A stretch of DNA of 64,000 bases, taken from positions 10,958,844 through 11,022,843 of the forward strand of contig CM082588.2 in assembly GCA_040954595.2 (NCBI GenBank), written 5' to 3'. The translations under genes and the position numbers were made by a program. Each line of letters opens with the position of its first letter. Positions within the stretch are counted from its first letter, which is position 1. This document shows, in pieces, positions 1-64,000 of the stretch. The notes below the pieces were generated by a model that saw only the letters and a list, made by a program, of their open reading frames with translations, searched no databases and was not told the DNA's origin. The DNA is from Balanoglossus misakiensis (taxonomy: Eukaryota; Animalia; Hemichordata).

Positions 1-3000
1 AACATGGGTGAAAATCATCAAAAAATGACAAATTTTTGACTTTGCAAAATCTCACAATTTCGTCGATTTTTGAAAAAAATCATGGGTGAAAATCATCAAA
101 AAATGACAAATTTTCGACTTTGCAAAATCTCAAAATTTCGTCCATTTTAAAAAAAAAACATGGGGGAAAATCATCAAAAAATGACAAATTTTCGACTTTG
201 CAAAATCTCAAAATTTCGTCGATTTTGAAAAAAACCATTGGGGGAAAATCATCAAAAAATGACAAATTTTCGACTTTGCAAATCTCAAAATTTCGTCAAT
301 TTTTGAAAAAATCATGGGTGAAAATCATCAAAAAATGACAAATTTTCGTCTATGCAAAATCTCAAAATTTCGTCGGTTTTTGAAAAATAATATGGTTGAA
401 AATCATCAAAAAATGACAAAATTATCGACTTTGCAAAATCTCAACATTTCGTCGATTTTTGAAAAAAATCATGGGTGAAAATCATCAAAAAATGACAAAT
501 TTCGACTTTGCAAAATCTCAAAATTTCGTCGATTTTGAAAAAAATCATAGGTTCGTCGATTTAAATAAAAAAAACATGGGTGAAAATCATCAAAAAATGA
601 CAAATTTTCGACTTTGCAAAATCTCACAATTTCGTCGATTTTTGAAAAAAATCATGGGAGAAAATCATCAAAAAATGACAAATTTTCGACTTTGCAAAAT
701 CTCAACATTTCGTCGATTTTTGAAAAAAAATCATGGGTGAAAATCATCAAAAAATGACAAATTTTCGACTTTGCAAAATCTCAACATTTCGTCGATTTTT
801 GAAAAAAATCATGGGTGAAAATCATAAAAATATGACAAATTTTCGACTTTGCAAAATCTCAAAATTTCGTCGATTTTGAAAAAAATCATAGGTTCGTCGT
901 TTTTTTAAAAAAAAAACATGGGTGAAAATCATCAAAAAATGACAAATTTTTGACTTTGCAAAATCTCACAATTTCGTCGATTTTTGAAAAAAATCATGGG
1001 TGAAAATCATCAAAAAATGACAAATTTTCGACTTTGCAAAATCTCAAAATTTCGTCCATTTTAAAAAAAAAACATGGGGGAAAATCATCAAAAAATGACA
1101 AATTTTCGACTTTGCAAAATCTCAAAATTTCGTCGATTTTGAAAAAAACCATTGGGGGAAAATCATCAAAAAATGACAAATTTTCGACTTTGCAAAATCT
1201 CAAAATTTCGTCGATTTTGAAAAAAAACCATTGGGGGAAAATCATCAAAAAATTACAAATTTTCGACTTTGCAAAATCTCAACATTTCGTCGATTTTGAA
1301 AAAAAACCATTGGGGGAAAATCATCAAAAAATTACAAATTTTCGACTTTGCAAAATCTCAACATTTCGTCGATTTTTGAAAAAAATCATGGGTGAAAATA
1401 ATCAAAAAATGACAAATTTTCGACTTTGCAAAATCTCAAAATTTCGTCGATTTTGAAAAAAATCATAGGTTCGTCGATTTTAAAAAAAAAACATGGGTGA
1501 AAATCATCAAAAAATGACAAATTTTCGACTTTGCAAAATCTCACAATTTTGTCGATTTTTGAAAAAAATCATGGGAGAAAATCATCAAAAAATGACAAAT
1601 TTTCGACTTTGCAAAATCTCAAAATTTCGTCGATTTTGAAAAAAATCATAGGTTCGTCGATTTAAAAAAAAAAAACATGGGTGAAAATCATCAAAAAATG
1701 ACAAATTTTCGACTTTGCAAAATCTCACAATTTCGTCGATTTTTGAAAAAAATCATGGGAGAAAATCATCAAAAAATGACAAATTTTCGACTTTGCAAAA
1801 TCTCAACATTTCGTCGATTTTTGAAAAAAATCATGGGTGAAAATCATCAAAAAATGACAAATTTTCGACTTTGCAAAATCTCAACATTTCGTCGATTTTT
1901 GAAAAAAATCATGGGTGAAAATCATCAAAAAATGACAAATTTTCGACTTTGCAAAATCTCAAAATTTCGTCGATTTTGAAAAAAATCATAGGTTCGTCGT
2001 TTTTTTTAAAAAAAAAACATGGGTGAAAATCATCAAAAAATGACAAATTTTTGACTTTGCAAAATCTCACAATTTCGTCGATTTTTGAAAAAAATCATGG
2101 GTGAAAATCATCAAAAAATGACAAATTTTCGACTTTGCAAAATCTCAAAATTTCGTCCATTTTAAAAAAAAAACATGGGGGAAAATCATCAAAAAATGAC
2201 AAATTTTAGACTTTGCAAAATCTCAAAATTTCGTCGATTTTGAAAAAAACCATTGGGGGAAAATCATCAAAAAATGACAAATTTTCGACTTTGCAAAATC
2301 TCAAAATTTCGTCGATTTTGAAAAAAAACCATTGGGGGAAAATCATCAAAAAATTACAAATTTTCGACTTTGCAAAATCTCAACATTTCGTCGATTTTTG
2401 AAAAAAATCATGGGTGAAAATCATCAAAAAATGACAAATTTTCGACTTTGCAAAATCTCAAAATTTCGTCGATTTTGAAAAAAATCATAGGTTCGTCGAT
2501 TTTAAAAAAAAAACATGGGTGAAAATCATCAAAAAATGACAAATTTTCGACTTTGCAAAATCTCACAATTTTGTCGATTTTTGAAAAAAATCATGGGAGA
2601 AAATCATCAAAAAATGACAAATTTTCGACTTTGCAAAATCTCAACATTTCGTCGATTTTTGAAAAAAATCATGGGTGAAAATCATCAAAAAATGACAAAT
2701 TTTCGACTGTGCAAAATCTCAAAATTTCGTCGATTTTTGAAAAAAAATCATGGTTGAAAATCATCAAAAAATGACAAAATTTTCGACTTTGCAAAATCAC
2801 ACAATTTCGTCGATTTTGAAAAAAATCATAGGTTCGTCGATTTTTAAAAAAAAAACATGGGTGAAAATCATCAAAAAATGACAAATTTTCGACTTTGCAA
2901 AATCTTAAAATTTCGTCGATTTTTGAAAAAAAATCATGGGTGAAAATCATCAAAAAATGACACATTTTCGACTTTGCAAAATCTAAAAATTTCGTCGATT

Positions 3001-4217
3001 TTTGAAAAAAAATCATGGGTAAAAATCATCAAAAAATGACAAATTTTCGACTTTGCAAAATCTCAAAATTTCGTCGATTTTGAAAAAAATCATAGGTTCG
3101 TCGTTTTTTTTTAAAAAAAACATGGGTGAAAATCATCAAAAAATGACAAATTTTTGACTTTGCAAAATCTCACAATTTCGTCAATTTTTGAAAAAAATCA
3201 TGGGTGAAAATCAACAAAAAATGACAAATTTTCGACTTTGCAAAATCTCAAAATTTCGTCCATTTTAAAAAAAAAACATGGGGGAAAATCATCAAAAAAT
3301 GACAAATTTTCGACTTTGCAAAATCTCAAAATTTCGTCGATTTTGAAAAAAACCATTGGGGGAAAATCATCAAAAAATGACAAATTTTCGACTTTGCAAA
3401 ATCTCAAAATTTCGTCGATTTTGAAAAAAAACCATTGGGGGAAAATCATCAAAAAATTACAAATTTTCGACTTTGCAAAATCTCAACATTTCGTCGATTT
3501 TTGAAAAAAATCATGGGTGAAAATCATCAAAAAATGACAAATTTTCGACTTTGCAAAATCTCAAAATTTCGTCGATTTTGAAAAAAATCATAGGTTCGTC
3601 GATTTTAAAAAAAAAACATGGGTGAAAATCATCAAAAAATGACAAATTTTCGACTTTGCAAAATCTCACAATTTTGTCGATTTTTGAAAAAAATCATGGG
3701 AGAAAATCATCAAAAAATGACAAATTTTCGACTTTGCAAAATCTCAACATTTCGTCGATTTTTGAAAAAAATCATGGGTGAAAATCATCAAAAAATGACA
3801 AATTTTCGACTGTGCAAAATCTCAAAATTTCGTCGATTTTTGAAAAAAAATCATGGTTGAAAATCATCAAAAAATGACAAAATTTTCGACTTTGCAAAAT
3901 CACACAATTTCGTCGATTTTGAAAAAAATCATAGGTTCGTCGATTTTTAAAAAAAAAACATGGGTGAAAATCATCAAAAAATGACAAATTTTCGACTTTG
4001 CAAAATCTTAAAATTTCGTCGATTTTTGAAAAAAAATCATGGGTGAAAATCATCAAAAAATGACACATTTTCGACTTTGCAAAATCTAAAAATTTCGTCG
4101 ATTTTTGAAAAAAAATCATGGGTAAAAATCATCAAAAAATGACAAATTTTCGACTTTGCAAAATCTCAAAATTTCGTCGATTTTGAAAAAAAACATTGGG
4201 GGAAAATCATCAAAAAA
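1..4217. repeat. 78-bp AT-rich tandem satellite, block 1 (open at window start)
   Basis: Monomer CATGGGTGAAAATCATCAAAAAATGACAAATTTTCGACTTTGCAAAATCTCAAAATTTCGTCGATTTTTGAAAAAAAT repeated head-to-tail. Some monomers carry an extra ~28-bp ATAGGTTCGTCGATTT(A)nC segment. A ~1.1-kb higher-order period is visible (identical ORFs at 2515/3618 and 2669/3772). Confidence 0.98.
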
Positions 4218-5235
4218 TAGCGTCAAGGACACTGTGGTCCCATTTGAGGACATAGCTCATAGCAACATAGCAATAAGCATATCTACTCTGGATGCCAAGA
4301 TATGGAAAAGTAGGTCAAAGGTCACCTGAGGTCATGCAAAATTTGGGCAAGACATTTTGACCCTATACTGGTCCATGTTCAACAAAACAAAACCTATAGC
4401 CCTATTGGTTAGCCTGGAATTAGGTATGCACATAATTAATGAGATATGCAGGTGTCACAGGTGACCTTCAATTTTGGCTTTTCAATTTTAGTCCCAACCC
4501 TCCAAACGCCAAGTCTGTACCTGCTCTGGATGCCGAGATATAGCAAAGTAGGTCAAAGGTCACCTGAGGTCACCCAAAATTTGGGCAAGAAATTTTGACC
4601 CTATACTGGTCCATGTCCCACAAGAACGAAACCTCTAGCCCTATTAGTTAGCCCGGAATTAGGTATGCACATAATTAATGTGTTAAGCAGGTGTTACAGG
4701 TAAGCCCAAAAATTTGCCTTTTATTTTGGCCCCATTGTGCTCACGGACCAATAGACAGTCACTGTACAGGACTATTGCACAGACCAGAATTCCACAATAA
4801 GACGTGGACATAGCTTAACCATAGAGGTATAAGTAAAGTTATAAATTTAATAAAAAGACTAAAAAATTCATAAAAAATAAAACATCCATGATATTAACTT
4901 AACACTTACAGGTCGATGTGAGGTTGACATAAGGTACATGCATACCAATTTTCAAAGCAATCTGACCAGTAGTTGTTGACTTTCAGAGTTTTGATAAATT
5001 TCACATTTTACTGGCTAATTTGCATATTTTTGGGCCTGGCAACTTCGTTTGGACAAACTCCCATCTACAGCCCAGCCTGCACCTACACACCAAATATTGA
5101 GGTGTTACGCACAGCGGTTTTCAAGTTTTTGATGTGGACGGACATACAGACATACATACATCCATACATACATCCATACAGACGCAACCCATCCCATAAG
5201 GTCCCATGGTATATAGGCCTATACCAATGGGACCT
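4218..5235 (-). mobile_element. Non-autonomous Helentron-associated element (HINE/DINE-1-like), family A
   Basis: Interrupts the satellite in the A-run of CATCAAAAAATGAC with no TSD. 5' end (right): hairpin AGGTCCCATGGTATA-TAGGCC-TATACCAATGGGACCT (5199-5235) next to a (CATA/CATC)n microsatellite. 3' end (left): subTIR GGTCCCAT plus small stem-loop AGCGTC-AAG-GACACT. Internal ~239-bp repeats. Termini match those of the 24-kb element at 26403-50433. Confidence 0.9.
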
Positions 5236-7057
5236 AAAAATGACAAATTATCGACTTTGCAAAATCTCACAATTTCGTCGATTTTTGAAAAAAATCATGG
5301 GTGAAAATCATCAAAAAATGACAAATTTTCGACTTTGCAAAATCTCAACATTTCGTCGATTTTTGAAAAAAAATCATGGGTGAAAATCATCAAAAAATGA
5401 CAAATTTTCGTCTTTGCAAAATCTTAAAATTTCGTCGATTTTTGAAACAAATCATGGGTGAAAATCATCAAAAAATGACACATTTTCGACTTTGCAAAAT
5501 CTAAAAATTTCGTCGATTTTTGAAAAATAATATGAGTGAAAATCATCAAAAAATGGCAAATTTTCGACTTTGCAAAATCTCAAAATTTCGTCCATTTAAA
5601 AAAAAAAAACATGGGGGAAAATCATCAAAAAATGACAAATTTTCGACTTTGCAAAATCTCAAAATTTCGTCGATTTTTGAAAAAAAATCATGGGTGAAAA
5701 TCATCAAAAAATGACAAATTTTCGTCTTTGCAAAATCTCAAAATTTCGTCCATTTTAAAAAAAAAACATGGGGCAAAATCATCAAAAAATGACAAATTTT
5801 CGACTTTGCAAAATCTCAAAATTTCGTCGATTTTTGAAAAAAAATCATGGGTGAAAATCATCAAAAAATGACAAATTTTCGTCTTTGCAAAATCTCAAAA
5901 TTTCGTCCATTTTTGAATAAAAATCATGGGTAAAAATCATCAAAAATGACAAATTTTCGTCTTTGCTATATCTCAAAATTTCGTCGGTTTTTGAAAAATA
6001 ATATGGGTGAAAATCATCAAAAAATGACAAATTTTCGACTTTGCAAAATCTTAAAATTTCGTCGATTTTTGAAAAAAATCATGGGTGAAAATCATCAAAA
6101 AATGACAAATTTTCGACTTTGCAAAATCTCAAAATTTCGTCAATATTTGAAAAATTCATGGGTAAAAATCATCAAAAAATGACAAATTTTCGTCTTTGCT
6201 AAATCTCAAAATTTCGTCGGTTTTTGAAAAATAATATGGGTGAAAATCATCAAAAAATGACAAATTTTCGACTTTGCAAAATCTCAAAATTTCGTCCATT
6301 TTTGAAAAAAAATCATGGGTAAAAATCATCAAAAAATGACAAATTTTCGTCTTTGCAAAATCTCAAAATTTCGTCCATTTTAAAAAAAAAACATGGGGGA
6401 AAATCATCAAAAAATGACAAATTTTCGACTTTGCAAAATCTCAAAATTTCGTCGATTTTTGAAAAAAAATCATGGGTGAAAATCATCAAAAAATGACAAA
6501 TTTTCGTCTTTGCAAAATCTCAAAATTTCGTCCATTTTTGAATAAAAATCATGGGTAAAAATAATCAAAAATGACAAATTTTCGTCTTTGCAAAATCTCA
6601 AATTTTCGTCGATTTTTAAAAAAAAAATGGGAGAAAATCATCAAAAAATGACAAATTTTCGACTTTGCAAAATCTCAACATTTCGTCGATTTTTGAAAAA
6701 AATCATGGGTGAAAATCATCAAAAAATTACAAATTTTCGACTTTGCAAAATCTCAACATTTCGTCGATTTTTGAAAAAAATCATGGGTGAAAATCATCAA
6801 AAAATGACAAATTTTCGACTTTGCAAAGTCTCAACATTTTGTCGATTTTTGAAAAAATCATGGGTGAAAATCATCAAAAAATGACAAAATTTTCGACTTT
6901 GCAAAATCTCAAAATTTCGTCGATTTTGAAAAAAATCATAGGTTCGTCGATTTTTTAAAAAAAAACATGGGTGAAAATCATCAAAAAATGACAAATTTTT
7001 GACTTTGCAAAATCTCACAATTTCGTCGATTTTCGTCCATTTAAAAAAAAAATCATG
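5236..7057. repeat. 78-bp satellite, block 2
   Basis: Same monomer resumes in register after the HINE and ends at CATG immediately before the Ngaro element. Confidence 0.97.
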
Positions 7058-7221
7058 TAGGTAACATTGCGATCAACGGCATAATGTTACCCAATTAAGC
7101 AACTCGAAAAGGGGCGCCCTCAACCTCAAACGAGCCTCAAAAATCCCATAATCCATCACTCACGGCCACTTCAAGGGTTCGGAGCGTGTCCTGCAGTGCT
7201 CGCTCTCTCTGCCTCAATTTC
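7058..7221 (+). repeat. Ngaro split direct repeat A1 (copies at 11967-12130, 17624-17787, 23281-23444)
   Basis: TAGGTAACATTGCGATCAACGG...CTCTGCCTCAATTTC occurs four times. It begins with an inverted repeat GGTAACATT (7060-7068)/AATGTTACC (7083-7091). Confidence 0.93.
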
Positions 7222-7238
7222 AATTTCTCACCGTTATT

Positions 7239-10200
7239 ATGGAGAACGCTGAACAACAGCTGCTGGATTTGGGAATAGAGCCCAGTCCAGTCGCCAAAAA
7301 GGGACCTGCAACTCGCAGTAAGACTACGACAAGAGCATCGACCGGTCGAAAAGTTCGCGTGGTCCCCCCCACCAAACTTTCCAAAGTACCAATGGCGTCA
7401 GCTCGTTCGAAAGGCGGGAAATGTAGCAAACCTGTCAAGGAAGAAGACACTTCATCTGACGGGGAAGATGTGAGGTCAGAGAAAGAGAAGTTGCAGGCGG
7501 AGATAGCGAGACTGCAGGAGCAATCTGAAGTAGACAATTTAAGAAAACAACTAAAAGAAATGAAACTGGAGAAGGAACGACGCAGCCCGCCAGCCGCTTC
7601 GAGCGGAAGTCCCAGAAGTCACGACCTGAGTCAACTCACGCTACCCGATCTCAAGAGGATGGCGAAAGAAGACTCACAATTGCAGTGGTCGTTACCATCA
7701 GGCAGTCCGTGGCTACCAGCGACAGGGGCCGCTGGCGGCGGTGAAGACCTCCAACCGAACCAACTCCTGGCACAGTCCGGTTTATACACAGCAGCGCAGA
7801 GCAAAGCAGGTAACGTACCAATGAAATCGATGCGGTTCAACACCAGAACCGATCGTGTGCGACAGCACGTCCTATGGCCGCACATGTTCGTCAGGGCTCG
7901 GACATTCTCGGGCGCCCCACCAAAATTCGATGATATGTCAATGGCGGAATTTGTGGAAGGTAATCTCGCGATAGTGCAACTTCCTACTTTGAGTGACACA
8001 GAGAAACAGCAGCGATTACAACACTTACAGTCGCTTATGAAAGACGCCAATTTGTTCCCCTGGGACGCCATCTTGAAGTTCGAGGGCGCGCTCCTCTCTG
8101 ACATGGAGTCAGGACTCAGAACATGGGCAAATGACACCGCAGATCTGAGAGAGCTATATTTGCTGCCGCGTATCGGCAAGATCAGACGGGATAAAACAGC
8201 GGACAAATCCAAAAAGAAGGATCAGATTAATGTATGTTTCAAATACCAAAGTAACAAGTGCGAGAAGGAGGATTGCGCATTCAAACACATATGTGAAGCC
8301 TGCATGAAGTTGCGTAACAACCTGGCCAAGCATCCCAAGATTGCCTGCCCCTGGAAGGATAAGGCCTTTAGAGAGCAAGAGAGCAACAAGTTGACCGATA
8401 GTTCTGGCAAAGCAGAGGTAGATAAGTCTAAACAAGACTCTCATGACTGTGACAGCAATTTAATTCCTAAATTGAACCATAGAGTCAAAAGTGCAGGCAC
8501 GGAGTGTAATATCAATGACTTTTATACATTGATGGGCATCACAGATCAGGCAGTGCACAAGTGTGATCGCTCTGTACAAACTGACATGGAGATTGATATT
8601 TCAAGAAGCCTGTCAATGTGCAACCCGGAGGTTTTGCGGGATGCTATTGTTAACCCTAGTAGTATTTCTGAACCAGTGCTTTCGATTGACGAGCCAGTAA
8701 CATGTACCATTGCCAATGTTGCCTCTGAACACACAGGTTGTTTTGATACCTCTGTTAGCAGGGATAATGTTGACAAATACCTTTGTAAAACTCATACAGT
8801 TGATTTGATAGAACCTGATATTGAGACTGATCTTGACAAGCAAATCCCTATTGAATCACTAGCCCATACCGTCGGTGATACCACTGAATTTGCATGTGAG
8901 ATTAGCGCTCATGGTTCCTCTGACGGTATGATCAGTGATGACCACGATGTCTTTGTTAGTGATATGTTTACTGTGGAAAATGTTCCAAATATGGGGCCTC
9001 CCAACCCCACCCTTGTTGATCACAGTGTTCCAGACACTTATCCACTGGGCAATGATATGCAGTATTCTGAGTTATCAGATACTCCCGTGGGCGGGGATGT
9101 CTGTCCCCCGTCGTCATGGCCACAAGCGTCACCCCTTGATTTAACAGAAGTTATAACCGTTCATGACATAGTTGTTGAATCAGGTTTACCAAATTCTCAA
9201 TTTTGCAGAATACCCGTTTCATCAAATCTTCAAATCCCAATTTGGCGAGCCGAATTGCAGCAATATGATGACAAAATCATCTGCGATTACCTACAATATG
9301 GTTGGCCCGTCTACTATACAGCCTCAGAATTGCCATACTCTACAGTGAAAAACCACCCATCAGCTATAAATTACTCGGCGCATGTCGACAACTGGATCAT
9401 TAACGAAGTCGCAGCCGGGGCTACAGCGGGTCCGTTCTTAACTAACCCCCTTGCCACACCACTCAGTACTTCCCCCATTCAGACTGTCGAAAAAAAAGAT
9501 AGTGTTAATCGGCGTATAGTCTTTGATCTTAGTTCCCCAATCCACCATTCAGTAAATGACGGTATCCCCAAAGGGGAATATCTTGGGGAGAGTTTTCAGC
9601 TTCAATATCCTTCCATTGATGATTTCACTGCAATGATGACCCGTAAGGGCAGGGGATGCCTCCTATTTAAGCGCGATTTAAGCAGAGCTTATCGGCAAAT
9701 ACCAGTCGATCCAGCGGACTACCATTTGCTGGGCTACACGTGGCGTAATTTATTGTTCTTTGACCTTACATTGCCATTTGGCTTGCGAACCGCAGCGCTA
9801 GCCTGCCAGCGCACCACTAATGCTGTTTCTATTCCACGAAAGGGTATGACTGTGTTAATTACCTTGACGACTTCGGTGGTGCAGAGACCTCCAACAAAGC
9901 CCACAAGGCATTTGCGGAGCTAGGTGACACGCTGGATAGACTGGGTTTGCAAGAAGCCAAACACAAAGCGGTGCCCCCGTCATCAATCATGACTTTTCTT
10001 GGAATCCAGTTGAACTCCCTTACAATGACTATGGAAGTTACTCCTGACCGGCTTAATGAAATAGAGCAAGAGCTGGGTGTATGGGTCACTAAAACAAAAG
10101 CAACTAAGCGCGAGCTGCAATCACTCATAGGCAAGCTTTCCTTTATTGCCAAATGTGTCAAGCCTGGTAGGCTATTCCTGGCGAGAATGCTAGATGTGTT

Positions 10201-10798
10201 GCGTACCGTCACCCGCAATCACTACCATCTAAACAGTGATTTCAAGGCAGATCTACGGTGGTGGATTAATTTCATTAGGGTTTATAATGGGGTGTCTCTC
10301 ATTAAAGAGTCAGGTTGGTGCCCGCCAGATGAAATATTTTCTTCGGATGCATGCCCAACAGGGGGAGGGGGGCTTTGCGACAACGAGTATTTCCACGTGG
10401 AGTTCCCTGACTTTGTAAAGGTTGGGGACCCTCACATTAATGCCCTCGAATTACTCACTATTACTATAGCGGCAAAAATTTGGGGTGATAGATGGTCTGG
10501 AAAGAAAATACAGGTCTCTTGCGACAACCAGGCAACAGTTTGGGTCATTAATACCGGTAGAGCTAGGGATAAACTAATGCTGTCTTGCTTGAGGGAATTA
10601 TGGCTGGTAGCAGCGATTCACGAGTTTGAGCTACGTGCTGTGCACATCGCAGGCACCGAGAACCGGCTGGCTGATGCGCTCAGTCGCTGGCATCTTGACC
10701 CAAGTTATGAGCAACTCTTCAAATCATCTGTTAATATTTCTCAAATGACCGAGCACCCAGTCGCCGAGGATGACATTCGCTTTCTCAATGAGTGGTGA
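7239..10798 (+). pseudogene. Ngaro unit 1 gag-RT-RNase H fusion ORF, frameshifted
   Basis: Gag-like region (VLWPH motif; Cys/His finger CFKYQSNKCEKEDCAFKHICEAC...HPKIAC) runs in frame into RT (KRDLSRAYRQI, LPFGLR). Relative to units 2/3, a 7-bp deletion near 9830 shifts the frame just before YLDD and a 6-bp in-frame deletion lies near 10228. RNase H motifs SDAC, HINALEL, CDNQ and NRLADALSR lie in ORF 9947-10798. Confidence 0.9.
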
Positions 10799-11816
10799 CT
10801 GATTTTATTTTTATTTCAGATCACTGCCAAACTATCCAAGCCTTAGACGCTCAAATCGCTATCTCAATGAGGTCAGCATTAGCGGAAGGAACTCGTCGGA
10901 ATTTGTCGTCACAGTTGAAGAGTTACTTCCTGTTTTGTCAGTTTTTCAATTTTACTCCTGTTCCAGCATCTGTTCTTACAGTGTGTAGATTTATCCAGTT
11001 TCTTGCAAGATCAGTAACTGCTACTGGCACCATTCAGAATTATTTGTACGCAATTCGTACCTTGCATAGAATCCATGGCTTCACGCCATTGGCCGCTGAT
11101 CAGTATGTTGTCAAATTACTTTTGAAATGTCTTTCCCGTAGCACTTTCCAGCCAGTGAGGCAGAAATTACCCATCACCCCCCAGTTGTTGCTACAGTTTT
11201 TCGGGCTTCTAGATGTGGCTGTTCCATTCGATGTTACTTTGTGGGCATGCCTTTTGATAGGGTTTTTCTCCTTTTTTCGCAAGTCAAATCTTGTTCCGAA
11301 GTCTGCAACCGACTTTGATCCGGCTAAACACCTCTGTAGGGGTAAAGTCATTTCCTCAGATTCTGGCCTTATAATCGGCGTGACTTGGTCAAAAACCATT
11401 CAGTTTCGCGAACGCTGTTTGACTATTCCACTTGCCCGCATTCCAGGTTCGGTGTTGTGCCCTTTACAGGCATACAATCACATGTGTGAGATCATCCCAG
11501 CCCCACCCTCTAGCCCAGGATTCATTTTCCCAAATGTGGCAAATTGGTCCCCTTGACCCATTCAGGGCTGGTGAAAAGTATCAAATGTTTAGTTCAGAGG
11601 GCAGGCTTTCCTGCTGACATGTACTCGGGTCACAGCCTCCGTCGTGGGGGTGCAACCTTTGCATTCGAAAGTGGGGTCCCTGGGGAGCTTATCAAACTCC
11701 AAGGGGATTGGCAATCCAGCGCGTATCTCCGTTATCTTAACATTCCATTTCAGACTCGTTATCTGGTGTCCTTTCAAATGGGTCAGCATATTAAAGACAT
11801 CTCCGCGTCACACTGA
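10792..11816 (+). pseudogene. Ngaro unit 1 tyrosine recombinase, frameshifted
   Basis: Same as the intact 341-codon YR frame of units 2/3 but with a net 1-bp deletion near 11520-11530, splitting it into ORFs 10792-11556 and 11544-11816. Confidence 0.9.
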
Positions 11817-11860
11817 TTTTACTGTGGCACTAGCAGAGAGGCGGACCGGGTTTGGCAGTG

Positions 11861-11966
11861 GTTGGGCCTGCAAGAGCCCCCAGTTCACGTAAATAAATAA
11901 TGGCTCTTGCCTTCAGCTGCCAAACCTGTGTCCTTGGTTTGTGTGTTAGAGAGATCTCAAGTAATT
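11861..11966 (+). repeat. Ngaro split direct repeat B1 (copies at 17518-17623, 23175-23280, 23593-23698), containing a poly(A) signal
   Basis: GTTGGGCCTGCAAGAGC...GAGAGATCTCAAGTAATT occurs four times. AATAAA at 11892-11897 is followed by a GT-rich tract. Confidence 0.92.
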
Positions 11967-12147
11967 TAGGTAACATTGCGATCAACGGCATAATGTTACC
12001 CAATTAAGCAACTCGAAAAGGGGCGCCCTCAACCTCAAACGAGCCTCAAAAATCCCATAATCCATCACTCACGGCCACTTCAAGGGTTCGGAGCGTGTCC
12101 TGCAGTGCACGCTCTCTCTGCCTCAATTTCAATTTCTCACCATTATT

Positions 12148-14064
12148 ATGGAGAACGCTGAACAACAGCTGCTGGATTTGGGAATAGAGCCCAGTCCAGT
12201 CGCCAAAAAGGGACCTGCAACTCGCAGTAAGACTACGACAAGAGCATCGACCGGTCGAAAAGTTCGCGTGGTCCCCCCCACCAAACTTTCCAAAGTACCA
12301 ATGGCGTCAGCTCGTTCGAAAGGCGGGAAATGTAGCAAACCTGTCAAGGAAGAAGACACTTCATCTGACGGGGAAGATGTGAGGTCAGAGAAAGAGAAGT
12401 TGCAGGCGGAGATAGCGAGACTGCAGGAGCAATCTGAAGTAGACAATTTAAGAAAACAACTAAAAGAAATGAAACTGGAGAAGGAACGACGCAGCCCGCC
12501 AGCCGCTTCGAGCGGAAGTCCCAGAAGTCACGACCTGAGTCAACTCACGCTACCCGATCTCAAGAGGATGGCGAAAGAAGACTCACAATTGCAGTGGTCG
12601 TTACCATCAGGCAGTCCGTGGCTACCAGCGACAGGGGCCGCTGGCGGCGGTGAAGACCTCCAACCGAACCAACTCCTGGCACAGTCCGGTTTATACACAG
12701 CAGCGCAGAGCAAAGCAGGTAACGTACCAATGAAATCGATGCGCTTCAACACCAGAACCGATCGTGTGCGACAGCACGTCCTATGGCCGCACATGTTCGT
12801 CAGGGCTCGGACATTCTCGGGCGCCCCACCAAAATTCGATGATATGTCAATGGCGGAATTTGTGGAAGGTAATCTCGCGATAGTGCAACTTCCTACTTTG
12901 AGTGACACAGAGAAACAGCAGCGATTACAACACTTACAGTCGCTTATGAAAGACGCCAATTTGTTTCCCTGGGACGCCATCTTGAAGTTCGAGGGCGCGC
13001 TCCTCTCTGACATGGAGTCAGGACTCAGAACATGGGCAAATGACACCGCAGATCTGAGAGAGCTATATTTGCTGCCGCGTATCGGCGAGATCAGACGGGA
13101 TAAAACAGCGGACAAATCCAAAAAGAAGGATCAGATTAATGTATGTTTCAAATACCAAAGTAACAAGTGCGAGAAGGAGGATTGCGCATTCAAACACATA
13201 TGTGAAGCCTGCATGAAGTTGCGTAACAACCTGGCCAAGCATCCCAAGATTGCCAGCCCCTGGAAGGATAAGGCCTTTAGAGAGCAAGAGAGCAACAAGT
13301 TGACCGATAGTTCTGGCAAAGCAGAGGTAGATAAGTCTAAACAAGACTCTCATGACTGTGACAGCAATTTAATTCCTAAATTGAACCATAGAGTCAAAAG
13401 TGCAGGCACGGAGTGTAATATCAATGACTTTTATACATTGATGGGCATCACAGATCAGGCAGTGCACAAGTGTGATCGCTCTGTACAAACTGACATGGAG
13501 ATTGATATTTCAAGAAGCCTGTCAATGTGCAACCCGGAGGTTTTGCGGGATGCTATTGTTAACCCTAGTAGTATTTCTGAACCAGTGCTTTCGATTGACG
13601 AGCCAGTAACATGTACCATTGCCAATGTTGCCTCTGAATATACAGGTTGTTTTGATACCTCTGTTAGCAGGGATAATGTTGACAAATACCTTTGTAAAAC
13701 TCATACAGTTGATTTGATAGAACCTGATATTGAGACTGATCTTGACAAGCAAATCCCTATTGAATCACTAGCCCATACCGTCGGTGATACCACTGAATTT
13801 GCATGTGAGATTAGCGCTCATGGTTCATCTGACGGTATGATCAGTGATGACCACGATGTCTTTGTTAGTGATATGTTTACTGTGGAAAATGTTCCAAATA
13901 TGGGGCCTCCCAACCCCACCCTTGTTGATCACAGTGTTCCAGACACTTATCCACTGGGCAATGATATGCAGTATTCTGAGTTATCAGATACTCCCGTGGG
14001 CGGGGATGTCTGTCCCCCGTCGTCATGGCCACAAGGGTCACCCCTTGATTTAAAGCAGAGGTAG
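12148..14064 (+). CDS. Ngaro unit 2 Gag-like protein plus linker (truncated by a 734-bp duplication frameshift)
   Basis: 638-aa ORF, near-identical to the unit 1 N-terminus. It ends in KQR* right after the duplication junction at 14051/14052. Confidence 0.85.
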   Translation: MENAEQQLLDLGIEPSPVAKKGPATRSKTTTRASTGRKVRVVPPTKLSKVPMASARSKGGKCSKPVKEEDTSSDGEDVRSEKEKLQAEIARLQEQSEVDNLRKQLKEMKLEKERRSPPAASSGSPRSHDLSQLTLPDLKRMAKEDSQLQWSLPSGSPWLPATGAAGGGEDLQPNQLLAQSGLYTAAQSKAGNVPMKSMRFNTRTDRVRQHVLWPHMFVRARTFSGAPPKFDDMSMAEFVEGNLAIVQLPTLSDTEKQQRLQHLQSLMKDANLFPWDAILKFEGALLSDMESGLRTWANDTADLRELYLLPRIGEIRRDKTADKSKKKDQINVCFKYQSNKCEKEDCAFKHICEACMKLRNNLAKHPKIASPWKDKAFREQESNKLTDSSGKAEVDKSKQDSHDCDSNLIPKLNHRVKSAGTECNINDFYTLMGITDQAVHKCDRSVQTDMEIDISRSLSMCNPEVLRDAIVNPSSISEPVLSIDEPVTCTIANVASEYTGCFDTSVSRDNVDKYLCKTHTVDLIEPDIETDLDKQIPIESLAHTVGDTTEFACEISAHGSSDGMISDDHDVFVSDMFTVENVPNMGPPNPTLVDHSVPDTYPLGNDMQYSELSDTPVGGDVCPPSSWPQGSPLDLKQR

Positions 14065-14785
14065 ATAAGTCTAAACAAGACTCTCATGACTGTGACAGCA
14101 ATTTAATTCCTAAATTGAACCATAGAGTCAAAAGTGCAGGTACGGAGTGTAATATCAATGACTTTTATACATTGATGGGCATCACAGATCAGGCAGTGCA
14201 CAAGTGTGATCGCTCTGTACAAACTGACATGGAGATTGATATTTCAAGAAGCCTGTCAATGTGCAACCCGGAGGTTTTGCGGGATGCTATTGTTAACCCT
14301 AGTAGTATTTCTGAACCAGTGCTTTCGATTGACGAGCCAGTAACATGTACCATTGCCAATGTTGCCTCTGAACACACAGGTTGTTTTGATACCTCTGTTA
14401 GCAGGGATAATGTTGACAAATACCTTTGTAAAACTCATACAGTTGATTTGATAGAACCTGATATTGAGACTGATCTTGACAAGCAAATCCCTATTGAATC
14501 ACTAGCCCATACCGTCGGTGATACCACTGAATTTGCATGTGAGATTAGCGCTCATGGTTCATCTGACGGTATGATCAGTGATGACCACGATGTCTTTGTT
14601 AGTGACATGTTTACTGTGGAAAATGTTCCAAATATGGGGCCTCCCAACCCCACCCTTGTTGATCACAGTGTTCCAGACACTTATCCACTGGGCAATGATA
14701 TGCAGTATTCTGAGTTATCAGATACTCCCGTGGGCGGGGATGTCTGTCCCCCGTCGTCATGGCCACAAGCGTCACCCCCTGATTT
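13318..14785 (+). repeat. 734-bp internal tandem duplication in the gag-pol linker (unit 2; also 18975-20442 in unit 3)
   Basis: AAAGCAGAGGTAGATAAG...GATTT is repeated at 13318 and 14052. The ORF-track offset 13455 vs 14189 is 734. Confidence 0.95.
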
Positions 14786-16454
14786 AACAGAAGTTATAAC
14801 CGTTCATGACATAGTTGTTGAATCAGGTTTACCAAATTCTCAATTTTGCAGAATACCCGTTTCATCAAATCTTCAAATCCCAATTTGGCGAGCCGAATTG
14901 CAGCAATATGATGACAAAATCATCTGCGATTACCTACAATATGGTTGGCCCGTCTACTATACAGCCTCAGAATTGCCATACTCTACAGTGAAAAACCACC
15001 CATCAGCTATAAATTACTCGGCGCATGTCGACAACTGGATCATTAACGAAGTCGCAGCCGGGGCTACAGCGGGTCCGTTCTTAACTAACCCCCTTGCCAC
15101 ACCACTCAGTACTTCCCCCATTCAGACTGTCGAAAAAAAAGATAGTGTTAATCGGCGTATAGTCTTTGATCTTAGTTCCCCAATCCACCATTCAGTAAAT
15201 GACGGTATCCCCAAAGGGGAATATCTTGGGGAGAGTTTTCAGCTTCAATATCCTTCCATTGATGATTTCACTGCAATGATGACCCGTAAGGGCAGGGGAT
15301 GCCTCCTATTTAAGCGCGATTTAAGCAGAGCTTATCGGCAAATACCAGTCGATCCAGCGGACTACCATTTGCTGGGCTACACGTGGCGTAATTTATTGTT
15401 CTTTGACCTTACATTGCCATTTGGCTTGCGAACCGCAGCGCTAGCCTGCCAGCGCACCACTAATGCGGTTTCTTATATCTATTCCACGAAAGGGTATGAC
15501 TGTGTTAATTACCTTGACGACTTCGGTGGTGCAGAGACCTCCAACAAAGCCCACAAGGCATTTGCGGAGCTAGGTGACACGCTGGATAGACTGGGTTTGC
15601 AAGAAGCCAAACACAAAGCGGTGCCCCCGTCATCAATCATGACTTTTCTTGGAATCCAGTTGAACTCCCTTACAATGACTATGGAAGTTACTCCTGACCG
15701 GCTTAATGAAATAGAGCAAGAGCTGGGTGTATGGGTCACTAAAACAAAAGCAACTAAGCGCGAGCTGCAATCACTCATAGGCAAGCTTTCCTTTATTGCC
15801 AAATGTGTCAAGCCTGGTAGGCTATTCCTGGCGAGAATGCTAGATGTGTTGCGTACCGTCACCCGCAATCACTACCATATCTATCTAAACAGTGATTTCA
15901 AGGCAGATCTACGGTGGTGGATTAATTTCATTAGGGTTTATAATGGGGTGTCTCTCATTAAAGAGTCAGGTTGGTGCCCGCCAGATGAAATATTTTCTTC
16001 GGATGCATGCCCAACAGGGGGAGGGGGGCTTTGCGACAACGAGTATTTCCACGTGGAGTTCCCTGACTTTGTAAAGGTTGGGGACCCTCACATTAATGCC
16101 CTCGAATTACTCACTATTACTATAGCGGCAAAAATTTGGGGTGATAGATGGTCTGGAAAGAAAATACAGGTCTCTTGCGACAACCAGGCAACAGTTTGGG
16201 TCATTAATACCGGTAGAGCTAGGGATAAACTAATGCTGTCTTGCTTGAGGGAATTATGGCTGGTAGCAGCGATTCACGAGTTTGAGCTACGTGCTGTGCA
16301 CATCGCAGGCACCGAGAACCGGCTGGCTGATGCGCTCAGTCGCTGGCATCTTGACCCAAGTTATGAGCAACTCTTCAAATCATCTGTTAATATTTCTCAA
16401 ATGACCGAGCACCCAGTCGCCGAGGATGACATTCGCTTTCTCAATGAGTGGTGA
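14115..16454 (+). CDS. Ngaro unit 2 reverse transcriptase-RNase H (open frame; native start lost)
   Basis: Intact RT (DLSRAYRQI, LPFGL, YLDDF) and RNase H (SDAC, ELL, CDN, ADALSR) motifs. The track start is TTG, not ATG. Confidence 0.9.
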   Translation: MNHRVKSAGTECNINDFYTLMGITDQAVHKCDRSVQTDMEIDISRSLSMCNPEVLRDAIVNPSSISEPVLSIDEPVTCTIANVASEHTGCFDTSVSRDNVDKYLCKTHTVDLIEPDIETDLDKQIPIESLAHTVGDTTEFACEISAHGSSDGMISDDHDVFVSDMFTVENVPNMGPPNPTLVDHSVPDTYPLGNDMQYSELSDTPVGGDVCPPSSWPQASPPDLTEVITVHDIVVESGLPNSQFCRIPVSSNLQIPIWRAELQQYDDKIICDYLQYGWPVYYTASELPYSTVKNHPSAINYSAHVDNWIINEVAAGATAGPFLTNPLATPLSTSPIQTVEKKDSVNRRIVFDLSSPIHHSVNDGIPKGEYLGESFQLQYPSIDDFTAMMTRKGRGCLLFKRDLSRAYRQIPVDPADYHLLGYTWRNLLFFDLTLPFGLRTAALACQRTTNAVSYIYSTKGYDCVNYLDDFGGAETSNKAHKAFAELGDTLDRLGLQEAKHKAVPPSSIMTFLGIQLNSLTMTMEVTPDRLNEIEQELGVWVTKTKATKRELQSLIGKLSFIAKCVKPGRLFLARMLDVLRTVTRNHYHIYLNSDFKADLRWWINFIRVYNGVSLIKESGWCPPDEIFSSDACPTGGGGLCDNEYFHVEFPDFVKVGDPHINALELLTITIAAKIWGDRWSGKKIQVSCDNQATVWVINTGRARDKLMLSCLRELWLVAAIHEFELRAVHIAGTENRLADALSRWHLDPSYEQLFKSSVNISQMTEHPVAEDDIRFLNEW

Positions 16455-17473
16455 CTGATTTTATTTTTATTTCAGATCACTGCCAAACTATCCAAGCCTT
16501 AGACGCTCAAATCGCTATCTCAATGAGGTCAGCATTAGCGGAAGGAACTCGTCGGAATTTGTCGTCACAGTTGAAGAGTTACTTCCTGTTTTGTCAGTTT
16601 TTCAATTTTACTCCTGTTCCAGCATCTGTTCTTACAGTGTGTAGATTTATCCAGTTTCTTGCAAGATCAGTAACTGCTACTGGCACCATTCAGAATTATT
16701 TGTACGCAATTCGTACCTTGCATAGAATCCATGGCTTCACGCCATTGGCCGCTGATCAGTATGTTGTCAAATTACTTTTGAAATGTCTTTCCCGTAGCAC
16801 TTTCCAGCCAGTGAGGCAGAAATTACCCATCACCCCCCAGTTGTTGCTACAGTTTTTCGGGCTTCTAGATGTGGCTGTTCCATTCGATGTTACTTTGTGG
16901 GCATGCCTTTTGATAGGGTTTTTCTCCTTTTTTCGCAAGTCAAATCTTGTTCCGAAGTCTGCAACCGACTTTGATCCGGCTAAACACCTCTGTAGGGGTA
17001 AAGTCATTTCCTCAGATTCTGGCCTTATAATCGGCGTGACTTGGTCAAAAACCATTCAGTTTCGCGAACGCTGTTTGACTATTCCACTTGCCCGCATTCC
17101 AGGTTCGGTGTTGTGCCCTTTACAGGCATACAATCACATGTGTGAGATCATCCCAGCCCCACCCTCTAGCCCAGCATTTGTTTTTCCCAAATGTGGCAAA
17201 TTGGTCCCCTTGACCCATTCAGGGCTGGTGAAAAGTATCAAATGTTTAGTTCAGAGGGCAGGCTTTCCTGCTGACATGTACTCGGGTCACAGCCTCCGTC
17301 GTGGGGGTGCAACCTTTGCATTCGAAAGTGGGGTCCCTGGGGAGCTTATCAAACTCCAAGGGGATTGGCAATCCAGCGCGTATCTCCGTTATCTTAACAT
17401 TCCATTTCAGACTCGTTATCTGGTGTCCTTTCAAATGGGTCAGCATATTAAAGACATCTCCGCGTCACACTGA
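16448..17473 (+). CDS. Ngaro unit 2 tyrosine recombinase (intact)
   Basis: Catalytic set R (FFRKSNL), K (WSKT), H-x-x-R (GHSLRRG), W (GDWQS), Y (AYLRY). Preceded by a strong splice acceptor at 16475. Confidence 0.94.
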   Translation: MVTDFIFISDHCQTIQALDAQIAISMRSALAEGTRRNLSSQLKSYFLFCQFFNFTPVPASVLTVCRFIQFLARSVTATGTIQNYLYAIRTLHRIHGFTPLAADQYVVKLLLKCLSRSTFQPVRQKLPITPQLLLQFFGLLDVAVPFDVTLWACLLIGFFSFFRKSNLVPKSATDFDPAKHLCRGKVISSDSGLIIGVTWSKTIQFRERCLTIPLARIPGSVLCPLQAYNHMCEIIPAPPSSPAFVFPKCGKLVPLTHSGLVKSIKCLVQRAGFPADMYSGHSLRRGGATFAFESGVPGELIKLQGDWQSSAYLRYLNIPFQTRYLVSFQMGQHIKDISASH

Positions 17474-17804
17474 TTTTACTGTGGCACTAGCAGAGAGGCG
17501 GACCGGGTTTGGCAGTGGTTGGGCCTGCAAGAGCCCCCAGTTCACGTAAATAAATAATGGCTCTTGCCTTCAGCTGCCAAACCTGTGTCCTTGGTTTGTG
17601 TGTTAGAGAGATCTCAAGTAATTTAGGTAACATTGCGATCAACGGCATAATGTTACCCAATTAAGCAACTCGAAAAGGGGCGCCCTCAACCTCAAACGAG
17701 CCTCAAAAATCCCATAATCCATCACTCACGGCCACTTCAAGGGTTCGGAGCGTGTCCTGCAGTGCACGCTCTCTCTGCCTCAATTTCAATTTCTCACCGT
17801 TATT

Positions 17805-19721
17805 ATGGAGAATGCTGAACAACAGCTGCTGGATTTGGGAATAGAGCCCAGTCCAGTCGCCAAAAAGGGACCTGCAACCCGCAGTAAGACTACGACAAGA
17901 GCATCGACCGGTCGAAAAGTTCGCGTGGTCCCCCCCACCAAACTTTCCAAAGTACCAATGGCGTCAGCTCGTTCGAAAGGCGGGAAATGTAGCAAACCTG
18001 TCAAGGAAGAAGACACTTCATCTGACGGGGAAGATGTGAGGTCAGAGAAAGAGAAGTTGCAGGCGGAGATAGCGAGACTGCAGGAGCAATCTGAAGTAGA
18101 CAATTTAAGAAAACAACTAAAAGAAATGAAACTGGAGAAGGAACGACGCAGCCCGCCAGCTGCTTCGAGCGGAAGTCCCAGAAGTCACGACCTGAGTCAA
18201 CTCACGCTACCCGATCTCAAGAGGATGGCGAAAGAAGACTCACAATTGCAGTGGTCGTTACCATCAGGCAGTCCGTGGCTACCAGCGACAGGGGCCGCTG
18301 GCGGCGGTGAAGACCTCCAACCGAACCAACTCCTGGCACAGTCCGGTTTATACACAGCAGCGCAGAGCAAAGCAGGTAACGTACCAATGAAATCGATGCG
18401 GTTCAACACCAGAACCGATCGTGTGCGACAGCACGTCCTATGGCCGCACATGTTCGTCAGGGCTCGGACATTCTCGGGCGCCCCACCAAAATTCGATGAT
18501 ATGTCAATGGCGGAATTTGTGGAAGGTAATCTCGCGATAGTGCAACTTCCTACTTTGAGTGACACAGAGAAACAGCAGCGATTACAATACTTACAGTCGC
18601 TTATGAAAGACGCCAATTTGTTCCCCTGGGACGCCATCTTGAAGTTCGAGGGCGCGCTCCTCTCTGACATGGAGTCAGGACTCAGAACATGGGCAAATGA
18701 CACCGCAGATCTGAGAGAGCTATATTTGCTGCCGCGTATCGGCGAGATCAGACGGGATAAAACAGCGGACAAATCCAAAAAGAAGGATCAGATTAATGTA
18801 TGTTTCAAATACCAAAGTAACAAGTGCGAGAAGGAGGATTGCGCATTCAAACACATATGTGAAGCCTGCATGAAGTTGCGTAACAACCTGGCCAAGCATC
18901 CCAAGATTGCCAGCCCCTGGAAGGATAAGGCCTTTAGAGAGCAAGAGAGCAACAAGTTGACCGATAGTTCTGGCAAAGCAGAGGTAGATAAGTCTAAACA
19001 AGACTCTCATGACTGTGACAGCAATTTAATTCCTAAATTGAACCATAGAGTCAAAAGTGCAGGCACGGAGTGTAATATCAATGACTTTTATACATTGATG
19101 GGCATCACAGATCAGGCAGTGCACAAGTGTGATCGCTCTGTACAAACTGACATGGAGATTGATATTTCAAGAAGCCTGTCAATGTGCAACCCGGAGGTTT
19201 TGCGGGATGCTATTGTTAACCCTAGTAGTATTTCTGAACCAGTGCTTTCGATTGACGAGCCAGTAACATGTACCATTGCCAATGTTGCCTCTGAACACAC
19301 AGGTTGTTTTGATACCTCTGTTAGCAGGGATAATGTTGACAAATACCTTTGTAAAACTCATACAGTTGATTTGATAGAACCTGATATTGAGACTGATCTT
19401 GACAAGCAAATCCCTATTGAATCACTAGCCCATACCGTCGGTGATACCACTGAATTTGCATGTGAGATTAGCGCTCATGGTTCATCTGACGGTATGATCA
19501 GTGATGACCACGATGTCTTTGTTAGTGATATGTTTACTGTGGAAAATGTTCCAAATATGGGGCCTCCCAACCCCACCCTTGTTGATCACAGTGTTCCAGA
19601 CACTTATCCACTGGGCAATGATATGCAGTATTCTGAGTTATCAGATACTCCCGTGGGCGGGGATGTCTGTCCCCCGTCGTCATGGCCACAAGCGTCACCC
19701 CTTGATTTAAAGCAGAGGTAG
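17805..19721 (+). CDS. Ngaro unit 3 Gag-like protein plus linker (truncated by duplication frameshift)
   Basis: 638-aa ORF essentially identical to unit 2. Confidence 0.85.
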   Translation: MENAEQQLLDLGIEPSPVAKKGPATRSKTTTRASTGRKVRVVPPTKLSKVPMASARSKGGKCSKPVKEEDTSSDGEDVRSEKEKLQAEIARLQEQSEVDNLRKQLKEMKLEKERRSPPAASSGSPRSHDLSQLTLPDLKRMAKEDSQLQWSLPSGSPWLPATGAAGGGEDLQPNQLLAQSGLYTAAQSKAGNVPMKSMRFNTRTDRVRQHVLWPHMFVRARTFSGAPPKFDDMSMAEFVEGNLAIVQLPTLSDTEKQQRLQYLQSLMKDANLFPWDAILKFEGALLSDMESGLRTWANDTADLRELYLLPRIGEIRRDKTADKSKKKDQINVCFKYQSNKCEKEDCAFKHICEACMKLRNNLAKHPKIASPWKDKAFREQESNKLTDSSGKAEVDKSKQDSHDCDSNLIPKLNHRVKSAGTECNINDFYTLMGITDQAVHKCDRSVQTDMEIDISRSLSMCNPEVLRDAIVNPSSISEPVLSIDEPVTCTIANVASEHTGCFDTSVSRDNVDKYLCKTHTVDLIEPDIETDLDKQIPIESLAHTVGDTTEFACEISAHGSSDGMISDDHDVFVSDMFTVENVPNMGPPNPTLVDHSVPDTYPLGNDMQYSELSDTPVGGDVCPPSSWPQASPLDLKQR

Positions 19722-19771
19722 ATAAGTCTAAACAAGACTCTCATGACTGTGACAGCAATTTAATTCCTAAA

Positions 19772-22111
19772 TTGAACCATAGAGTCAAAAGTGCAGGCAC
19801 GGAGTGTAATATCAATGACTTTTATACATTGATGGGCATCACAGATCAGGCAGTGCACAAGTGTGATCGCTCTGTACAAACTGACATGGAGATTGATATT
19901 TCAAGAAGCCTGTCAATGTGCAACCCGGAGGTTTTGCGGGATGCTAGTGTTAACCCTAGTAGTATTTCTGAACCAGTGCTTTCGATTGACGAGCCAGTAA
20001 CATGTACCATTGCCAATGTTGCCTCTGAACACACAGGTTGTTTTGATACCTCTGTTAGCAGGGATAATGTTGACAAATACCTTTGTAAAACTCATACAGT
20101 TGATTTGATAGAACCTGATATTGAGACTGATCTTGACAAGCAAATCCCTATTGAATCACTAGCCCATACCGTCGGTGATACCACTGAATTTGCATGTGAG
20201 ATTAGCGCTCATGGTTCATCTGACGGTATGATCAGTGATGACCACGATGTCTTTGTTAGTGATATGTTTACTGTGGAAAATGTTCCAAATATGGGGCCTC
20301 CCAACCCCACCCTTGTTGATCACAGTGTTCCAGACACTTATCCACTGGGCAATGATATGCAGTATTCTGAGTTATCAGATACTCCCGTGGGCGGGGATGT
20401 CTGTCCCCCGTCGTCATGGCCACAAGCGTCACCCCCTGATTTAACAGAAGTTATAACCGTTCATGACATAGTTGTTGAATCAGGTTTACCAAATTCTCAA
20501 TTTTGCAGAATACCCGTTTCATCAAATCTTCAAATCCCAATTTGGCGAGCCGAATTGCAGCAATATGATGACAAAATCATCTGCGATTACCTACAATATG
20601 GTTGGCCCGTCTACTATACAGCCTCAGAATTGCCATACTCTACAGTGAAAAACCACCCATCAGCTATAAATTACTCGGCGCATGTCGACAACTGGATCAT
20701 TAACGAAGTCGCAGCCGGGGCTACAGCGGGTCCGTTCTTAACTAACCCCCTTGCCACACCACTCAGTACTTCCCCCATTCAGACTGTCGAAAAAAAAGAT
20801 AGTGTTAATCGGCGTATAGTCTTTGATCTTAGTTCCCCAATCCACCATTCAGTAAATGACGGTATCCCCAAAGGGGAATATCTTGGGGAGAGTTTTCAGC
20901 TTCAATATCCTTCCATTGATGATTTCACTGCAATGATGACCCGTAAGGGCAGGGGATGCCTCCTATTTAAGCGCGATTTAAGCAGAGCTTATCGGCAAAT
21001 ACCAGTCGATCCAGCGGACTACCATTTGCTGGGCTACACGTGGCGTAATTTATTGTTCTTTGACCTTACATTGCCATTTGGCTTGCGAACCGCAGCGCTA
21101 GCCTGCCAGCGCACCACTAATGCGGTTTCTTATATCTATTCCACGAAAGGGTATGACTGTGTTAATTACCTTGACGACTTCGGTGGTGCAGAGACCTCCA
21201 ACAAAGCCCACAAGGCATTTGCGGAGCTAGGTGACACGCTGGATAGACTGGGTTTGCAAGAAGCCAAACACAAAGCGGTGCCCCCGTCATCAATCATGAC
21301 TTTTCTTGGAATCCAGTTGAACTCCCTTACAATGACTATGGAAGTTACTCCTGACCGGCTTAATGAAATAGAGCAAGAGCTGGGTGTATGGGTCACTAAA
21401 ACAAAAGCAACTAAGCGCGAGCTGCAATCACTCATAGGCAAGCTTTCCTTTATTGCCAAATGTGTCAAGCCTGGTAGGCTATTCCTGGCGAGAATGCTAG
21501 ATGTGTTGCGTACCGTCACCCGCAATCACTACCATATCTATCTAAACAGTGATTTCAAGGCAGATCTACGGTGGTGGATTAATTTCATTAGGGTTTATAA
21601 TGGGGTGTCTCTCATTAAAGAGTCAGGTTGGTGCCCGCCAGATGAAATATTTTCTTCGGATGCATGCCCAACAGGGGGAGGGGGGCTTTGCGACAACGAG
21701 TATTTCCACGTGGAGTTCCCTGACTTTGTAAAGGTTGGGGACCCTCACATTAATGCCCTCGAATTACTCACTATTACTATAGCGGCAAAAATTTGGGGTG
21801 ATAGATGGTCTGGAAAGAAAATACAGGTCTCTTGCGACAACCAGGCAACAGTTTGGGTCATTAATACCGGTAGAGCTAGGGATAAACTAATGCTGTCTTG
21901 CTTGAGGGAATTATGGCTGGTAGCAGCGATTCACGAGTTTGAGCTACGTGCTGTGCACATCGCAGGCACCGAGAACCGGCTGGCTGATGCGCTCAGTCGC
22001 TGGCATCTTGACCCAAGTTATGAGCAACTCTTCAAATCATCTGTTAATATTTCTCAACTGACCGAGCACCCAGTCGCCGAGGATGACATTCGCTTTCTCA
22101 ATGAGTGGTGA
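19772..22111 (+). CDS. Ngaro unit 3 reverse transcriptase-RNase H
   Basis: 779-codon frame with YLDDF and RNase H motifs, near-identical to unit 2. Confidence 0.9.
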   Translation: MNHRVKSAGTECNINDFYTLMGITDQAVHKCDRSVQTDMEIDISRSLSMCNPEVLRDASVNPSSISEPVLSIDEPVTCTIANVASEHTGCFDTSVSRDNVDKYLCKTHTVDLIEPDIETDLDKQIPIESLAHTVGDTTEFACEISAHGSSDGMISDDHDVFVSDMFTVENVPNMGPPNPTLVDHSVPDTYPLGNDMQYSELSDTPVGGDVCPPSSWPQASPPDLTEVITVHDIVVESGLPNSQFCRIPVSSNLQIPIWRAELQQYDDKIICDYLQYGWPVYYTASELPYSTVKNHPSAINYSAHVDNWIINEVAAGATAGPFLTNPLATPLSTSPIQTVEKKDSVNRRIVFDLSSPIHHSVNDGIPKGEYLGESFQLQYPSIDDFTAMMTRKGRGCLLFKRDLSRAYRQIPVDPADYHLLGYTWRNLLFFDLTLPFGLRTAALACQRTTNAVSYIYSTKGYDCVNYLDDFGGAETSNKAHKAFAELGDTLDRLGLQEAKHKAVPPSSIMTFLGIQLNSLTMTMEVTPDRLNEIEQELGVWVTKTKATKRELQSLIGKLSFIAKCVKPGRLFLARMLDVLRTVTRNHYHIYLNSDFKADLRWWINFIRVYNGVSLIKESGWCPPDEIFSSDACPTGGGGLCDNEYFHVEFPDFVKVGDPHINALELLTITIAAKIWGDRWSGKKIQVSCDNQATVWVINTGRARDKLMLSCLRELWLVAAIHEFELRAVHIAGTENRLADALSRWHLDPSYEQLFKSSVNISQLTEHPVAEDDIRFLNEW

Positions 22112-23130
22112 CTGATTTTATTTTTATTTCAGATCACTGCCAAACTATCCAAGCCTTAGACGCTCAAATCGCTATCTCAATGAGGTCAGCATTAGCGGAA
22201 GGAACTCGTCGGAATTTGTCGTCACAGTTGAAGAGTTACTTCCTGTTTTGTCAGTTTTTCAATTTTACTCCTGTTCCAGCATCTGTTCTTACAGTGTGTA
22301 GATTTATCCAGTTTCTTGCAAGATCAGTAACTGCTACTGGCACCATTCAGAATTATTTGTACGCAATTCGTACCTTGCATAGAATCCATGGCTTCACGCC
22401 ATTGGCCGCTGATCAGTATGTTGTCAAATTACTTTTGAAATGTCTTTCCCGTAGCACTTTCCAGCCAGTGAGGCAGAAATTACCCATCACCCCCCAGTTG
22501 TTGCTACAGTTTTTCGGGCTTCTAGATGTGGCTGTTCCATTCGATGTTACTTTGTGGGCATGCCTTTTGATAGGGTTTTTCTCCTTTTTTCGCAAGTCAA
22601 ATCTTGTTCCGAAGTCTGCAACCGACTTTGATCCGGCTAAACACCTCTGTAGGGGTAAAGTCATTTCCTCAGATTCTGGCCTTATAATCGGCGTGACTTG
22701 GTCAAAAACCATTCAGTTTCGCGAACGCTGTTTGACTATTCCACTTGCCCACATTCCAGGTTCGGTGTTGTGCCCTTTACAGGCATACAATCACATGTGT
22801 GAGATCATCCCAGCCCCACCCTCTAGCCCAGCATTTGTTTTTCCCAAATGTGGCAAATTTGTCCCCTTGACCCATTCAGGGCTGGTGAAAAGTATCAAAT
22901 GTTTAGTTCAGAGGGCAGGCTTTCCTGCTGACATGTACTCAGGTCACAGCCTCCGTCGTGGGGGTGCAACCTTTGCATTCGAAAGTGGGGTCCCTGGGGA
23001 GCTTATCAAACTCCAAGGGGATTGGCAATCCAGCGCGTATCTCCGTTATCTTAACATTCCATTTCAGACTCGTTATCTGGTGTCCTTTCAAATGGGTCAG
23101 CATCTTAAAGACATCTCCGCGTCACACTGA
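22105..23130 (+). CDS. Ngaro unit 3 tyrosine recombinase (intact)
   Basis: 341-codon frame with R-K-HxxR-W-Y residues. Splice acceptor at 22132. Confidence 0.94.
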   Translation: MVTDFIFISDHCQTIQALDAQIAISMRSALAEGTRRNLSSQLKSYFLFCQFFNFTPVPASVLTVCRFIQFLARSVTATGTIQNYLYAIRTLHRIHGFTPLAADQYVVKLLLKCLSRSTFQPVRQKLPITPQLLLQFFGLLDVAVPFDVTLWACLLIGFFSFFRKSNLVPKSATDFDPAKHLCRGKVISSDSGLIIGVTWSKTIQFRERCLTIPLAHIPGSVLCPLQAYNHMCEIIPAPPSSPAFVFPKCGKFVPLTHSGLVKSIKCLVQRAGFPADMYSGHSLRRGGATFAFESGVPGELIKLQGDWQSSAYLRYLNIPFQTRYLVSFQMGQHLKDISASH

Positions 23131-23280
23131 TTTTACTGTGGCACTAGCAGAGAGGCGGACCGGGTTTGGCAGTGGTTGGGCCTGCAAGAGCCCCCAGTTC
23201 ACGTAAATAAATAATGGCTCTTGCCTTCAGCTGCCAAACCTGTGTCCTTGGTTTGTGTGTTAGAGAGATCTCAAGTAATT

Positions 23281-23698
23281 TAGGTAACATTGCGATCAAC
23301 GGCATAATGTTACCCAATTAAGCAACTCGAAAAGGGGCGCCCTCAACCTCAAACGAGCCTCAAAAATCCCATAATCCATCACTCACGACCACTTCAAGGG
23401 TTCTGAGCGTGTCCTGCAATGCTCGCTCTCTCTGCCTCAATTTCCCCACCCGCCCGCCCTCAACAAATAAGATGTGTATTTGCAGATTTACAGTGGTTCT
23501 CTGGTCAATACTGTACTTCACGATTGTAACCTTTTTCATCCATGTATTTTGCAATGGTCCTTTCATCATTGCGAGTTGTTATTCCCAGTTGTGTTGGGCC
23601 TGCAAGAGCACCCAGTTCACGTAAATAAATAATGGCTCTTGCCTTCAGCTGCCAAACCTGTGTCCTTGTTTTGTGTGTTAGAGAGATCTCAAATAATT
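23281..23698 (+). repeat. Ngaro 3' terminal module A2 (23281-23444), unique 148-bp spacer, B2 (23593-23698)
   Basis: A2 and B2 each differ from the internal A and B copies at a few positions. The spacer occurs only once in the array. Confidence 0.9.
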
Positions 23699-26402
23699 GG
23701 GGAAAATCATTAAAAAATGACAAATTATCGACTTTGCAAAATCTCACAATTTCGTCGATTTTTGAAAAAAACCATTGGGGGAAAATCATCAAAAAATGAC
23801 AAATTATCGACTTTGCAAAATCTCAACATTTCGTCGATTTTTGAAAAAAATCATGGGTGAAAATCATCAAAAAATGACAAATTTTCGACTTTGCAAAATC
23901 TCAAAATTTCGTCGATTTTGAAAAAAATCATAGGTTCGTCGATTTAAAAAAAAAAACATGGGGGAAAATCATCAAAAAATGACAAATTTTCGACTTTGCA
24001 AAATCTCACAATTTCGTCGATTTTTGAAAAAAATCATGGGAGAAAATCATCAAAAAATGACAAATTTTCGACTTTGCAAAATCTCAACATTTCGTCGATT
24101 TTTGAAAAAAATCATAGGTGAAAATCATCAAAAAATGACAAATTTTTGACTGAAAAATCTCAACATTTCGTCGATTTTTGAAAAAAATCATGGATGAAAA
24201 TCATCAAAAAATGACAAATTTTCGACTTTGCAAAATCTCAACATTTCGTCGATTTTTGAAAAAAATCTTGGGTGAAAATCATCAAAAAATGACAAATTTT
24301 CGACTTTGCAAAATCTCAACATTTCGTCGATTTTTGAAAAAAATCATGGGTGAAAATCATCAAAAAATGACAAATTTTCGACTTTGCAAAATCTCAAAAT
24401 TTCGTCAATTTTTGAAAAAATCATGGGTGAAAATCATCAAAAAATGACAAAATTTTCGACTTTGCAAAATCTCAAAATTTCGTCGATTTTGAAAAAAATC
24501 ATAGGTTCGTCTTTTTTTTAAAAAAAAAACATGGATGAAAATCATCAAAAAATGACAAATTTTTGACTTTGCAAAATCTCACAATTTCGTCGATTTTTGA
24601 AAAAAATCATGGGTGAAAATCATCAAAAAATGACAAATTTTCGACTTTGCAAATTCTCAAAATTTCGTCGATTTTAAAAAAAAACATGGGGGAAAATCAT
24701 CAAAAAATGACAAATTATCGACTTTGCAAAATCTCACAATTTCGTCGATTTTTGAAAAAAATCATGGGTGAAAATCATCAAAAAATGACAAATTTTCGAC
24801 TTTGCAAAATCTCAACATTTCGTCGATTTTTGAAAAAAATCATGGGTGAAAATCATCAAAAAATGACAAATTTTCGACTTTGCAAAATCTCAAAATTTCG
24901 TCCATTTTTGAAAAAAAATCATGGGTAAAAATCATCAAAAAATGACAAATTTTCGTCTATGCAAAATCTCAAAATTTCGTCGGTTTTTGAAAAATAATAT
25001 GGTTGAAAATCATCAAAAAATGACAAAATTATCGACTTTGCAAAATCTCACAATTTCGTCGATTTTTGAAAAAAAATCATGGGTGAAAATCATCAAAAAA
25101 TGACAAATTTTCGACTTTGCAAAATCTCAAAATTTCGTCGATTTAAAAAAAAATCATAGGTTCGTCGATTTAAAAAAAAAACATGGGTGAAAATCATCAA
25201 AAAATGACAAATTTTCGACTTTGCAAAATCTCACAATTTCGTCGATTTTTGAAAAAAATCATGGGAGAAAATCATCAAAAAATGACAAATTTTCGACTTT
25301 GCAAAATCTCAACATTTCGTCGATTTTTGAAAAAAATCATTGGGGAAAATCATCAAAAAATGACAAATTTTCGACTTTGCAAAATCTCAAAATTTCGTCG
25401 ATTTTGAAAAAAAATCATAGGTTCGTCGTTTTTTTAAAAAAAAAACATGGGTGAAAATCATCAAAAAATGACAAATTTTTGACTTTGCAAAATCTCACAA
25501 TTTCGTCGATTTTTTAAAAAAATCATGGGTGAAAATCATCAAAAAATGACAAATTTTCGACTTTGCAAAATCTCAAAATTTCGTCCATTTTAAAAAAAAA
25601 ACATGGGGGAAAATCATCAAAAAATGACAAATTTTCGACTTTGCAAAATCTCAAAATTTCGTCGATTTTGAAAAAAACCATTGGGGGAAAATCATCAAAT
25701 AATGACAAATTATCGACTTTGCAAAATCTCACAATTTCGTCGATTTTTGAAAAAAATCATGTGTGAAAATCATCAAAAAATTACAAATTTTCGACTTTGC
25801 AAAATCTCAACATTTCGTCGATTTTTGAAAAAAATCATGGGTGAAAATAATCAAAAAATGACAAATTTTCGACTTTGCAAAATCTCAAAATTTCGTCCAT
25901 TTTAAAAAAAAAACATGGGGGAAAATCATCAAAAAATGACAAATTTTCGACTTTGCAAATTCTCAAAATTTCGTCGATTTTGAAAAAAACCATTGGGGGA
26001 AAATCAACAAAAAATGACAAATTATCGACTTTGCAAAATTTCACAATTTCGTCGATTTTTGAAAAAAATCATGGGTGAAAATCATCAAAAAATGACAAAT
26101 TTTCGACTTTGCAAAATCTCAACATTTCGTCGATTTTTGAAAAAAATCATGGGTGAAAATCATCAAAAAATGACAAATTTTCGACTTTGCAAAATCTCAA
26201 AATTTCGTCCATTTTTGAAAAAAAATCATGGGTTAAAATCATCAAAAAATGACAAATTTTCGTCTTTGCAAAATCTCAAAATTTCGTCCATTTAAAAAAA
26301 AAAACATGGGTGAAAATCATCAAAAAATGACAAATTTTCGACTGCAAAATTTCAAAATTTCGTCGGTTTTTGAAAAATAATATGGGTGAAAATCATCAAA
26401 AA
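23699..26402. repeat. 78-bp satellite, block 3
   Basis: Resumes GGGGAAAATCAT in register with block 2. Confidence 0.97.
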
Positions 26403-27136
26403 TAGCGTCAAGGACACTGTGGTCCCATTTAAACAGTGGAGTACGGAGATGAGGGGTGCCACAGTAGCAGAGGTAGGTAAGGCATCCAGTGTCTATTTTG
26501 CTGAATTGGGCAGCATACTGAAATTCAATGTTTAAGCACGAAAGAAGGGAGCAGGCAGTGTACGTTTTCTGTAGTTTAATTATAAATCATGTAAAGTAAT
26601 AAATATAACAATGGGAATGAGTTGTGTTGCATATAAATTGTTTTAAAGAAATGAAATTGAATGACGCAATAAAAAATGTAATGGAAGCAGTAAAAAATGT
26701 CAAAGTAAATAAAGAGAACAGTAACAAGTATAAATTATGTTGAATGGTACAAAATACTAAAGAAATGTTAAATATAAAATGTATCACTGAAGAACGTGTA
26801 AACTGAAATAAAAAAATCATTGGAAAAAATGTCTAATTAAATGAAGCAGTCAAAAATTGTCTAACCTAGGGGAAAAAAACAGTGAAAAATGTCAAATCAA
26901 GTAGAGAAATGTGAATGTCACATAAAAAAAAGGCAAGAAAGAAAATGACAAACTGAACAAATAACTAAAAGCATGTGAAATAAAAAGAATGTGTCACTAA
27001 AAAATGTCTTCAAGTGTAATAAAAAAAGCAGGGAAGGAAATGTTATAATGAATGAATGGAGGGAGCGCTGGTAAAGTGTGTAATCGGGAAAGGGTTGTGG
27101 AATGGAGAGCAAATGAAGGCAGTACGTTGAAAAACA

Positions 27137-29590
27137 CTAGTTTTTGAAAGTGGTGATGGTGTTGGCAGAGTTGGCCTTAAATTGGAGCTCGCGTCCATCG
27201 CAGATGTCGGTGACGGCGTCCTGCAGTTGTTTCTGGGTGGTGTTGACGGGGTTAATGGAGAATTTTCTGAGTAAATACTTGGTCTCCTTTGGGTAGATCT
27301 TGTATGTGTCAAGGTCATCACCGGTTTGTATTAAGAGGGAAAGTATTGTGCCTGGTCTGCAGGATGGGCTTTTATTCTTTCTGCAGAAACGACATCTGAA
27401 AGAAATGAGAAATAGGCAATGTTGAAGTTGGTGGAATAAATATGTTGATTGCTGGCTGATGTGGAAAGGGTGTAACATGCAGTAATGTGGAAGAATATAA
27501 GTATTGAAGTAAAGTTGAATAAGGGATGTTACGGATGTCATGTGAATATTTAGTTGTAAGGAAGCCAATTGGATTGTTGGGATATAAGGAAGAGATGTTA
27601 TTGAGTGGCTGTGCACTGGTAAATTTTTCCAGCGGAATGGCTTATGTCTGAAAATGGGACATTGCATGAAAAAACTGCTATGTATAGCTCAGCTGGTGTC
27701 TGCACACAAGGTATTGAGGGGCTGGTGGTAAGTGCGGATGAAGAGGAATTTTGGATTACCTGTTGCTGTCATTGAGAAATCCATTGCACCGAGGCGCATC
27801 TGCACATAAGAGAACTCTCTGTAGATTGGAGAGCCCTTGTAATGTCCCGGTTGTCCAGTTTGAGCTGTCATCGGAATCCGCCGATAAGGTGTCTGTAGTG
27901 TTTTGGTGTGATAGGGTTTCATGAGCCTGAAATAGAATTAGGGAAAGATTAGATTACCTGCGTGTGTTTTTGATAAATGAAGCTGTGGTTCGTGTGTCTG
28001 GAAATGTAGATGCTGAATTGGATGTTTGAAGAACTGAATAATGACAACAGCGGATAATATATGTTGTCTACTATTATGTTGAATAATGTAGCTCTGAGGA
28101 AGAAGCTTTGATTGCAAAACAAAGTACTGAACGCATTTGGAAAAGTGGAAACGAAAGTTTGGAATAGTATTGAAATGTTACTTGTGGATTCACTATATGT
28201 TGTCATGGGCAAAGAAAAAGAAATGTGAATATTGTAATGAATTGTTTGAGCAGGGAATACAGGAAAAACAGTGGACAGTTTCAGTATAGTCAAGTTGTTT
28301 GTAGTGAACATAATACCTGAAAACGAAAGGGGTGGTACCAGGACAATTTCCTGTTGGTATACACTGTATAGTGTATTGTATTGACTGATCAGTGAAGTAC
28401 TTACCGATACTGATATTGTGGTGGATTGCCTGGATGTGAGGCGGTTGTTGAACGAGGCAGCTTTCTTCACATTGGTAATAGTTATAACATCACCAGTGGT
28501 GAGCTCACACTTCGTAAGATCTCCCCATACGGTTAGTTTGTACACCCCTGAGCTGTCTCCAAATCCAATAGTTCTGCGTGGTAATTTGCCGTACCGGGTG
28601 TGGGTGGCTTTGGTGTTTTGAACCTAAAAGACAGAAGAAGTAATAAACAAATGGAAAACGGTAAAGAGTGTACCATGAGGTTTGTGAGATGAACGGTCGG
28701 GAAAAGGTGAGGTGGGGGTAGAAGTCAATAGGAAACGGACCTTTCTACCCTTCGAGGTCGATAGGGAACGGACCCCTCTCCTGTGCATCGAGGGATCTTC
28801 ACGACGTGGAATAGCATTGCATACGCGGTTGTTCGGTGTACGGTACGTGACCAGCTGTGGTGAAGGTCGTGTAACGTCGGGAAAACGAAGACGGTCATTG
28901 TATATATGGGTAACAGAGGAGTGAATGAAGTCAATAAAGCGTAAGCGAAATGTTCGTGATCTTGTGGAAAACACGACTACGTCAATTAAAGTAACGTGTT
29001 GGTGTTGATTTGTGGCAGAGTTTATTCGTGACAATGGAAGTGGGCGGGTAATCCGATTACGTGAGATTGTTGTTGGCCGCGAAATATCTAGGGCGAAAAT
29101 GGGTGAATTGTGAAATGAGTGAGCATTTTAAGTGTAAACTTACCCTTACTACAGTTCCTGATATGTTGTGATAATTGGTGTTGTCGGCAATTGCTGCGGC
29201 CATAGTGACAACAGCAGCAGTGGGTGCTTGCTCTGTCATGCGACAGCGAAGTCCGTGAGCCTCGGTTGCGACACTTTCAGGAATGTTGAGGTCCACCCTA
29301 TTAACAGCCAAGGTGGAGCCTTGGTTGATGGAAATCCCGTTGGAACGCACGTAAATTTTCGGACCAAGAAATAGTGTACTTCCTTCATTTGCTCTCAATA
29401 AAGACAACGTGTCTTCTCTGGTTGACCAGATATACAGAGTGGTGGCAGCGGTGTGGTCTGCCACCACAGCCCGTTTAAATTTTTCGTTGGTCGAGGTATT
29501 TTCATAGTAGATTAGTTTAACTTGAGTGGTAACATCGTGGTAGGTGTTGGTCTCTTTCTGGCTTAATTCTTTTAGTGTTGATTTTGGCAT
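27137..29590 (-). CDS. Helentron-borne RPA70-like ssDNA-binding protein, 4 coding exons (29590-29144, 28623-28405, 27926-27760, 27395-27137), 363 aa
   Basis: All introns are GT-AG and in phase (0,0,2), with no internal stops. OB-like segments RAVVADHTAATTLYIW and RRTIGFGDSSGVYKLTVWGD...GDVITITNV, and a C4 ribbon CADAPRC...RCRFC assembled across exons 3/4. Confidence 0.78.
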
Positions 29591-30904
29591 CTGTACGGAA
29601 GAAACAAAGGTGAAATTATAAGACTGTGGTTTCACGATCAGTGGTTGAATGTACATGATGGTGGAAACTATATCATCAAGGGGAAAACGCCAAACGAAAG
29701 GATTAATAGATTGGCATGTAGTTGCCACAAATCAGACGTGAGGGTCTCATCAGCGATCAGGTTTGCATTGAAAGTTTCAGAATGAAGAGTCTCTGGTAGT
29801 TGATGTTCAAATGAAATTACCAATTGTAATGTATCGAAGAATTCACACGGGTCACCAAAAACTTTGAAATGGGCGCAATGAGTGCTGTTAACTGGAGAAC
29901 AGTAGTACAAGCGTATTGTTGAAAATGAGACACGGCGGATGTTTGCGCCAATTGGCAAAACTTGTTCGTGTGTTGCGTCAGTTAACAGTTGCGAATGTGT
30001 GTACAGCTTTTTTGGGGGAAAACTGAACGACAGATTTTGTAATGTACGGAGAGCAGTGCATGGGCCGAGCTTTGCAGACGTAATTGTCTGGTTATGAATA
30101 TTCCAAAGAGAGCCAATTGGCGTACCGATATTTTGTTGACGTTGAACGAAACGACAGTGGGGTGGTAGGTCAAATGGTGGGGCTTTGAAATGTCCCGCGG
30201 TATTTGACCAATGGAGTTGGCTTTCACTGTAGATTAAGCACCCGTGAATTTTTCGTACACAGTGTGGCATAATGAACCAAAGCAAGGAAATAAAAAATAA
30301 AGTATAACTTACTGTGTGAGTGTGGTACTTGCGGTGAACTAGACTGTGTGGATATAGTCTGTGCGGCTTGTTGTTCTGGATGAAAAAGGTGGGAAAGTGT
30401 GGTACGATGACCGATGTGCGCTGGAAAGTTGAAAGCGACGCGATGTTGTAGTTTCAGGAGTCAGGGAGCGAATGCGGTGAGCTCGCAGAAGTGTATGAGT
30501 GGACTTTCCGAAGACGACGCGTGAAAAATTTAATAATTGACGGACACAATGGATTTGCACCAATAGTAATACACAGAAATTGCCGACAAAGACAGTTTCG
30601 CAAAGGAACACGTGTGTATTGTTTACAAATATGACGTAACCGCCAGCGTGCAGATGAAAACAGAACGTGTTTACATGTTCAAAGCCAAGGAAGTCGATTG
30701 CTCCAGGGTTCTGAAAAACATTTCCGGTTGTGCATGACCGACAGGATGTTTGTTCGTAATCTGTCAATGTGATGAGATGTGTACCACATGTTAGCAATAA
30801 AATGGTGCCGTTTTGGTGTATAGGGGGAGATACCGATTATGTAAATAAACTGGTAATGTGACAGGGCAGTTGTCATTGCAATGATGGACACAGTAATGTT
30901 GTTG

Positions 30905-31240
30905 TCAGGTTGTTTTCATTAAGTGTGACAGCAGCATGTATAGTTTTGACCAAATGTTTTTCAAGGTGCCACTTTTGATATGTGGTATATTGGCAAGTAT
31001 AAGAACTAATGCAAAATGGTAGTCTGTTGTTTCTTCATTAAGTTGTTGACATTTCAAAGTACCCATTGCTGTGGGTGGGCAAAGATATGTCACCATTGAA
31101 GTCCCCGATAATGAACACTGGTTTATTGACATAGATGAAATCTAGCAGTGGTGTACTGTCCTTTGTGAATGTTGTACGTTGGCATGTTGGTACTGACACT
31201 TGGTAATAATGGTTTGTGGTGTAGCAATAATTGCACATAT
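30905..31240 (-). pseudogene. Degenerate duplicate of the AP-endonuclease C-terminus
   Basis: Fragments KPVFIIGDFNGDISLP and CQQLNEETTDYHFALVLI...NIWS in two frames mirror KPILIMGDFNFDILLP and CRQLIKEETTDQHSALDLI...NSWS of the adjacent intact endonuclease. Confidence 0.7.
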
Positions 31241-31354
31241 TGACTCATACATGTATGTAATATGGGAAATAAGTGTATTTGAAATCTGCTGTTGTCATTT
31301 AATTCTTATGTGTTGTCTTTTATGATTATGTCTATAATCTAACACTGATTAATT

Positions 31355-34300
31355 TCAAGTGAATTGGCTGGGGTGAATGGCTGCATACACGGCCTTGTGA
31401 TCAGACCATGAGTTTTCTATTGTGTCATAGGTAGTTGTGAAGAAGTTAAGAAAAATTAAGTCCAGAGCAGAATGCTGATCAGTTGTTTCTTCCTTTATTA
31501 GTTGCCGACAGTTACAAATTGATGTCATAAAGTGGAGGAAAGCAGTACTGGTATTAGGTAGTAGAATGTCAAAATTAAAGTCACCCATTATTAATATTGG
31601 TTTTGTCAAATCTAGTAGTGGCAGGAGATACTGTTGAAATTGTTGTTTGAATGTGTGGATTGTGCACTGAGGGGATTTATAGATCATAATGATTTGAAGT
31701 AGTTTATTTTGAATTAGGATGTTGGCTTTTATAAATTCGAACACTTTTGTTGAATGGCACTTGATATGAATCACTTGATATGAATCTTTGACATACAATA
31801 CAAGACCATGATAGGGTCTTGTGAAATTTACAGCAGTGTTGTCAATATGCACATCTTGGTCATTCCTGAATAGTAGATAATTTGGGAGATTGTAGGCTTC
31901 ATTGGTATCATTAGTTGTTAATCTGGATTCAGCAATTCCGATAACATCAGCAGCAATTATATTGTGGTCACTGCATAAATCTGCAAAATGTTTATGGAGT
32001 GATCTAGCGTTTTGATATACTACTTTGCAGTGGTCATGAGGGAGGGCATATAATGGTTTGAAGCATAATTGAAGTTGGCTGTCATCACGGAGTCTTTTCA
32101 TTTCATTGTGAACTGCTTCAGATATTGCGATTTTATTTTTATTCAACTCCAGTATCTGAAGTCCACTTATTGTACGCACTCTACTTATTGCGACATAATG
32201 TATATGGTCAATTTTTCTTGTACCCATATGGATTATTACCTTATCAAGTGTATCACCCTGAGATTTGTGAATAGTTTTTGCAGCAGACGGTCTAAGTGGA
32301 AATTGAATTCTCATGACAGATACATGTTTGTAATATTTACTGGTAGGAAACTGGCGTTTAATGTCAAATATTGGAGTCAATTGTTTACCAATTTCTGGTT
32401 GATGCAAATGTTTGTATTTATGTCTTCTTAATAGACCAACATTTTTATCATCAAATTGAACCCAAATTATACTGGGGCGGTTGTTTGATGTTCCTGTCAT
32501 TCTGTGGTCTATTTGTTGCACTACACAACTGGCACCATTTGTCATACCATCCTCAACATCAACATTGGCAGTGAGATCATATCGCAGTCCAACAGCTATA
32601 GGTGCTTGTGATAATAAACCGCATGTTTTGGATGGATCTTTTGGAATGGTCTTCAAAAGCTGTGCTTTCACTTGTTGTGAGACATCACCAATAACTGTGT
32701 CCAGTGCTGGTACAACAAGTTTATGGGATGTAGCATTTTGGTAAACTTTATCATTATGTGACTCTACCATTGCATTGGTGGTGTATAAATGAGGAATGGA
32801 CTCGTTGAGTGGTTGATCATGAGATATTACATAGTTTTGCAATTCAGAAATATCTTCATCTGTGTGCCTCCCTTCTCTCAATCTATTCAATAGTTGAGCA
32901 AAGTCTTCATCATCTTTCTGTCTCATGATCTGTGTTAGTTCATGCATGGTGAAATGTTCTTTCCACAGATTAGTTGCTAATGGGCCATACTCTTTTGTTA
33001 GGTCTTTGAATATCCAGCCATCCATTACTGGTTTGAGTTGAAATAAATCACCAACAGTTATCATTGAAACACCACCAAATACTTGATTGTTACCTTTTAT
33101 TTGTTGAAGTCGGAGATTTATGAAATTTAAAAGCTCATGGCCTACCATGCTGATTTCATCAATGATTACAACTGATAAATGTTGATATTTACTTCGCAAA
33201 GTATTAAGTTTATCGCTATCCAGTGGTTTGTATTTATAACCTTGACTTGCAGGTACTTTGAAAGCTGCATGAATAGTACTACCATTGATATGATAGGCTG
33301 CTTTACCAGTTGGCGCACATAACAATAAACGACAGTCGAGTGGTGATTCACCAGCAATTGAACACAGATAGCGATGTAATGCCTGATATATTGCTCGGAT
33401 TACAACTGACTTTCCTGTACCAGCACCCCCTGTGATAAATATATGCATTGGATCATGATTTGTCTTGACTGATTTCAAAACATGATGAAATATTTCCCTT
33501 TGTTTTACATTGAGAGATCTCACAAGTTTGTGATATTGTTCATCAGGGATACGTCCTGGGACGTTGCTGGTGTCATCAGTGGTGACAGTCGTATTCATAC
33601 CAATGTCAACACCTATATCATAAGTGGTATGTTCTGGTTGGTCATCAGGTTGAAAGTATATGAAATGATCATTTGGTGTAGTAGTTCCTTCTTCTAGATC
33701 ATCTCTCTCAGCATGTTGCGTATTTGGAGCAATCTGATCAAATGCATTTAAATCATCATTATCAAGTTGCTCTGCAGCTGTAGTGGCTTGATCTATCAAC
33801 TCTGAATTATGTTCATACTTATCTATGGTTTGTGCAATAATGTGTTTGTTATGATTATAAGATTCTTGAAAGGTGGCACAACTGTTTAGAAGGTCAGAGC
33901 TTTCATTTCTCCATGGCATGTACAGCAACAATTTTTCACGACAGTAATTTTCATAGTCAACTTTCTTACTATAATTGACATAGCGTATTATACACGGATT
34001 TACACGTTCTTGTATTTTCATACCATTTTTGAGAATGATATTTATTTTACTTGTCATATTGTCAGATTCTGAGTCCACACCTAAATCAGGGTCATCATGA
34101 TCATCATCATTTATATCTTGTGGATAATTATCAGTGCATTTGGTTGAATATGTGACTCTAAGTTTAGATGCATAATCTGCAAGACACCAATTTTCTAATG
34201 CTTTTGGCCGTCTAGCATAACGTTTGATTAGATTGTCACTTTCTATGTCAGTAGATTCTGCTGGTGTATTTTCAAGGGCAGTTTTGCTTTTGAGCAGGAA

Positions 34301-34426
34301 TGTTCTTTGATCAGGTGGTGATGTGTTTATAAATACCACTTGTCTTGTAGCTTTAGTAAGTGACAACTGCAGGATGATGTAAGCAGCCTCTTGTGCACTG
34401 ATTTCTACATTGTTAAGGAATTTATT
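31355..34426 (-). CDS. Helentron RepHel, C-terminal part: PIF1-type SF1 helicase plus AP-type endonuclease
   Basis: GGAGTGKS, IIDEISMV, GDLFQLKPV, IMRQKDD, TIHKSQGDTL, YVAISRVRT, then YQNARSL, IAESRL, IYKSP, GDFNFD, LDLIF, SDHKAV. The first ~39 aa of the listed ORF (34543-34427) derive from the inserted element. Confidence 0.93.
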   Translation of the reverse strand, partial: NKFLNNVEISAQEAAYIILQLSLTKATRQVVFINTSPPDQRTFLLKSKTALENTPAESTDIESDNLIKRYARRPKALENWCLADYASKLRVTYSTKCTDNYPQDINDDDHDDPDLGVDSESDNMTSKINIILKNGMKIQERVNPCIIRYVNYSKKVDYENYCREKLLLYMPWRNESSDLLNSCATFQESYNHNKHIIAQTIDKYEHNSELIDQATTAAEQLDNDDLNAFDQIAPNTQHAERDDLEEGTTTPNDHFIYFQPDDQPEHTTYDIGVDIGMNTTVTTDDTSNVPGRIPDEQYHKLVRSLNVKQREIFHHVLKSVKTNHDPMHIFITGGAGTGKSVVIRAIYQALHRYLCSIAGESPLDCRLLLCAPTGKAAYHINGSTIHAAFKVPASQGYKYKPLDSDKLNTLRSKYQHLSVVIIDEISMVGHELLNFINLRLQQIKGNNQVFGGVSMITVGDLFQLKPVMDGWIFKDLTKEYGPLATNLWKEHFTMHELTQIMRQKDDEDFAQLLNRLREGRHTDEDISELQNYVISHDQPLNESIPHLYTTNAMVESHNDKVYQNATSHKLVVPALDTVIGDVSQQVKAQLLKTIPKDPSKTCGLLSQAPIAVGLRYDLTANVDVEDGMTNGASCVVQQIDHRMTGTSNNRPSIIWVQFDDKNVGLLRRHKYKHLHQPEIGKQLTPIFDIKRQFPTSKYYKHVSVMRIQFPLRPSAAKTIHKSQGDTLDKVIIHMGTRKIDHIHYVAISRVRTISGLQILELNKNKIAISEAVHNEMKRLRDDSQLQLCFKPLYALPHDHCKVVYQNARSLHKHFADLCSDHNIIAADVIGIAESRLTTNDTNEAYNLPNYLLFRNDQDVHIDNTAVNFTRPYHGLVLYVKDSYQVIHIKCHSTKVFEFIKANILIQNKLLQIIMIYKSPQCTIHTFKQQFQQYLLPLLDLTKPILIMGDFNFDILLPNTSTAFLHFMTSICNCRQLIKEETTDQHSALDLIFLNFFTTTYDTIENSWSDHKAVYAAIHPSQFT

Positions 34427-37400
34427 AGGGTTTCGAGACCCTCTGGTCTCGAAACCCTCTTGAAATCGTGTTGTTACGGGCCCAAGCCAAGCCAGGCTTG
34501 GGCCCGTATTGGTTTCGTTGGGGTTTTTACGGGCCCAAGCCAAGCCAGGCTTGGGCCCGTATTGGTTTCGTTGGGGTTTTTCTTTCTTTCTTTCTTTCTT
34601 TCTTTATTCTTGGTTCACTTCTTTCGCGCTCTAGATCTCAGACACCGCTGCAGGTACAGTTCTCAAACTTGCTACAGTGGTCAAGGTCAATGAGTAGATG
34701 TGCAGTGACTTGTGAATACTTAATTAGTCACGTGACATGGCGGCCATATTGGATTTTCTGAAAAAATGCAAATCTCAGATCTCAGAAACTACAAATCAGA
34801 TCGAGTTCAGATTTGGCGTGCTGGTAGTATACCCTCTGCCCATCATTTTTGTAATTGGATATTTTGCTGTCAATGTTGCAGTTTTTTTGCTACAGTTGTT
34901 TTTCTGAAATCTGGTCAAAATTTCAAAAATCTTCTTCTCCAGAACCGGCGATAACCGAGTTGCGCCGTTTGGGGTATGTGGTCACCTAACTGATATCTAT
35001 CAAGTTTGCGAAGATCATTGTGATTGGTCGAAGATTATGGCGGCCATATTGGATTTTCGAAAAACCATAGTAAAACTTCAAAAATCTTCTTCTCCAGAAC
35101 GGGCGATAACCGAGTCACAAGATTTGGTGTGTGTGGTCATTAAACAGATGTCTATCAAGTTTGCGAAGGGGAATGTGATTGGTCGAAGATTATGGCGGCC
35201 ATATTGGATTTTGTGAAAAATGATTAAAAAGTAAAAATTCCTTTTCTAGCCTAAAAATTGATAGCACAGAAATTCTTTTTATGGATATGAATCATCATAT
35301 GACAAGAATAACCTATAAATATTTTGGTAATTTTGGCAATGACCTTTGACCTACTTTTGACGAATCATTTTTCTGCATATCTAATTCCAGGCTAACCAAT
35401 AGGGCTATAAGTTTGGTTTTTGATGTATGTGGATTTGTATGTGATCAAAAAATTTTGCTACTTTTCATGACCCCTTTGACCTCTGGTGACCTCATTAAAT
35501 ATGCGCATACCTAATTACAGATGAACCAATAGACCTAGAGGTTTTGTTTTTGTTATACATGGACCAGTATGGGGTCAAAATATTTTGCCCAAATGTTGGG
35601 TGACCTCGGGTGACCTTTGACCTACTTTTGCATATCTCGGCATCCAAAGCAGGTACAGCCTTGGCATTTGGAGATATGGGGCCATATTGAAAAGCCAAAG
35701 TTTTGGGTCACCTGTGACCTCTGCTGACCTCATTTATTATGTGCATAGCTAATTACAGGCGAACCAATAGAGCTAGAGGTCTGGTTTTTGTTGGACATGG
35801 ACCACTATGGGTCAAAATTTTCTTGCCCAAATTTTGGGTGACCTCAGATGACCTTTGACCTACTTTTGCATATCTCGGCATCCAAAGCAGGTACAGCCTT
35901 GGCATTTGGAGATATGGGGCCATAATCAAAAGCCACAGTTTTGGGTCACCTGTGACACCTGCTTAACTCATTATTTATGTGCATACCTAATTACGGGCTA
36001 ACCAAAAGGGCTAGAGGTCTGGTTTTTTGTTGGACATGGACCACTATGGTTTAGAATTTTCTGCCCAAATTTTGGGTGACCTCGAGTGACCTTTGACCTA
36101 CTTTTGCATATCTCGACATCCACAGCAGATACAGCCTTGGCGTTTGGAGGTATGGGGCCATAATGAAAAGCCAAAGTTTTGGGTCACCTGTGACACCTGC
36201 TTAACTCATTATTTATGTGCATACATAATTCCGGGCTAACCAAAAGGGCTAGAGGTCTGGATTTTTGTTGGACATGGACCAATATGGGTCAAAATTTTCT
36301 GCCCAAATTTTGGGTGACCTCAGATGACCTTTGACCTACTTTTGCATATCTCGGCATCCAAAGCAGGTACAGCCTTGGCATTTGGAGATATGGGGCCATA
36401 ATTAAAAGCCAAAGTTTTGGGTCACCAGTGACACCTGCTTAACTCATTATTTATGTGCATACCTAATTCCGGGCTAACCAAAAGGGCTAGAAGTCTGGTT
36501 TTTGTTGGACATGGACCACTATGGGTCAAAATTTTCTGCCCAAATTTTGGGTGACCTCAGATGACATTTGACCTACTAAACACTATATCAGCACCAAACA
36601 TAGATATAACCTTGATATTTCATGGGATAAAACACAGCATTATATTTCTACTCATTAATTATGTGCATATCTAATAATCTGATCAGATAATAGAGCTTGG
36701 GCCCGGACAATGCTGCTTGCAGCTTTAATTCTTTCTTTCTTTCTTTCTTTATTCTTGGTTCACTTCTTTCGCGCTCTAGATCTCAGACACCGCTGCAGGT
36801 ACAGTTCTCAAACTTGCTACAGTGGTCAAGGTCAATGAGTAGATGTGCAGTGACTTGTGAATACTTAATTAGTCACGTGACATGGCGGCCATATTGGATT
36901 TTCTGAAAAAATGCAAATCTCAGATCTCAGAAACTACAAGTCAGATCGAGTTCAGATTTGGCGTGCTGGTAGTATACCCTCTGCCCATCATTTGTGTAAT
37001 TGGATATTTTGCTGTCAATGTTGCAGTTTTTTTGCTACAGTTGTTTTTCTGAAATCTGGTCAAAATTTCAAAAATCTTCTTCTCAAGAACCGGCGATAAC
37101 CGAGTCACGCCGTTTGGGGTATGTGGTCACCTAACTGATGTCTATCAAGTTTGCGAAGATCATTGTGATTGGTCGAAGATTATGGCGGCCATATTGGATT
37201 TTCGAAAAACCATAGTAAAACTTCAAAAATCTTCTTCTCCAGAACGGGCGATAACCGAGTCACAAGATTTGGTGTGTGTGGTCATTAAACAGATGTCTAT
37301 CAAGTTTGCGAAGGGGAATGTGATTGGTCGAAGATTATGGCGGCCATATTGGATTTTGTGAAAAACGATTAAAAAGTAAAAATTCCTTTTCTAGCCTAAA

Positions 37401-40400
37401 AATTGATAGCACAGAAATTCTTTTTATGGATATGAATCATCATATGACAAGAATAACCTATAAATATTTTGGTAATTTTGGCAATGACCTTTGACCTACT
37501 TTTGACGCATCATTTTTCTGCATATCTAATTCCAGGCTAACCAATAGGGCTATAAGTTTGGTGTTTGATGTATGTGGATTTGTATGTGATCAAAAAATTT
37601 TGCTACTTTTCATGACCCCTTTGACCTCTGCTGACCTCATTAAATATGCATATACCTAATTACAGATGAACCAATAGACCTAGAGGTTTTGTTTTTGTTA
37701 TACATGGACCAGTATGGGGTCAAAATATTTTGCCCAAATGTTGGGTGACCTCGGGTGACCTTTGACCTACTTTTGCATATCTCGGCATCCAAAGCAGGTA
37801 CAGCCTTGGCATTTGGAGATATGGGGCCATATTGAAAAGCCAAAGTTTTGGGTCACCTGTGACCTCTGCTGACCTCATTTATTATGTGCATAGCTAATTA
37901 CAGGCGAACCAATAGAGCTAGAGGTCTGGTTTTTGTTGGACATGGACCACTATGGGTCAAAATTTTCTTGCCCAAATTTTGGGTGACCTCAGATGACCTT
38001 TGACCTACTTTTGCATATCTCGGCATCCAAAGCAGGTACATCCTTGGCATTTGGAGATATGGGGCCATAATTAAAAGCCAAAGTTTTGGGTCACCAGTGA
38101 CACCTGCTTAACTCATTATTTATGTGCATACCTAATTCCGGGCTAACCAAAAGGGCTAGAGGTCTGGTTTTTGTTGGACATGGACCACTATGGGTCAAAA
38201 TTTTCTGCCCAAATTATGGGTGACCTTTGACCTACTTAACACTATATCAACACCAAACATAGATATAACCTTGATATTTCATGGGATAAAACACAGCATT
38301 ATGTTTCTACTCATTAATTATGTGCATATCTAATAATCAGATCAGATAATAGAGCTTGGGCCCGGACAATGCTGCTTGCAGCTTTAATCTTTCTTTCTTT
38401 CTTTCTTTATTCTTGGTTCACTTCTTTCGCGCTCTAGATCTCAGACACCGCTGCAGGTACAGTTCTCAAACTTGCTACAGTGGTCAAGGTCAATGAGTAG
38501 ATGTGCAGTGACTTGTGAATACTTAATTAGTCACGTGACATGGCGGCCATATTGGATTTTCTGAAAAAATGCAAATCTCAGATCTCAGAAACTACAAGTC
38601 AGATCGAGTTCAGATTTGGCGTGCTGGTAGTATACCCTCTGCCCATCATTGTTGTAATTGGATATTTTGCTGTCAATGTTGCAGTTTTTTTGCTACAGTT
38701 GTTTTTCTGAAATCTGGTCAAAATTTCAAAAATCTTCTTCTCCAGAACCGGCGATAACCGAGTCACGCCGTTTGGGGTATGTGGTCACCTAACTGATGTC
38801 TATCAAGTTTGCGAAGATCATTGTGATTGGTCGAAGATTATGGCGGCCATATTGGATTTTCGAAAAACCATAGTAAAACTTCAAAAATCTTCTCCTCCAG
38901 AACGGGCGATAACCGAGTCACAAGATTTGGTGTGTGTGGTCATTAAACAGATGTCTATCAAGTTTGCGAAGGGGAATGTGATTGGTCGAAGATTATGGCG
39001 GCCATATTGGATTTTGTGAAAAACGATTAAAAAGTAAAAATTCCTTTTCTAGCCTAAAAATTGATAGCACAGAAATTCTTTTTATGGATATGAATCATCA
39101 TATGACAAGAATAACCTATAAATATTTTGGTAATTTTGGCAATGACCTTTGACCTACTTTTGACGCATCATTTTTCTGCATATCTAATTCCAGGCTAACC
39201 AATAGGGCTATAAGTTTGGTTTTTGATGTATGTGGATTTGTATGTGATCAAAAAATTTTGCTACTTTTCATGACCCCTTTGACCTCTGCTGACCTCATTA
39301 AATATGCATATACCTAATTACAGATGAACCAATAGACCTAGAGGTTTTGTTTTTGTTATACATGGACCAGTATGGGGTCAAAATATTTTGCCCAAATGTT
39401 GGGTGACCTCGGGTGACCTTTGACCTACTTTTGCATATCTCGACATCCACACCAGATACAGCCTTGGCGTTTGGAGGTATGGGGCCATAATGAAAAGCCA
39501 AAGTTTTGGGTCACCTGTGACACCTGCTTTACTCATTATTTATGTGCATACCTAATTCCGGGCTAACCAAAAGGGCTAGATGTCTGGTTTTTGTTTGACA
39601 TGGACCACTATGGGTCAAAATTTTCTGCCCAAATTTTGGATGACCTCAGATGACCTTTGACCTACTTTTGCATATATCGGCATCCAAAGCAGGTACAGCC
39701 TTGGCATTTGGAGGTATGGGGCCATAATGAAAAGCCAAAGTTTTGGGTCACCTGTGACACCTGCTTTACGCATTATTTATGTGCATACCTAATTCCGGGC
39801 TAACCAAAAGGGCTAGAGGTCTGGTTTTTGTTGGACATGGACCACTATGGGTCAAAATGTTCTGCTTAAATTGTGGGTGACCCCTGGGGGACCTTTGACC
39901 TACTTTACACTATATCAACACCAAACATAGATATAACCTTGATATTTCATGGGATAAAACAGAGCATTATGTTTCTACTCATTAATTATGTGCATATCTA
40001 ATATCAGATCAGATAATAGAGCTTGGGCCCGGACAATGCTGCTTGCAGCTTTAATTTTTTATTATTATTATTATTCTTCTTCCCACTCTTAAAAACAGCC
40101 GCTATTCGAAGACCGTTGCACCCAATGACTTGAAATTTGGCTCATAGGTAAAACTCAAAGCAAGTAATTTTCTGATCATGTAACTATGGCAACAGGTCAC
40201 ATGACCTGGCAGCCATCTTGGATTGAAAGTTTAAAATTGATCTCATTTGCATAAAAAATGACGAATCAAAATTCTTTGAACAAACTTTGTGGACCATATG
40301 GCCAGGGTCCTATATGCAAAATTTCAATGTTCAAGTCTTTGCCGATTTTGAGGAGATGATTTTTAAAGCATTATTTTTCATATTTTTCAAGACCATTGGA

Positions 40401-41940
40401 CCCAGCCTTAGGCCTATACTTTCCATAGTTAAGCTATGGCCACCTAGGATCTTAGATTTATGCCCAATATCTCAACATCCGCTGGGCTGATCAGCTTCAA
40501 ATTTATTGTGCAGCTAGCCTACCTTCCAACAATCAGTTCCAACTGGAAAAAATAATATGAAAAATCGACCGATTTTTTTATATTAATTTTTTTATGAAAT
40601 CTATACCTATACGTATTCCACTATAGTTAAGCTATGGCCAAGTCGTTTTGTAGAATTCTGGTTGGTGCAATAGTCCTATCGGCCAGTGTGCAGCATAGGA
40701 CCACAAAAAGAAGCCAAATTAATTCAAGGGTCACCTGTGACACCTGCCTAACTCATTAATTATGTGCATACCTAATTCGAGGCAAACCAATAGGGCTACA
40801 GGTCTGATTTTTGTTAGACATGGACCAGTATGGGGTCAAATTATCCCCCAAAATTTGGGGTGACCTTGAGTGACCTTTGACCTTCTTCCGCATATCTCGG
40901 CATCCAGAGCAGGTACAGCTTAGGTGTTTGGGTGGATGGTACCAAATTAAGAAGCCAAATTCAAGGGTCACCTGTGACACCTGCCTAACTCATTAATTAT
41001 GTGCATACCTCATTCCAGGCGAACCAAGGGGGCTTCAGGTCTGGTGTTTGTTGGATATGTACCACTATGGGGTCAAATTTTCCCCCCAAATTTGGGGTGA
41101 CCTCGGGTGACCTTTGACCTACTTCCTCATATCTCGGCATCCACAGCAGGTACAGCTTAGGTGTTTGGGAGGATGGTACCAAAATAAGAAGCCACAATTT
41201 AGGGTCACCTGTGACACCTGCATAACTCATTAATTATGTGCAAACCTAATTCCAGCCAAACTAACAGGGCTACAGGTCTTGTGTTTGTTGGATATGTACC
41301 ACTAGGGGATCAAATTGTTTTGCCCAAATTTTGGGGTGACCTTGGGTGACCTTTGACCTACTTCCACATATCTCAGCATCTAGAGCAGGTACAGCTTAGG
41401 TGTTTGGGTGGATGGAACCAAAATAAGAAGCCAAAATTTAGGGTCACCTGTGACACCTGCCTTACTCATTAATTATGTGCATACCTAATTCCAGGCGAAC
41501 TAACAGGACTACAGGTCTGGTGTTTGTTGGACATGGACCAGTATGGGGTCAAATTTTCCCCCAAAATTTCGGGTGACCTTGGGTGACCTTTGACCTACTT
41601 CCGCATATCTCGGCATCCACAGCAGGTACAGCTTAGGTGTTTGGGAGGATGGTACCAAAATAAGTAGCCAAAATTTAGGACCACCTGTGACACCTGCCTA
41701 ACTATGTGCATAACTAAGTACACACGAACCAATAGGGCTAGATGTGTGGTTTTTATTGGACATGGACCAATATAGTGTCAAAATTTTCTGCTCATATTTA
41801 GGGTGACCTCACATGACGTTTGGCCAACTTTCCCACATCCTCCACCCTGACTAATTAAATATGCACATATCTATCTCCAGGCGAACCAATAGGGCTCGCA
41901 GTGTCTCGAAACCCGCTTATTGCTGTTCACAGCTATATTT
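34427..41940 (+). mobile_element. HINE family B (about 34427-34474 plus 40056-41940) inserted into the RepHel gene
   Basis: Perfect 14-bp 5' hairpin AGGGTTTCGAGACC-CTCT-GGTCTCGAAACCCT (34427-34458), (TTA)n microsatellite near 40060, ~239-bp central repeats, 3' subTIR GTCTCGAAACCC (41903-41914) and stem-loop GCTGT-TC-ACAGC. Inserted between Ts; removing it restores RHIG|NKFLNNVEISAQEA in frame. Confidence 0.9.
34475..40055 (+). mobile_element. HINE family C: three bodies in tandem/nested inside HINE-B
   Basis: Two 5' hairpins TACGGGCCCAAGCC-AAGCCA-GGCTTGGGCCCGTA (34475-34508, 34528-34561) and a (TTTC)n microsatellite. Three near-identical bodies each end in subTIR GCTTGGGCCCG plus stem-loop GCTGC-TT-GCAGC (ends ~36730, ~38388, ~40055). 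Confidence 0.88.
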
Positions 41941-44900
41941 TCCAATATGTCTGACCTGTGCTTTCAGTTCCATATTGCCTTTTCTGGCTTCTTTGCATGC
42001 TTGGTCAAGTAATGCACTCATGCCTCTTTGGGATTTACTGATATAGGATACAATGTACATGGCACAGGCGTATGGATCTAAAACAAACTGTAGATCATGA
42101 TTTGCTCCCCATGCAGACAATAATAATTTCATGTAGGCATTGACACGTAAATCACTTGGTTCTCTTTTGAGAAATATTGTGGTAGTTTTGAGTGAACTCT
42201 GAATGCATTTTATGTATTCATCATGACTGATTTGCAGCTCAGTAGATAGGAAGTCATCATATGATATTGGTTTGCCTTCTTTCATATCATCCAGTTTTTG
42301 TTTGATTTCTTCATATTTCTGTTTGTAATGTTGTTCTTCATCTGGATCAGCATTTAATGGTGAGAGAATCATTGTTTCTGACATAGGAGGCATTGGGTAT
42401 CCAAAACGACATACAGGTTTGCCTTTTACTCGGCATGTCTTAGAGTGCTTATGTGTCTGCAGATTCAATACTTCAGCCATTTCACTTGGTACATTGGAAG
42501 AACAAGATACATATATGTCAATGAAATCAATCACTTCTGTTGGTGTGTTTTGTTGATAATTTGGTGCATTCTCAATCCACATTAGCATATGGATGTGTGG
42601 TGAGCCACGTTGTTGAAATTCCACTCTGTAGAAGTAATCAGTGATTTTGCCCAATGGATCACATGGACCTCTAAGTACTGTATTGATGAATTCATGAATT
42701 CTGTGGTCAAAGAAACGAGCACATGTCACTGGGTCAGATTGAAGTAACCTGGACTTTGTAGCCCAATCCATGGCTTTAAGTTCATCAGCAGTATATTTCT
42801 TACCATCTACAAGTGTACCCAGTATTTGATGTAAGTCAATCCACTTTGTGTCAGCACTAGACAGAGAACAAAACCATGTTGGTAAACCAAGTTGTCTAAT
42901 CATTGCAAATACATCTTTCTTCCTCTTTTCTAGATAGGGTGGTGAATTGCGCAAATCTCTGAATATGTAAAATCCGTCATCAAGTCTAAGTAAATCACTT
43001 ACTCTTTCTGGATTTAATAAATCTGCAACTTTGTAAGTTCTGCCTTCAGTTTTACATCGTCTCAATGCAAGGTGGACTTTACTACTGATCTGTTTTAACT
43101 GCAGTTTCTTCACTTTGAAAAACATATTTGGTACAGAGTTTGCAACGCGTCTATCAACATTACGCAATTCCCATTTACAAACATCACTGTAATGTACATT
43201 TGAGGTGTGGATTTGATCAATATTTCTGCGTTGTCCACAGAATATAGTTGGAAAGGCTAGATATTCTGCATCTGTATCATTGAACAGACTAAGAGGGCGT
43301 TGACCTTCACCAGGGGCAAATGTTAAAATTTGATTACGATAATCTGAATCATCAAGTAAAGTGTCCATATTAGCAACAGCTCCCTCTGCTGGATCAACCT
43401 CACTGAATTTATCAGAATCAGAATCTGATTCAGATTCAGGATCATCAGCTTGCTCTTGTTCAGTGTTTGTATTTTCAATAAATACAGCCATATCATTATC
43501 TGTGTTTTCAAATTCCTGAGACCAGTTGTGATTAATTGGAATACCTGAATTTTGGTACAAAACACTGTTTTTCATGAGCCACACAAGTGCTGCCATCACT
43601 TTATTTGGTCGAATATTTTCTGTAAATTCACTTCGCGTGTACGATAGTTTTCGTTTCAGTTTGACTGGTATAGTAGCTGAATCATCTAGCATTCTTGGCA
43701 GAGCATTAACAGTAGGGGTGATATCTGTTGGAATATTGACTACCGGACCAGATAATGACCTTTGACCTCCACGTGGCAAACTGCACATATGCATGAATGG
43801 AATTCTGAGTGCTATCAATCTTTCTTCCAAAGGGTGCAACTGTAACTGTGGTGGAATATCAGGGAAATTAACATTATTAGCTATAGACAATCTGGGGATT
43901 TTACCAGCAGATATGGATCTGTAGCATGTGTTACACACCCACTCTATATTGTCAACAGAAGTGTATGCAGTCAAACATTTTGATGCAATGCCTCGTTCAG
44001 ATAATTTGGCAGCAGGAGTAACAGATTTTCTGAACCAAGTTTGATGACATGATGAGCAGACATAGACAGGGCCTTGTGATACAGTTCTATGAAATATATT
44101 TATGCATGCCTGCAACGATTCCCCGCATAATTGTCGGGTCTCAAAACCTCTATGTTTGCTAAAACCATTGTGTGTAACATGTTGTTTTTTGTCAATTTGA
44201 AATGTTTGAATTTTTTCACTGCATTTCACAAACTTCTTTTGTAAGTTTTCTTTTTTTCTGAAGTTTCTATCCTGTCTCTTCATTTTTCTGTAGATCTGTT
44301 GCTTTTTGTTTTCGTGCTCTTTGAAGGTTTTACTTTTGCGTGAAGTCTTGATACGTGCCTGTGACTGTATTTTCTCATTTTGTCGAAATGTGGAATTTTG
44401 ACGCAGACTTTTAATGTGTTCTTTCAGTTTTGGCTTTTCTTTTTCTCGGAATGCAGGATTTTGACGCAAAGTTTTAATGTGTGCTTTAAATTTCACCTTT
44501 TCTTTCTCTCGGAATGCAGGATTTTGACGCAGAGTTTGCTTGTGTGAGTTTAATTTCACCTTTTCTTTCTCTCGGAATGCAGGATTTTGACGCAGAGTTT
44601 GCTTGTGTGAGTTTAATTTCACCTTTTCTTTCTCTCGGAATGCAGGATTTTGACGCAGAGTGTTAATGCGTGATTTCAATTTGACCTTCTCTTTCTCTCG
44701 GAATACAGGATTTTGACGCAGAGTTTGCTTGTGTGAGTTTAATTTCACCTTCTCTTTCTCTCGGAATGCAGGATTTTGACGCAGAGTGTTAATGCGTGAT
44801 TTTAATTTGACCTTCTCTTTCTCTCGGAATACAGGATTTTGACGCAGAGTTTGCTTGTGTGAGTTTAATTTCACCTTTTCTGTCTCTCGGAATACAGGAT

Positions 44901-46470
44901 TTTGACGCAGAGTGTAAATGCGTGATTTCAATTTGACCTTCTCTTTCTCTCGGAATACAGGATTTTGACGCAGAGTTTGCTTGTGTGAGTTTAATTTCAC
45001 CTTCTCTTTCTCTTGGAATGAAGGATTTTGACGCAGGATTTGTATGTGTGATTGCAATTTTTCCTTTTCTCTCTTTCTATATTGTGGGTTTGCACGTATT
45101 GTTCTTTTTTGATATTGTTGAGATAACTTTTCTCTGTCTCTGTATTCTACATTCTGGCGCAATGTCTTTATATGTGCTTGCACTTTTGACTTTTCTCTCT
45201 CTTTGAAGTCAGGATTTTGTCTTTGTGCACATTTCCTCTCCTTGTCTCTCTTTCTTTCATTGGTTTTAAATGAAGGATCCTGTCTTTTCAACCGTTTGTA
45301 TTCTCTGTCATATACCTTTCTTGATTTTCTTCTACATGAACCTGATGGAAGTGCATCAATGGTATTAGAAGTTTGCATACACTGTTTATTAGCTTGTAAT
45401 TGTTTTTGTGACTCGAAATAGTTGTCTAACAGGTCTGAATGCCTTTGAGTCCGTTGATACAGTCTCTGAGAAGATGAACTCTCTATATGAATGGTTAATT
45501 CTTGAAGTTCATAAGGTGTCATGTTATTGAAGTTAAGGTTATGAAATAATGAATACAAATAGTTTGTTAAATCATTTAGAGTCGGAAAACTCAATACCAT
45601 ACTTGAACCGTCAGAACATTGGAAACCATGTGAGTTTCGACTATGAGAATCAAATACGAAGTATTTGCCATCTGTTGAAGAAAGGGCCATGCTGTAGCCA
45701 CCAAGTATTAACATAACTGAGTTACTAGAATTGAACATGTTAATCATAGCATCTCTGAACACCATACATCCTTGTTCATCATAGTCAGACATACAGTCTA
45801 ACATACCAAAGTACAGTCTTCCTTGTGTAATATTGAACTGCACAGAATTCATGTGAACAGTATTTGGCAATTCATCACACATTAGTATTTCAGAAAATAA
45901 TTTATTACTTGCTCTGAGGTCATTTGTGGTTTTAATGTATAAATTATCACCAGCATGTAAAATGTGATCTAAGTCATTAGATGTCAATGTCATCTCTCTT
46001 TCTTTTGATATGCAAAGGAAAGCAAGGGCATTACAAGTACATTGTCTACCTCGTGAATTTATGCTGAAAATATCATTGCCTTGATGAAAACTACCTTGGA
46101 GTACACTGTCTATTGTGTAACTTTCCCAGTGTAAAGTGTGACTATTGTGAGAGGAGTATAATTCTTGTTTGTCATGTGCATCATTTGCACTGTAGTATAC
46201 ACAAGAGGAATTTTGATTTGACACACTGGTCGAAGAATTCTTATTGAAGGTTGTAACTGATTGAGTGGCATTAAAACTTTTGATAATGGTACTTGAAGAT
46301 GTAGACATATTATTGCTGTATGGTTCTATGCTTGACGATATTGATGTATTGTTATTGGCATTGCCGTACGAATCTGACTTCTTGAATGTTCCTTGTAGCA
46401 CAGGGTGTTTTACTTTACTGGATCCACCCAAACCAGAATCAGACCCAGCTGATATGATTGGTCCATCAGC
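41941..46470 (-). CDS. Helentron RepHel, N-terminal part: herpes-tegument-like cysteine protease, 21-aa repeats, Zn finger, HUH Rep domain
   Basis: LQGSFHQG...GRQCTCNA...YFVFDSHSR (protease), YVCSSCHQTWF...WVCNTC, RVEFQQRGSPHIHML (HUH), YIVSYISK (Y2). Begins at a splice acceptor TTTATTTTTAAACAG|GCT (exon start 46470). Confidence 0.92.
44395..45040 (-). repeat. 63-bp coding minisatellite (21-aa LRQNPxFREKEKVKL[NSHKQT/KSRINT]) within RepHel
   Basis: About 10 well-conserved units at 63-bp spacing, with degenerate units on both sides. Frame is preserved. Confidence 0.95.
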
Positions 46471-48934
46471 CTGTTTAAAAATAAACAAGATAAGCGACAA
46501 TTAGAAAATACAGTTACCTTTAATTTCCATCACATGTCCTTATTTGACCCCTGATGAGTACTATGACAATGAGAGCCAATGACAGGTCAATTTTGCGTCA
46601 TATTCAAATTGGTTTTGTGTATATCATGTACATATAAGTACTATCACTAGTATTTACATTGCAAATGTGTTCAATTAAGCTTTTGTATAAATTTGTTGTA
46701 ATTTCAATACATTTTGCAAAATTTAGCTACTTGCATAATATTTGTATATCACATGTGGACAAAGACATTGCACAAATTAGTAACATGGCTATTGTCACGC
46801 CACCTCATCAAAAACTACTAGCGGCACAGGGTTGGCCTGCCATAACATTGTCTTACACTCATGTTTCACAATCATTCGAAAGCTCATTGCAACATTGAAA
46901 TTATATCACCTACAAACCTCACCTTTCTACAAAGTTCCATATCAAATAAAACTTTCCCACATAAATCTTTTCCAGTTGAACCTTTTGAAACCACACACTT
47001 CACCTGACAAATTTAGTCTGGAAAGTTGAACGTACCCTCTATCTACTCTGAAACTACCAAGTTTAAAACAAACTTCAAAACTGGAAAAGGTTTGTGCCTA
47101 TGACTTTTCCCATATAATTACATTGAGAATACCTAGAAAACTCACTTCTACTATTTCTATGAAATATTACACATAGCTCAATCAAATAGAAATAAATGCA
47201 TCCATCAAATATCGTTTGGTCACTGTATTTTTTTTAGATAAACTTTACAAGTGTTTCGCCCATAGATACACCCTCACTGAATATGCTGACTCAGCAATTT
47301 TCCTCAATTATCAACAAAATTCATGGCCTTGTATTTCAAAAGCAAACGCAGTGACATGAGAAGCCAATAATCCAAAATTGAAGACATAACGTTACTTTCG
47401 ATTTTACTGATCATTACGGACTAGCTGCTAAAAGCCTACCCTGCGACCAAACAGTGACGTTGACCAACTTTCCCCTGCTCAAATGAAGAACTCCTTTTCC
47501 TGTTTACAAGTATGTACAATTTTATAGTATGCAAATACACACATACCGATTTTTTCACAGCTGATTTTCTCCAATTCTTTTTCCTTGGCATAATTCTGAC
47601 CTTAGTAGCAAAAGACAAGAATGTGATAATATCAATAACAGCATTTTAACATCATTGGTTAGACAACTTGAAACTGCCTAGATAATATGCAAGTAAAAGC
47701 CTGGCAAAAATGTAACATGTACAATTGCTTAATTTTAACATACTCACACAACATATATTTCCATCATTTTTATAGGAGTAATTGAAACTACAACATCAAT
47801 ATGACCATCACATGTTCTAGGACTTCCAAAATAGAGAAACACTATGAAAAACTTCAGCTGAAAAATAGAATATGTAATATAATTACCTGCAATTTGATAA
47901 AAAGTGATTCTTCAAGAGCTGGTTAAGTCTCTAACTGTTCCAAAACAATGACAGGAAGTGGCTGCTCATTAGGCTGTTCCTGGCACTGCCACTACTCCCT
48001 CACATTGCTGGCAACAGTAGCTTGATACTTTGGGGTTCAAAGTCAGCAGATAACAGCCAAGAATTTGGAATCCGCAATTACAGCATAGGGTATACTGGCA
48101 CCGCCTTACGTTGAGAGGTTTGTCAACAATAATATAGTGCAATAGTGCAAACAATATGTTTAGATAGCAACAGATCTAAAGTTATTACAATAATGCCAAC
48201 ACATGTTTTGAGCTACTCCTGTGTGTTCTTTCAACTACAGAAAATCAAGCAGTCTTTCCAATGCTGCTACACCTACATAAGTATGGTGTGTGCTACACTG
48301 CCCCAAGGTTATTTCGATACACAAATATAACTGTGACATAATCAGCTCATGTACACTCTAGGAGAGATTGCACTTAGGACTGGGTGTATCAGGGAATAGA
48401 TTACACAAAAACGATGAAACAGAAAGGCAAACAGCTAAAATGGACAAACCAAAGTGTCCTCATGTAAAGAGTACCTTTCAAAGCACTGGATTTGTTCATA
48501 GAGGCAAAACCAGAAATATGCAAATATCCACAGCACAGTACAATGTCTTACTTCAGTCACCATAAGAAATATGCCTACAACATGCACAGCAATCTGCCAA
48601 GTGGATTCATAGAAACCAATTTTTGGCAAAAAATTGCAAAAAATGCACCAAGAACACAATTATGGGAATGTCACCATACTTTCACGACACCTTAACTTGA
48701 AATGAATTTTGACCAAATATCCCCAAAATTACAAATATGCAAATTATGCAACAAATTGCCCCAAAATGACCTCAATTGCCTTTCAGTATACCAAGCTTCA
48801 TTCTAAATTTTAAAGCCATTGACCCATAACTTTCAGAAAAATTTGTTTTCACCTAAAATATTGACAAAGACGAAAAAATTCATAAAAAATAAAACATCCA
48901 TGATATCAACTGAACACTTACATGTCGGTCACAG

Positions 48935-49870
48935 GCTTTTCAATTTCAGTCCCAACCCTCCAAACGCGAAGTCTGTACCTGCTCTGGATGCCAAGATATG
49001 ATAAAGTAGGTCAAAGGTCACCTGAGGTCATGCAAAATTTGGGCAAGAAATTTTGACCTAATACTGGTCCATGTTCAATAAAAACCAAACCTATAGCCTT
49101 ATTGGTTAGCCTGGAATTAGGTATGCACATAATTAATGAGATATGCAGGTGTCACAGGTGACCCCCAATTGCGGCTTTTCAATTTTAGTGCCAACCCTCC
49201 AAACGCCAAGTCTGTACCTGCTCTGGATGTCAAGATATGGTAATGTAGGTCAAAGGTCACCTGAGGTCATGCAAAATTTGGGCAAGAAATTTTGACCCTA
49301 TACTGGTCCATGTTCAACAAAAACCGAACCTATAGCCTTATTGGTTAGCCTGGAATTAGGTATGCACATAATTAATGAGATATGCAGGTGTCACAGGTGA
49401 CCCCCAATTGCGGCTTTTCAATTTTAGTCCCAACCCTCCAAACGCCAAGTCTGTGCCTGCTCTGGATGTCAAGATTTGGTAATGTAGGTCAAAGGTCACC
49501 TGAGGTCATGCAAAATTTGGGCAAGAAATTTTGACCCTATACTGGTCCATGTTCAACAAAAACCGAACCTATAGCCTTATTGGTTAGCCTGGAATTAGGT
49601 ATGCACATAATTAATGAGATATGCAGGTGTCACAGGTGACCCCCAATTTCGGCTTTTCAATTTCAGTCCCAACCCTCCAAACGCCAACTCTGTACCTGCT
49701 CTGGATGCCGAGATATAGGAAAGTAGGTCAAAGGTCACCTGAGGTCACCCAAAATTTGGGCAAGAAATTTTGACCCTATACTGGTCCATGTCCCACCAGA
49801 ACAAAACCTCTAGCCCTATTAGTTAGCCCGGAATTAGGTATGCACATAATTAATGTGTTAAGCAGGTGTT
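48935..49870. repeat. ~239-bp tandem repeats in the Helentron 5' region
   Basis: About 4 units, each with AGGTCAAAGGTCACCTGAGGTCA and GGAATTAGGTATGCACATAATTAATG. Homologous in reverse complement to the central repeats of HINE-B and HINE-C. Confidence 0.9.
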
Positions 49871-50433
49871 ACAGGTGAGCCCAAAAATTTCCCTTTTATT
49901 TTGGCCCCATTGTGCTCACTGACCAATAGACAATCACTGTACAGGACTATTGCACAGACCAGAATCCCACAATAAGACGTGGACATAGCTTAACCATAGA
50001 GGTATAAGTAAAGGTATAAATTTAATAAAAAGACTAAAAAATCTTTAAAAATAAAACATCCATGATATCAACTTAACACTAAAAGGTCGGTGTGAGGTTG
50101 ACATATGGTACATGCATACCAATTTTCAAAGCAATCTGACCAGTAATTGTTGACTTACAGAGTTTTGATCAATTCCACATTTTACCAGCTAATTTGCATA
50201 TTTTTGGGCCTGGCAACTTCGTTTGGACAAACTCCAATCTACAGCCCAGCCTGCACCTACACACCAAATATTGAGGTGATACGCGCAGCGGTTTTCAAGT
50301 TTTTGATGTGGACGGACATACAGACATACATCCATACATCCATACATCCATACATCCATCCATACATACATACATACAGACGCAACCCATCCCATAAGGT
50401 CCCATGGTATATAGGCCTATACCAATGGGACCT

Positions 50434-51320
50434 AAAAAATGACAAATTTTTGACTGCAAAATCTCAAAATTTCGTCCATTTTTGAAAAAAAATCATGGGT
50501 AAAAATCATCAAAAAATGACAAATTTTCGACTGCAAAATCTCAACATTTCGTCGATTTTTGAAAAAAATCATGGGTGAAAATCATCAAAAAATGACAAAT
50601 TTTCGACTTTGCAAAATCTCAAAATTTCGTCGATTTTTGAAAAAAAATCATAGGTGAAAATCATCAAAAAATGACAAAATTTTCGAGTTTGCAAAATCAC
50701 AAAATTTCGTCGATTTTGAAAAAAATCATAGGTTCGTCGATTTTTTTAAAAAAAACATGGGTGAAAATCATCAAAAAATGACAAATTTTCGACTTTGCAA
50801 AATCTCAAAATTTCATCAATTTTTGAAAAAATCATGGGTGAAAATCATCAAAAAATGACAAAACTTTCGACTTTGCAAAATCTCAAAATTTCGTCGATTT
50901 TTGAAAAAAAATCATGGTTGAAAATCATCAAAAAATGACAAAATTTTCGAGTTTGCAAAATCACACAATTTCGTCGATTTTGAAAAAAATCATAGGTTCG
51001 TCGATTTTTTTAAAAAAAACATGGGTGAAAATCATCAAAAAATGACAAATTTTTGACTTTGCAAAATCTCAAAATTTCGTCGATTTTTGAAAAAAATCAT
51101 TGGGGAAAATCATCAAAAAATGACAAATTTTCGACTTTGCAAAATCTCAAAATTTCGTCGATTTTTGAAAAAAATCATGGGTGAAAATCATCAAAAAATG
51201 ACAAATTTTCGACTTTGCAAAATCTCAAAATTTCGTCGATTTTGAAAAAAATCATGGGTTCGTCGATTTTTTAAAAACAACATTGGTGAAAATCATCAAA
51301 AAATGACAAATTTTCGACTG
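50434..51320. repeat. 78-bp satellite, block 4 (array end)
   Basis: Monomer resumes after the Helentron and stops abruptly at ...TTTTCGACTG. Confidence 0.97.
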
Positions 51321-52535
51321 TTAAGACTATGGATTTAACTCTGCCCTGCGTAGCTGAACAAGAAACTATAATTGATACACAGAATAGAAATACTGAAAAA
51401 TGCAAAAAGTTACAGCTAATGGGGCTTAAGTCATGAAACTGTGTTTATTTTCATGTATATTGGCTTGAGACAGCTCACTATTTATGATGTGTGTTGTGAC
51501 ATTTTTTTATTCTTTTCAGTTTCTACATTTTGACACTGAACTTTATCATGATACTGTTGTCATTGTCGAGGTGTCTGTGTTTGACCCATCCAAAGTTCTT
51601 GCCACATACAGTGGACCGGACCAGCCTGATGAAGTTATTAGCAGTGGTAATGCAATGTTGGTGAAATTTCTCTCAGATAGTTCGCATACTGCTACTGGCT
51701 TTGAAGCATCTTGGCAAGCAGGTAATACCAAGTTTTATACATAATGTAAAACTGGAAATTTTCGCAAACGATAAATTTTCGCGAACTACACATAAACTTT
51801 GCATGTGTGGACACAAGGCAACTAAAAGCATTAATGCTCTGTGTTTACCTTAGGCAAATAGTGTCTCTGAAACGTTTCGAATTTTACCCTACGTGAACCT
51901 GGTATAACATTATAGATTGCACATGTAGGCAATATTTGCCCTACCTCGACTGTGATCTTGCTGATGTCCTGTTTGTGAAGTGTTTCTGTTAAGATGACTT
52001 CTTCTTTCTTTCAGTGTATTCTTTGTGTGGTGGGAATTTCATAGCACAGTCATATAAACAGAATCTCAGCAGTACAGAATATTTTGAAGGCAAGAATTAT
52101 CTCAACAATGAAGATTGTAACTGACAGCTGGCATCATTCACAACAGAATTTGTTGTCACTTTACAGGTAGTGGATTCAGATGCAATTAATCATGTGAGTT
52201 GTTTTACAGCATGACAAAAATTAGTAATTATATTTTTAAAAATACATTTTATTTTTGTCATTTCTGGTCAATTCTCAGTAGTCACTTTTCCGATTTCTTA
52301 AAATTTGGTTTACAAGGACCTTCAATATTTGTTATTATGGTGTACATAAACATGTGACAAATATCAATACTGGGGAGGAGGGGGGTGGGTAGTTTTAGAC
52401 ATTTTTGGTCCAAAAGTCCACTTATGTCAGAAACGGCTCTTCCAGTTGTTTTGGATTTTGGTTTATTGGGATGTGAAAATATTCTTTATCAGATGTATTC
52501 TTATATTACCTCATCAATGCTAAAGGTGTCCTTAT

Positions 52536-52811
52536 AGGGACGAAGTCTCTCTCTCTCGCTGCCCTTTTCCCATTAATTATGTTTGATACAAGACACCGTT
52601 TATGTTATTCTACATGAGGATATATAGTGAATCAACATTCGACCACACACACCTTCCATCCCATTTTTAGGATATGAGAGTAAAAATCTCGCCCAAAATG
52701 AAGCGGGATGGAATGTTGATTCACTATATATCCACATCTAGAATAACATAAACGATAATCAAACGATAATTAATGGAAAAGGGGCAGCGAGAGAGAGAGA
52801 GACTTTGCCCC
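52536..52811. mobile_element. Foldback MITE with long TIRs (copy 1)
   Basis: AGGGACGAAGTCTCTCTCTCTCGCTGCCCTTTTCCCATTAATTATG... is inverted at ...ATAATTAATGGAAAAGGGGCAGCGAGAGAGAGAGAGACTTTGCCCC-TTAA. Confidence 0.8.
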
Positions 52812-53213
52812 TTAATGGTTTTGTGTAGGAAATTGTGATCACTATGATTGTACGGTATGTCACATTTAAATGTACATATCAAATGGGAGCAAAGTGTCTT
52901 TGATGCTATTTTTTATATCTTTTCCGTTTATCTCCTTTGCAACAGAAGATGGGGCTGATCAAGTGTCTGTATACGATGGCGCTGAACTGAATCCTGCCCT
53001 CAGACTTGCTTTATTTTCTGGGATGGAGTTACCTAATGTCATCATATCTTCCAAAAGTATGATGAGAGTTGACATTAAGAGTGATGATGCAGTTACAATG
53101 AGAGGTTTTCATGTACATTACTGGGCAGGTAGGTAACGCATTCAAATTGATCAAGACGTTGTTTGAATGAAGAGGCAATCAAGGATTCATGATGCAAGAG
53201 AACAATGTTTTAA

Positions 53214-53562
53214 AGGGACAAACACTCTCTCTCGCTACCCTTTTTCCAGGAATTATGATGATACAATACAGCGTTTATGTTATTCTACATGTGGATATAT
53301 ATTAAAACAACGTTTGACCACAAACAACTTCCATCCCACTTGTAGACACAAGAGTGAAAAAACTCGCCAAAATGAATAATTGGTCTCTACCGTTTATTCA
53401 TTTTGGCAATATTTTTACTCTCATATCCTACAAACGGGATGGAAGTTGTGCGTGGTTGAATGTTGATTCACTATATATCCACATGTAGAATAACATAAAC
53501 AGTGTCTTGTATCAAACATAGTTAATGGAAAAAGGGCAGCGAGTGAGAGAAACTTTGTCCCT
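53214..53562. mobile_element. Foldback MITE, TTAA-flanked (copy 2; Kolobok/piggyBac-type target)
   Basis: TTAA-AGGGACAAA...TTTGTCCCT-TTAA with >100-bp imperfect TIRs. Homologous to 52536-52811. Confidence 0.82.
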
Positions 53563-53944
53563 TTAAATCACTTAAAATCATTCCCAAAGAATTTCAACCC
53601 AGTAAGAATTGTAAGGATCACAGATCTATCTTCTTTTGCCATTCTTTCTGGAAGTTTATAATATAAGCTAATCTGATACTGGGTCATTATGAAACTTTTT
53701 AACAGAAAAAATAACAAAATGTGAAAAAAGTTAAATGAGTTTAATTTGATAACTACATGTATAACGACAGAAAGGTTTGACCTAAGGAAGTCATATACAG
53801 TTAACAGTCATTTCTTCTGTCGCGTACGACTTTTTATCCAGAAGGCAATTATTATGTGATTTGATCCCCTAGCACAAAATAAAAGGCAGCCAGGATTACA
53901 CCAAACCTGTGGATTGAATTCATTATTCCTTGTTTGGTATTTTT

Positions 53945-54688
53945 AGCTTGGCTGTCACTTGTGTCAGCCAAGCTGTAGCAGTAGGTTGATAAGTGTCCGT
54001 CTGTCGTCCGGCGTCAGTTGTCCGTCGTCCGTCAACTTTCGGTATTTCAATCTTCTTCGTTAAAACGACATTGCATATTTAGCTATAATTTGGTAGGAAT
54101 GTGTGTTATGGTGCCCCTACCTGATTTTGTAAATTTGGATTTGATGGGGTCATAAATATGCAAATTAGATCTAAAAATAGAATGTTGGTCAAACATTTTC
54201 TTCTCCCTAACTACATGTACGATGGAGCTGAAATTTGGCAGGAATGTGTGTTATGGTGCCCCTACCTGATTTCATAAATTTGGATATGATCGGGTCATGA
54301 ATATGCAAATTAGATCTAAAAATATAATTTTTGGTAAAAAATCTTCTTCTCCCTAACTACATGTACGATGGAGCTGAAATTTGGTAGAATGTGTGTTATG
54401 GTGCCCCTACCTGATTTTGTTTTATTGGAATTTTGATCGGGTCATGAATATGCAAATTAGTACCTTGGTACTTCCTTTTGATGTTGTTCTTTAGGAATAA
54501 ATTCTTTCTTTCTTTAGCACAATGAATCAGGCTGAATGTGGATATTAAATACTTGTGATGTCTATGTTTGGTTTTGTTTAATAGAATACAATTGTTATGA
54601 TTAAAACCTAGGGTATTCATATCATTGCCCAGCTATAGGTTTCACTGTTAAAGTCAGCAGAGCTCTTTTGACCGATAGGTCACTTGTT
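53945..54688 (+). mobile_element. HINE family D (DINE-1-like) in host intron
   Basis: T-run, 5' hairpin AGCTTGGCTG-N10-CAGCCAAGCT, (GTCC/GTC)n microsatellite, ~147-bp internal repeats, 3' subTIR-like GTCAGCAGAGCT and stem-loop TGACC-GATA-GGTCA. Confidence 0.8.
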
Positions 54689-55049
54689 TCTTTAAAGGTT
54701 GCCAGGGAATTGAAATTCTGCGTAGTTTTGGCACGATTCAGTCACCAGGGTATGATGTTAGCACTTACCCTGATGATGTTATGTGTAGCTGGTTAATCAA
54801 GGAACCAACTGGAAGACCATTAACTCTTATCTTTGATGAGAACTTTGGATTAGAGAGGAACACAGATGTTGATTACATCATTGTGAGTATCAGATATGAT
54901 CATGAGTCAGCCATGTTAAAAATATTTGTCATATTAAAAAATTTGTCATATTATTTTGCAGTGATTTTAGTTTGACAATTTTGGCAGACATTACTTCAAA
55001 CTATACAACTTTGGAACACAATTTGGAAATTTAATTAATCACATATATA

Positions 55050-55255
55050 CTGTAAAACGGGATACTTTTGCAACATGAAATTTTCGCGTTATCAAAAGAG
55101 GCAAGTGTTATGCAACAATAACTTTTCACGTTCTTGTATTTCACTGCATCATTATCCCCGAAAAACATTTTTACGCAACTTTTTATTTTCATGTTTTGAT
55201 GGCTCTCACGTAGATCGCGAAAATTTATTGTTTGCGAACATTTCCCATTTTACAG
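55050..55255. mobile_element. TA-flanked MITE (CTGTAAAA...TTTTACAG family); inverted relative at 55302-55496, partial copies near 51745 and 58553-58745
   Basis: TA-CTGTAAAACGGGA...TCCCATTTTACAG-TA termini with shared internal TTTTCGCG motifs. Confidence 0.75.
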
Positions 55256-55728
55256 TATGTTGAGTAGCTGTTACAGCAGGAAATGCAACAAGGATTGAAT
55301 ACTATAAAATTTTCGTGAACGATAAATTTTCGTAAACTATGTGAGAGCCAAAAAATATGAAAATAAAAAGTCGCTTAAAATGCTTCAGAGATAACAATGC
55401 AGTAAAATATGCCAATGTGAAAATTAATTGTCGCGTAACAGTAGCCACCTTTGATATCGCGAAAATTTCCTGTTGTGAAGATTTCCCGTTTTACGGTATT
55501 TACAATGCATGCTTAATTTGTCTTTGTTTCTGAAGGTATACAATGGTACTGAGAGTGATGATGATGTCATTATTGGTCCATGGAGTGGCAATTCTGATGG
55601 AGTCATTGATGGCACAGTGCCACCACCCGATTGCCGTACAGACATTGGACACTTTTCGGTTGTGTTCAGGAGTAGTAGAACACGACCAGCTAAAGGATTC
55701 AGGGCTTCATTTTCACCAGGTACACATA

Positions 55729-55935
55729 CTGTAAAACACTTTATTTTCACGAGTTGAAATTTTTCGCGACATCGAGAGAGGCCACTGTTTCGCCAGTATT
55801 AATTTTCGCGTTCTCTTATTTCATTCATTGCATCTTTATCTTCAAAAAAATTACGCAACTTTTTATTTTCACGCTATTTTGGCTCTCGCGTATTTCGCGA
55901 AAATCTCTTGCTCGCGAAAATAAAGTGTTTTACAG
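55729..55935. mobile_element. TA-flanked MITE with ~25-bp TIRs
   Basis: TA-CTGTAAAACACTTTATTTTCACGAG...CTCGCGAAAATAAAGTGTTTTACAG-TA, starting 10 nt into the intron after exon 55536-55719. Confidence 0.85.
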
Positions 55936-56153
55936 TAACTTACTAACATTTCAGAAAAAGTTGTTACAGAATTCTTAGAAACACACTCTCCCTTTATTCC
56001 TTGTGATTTAGAGTCATTAATTGAAAGGTGCAAATGTTTTTGAATTTTTACGAAACTTCAAAGAGCTGGAAAAACAGAGACAGTAATTTCTTACAATTGC
56101 AATGCAATTTTGGACCATTGACTGGAATGGCAACACTCTTGTATCACACTCAA

Positions 56154-56383
56154 TAAAGTGATGGGGTCGTCGCACTGCGTTTGTTTGTTTATAAACATTG
56201 CAATTCATCCACAAATCCCTGAAATTAGACAGCCACGACCTACTAGGATCTTCAGTTGCTGTCATGGACAGTCTAGGATACTGTCAGCTGCTTCGTTCAT
56301 TCTAAGAATTATCTTATTTGAGGGATTTGTGGATGAATTGTAATGTTTATAAACAAACGCATTGCGACGACCCCTTCACTTTA
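56154..56383. mobile_element. Foldback MITE with ~60-bp TIRs
   Basis: GGGGTCGTCGCACTGCGTTTGTTT...CATCCACAAATCCCT is inverted at AGGGATTTGTGGATG...AAACAAACGCATTGCGACGACCCC. Confidence 0.78.
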
Positions 56384-57083
56384 AAACAACTGACATTTAT
56401 GAGTTTAAGTATTTGTCTGCATGCATTCTTATCATTGTGATCCTTGTTCTGACAGACTGTCCCGAAATTGTGATTAGTGAGGGCGTGGTGACCAGTACAG
56501 AGATAGAAGGTATGATGTCTCTGTCTCATTCCAATGCTCGGACGGTTATCCAGTAGTTAAAGGGGATGTCCGGTCTAGCTGATATCTACATAATTTTGTA
56601 GCTTTGAGGTCACTCTTTCAGGAAAAAAAAACATTTTCGCCGTGTATAAGTCGTACCAGCTATGCAAATATGCCTAGCCTGGTGTCTTGTATCCAAGATA
56701 ATTAATGAAAAAAGTGCAGTGATGAGAGAGACCTAATTTGTCTCTTGAATCTATTGTTAGCAACAACTTGAATGACACTAATTTGTTGTTTATTTTTTAG
56801 GAATAACATGTGGTGGACCCCCTGAGTGCAGCAATGGAATTCTTACCAATGTTACCAGTACAGTGTATGGTGGCATTGCTTATTATCAATGCATTGAGGG
56901 CTATCAGTTTATAAATAATGTGTCTTCATTGGAATGCCAAGCAGATGGTGTCTGGGGTCCACTTGTGCCCCAATGCGAGCGTAAGTTGATATTTTTGAAA
57001 ACAATTAAACTGCCATTGTAGTGCACACTTAGGAGACGGATTTTCAGAAAAATGTTAGTCCTCTGAACCTTTCAGTGCTTTAA

Positions 57084-57383
57084 AGCCACTAGAGCTGCCA
57101 CTTTTTGCATTTATTTTCAGATTTTATTTTCCGACGTAGATTGGTACATTGAAATAATTAAGCTTACTGATAGGGATACAAGAACATGTCATCAATGCCT
57201 GATTGTGGCTGTATGTTGCAATTTAAACGTGCAATGTATTAAACAGGTGCCGTACCCATTTTATTAAAATCAGCCTCCATACAAACAGTATGCAGCTAGC
57301 TATCGTGGTATGCATCACCATAGATTTGAAAGGTTTTACTGTGGAAAAGAAAAAAATTGTGAAATTTGGCAGCTCTAGAGGCT
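57084..57383. mobile_element. TTAA-flanked MITE
   Basis: TTAA-AGCCACTAGAGCTGCCA...TGGCAGCTCTAGAGGCT-TTAA. Confidence 0.78.
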
Positions 57384-60181
57384 TTAAAGTGTGTGATGAG
57401 TCGTTTTGAAAACAAAGTATAACACAGGGTGTTCACTGTCATGTTTTCATAAAAATCACTGACTCAAGTTGAAATTCTCTCCATAGCGTTATGATGGGGC
57501 ACTTTGTGCTGGTTGCTACATTCCACATGGGTGTCTAATTGGGACATTACACACTGAATGTTAAACCAGACACTGGTAACTTGAAAATATGCAGGATTGT
57601 GAGGGTTACTGCTACATGTCCCTTTAAACCATTTTCCTAGTATTAACACACTTGTAATGTTATCTGTTCATCTTATCCAAACAGCTCGCGAGTGTCCACC
57701 ACCGAATGTAGACAACTACTTATCATATGAAATTGTTAATGGTGATTCATTGATTTTTGGAACAACCATTGCCTACTCATGTCCATCTGGCTACAGTCTG
57801 ACTGGCTACACTGTCTCTACATGTGGTGAAGATGGATCATGGATTGGAGATCCAGGATACTGTCAACGTAAGTCATTTAAGGATGTACATTCAGTAAAAT
57901 TGAAAATATGGTCATTTCTTTTAATTGTTAATTTTTGGATTATCCTATGTATGTATAATGAAAATTTGTGATAAAATATAGGGGTCACCACGCTTGTTTT
58001 TGAAATACAGAGTCATGAATTTAGTCGATAATTGAAAAAAAGGAGTCAATGGTATCTGGACTTTTATAGTGGGAACTTGGGGTGAAAATGTTAAAGTTGT
58101 GACAGAATACAGATACCCAATATATATACCACAATCAAGTCTGCATCCACATAGTGTTTTATTTTTTTTACTTGCAGGATTGAACTGCAGTGATATACTC
58201 ATAACAGACCCACATCTACAAGCTGTCCCTGATAGTGGACCATATTATATGGGCAGTAACATCACATTCTATTGTAATGCTGGCTATGAATTAAATGGTG
58301 CTGATTACCTGACTTGTCAATCCGATTTACAGTGGAATAGTGCAATACCATCATGCATTGGTAAGTTCACATCAAGATTGGTCTTCATGTGGTTGTCTGC
58401 TTATGAGGTACCGTAATCGATCACTCCAGTAATTTGACTATTTATCATAAATGTCACCTAAACTACATGCTGATAGGACATACAGTTCATGCCATGCAAA
58501 TCTATGGCTGTCAGAAATTTCATGATTTTCGTAATTTTATTTTTCATTGATTACTGTAAAACAGGAAATTTTCGCGACAAAGAAATTTTTTGCGATATCA
58601 AAAGCAGAAACTGTTATGAGACGATTAATTTTCATGTTCTCGTATTTCACTACATTGTTATCACTGAAAATTTTTTACGCAAAAATGTCTTTTTTTTTTG
58701 GCTCTTGCATAGTTCGCGAAAATTTGTTTGTGAAAATTTCCTGTTGGTCTGGTGGTTCCCAGCTAAACTTGTTGGTCTGAATTTACCAGCGGACCTGTGG
58801 GATTTTGATCATATCTTGATAAATAACATTTCAGATATCAATGAATGTAGTACATTGGTGGCACGGTGTGGAATCAATCAAGTCTGTGAAAATAGAGATG
58901 GTGACTATCAGTGTGCATGTTTGGTGGGATTTGAACCAGATGTGAATAGAACAGCATGCAAAGGTGAGACATAATCAAGTCACTTGCAACATAACTTCAA
59001 GTCACTATTTTCACATTTAACACATTCCGAACTTATTTCAGAATTCCGGATAAATTTTTGGAATGACCTTTTAATCTCAGGTGTCTTTTTCTCATAGGAT
59101 TACATTGATAATTGCTAGAAAACAAACTTCTACTATTGTCATTTTCACGAAATTTTACACATAGCTCAGTCTAGTAAATATAAATTCATTGGTCAAATAA
59201 AATTGTGTGATTACAATGCTCTATTTTGAGATAAATTTCTTTAAGGTTTTTGTCCATAGACAAACCATTGGTGAACCATGCTGAGTCAGCAGGTTTCTTC
59301 TATTATCAACTAAATTAATGGCCTTGTATTTCAAAAGCAAGCAAGGTGACGCCTTTATTTTATCACAGATTCATCTTGTACGTACACAAGATAATCCCAA
59401 AATTCACGATTAAAAGAAATGACAATACTTTCAATTTTACTGAACGTACATTGTTTTAATCCAATCCATGTTCCTTCTTTGTAGATATAAATGAATGTGC
59501 TTCACATTCTTGTGATCAACTTTGTAAAAACACTGCAGGTGGTTTTCAATGTTCCTGTGAAGAAGGCTATCTCTTATATGCAAATAACGGCACAGGTGGA
59601 TTCTATCTGCCACCTGGAGAAACTGGTCTCTCAATGTATGATGTCTACACTTTTAACCAATCATGTGTTCGTAAGTATCATGTTAAACTATAGAGTTAAA
59701 GGTATATGATCACCCATGGAAAATTAGCTATATATAGTTACCATGGAAAATTGAAATCTAGCCAATCACAGATTTTCATTTGGTGGCACACGTGGAAAAC
59801 AGGCGCCACCATATGTTCTTTAGAATGCTCAAATACGCCATTCAGCCATATATGGGAATGTGTATTGAAGGTGACTGTATACTTTTAACCAAGATTTGTC
59901 ATATTATTGACCTTTATACCGCAATGAATTTGCAGCAACAAAAAGTGGACAAAAAGCTGAATTTCATAATTGGATTTCATAATTTTGCCGTAATTCAATA
60001 ATGAAATGTGGAGAAAGTCAGCAGACCAACTTTGCACTGTTATTATTTATTTTGGATTTGTTTCCCTCCTGCTAACAAAAGTGTCCTCTCACCTCATGGC
60101 ATGAAGATGCATTGAATTCTGAGAAAAAGGGGATTAATACTTGAGTGTATTTACAAAGACAAACAAGCTCACTGGTAGCAT

Positions 60182-60296
60182 TTAAAGGGGAAGTCCGGTT
60201 CAGCTACATAATTGGGTAGCTTTGAGGTCATTCTTTCAGAAAAAAACATTGTGTAGAAATTATGCATAAATCAGCTGGACAGGACTTCCCTTTTAA
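60182..60296. mobile_element. Short TTAA-flanked MITE remnant (related copy starts at ~56557)
   Basis: TTAAAGGGGAAGTCC...GGACTTCCCTTTTAA. Shares GTAGCTTTGAGGTCA.TCTTTCAG with 56557-56635. Confidence 0.6.
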
Positions 60297-60524
60297 TATT
60301 TCCAAGCAAGGCAATTGGTTTACTGCAACAATTACTTTGAAAACACAGTGTAAAACAACAATCATGATATGAATGTTACTTTAATAGATAGTCATACTTA
60401 TATAAGCATGACTGTCTATGTTGGTCTGTAAGTTGTATTTGAAAGAAAAGTTTCATGTACGAATAGTACAAAGATTGACATTTAGTCCACAAATCCCTGA
60501 AATGAGACAGCCACGACCTACCAT

Positions 60525-63500
60525 TAACATTAACCAGAGCACACAGTAACCAGGCCAGAGTGGCCAGTATCGTGCCCATTAATTTTGAGTGTTTGATGGG
60601 GGTCAACCTTTGCGTCAACATTAACCAGAGCACACAGTAACCAGGCCGTAGTGGACAGTGTTCTGCCCATTAATTTTGAGTGTTTGGTGGGGTCAACCTT
60701 TGCGTCAACATTAACCAGAGCACACAGTAACCAGGCCATAGTGGACAGTGTGCTGCCCATTAATTTTGAGTGTTTGGTGGGGTCAACCTTTGCGTCAACA
60801 TTAACCAGAGCACACAGTAACCAGGCCGTAGTGGACAGTGTTCTGCCCATTAATTTTGAGTGTTTGGTGGGGTCAACCTTTGCGTCAACATTAACCAGAG
60901 CACACAGTAACCAGGCCGTAGTGGACAGTGTTCTGCCCATTAATTTTGAGTGTTTGGTGGGGTCAACCTTTGCGTCAACATTAACCAGAGCACACAGTAA
61001 CCAGGCCGTAGTGGACAGTGTTCTGCCCATTAATTTTGAGTGTTTGGTGGGGTCAACCTTTGCGTCAACATTAACTAGGCCAGAGTGGCCAGTATCGTGC
61101 CCATTAATTTTGAGTGTTTGGTGGGGTCAACCTTTGCGTCAACATTAACTAGGCCAGAGTGGCCAGTATCGTGCCCATTAATTTTGAGTGTTTGGTGGGG
61201 TCAACCTTTGCGTCAACATTAACTAGGCCAGAGTGGCCAGTATCGTGCCCATTAATTTTGAGTGTTTGGTGGGGTCAACCTTTGCGTCAACATTAACTAG
61301 GCCAGAGTGGCCAGTATCGTGCCCATTAATTTTGAGTGTTTGGTGGGGGTCAACCTTTGCGTCAACATTAACCAGAGCACACAGTAACCAGGCCGTAGTG
61401 GACAGTGTTCTGCCCATTAATTTTGAGTGTTTGGTGGGGTCAACCTTTGCGTCACCATTAACCAGAGCACACAGTAACCAGGCCATAGTGGACAGTGTGC
61501 TGCCCATTAATTTTGAGTGTTTGGTGGGGTCAACCTTTGCGTCAACATTAACCAGAGCACACAGTAACCAGGCCATAGTGGACAGTGTTCTGCCCATTAA
61601 TTTTGAGTGTTTGGTGGGGTCAACCTTTGCGTCAACATTAACCAGAGCACACAGTAACCAGGCCGTAGTGGACAGTGTTCTGCCCATTAATTTTGAGTGT
61701 TTGGTGGGGTCAACCTTTGCGTCAACATTAACCAGAGCACACAGTAACCAGGCCGTAGTGGACAGTGTTCTGCCCATTAATTTTGAGTGTTTGGTGGGGT
61801 CAACCTTTGCGTCAACATTAACCAGAGCACACAGTAACCAGGCCTTAGTGGACAGTGTTCTGCCCATTAATTTTGAGTGTTTGGTGGGGTCAACCTTTGC
61901 GTCAACATTAACCAGAGCACACAGTAACCAGGCCGTAGTGGACAGTGTTCTGCCCATTAATTTTGAGTGTTTGGTGGGGTCAACCTTTGCGTCAACATTA
62001 ACCAGAGCACACAGTAACCAGGCCATAGTGGACAGTGTGCTGCCCATTAATTTTGAGTGTTTGGTGGGGTCAACCTTTGCGTCAACATTAACCAGAGCAC
62101 ACAGTAACCAGGCCGTAGTGGACAGTGTTCTGCCCATTAATTTTGAGTGTTTGGTGGGGTCAACCTTTGCGTCAACATTAACCAGAGCACACAGTAACCA
62201 GGCCATAGTGGACAGTGTTCTGCCCATTAATTTTGAGTGTTTGGTGGGGTCAACCTTTGCGTCAACATTAACCAGAGCACACAGTAACCAGGCCGTAGTG
62301 GACAGTGTTCTGCCCATTAATTTTGAGTGTTTGGTGGGGTCAACCTTTGCGTCAACATTAACCAGAGCACACAGTAACCAGGCCAGAGTGGCCAGTATCG
62401 TGCCCATTAATTTTGAGTGTTTGATGGGGGTCAACCTTTGCGTCAACATTAACCAGAGCACACAGTAACCAGGCCGTAGTGGACAGTGTTCTGCCCATTA
62501 ATTTTGAGTGTTTGGTGGGGTCAACCTTTGCGTCAACATTAACCAGAGCACACAGTAACCAGGCCATAGTGGACAGTGTGCTGCCCATTAATTTTGAGTG
62601 TTTGGTGGGGTCAACCTTTGCGTCAACATTAACCAGAGCACACAGTAACCAGGCCGTAGTGGACAGTGTTCTGCCCATTAATTTTGAGTGTTTGGTGGGG
62701 TCAACCTTTGCGTCAACATTAACCAGAGCACACAGTAACCAGGCCGTAGTGGACAGTGTTCTGCCCATTAATTTTGAGTGTTTGGTGGGGTCAACCTTTG
62801 CGTCAACATTAACCAGAGCACACAGTAACCAGGCCGTAGTGGACAGTGTTCTGCCCATTAATTTTGAGTGTTTGGTGGGGTCAACCTTTGCGTCAACATT
62901 AACCAGAGCACACAGTAACCAGGCCATAGTGGACAGTGTGCTGCCCATTAATTTTGAGTGTTTGGTGGGGTCAACCTTTGCGTCAACATTAACCAGAGCA
63001 CACAGTAACCAGGCCGTAGTGGACAGTGTTCTGCCCATTAATTTTGAGTGTTTGGTGGGGTCAACCTTTGCGTCAACATTAACCAGAGCACACAGTAACC
63101 AGGCCATAGTGGACAGTGTTCTGCCCATTAATTTTGAGTGTTTGGTGGGGTCAACCTTTGCGTCAACATTAACCAGAGCACACAGTAACCAGGCCGTAGT
63201 GGACAGTGTTCTGCCCATTAATTTTGAGTGTTTGGTGGGGTCAACCTTTGCGTCAACATTAACCAGAGCACACAGTAACCAGGCCAGAGTGGCCAGTATC
63301 GTGCCCATTAATTTTGAGTGTTTGATGGGGGTCAACCTTTGCGTCAACATTAACCAGAGCACACAGTAACCAGGCCGTAGTGGACAGTGTTCTGCCCATT
63401 AATTTTGAGTGTTTGGTGGGGTCAACCTTTGCGTCAACATTAACCAGAGCACACAGTAACCAGGCCATAGTGGACAGTGTGCTGCCCATTAATTTTGAGT

Positions 63501-64000
63501 GTTTGGTGGGGTCAACCTTTGCGTCAACATTAACCAGAGCACACAGTAACCAGGCCGTAGTGGACAGTGTTCTGCCCATTAATTTTGAGTGTTTGGTGGG
63601 GTCAACCTTTGCGTCAACATTAACCAGAGCACACAGTAACCAGGCCGTAGTGGACAGTGTTCTGCCCATTAATTTTGAGTGTTTGGTGGGGTCAACCTTT
63701 GCGTCAACATTAACCAGAGCACACAGTAACCAGGCCGTAGTGGACAGTGTTCTGCCCATTAATTTTGAGTGTTTGGTGGGGTCAACCTTTGCGTCAACAT
63801 TAACTAGGCCAGAGTGGCCAGTATCGTGCCCATTAATTTTGAGTGTTTGGTGGGGTCAACCTTTGCGTCAACATTAACTAGGCCAGAGTGGCCAGTATCG
63901 TGCCCATTAATTTTGAGTGTTTGGTGGGGTCAACCTTTGCGTCAACATTAACTAGGCCAGAGTGGCCAGTATCGTGCCCATTAATTTTGAGTGTTTGGTG
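60525..64000. repeat. 90-bp tandem satellite with 76-bp variant units (open at window end)
   Basis: TTAACCAGAGCACACAGTAACCAGGCCGTAGTGGACAGTGTTCTGCCCATTAATTTTGAGTGTTTGGTGGGGTCAACCTTTGCGTCAACA is repeated nearly perfectly. Shorter TTAACTAGGCCAGAGTGGCC units cluster at ~61071-61370 and ~63800-64000. Confidence 0.98.

Follow-up and report, generated by a model that had tools for sequence, protein, structure and literature searches.

The tyrosine recombinase (YR) frame of the retrotransposon at this locus of Balanoglossus misakiensis has no early ATG, which raises the question of how the recombinase is expressed. Within the window, the 64,000-nucleotide stretch of DNA that was analysed, three tandem Ngaro-like units lie head-to-tail on the forward strand and make up the locus. 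Self-comparison with blastn gave the repeat order A-body-B-A-body-B-A-body-B-A-spacer-B, in which the split direct repeat A (167 bp) occurs at 7055-7221, 11964-12130, 17621-17787 and 23278-23444, the first and last copies being 97.6% identical, and the split direct repeat B (about 111 bp), which carries AATAAA, occurs at 11856-11966, 17513-17623, 23170-23280 and 23586-23698. This is the Ngaro pattern of A at the 5′ end and B, A and B at the 3′ end, the final copies of A and B being set apart by a unique spacer of 141 bp (23445-23585), and the order of gag-like, RT/RNase H and YR genes on one strand is likewise that of Ngaro. Pfam identified RVT_1 in the element (E 1.2e-7) and, weakly, Phage_integrase on the YR (E 0.0059, below the cut-off). 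No Pfam match to a methyltransferase domain was found after RNase H, where the frame stops 40 residues past the last RNase H motif (DALSR, 761 of 801), and the absence of this domain places the element with Ngaro as opposed to DIRS1 and PAT. A DIRS1-like identity was rejected on the same ground and because the terminal repeats are direct ones; a comparison of the 3′ end with the element gave no match in inverted orientation. By repeats, gene order and lack of a methyltransferase domain, the element is Ngaro-like in architecture. Its closest named relatives are unclassified RefSeq/GenBank models, with no named reference Ngaro sequence among the matches. In the accessible parts of the literature, Ngaro is a superfamily of tyrosine-recombinase retrotransposons within the order DIRS, usually with three ORFs (PMC9210276, PMC4157794, PMC3783388, PMC8547959), and an amphioxus example is given in PMC2632668 and its supplementary file 10. 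As in Ngaro, the YR start slightly overlaps the RT/RNase H end; unlike the usual plan, Gag and RT-RNase H share one frame here, and the three head-to-tail units and the spacer are also departures from it.

None of the three units, as assembled, holds an intact Gag-RT-RNase H frame. In unit 1 the Gag-RT frame (7239-9923) is open for 894 aa but departs from that of RT near 9827, within the RT region, and the rest of RT-RNase H, including YLDD, is read from 9821 to a stop at 10796-10798. In units 2 and 3 Gag-RT is cut at 638 aa by a 734-bp tandem duplication (13318-14787 and 18975-20444). A homologue, P0127, has Gag-RT-RNase H in a single frame of 1,121 aa, which suggests that an unspliced Gag-RT-RNase H product is the plan of the family, though it is broken in all three copies of the window. 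The copies are thus RT-defective; units 2 and 3 could supply recombinase, with RT needed from another copy.

The YR track of unit 2 begins with a GTG at 16448 and has no Met before codon 26, which bears out the claim of the earlier note that the frame has no upstream start of its own. The YR is probably made by a splice that joins a phase-1 donor in gag, before the Gag core, to a phase-1 acceptor directly after the RT/RNase H stop; the predicted product would be a 522-aa protein consisting of the first 190 residues of Gag and a whole Cre-like recombinase. The sites proposed in the earlier note were found where it had placed them. Each donor GT (7810-7815, 12719-12724 and 18376-18381) follows AAAGCAG and falls in codon 191 of a leader that runs from the gag ATG for 571 nt, that is 190 codons and one base (7239-7809, 12148-12718 and 17805-18375). 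The predicted acceptor regions, which in unit 1 comprise a branch-point, a pyrimidine tract and the AG, extend from the RT/RNase H stop to AGs ending at 10819, 16475 and 22132 (10796-10819, 16452-16475 and 22109-22132). Both sites are phase 1, and the joined frame is uninterrupted for 522 aa in units 2 and 3 (YR exons 16476-17473 and 22133-23130), while in unit 1 it spans 435 aa, the YR exon (10820-11556) being truncated by a 1-bp loss near 11524. The predicted intron of unit 2 (12719-16475, 3,757 nt) contains the Gag core, a Cys/His region, a linker, RT and RNase H, and the duplication lies inside it and so leaves the joined frame intact.

Scored with approximate matrices, the acceptor ranks first of the 354 AGs of unit 2, with the stop 21 nt before the AG end and an AG-free zone of 25 nt. 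The donor, which had been called strong, is only moderate: it has C at +5 where the consensus is G, and ranks second of 308 GTs in unit 2 but first of the 31 that follow the gag ATG and precede the Gag core; the site of unit 1 is identical and takes the same ranking. Flanking DNA contains sites scoring as high at a density of about 0.3-0.6 per kb, so the sites of the window could by themselves be chance, and what supports them is where they lie, and in which phase, in relatives. The further proposal that one transcript yields both Gag-RT-RNase H and a leader-YR fusion holds in part: the fusion is favoured by relatives and gene models, whereas none of these copies, as assembled, could make an intact Gag-RT-RNase H. 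Sequencing reads were also searched. Four RNA runs chosen by species label (X21, X3, X4 and X8), apparently from another organism, gave no reads at about 1/100 of each run, and two unlabelled runs from one sample (X1 and X2) look like DNA, with a flat depth of 3.7 and contigs up to 38.7 kb; their reads show just the head-to-tail joint and a 734-nt skip. The skip was rejected as an intron and corresponds to the duplication (231 letters fit either side).

Conservation of the phase-1 sites in relatives had been named as a check on the splice, and it was found. Among 125 YR homologues, 10 joined models or their cluster-mates were left out and 53 were too short upstream, leaving 62 single-frame calls with a median pairwise identity of 42%. 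The residue pattern of a phase-1 YAG|NN, set, like that for the donor, after the listings had been inspected, is present at the YR start in 61 of these 62, against 36.0±3.4 in shuffles (maximum 49 in 5,000) and 29.5±3.8 inside the YR core; a stricter acceptor pattern is present in 48 (14.6±3.1 expected), and in 30 of 39 clusters at 60% identity. All five DNA loci examined have the phase-1 YAG at the YR start (ranks 13/216, 1/169, 28/365, 1/290 and 2/166), and it is the best nearby AG in all but L003, where the best is phase 2. It is possible that ribosomes instead enter the YR through a programmed -1 frameshift at the end of RT/RNase H, the model in print for Ngaro (Poulter and Butler 2015, as quoted in the accessible part of PMC13003380), and relative to RT the YR does lie in the -1 frame both in the window and in L001. 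However, this is extremely unlikely: the RT/YR overlap is just 4 nt in the window, the X XXY YYZ heptamer is absent from the overlap in all five elements tested, and the offset is +1 in L002, L003 and L004 while the phase of the acceptor is constant. Furthermore, frameshifting leaves unexplained why a T-rich tract and a YAG are present where the YR begins. For this Ngaro-like family the frameshift model therefore appears largely contradicted, and, unlike in that proposal, the YR is predicted to be spliced onto a Gag leader.

The predicted structure of the YR exon adopts the two-domain fold of Cre along its full length (Z 25.0, rmsd 3.2, 292 residues aligned). As in Cre (PDB 5u91, 1crx), the catalytic set R-K-H-R-W-Y is present (R153, K191, H271, R274, W297 and Y305 in unit 2, numbered from 16478), although the identity is about 20% and the predicted Gag extension of 190 aa before the first YR helix has no counterpart in Cre. 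This helix (aa 5-18, block pLDDT 85-90) aligns with Cre from Cre residue 25-28, and begins directly after the acceptor and mostly before the first Met; in the 62 YR rows the L of the -15 region is hydrophobic in 98%. The position of the helix bears on a second alternative, that translation of the YR begins internally (at the first Met, or else at the GTG), either through reinitiation or from a sub-genomic RNA, and that the splice-like signals are by-products of composition and helix capping. A Met lies 17 codons past the AG in the window, similar splice-like scores recur in flanking DNA as noted above, and S, T, D and G residues are often found before helices. Nevertheless, an internal start is very unlikely. 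A start at the first Met would lose most of the conserved YR helix, and that Met is not conserved, being codon 17, 53, 32, 59, 80 and 39 after the acceptor in six DNA sequences. The segment upstream of the AG, in turn, shows no sequence conservation, has many residues with T-rich codons and often ends in a stop. A count of Met in the 62 read-through proteins is biased by their selection and was left out of the argument.

At the 5′ side of the predicted splice, conservation of Gag begins near aa 185-196. A HMMER search with Gag returned 751 matches and a word-index search none; a scan of viral_contigs gave no relatives among 137 stretches. In all four loci with gag, the top-scoring GT in the interval from the gag ATG to the core is phase 1, an outcome with a chance of about 0.8% given the phase-1 shares of the GTs (hand arithmetic); the window agrees. 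An open joined frame is present in L004 (459 aa) and in L005 (535 aa); the leaders of L001 and L003 contain stops, and L001 also changes frame between ATG and donor. Of 141 Gag homologues, 79 have the pair G-K, a reading of G|GT AAG, immediately before the core (shuffles give 28.1±4.2), although it could be a basic protein motif instead of the trace of a donor, and a donor could also sit in a second conserved motif, S-G-[RK], whose G is present at -15 in 74% of rows.

Given that the donor lies anywhere from 3 to 125 codons upstream of the Gag core anchors across loci, it is possible that the acceptor is real and is used with another donor, which may lie in RT/RNase H, in the linker or in a 5′ exon that is non-coding; the product would then be either a Gag-RT-YR polyprotein or a differently led YR. 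The moderate score of the window donor and a higher-scoring GT at about 14140 in unit 2 would agree with this, as would seven gene models that join RT or RNase H to the YR (P0012, P0122, P0125, P0141, P0144, P0189 and P0209); given these joins, automated models are no proof of the donor used. However, a different donor is unlikely for three reasons: first, the GT at about 14140 is a one-copy variant, found in one of five copies of the site, the other four having GC; second, the best pre-core donor has phase 1 in the window and in all four relatives; and third, the model of the closest relative has the join to the Gag leader. This model, RefSeq XP_077986280.1 of the acorn worm Glandiceps talaboti (502 aa), is a fusion of Gag leader and YR, 44% identical to the window over 159 aligned residues of the leader and 72% in the YR, and its two parts meet at the corresponding position. 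Three amphioxus models are also fusions of this kind; their leaders give weak direct BLAST pairs with full Gag proteins. Of five model leaders tested against the Gag profile, four match its N-terminal part above all 200 shuffles and end before the core, and that of P0057 does not match (8 of 200 shuffles as high). Where P0007 has its leader, its cluster-mate P0124 has an F-T-G stretch of acceptor type. Taken together, the sites and their phase, the fact that the joined frame is open, and the recurrence of these signals in distant relatives make the splice from the gag donor to the YR acceptor likely.

If so, the unspliced RNA would be both the genome and the message for one Gag-RT-RNase H polyprotein, and splicing would set the dose of recombinase and provide its start codon. 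In unit 1 the leader has a basic stretch, a long helix (aa 76-114) and a short one (aa 135-144); a single-sequence prediction of the leader gave the long helix with pLDDT 85-89 and was unreliable elsewhere (mean 42.7), and the heptad count on this helix is weak (at best 4 of 10 hydrophobic). That the long helix pairs with Gag and so brings the recombinase into the particle is a guess, somewhat less probable than the contrary, and the basic leader could alternatively be a tag for nuclear import or nucleic-acid binding. The wider idea, that in animal Ngaro-like elements the recombinase is always a spliced fusion to a Gag leader whose coiled-coil helix co-assembles with full-length Gag, is put forward equally tentatively. 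If true, the integrating enzyme would be packaged without polyprotein, protease or frameshift, and the printed frameshift model would be replaced.

Retroviral and gypsy env and foamy virus pol are 3′ genes expressed via one splice from a 5′ donor, the unspliced RNA being the genome, and Rous sarcoma virus env begins with a few Gag codons. The predicted splice resembles these in taking a 3′ gene from a 5′ donor, but here the product would be the integrating enzyme, and the predicted shared part of Gag spans 190 residues, a long helix among them, where those systems share no residues or just a few. In Ty1/Copia elements (Arabidopsis EVD shGAG), a conserved alternative splice gives two messages per unit and sets protein ratios, according to the accessible part of PMC5580714. 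The plan predicted here is similar in that one unit yields two messages, whereas the spliced RNA of Copia encodes Gag alone and that of the present element would drop the Gag core and RT to encode a leader-recombinase fusion. No report of a spliced Gag-YR was found in the literature searched, and for the expression or delivery of the recombinase in DIRS-order retrotransposons the literature within reach appears to offer just the frameshift guess. A conserved splice from gag to YR would account for a YR frame without a start codon. It would define the real N-terminus to be used in biochemical work and reporter constructs, and it predicts a single exact junction and a protein of about 58 kDa. 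It would also imply that the host, through its control of splicing, could throttle insertion independently of reverse transcription; many gene models annotated in animals as 'integrase/recombinase xerD homolog' would then be the product of Ngaro-like transposons.

Two further features of the splice signals were considered. The RT stop doubling as branch point was rejected: its distance to the AG would suit this role in the window, L002 and L004 (17-21 nt), whereas in L001 and L003 it is too close (6-8 nt). A separate phase-1 acceptor for RT was sought; none in the window is convincing, the two best AGs before RT being phase 2 and the best phase-1 AG scoring 2.3, and candidates, absent from L001 and L005, occur with open frames in L003 (4.9) and L004 (4.0).

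The tandem block at 7055-23698, coding on the + strand and embedded in a 78-bp satellite, has the layout A-body-B-A-body-B-A-body-B-A-spacer-B in a self-comparison of the sequence, where A and B are split direct repeats and the three head-to-tail units are ~99.5% alike. Every body carries Gag, RT-RNase H and a tyrosine recombinase (YR), all on the + strand. The RT matches RVT_1 (Pfam, E 1.2e-7); no Pfam match to a methyltransferase was found and the reading frame closes 40 aa past the last RNase H motif. The predicted YR structure is Cre-like end to end (pLDDT 93; Z 25.0, rmsd 3.2, 292 aligned), with R153, K191, H271, R274, W297 and Y305 present. In gene order, domains and repeats the block fits the Ngaro-like definition in excerpts of PMC9210276, PMC4157794 and PMC3783388, and may be called Ngaro-like by that match rather than by tree placement. 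Among the matches listed, the nearest named protein, 72% identical over YR, comes from the acorn worm Glandiceps talaboti. The units are joined at B|A inside the satellite, with no obvious target duplication, and the tandem could have arisen by unequal crossing-over, or by insertion of a circle at the B|A junction of the element itself. A 734-bp duplication is common to units 2 and 3, and three deletions (7, 6 and 1 bp) are found in unit 1 alone. A unique 141-bp spacer (23445-23585) separates the last A from the last B, whereas excerpts of Ngaro descriptions give B1-A2-B2 without a spacer; the spacer sequence is also found downstream of A in runs X1 and X2, which are unlabelled as to kind and DNA-like. 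The first bases of the element (7059-7066, and in each A repeat) resemble a second, candidate donor, AG|GTAAC, with a core identical to that of the gag donor.

The earlier note proposed that a gag donor (GT at 7810, 12719 and 18376 in units 1, 2 and 3) is spliced in phase 1 to an acceptor at the YR start (AG ending at 10819, 16475 and 22132). All six coordinates were verified in the window, as were the leader length (190 codons and one further base) and the 522 aa of the joined frame in units 2 and 3; in unit 1 the joined frame is 435 aa. On an approximate scoring matrix the acceptor ranks first of 354 AGs in unit 2, and the donor ranks second of 308 GTs there and, among the 31 that lie after the gag ATG and ahead of the Gag core, first; to call the donor strong was an overstatement, given the C at its +5 position. 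Since equal-scoring sites occur at 0.3-0.6 per kb of flanking DNA, the pair could, judged from the window alone, be due to chance. The unspliced Gag-RT-RH product has an intact frame in none of the three units: the RT frame is lost near 9827 in unit 1, and the 734-bp duplication ends the Gag-RT frame at 638 aa in units 2 and 3. As a plan the fused frame is natural, given that the Gag-RT-RH homologue P0127 is a single frame of 1,121 aa.

Many YR homologues look like read-through single-frame gene calls, so that a phase-1 acceptor, with NYA G|NN after its pyrimidines, would be expected to show as a residue pattern: a T-rich-codon residue, then S/T/P/A/L/I/V, then V/A/D/E/G. The acceptor patterns follow the codon table but were set only after the protein listing had been inspected. 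The search gave 890 matches at E 1e-20 or better, of which 120 listed plus 5 cluster-mates made 125 proteins; 62 remain (median pairwise identity 42%) once 10 that are joined models or cluster-mates, and 53 whose stretch ahead of the anchor is shorter than 22 residues, are left out. Of these 62, 61 carry the pattern at a distance of 17-28 residues upstream of the anchor, 36 of them at -21 or -20; shuffles give 36.0±3.4 (maximum 49 in 5,000) and the YR core 29.5±3.8. Raw counts for the other phases are 2/62 (phase 0) and 27/62 (a looser phase-2 pattern), and a strict phase-1 pattern is found in 48/62 versus 14.6±3.1, or 30/39 with one protein per 60% cluster. In DNA, a phase-1 YAG stands at the YR start in 5/5 related loci (L001-L005; ranks 13/216, 1/169, 28/365, 1/290 and 2/166), and is the best nearby AG in four, L003 having a higher-scoring phase-2 AG. 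Conservation of the acceptor in relatives, which the earlier note had proposed to check, is borne out in proteins and DNA alike. In the window and L001-L004 the distance from the RT/RH stop to the AG downstream is 6-21 nt.

The published model is that YR is reached through programmed frameshifting where RT and YR overlap (Poulter and Butler 2015, as quoted in an excerpt of PMC13003380). However, three observations argue against this: first, the overlap in the window is only 4 nt; second, an X XXY YYZ heptamer is present in 0/5 overlaps; third, the offset of YR to RT is inconstant, -1 in two elements and +1 in three. Translation of YR from an internal start is unlikely: counted from the acceptor, the first Met of the six DNA sequences is codon 17, 53, 32, 59, 80 and 39, and a start there would, in the window, cost YR most of the helix at 5-18, a segment aligned with the beginning of the Cre fold.

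In each of the four loci that include gag, the GT that scores highest from the gag ATG up to the Gag core is in phase 1, which by hand arithmetic would happen by chance in ~0.8% of cases (phase-1 GT shares 16/41, 12/53, 22/57 and 9/37). L004 and L005 have an open joined leader-YR frame (459 and 535 aa), and L001 and L003 are decayed, with stops within the leader. The candidate donors lie 3-125 codons ahead of the core anchors chosen here, so that the position of the donor is looser than that of the acceptor. That the acceptor is real but paired with a different donor is the live alternative to the gag donor. A Gag homologue search gave 751 matches, 150 of them listed (153 rows aligned, 141 usable); among the matches listed, similarity to the window Gag usually begins near residue 185-196, at the donor, and G-K, as G|GT AAG reads in phase 1, stands just before the core in 79 of the 141 usable rows (shuffles 28.1±4.2; reversed order 33). 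Known here from proteins alone, G-K could be a basic protein motif instead of a donor trace, and a conserved S-G-[RK] closer to the core could hold a donor as well. A single stop codon parts gag and RT, in a shared frame, in L004 (1708-1710) and L005 (2171-2173), to be explained either by read-through or by a separate RT acceptor (in L004, a phase-1 candidate at 1786).

The RefSeq model XP_077986280.1 (502 aa) has the build of the predicted spliced product, with a Gag-type N-terminus (44% identical to the window leader across an alignment of 159 residues) joined to YR at the equivalent residue and the Gag core absent. The amphioxus models XP_078682292.1, XP_019616155.1 and XP_019639177.1 are built in the same way. 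Against a Gag profile from which they were left out, the leaders of all four models score 16.9-28.1 bits, matching its first third, where the best of 200 shuffles reaches 7.7-9.6; the leader of a fifth, XP_066298120.1, has no match to it. P0124, a cluster-mate of XP_019639177.1, has an acceptor-type stretch exactly at the leader position of that model. In seven other predicted models the piece joined to YR is RT or RNase H, showing that gene finders attach varied upstream pieces and that such models should not be over-read.

On these sequence comparisons, it is probable that a Gag-leader-YR protein is made by the predicted splicing. One promoter would likely give two RNAs: an unspliced RNA that would be both genome and Gag-RT-RH message, and a spliced one, with 3.0-3.8 kb removed, that would be the leader-YR message. 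Such an arrangement has parallels in retroviruses. The element has 0 reads in four RNA runs, which seem to come from another organism; they share the species label of X1 and X2, under which single-cell RNA runs from many studies fall, and that label probably does not match the organism. The leader, lacking the Gag core and Cys/His region, had been described as basic and coiled-coil; the basic stretch is there (14 K/R in 66 residues), and structure prediction gives a single long helix at 76-114. This helix might conceivably co-package YR, a tentative suggestion, and nuclear import or the supply of a start codon would do as well. Spliced Gag-YR was not found in the literature searched, which lay outside the founding Ngaro descriptions and Repbase, nor in excerpts of PMC7192593, PMC9341512, PMC8547959, PMC9210276, PMC6681497, PMC4157794, PMC3783388, PMC3266345, PMC5890265, PMC13003380, PMC2632668 and bioRxiv 2022.06.16.496473. 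A newt element whose YR ends the longest ORF (PMC13003380, excerpt) could bear on novelty; in Copia, conserved splicing produces Gag (PMC5580714, excerpt).

An extra ORF follows YR in L004 (4694-5269), L003 (7864-8565) and L001 (7878-8669) and is absent from the window element; that of L004 looks, by eye, like an SGNH hydrolase, similar to the one described in amphibian Ngaro elements. L004 (JBEVXV010000574.1), L005 (JAAETJ010000066.1) and the protein P0112 are animal-type Ngaro in records titled bacterial or archaeal metagenome-assembled genomes, probably through host contamination. L005 has a second RNase H end and YR copy upstream of gag (1-551), and so is probably tandem too. Elsewhere in the window, Helitron-like frames occupy 31355-46500 on the - strand (Pfam), with a PIF1 helicase and endonuclease at 31355-34603 and Rep, DUF6570 and a herpes-tegument-type deubiquitinase domain at 41917-46500. 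At 27137-30836, also on the - strand, lies a strongly GC-skewed series of open frames, 160-260 codons each; neither of the two tested has a Pfam match. Interleaved 90-bp and 74-bp tandem arrays, 94-97% alike, occupy 60526-64000.
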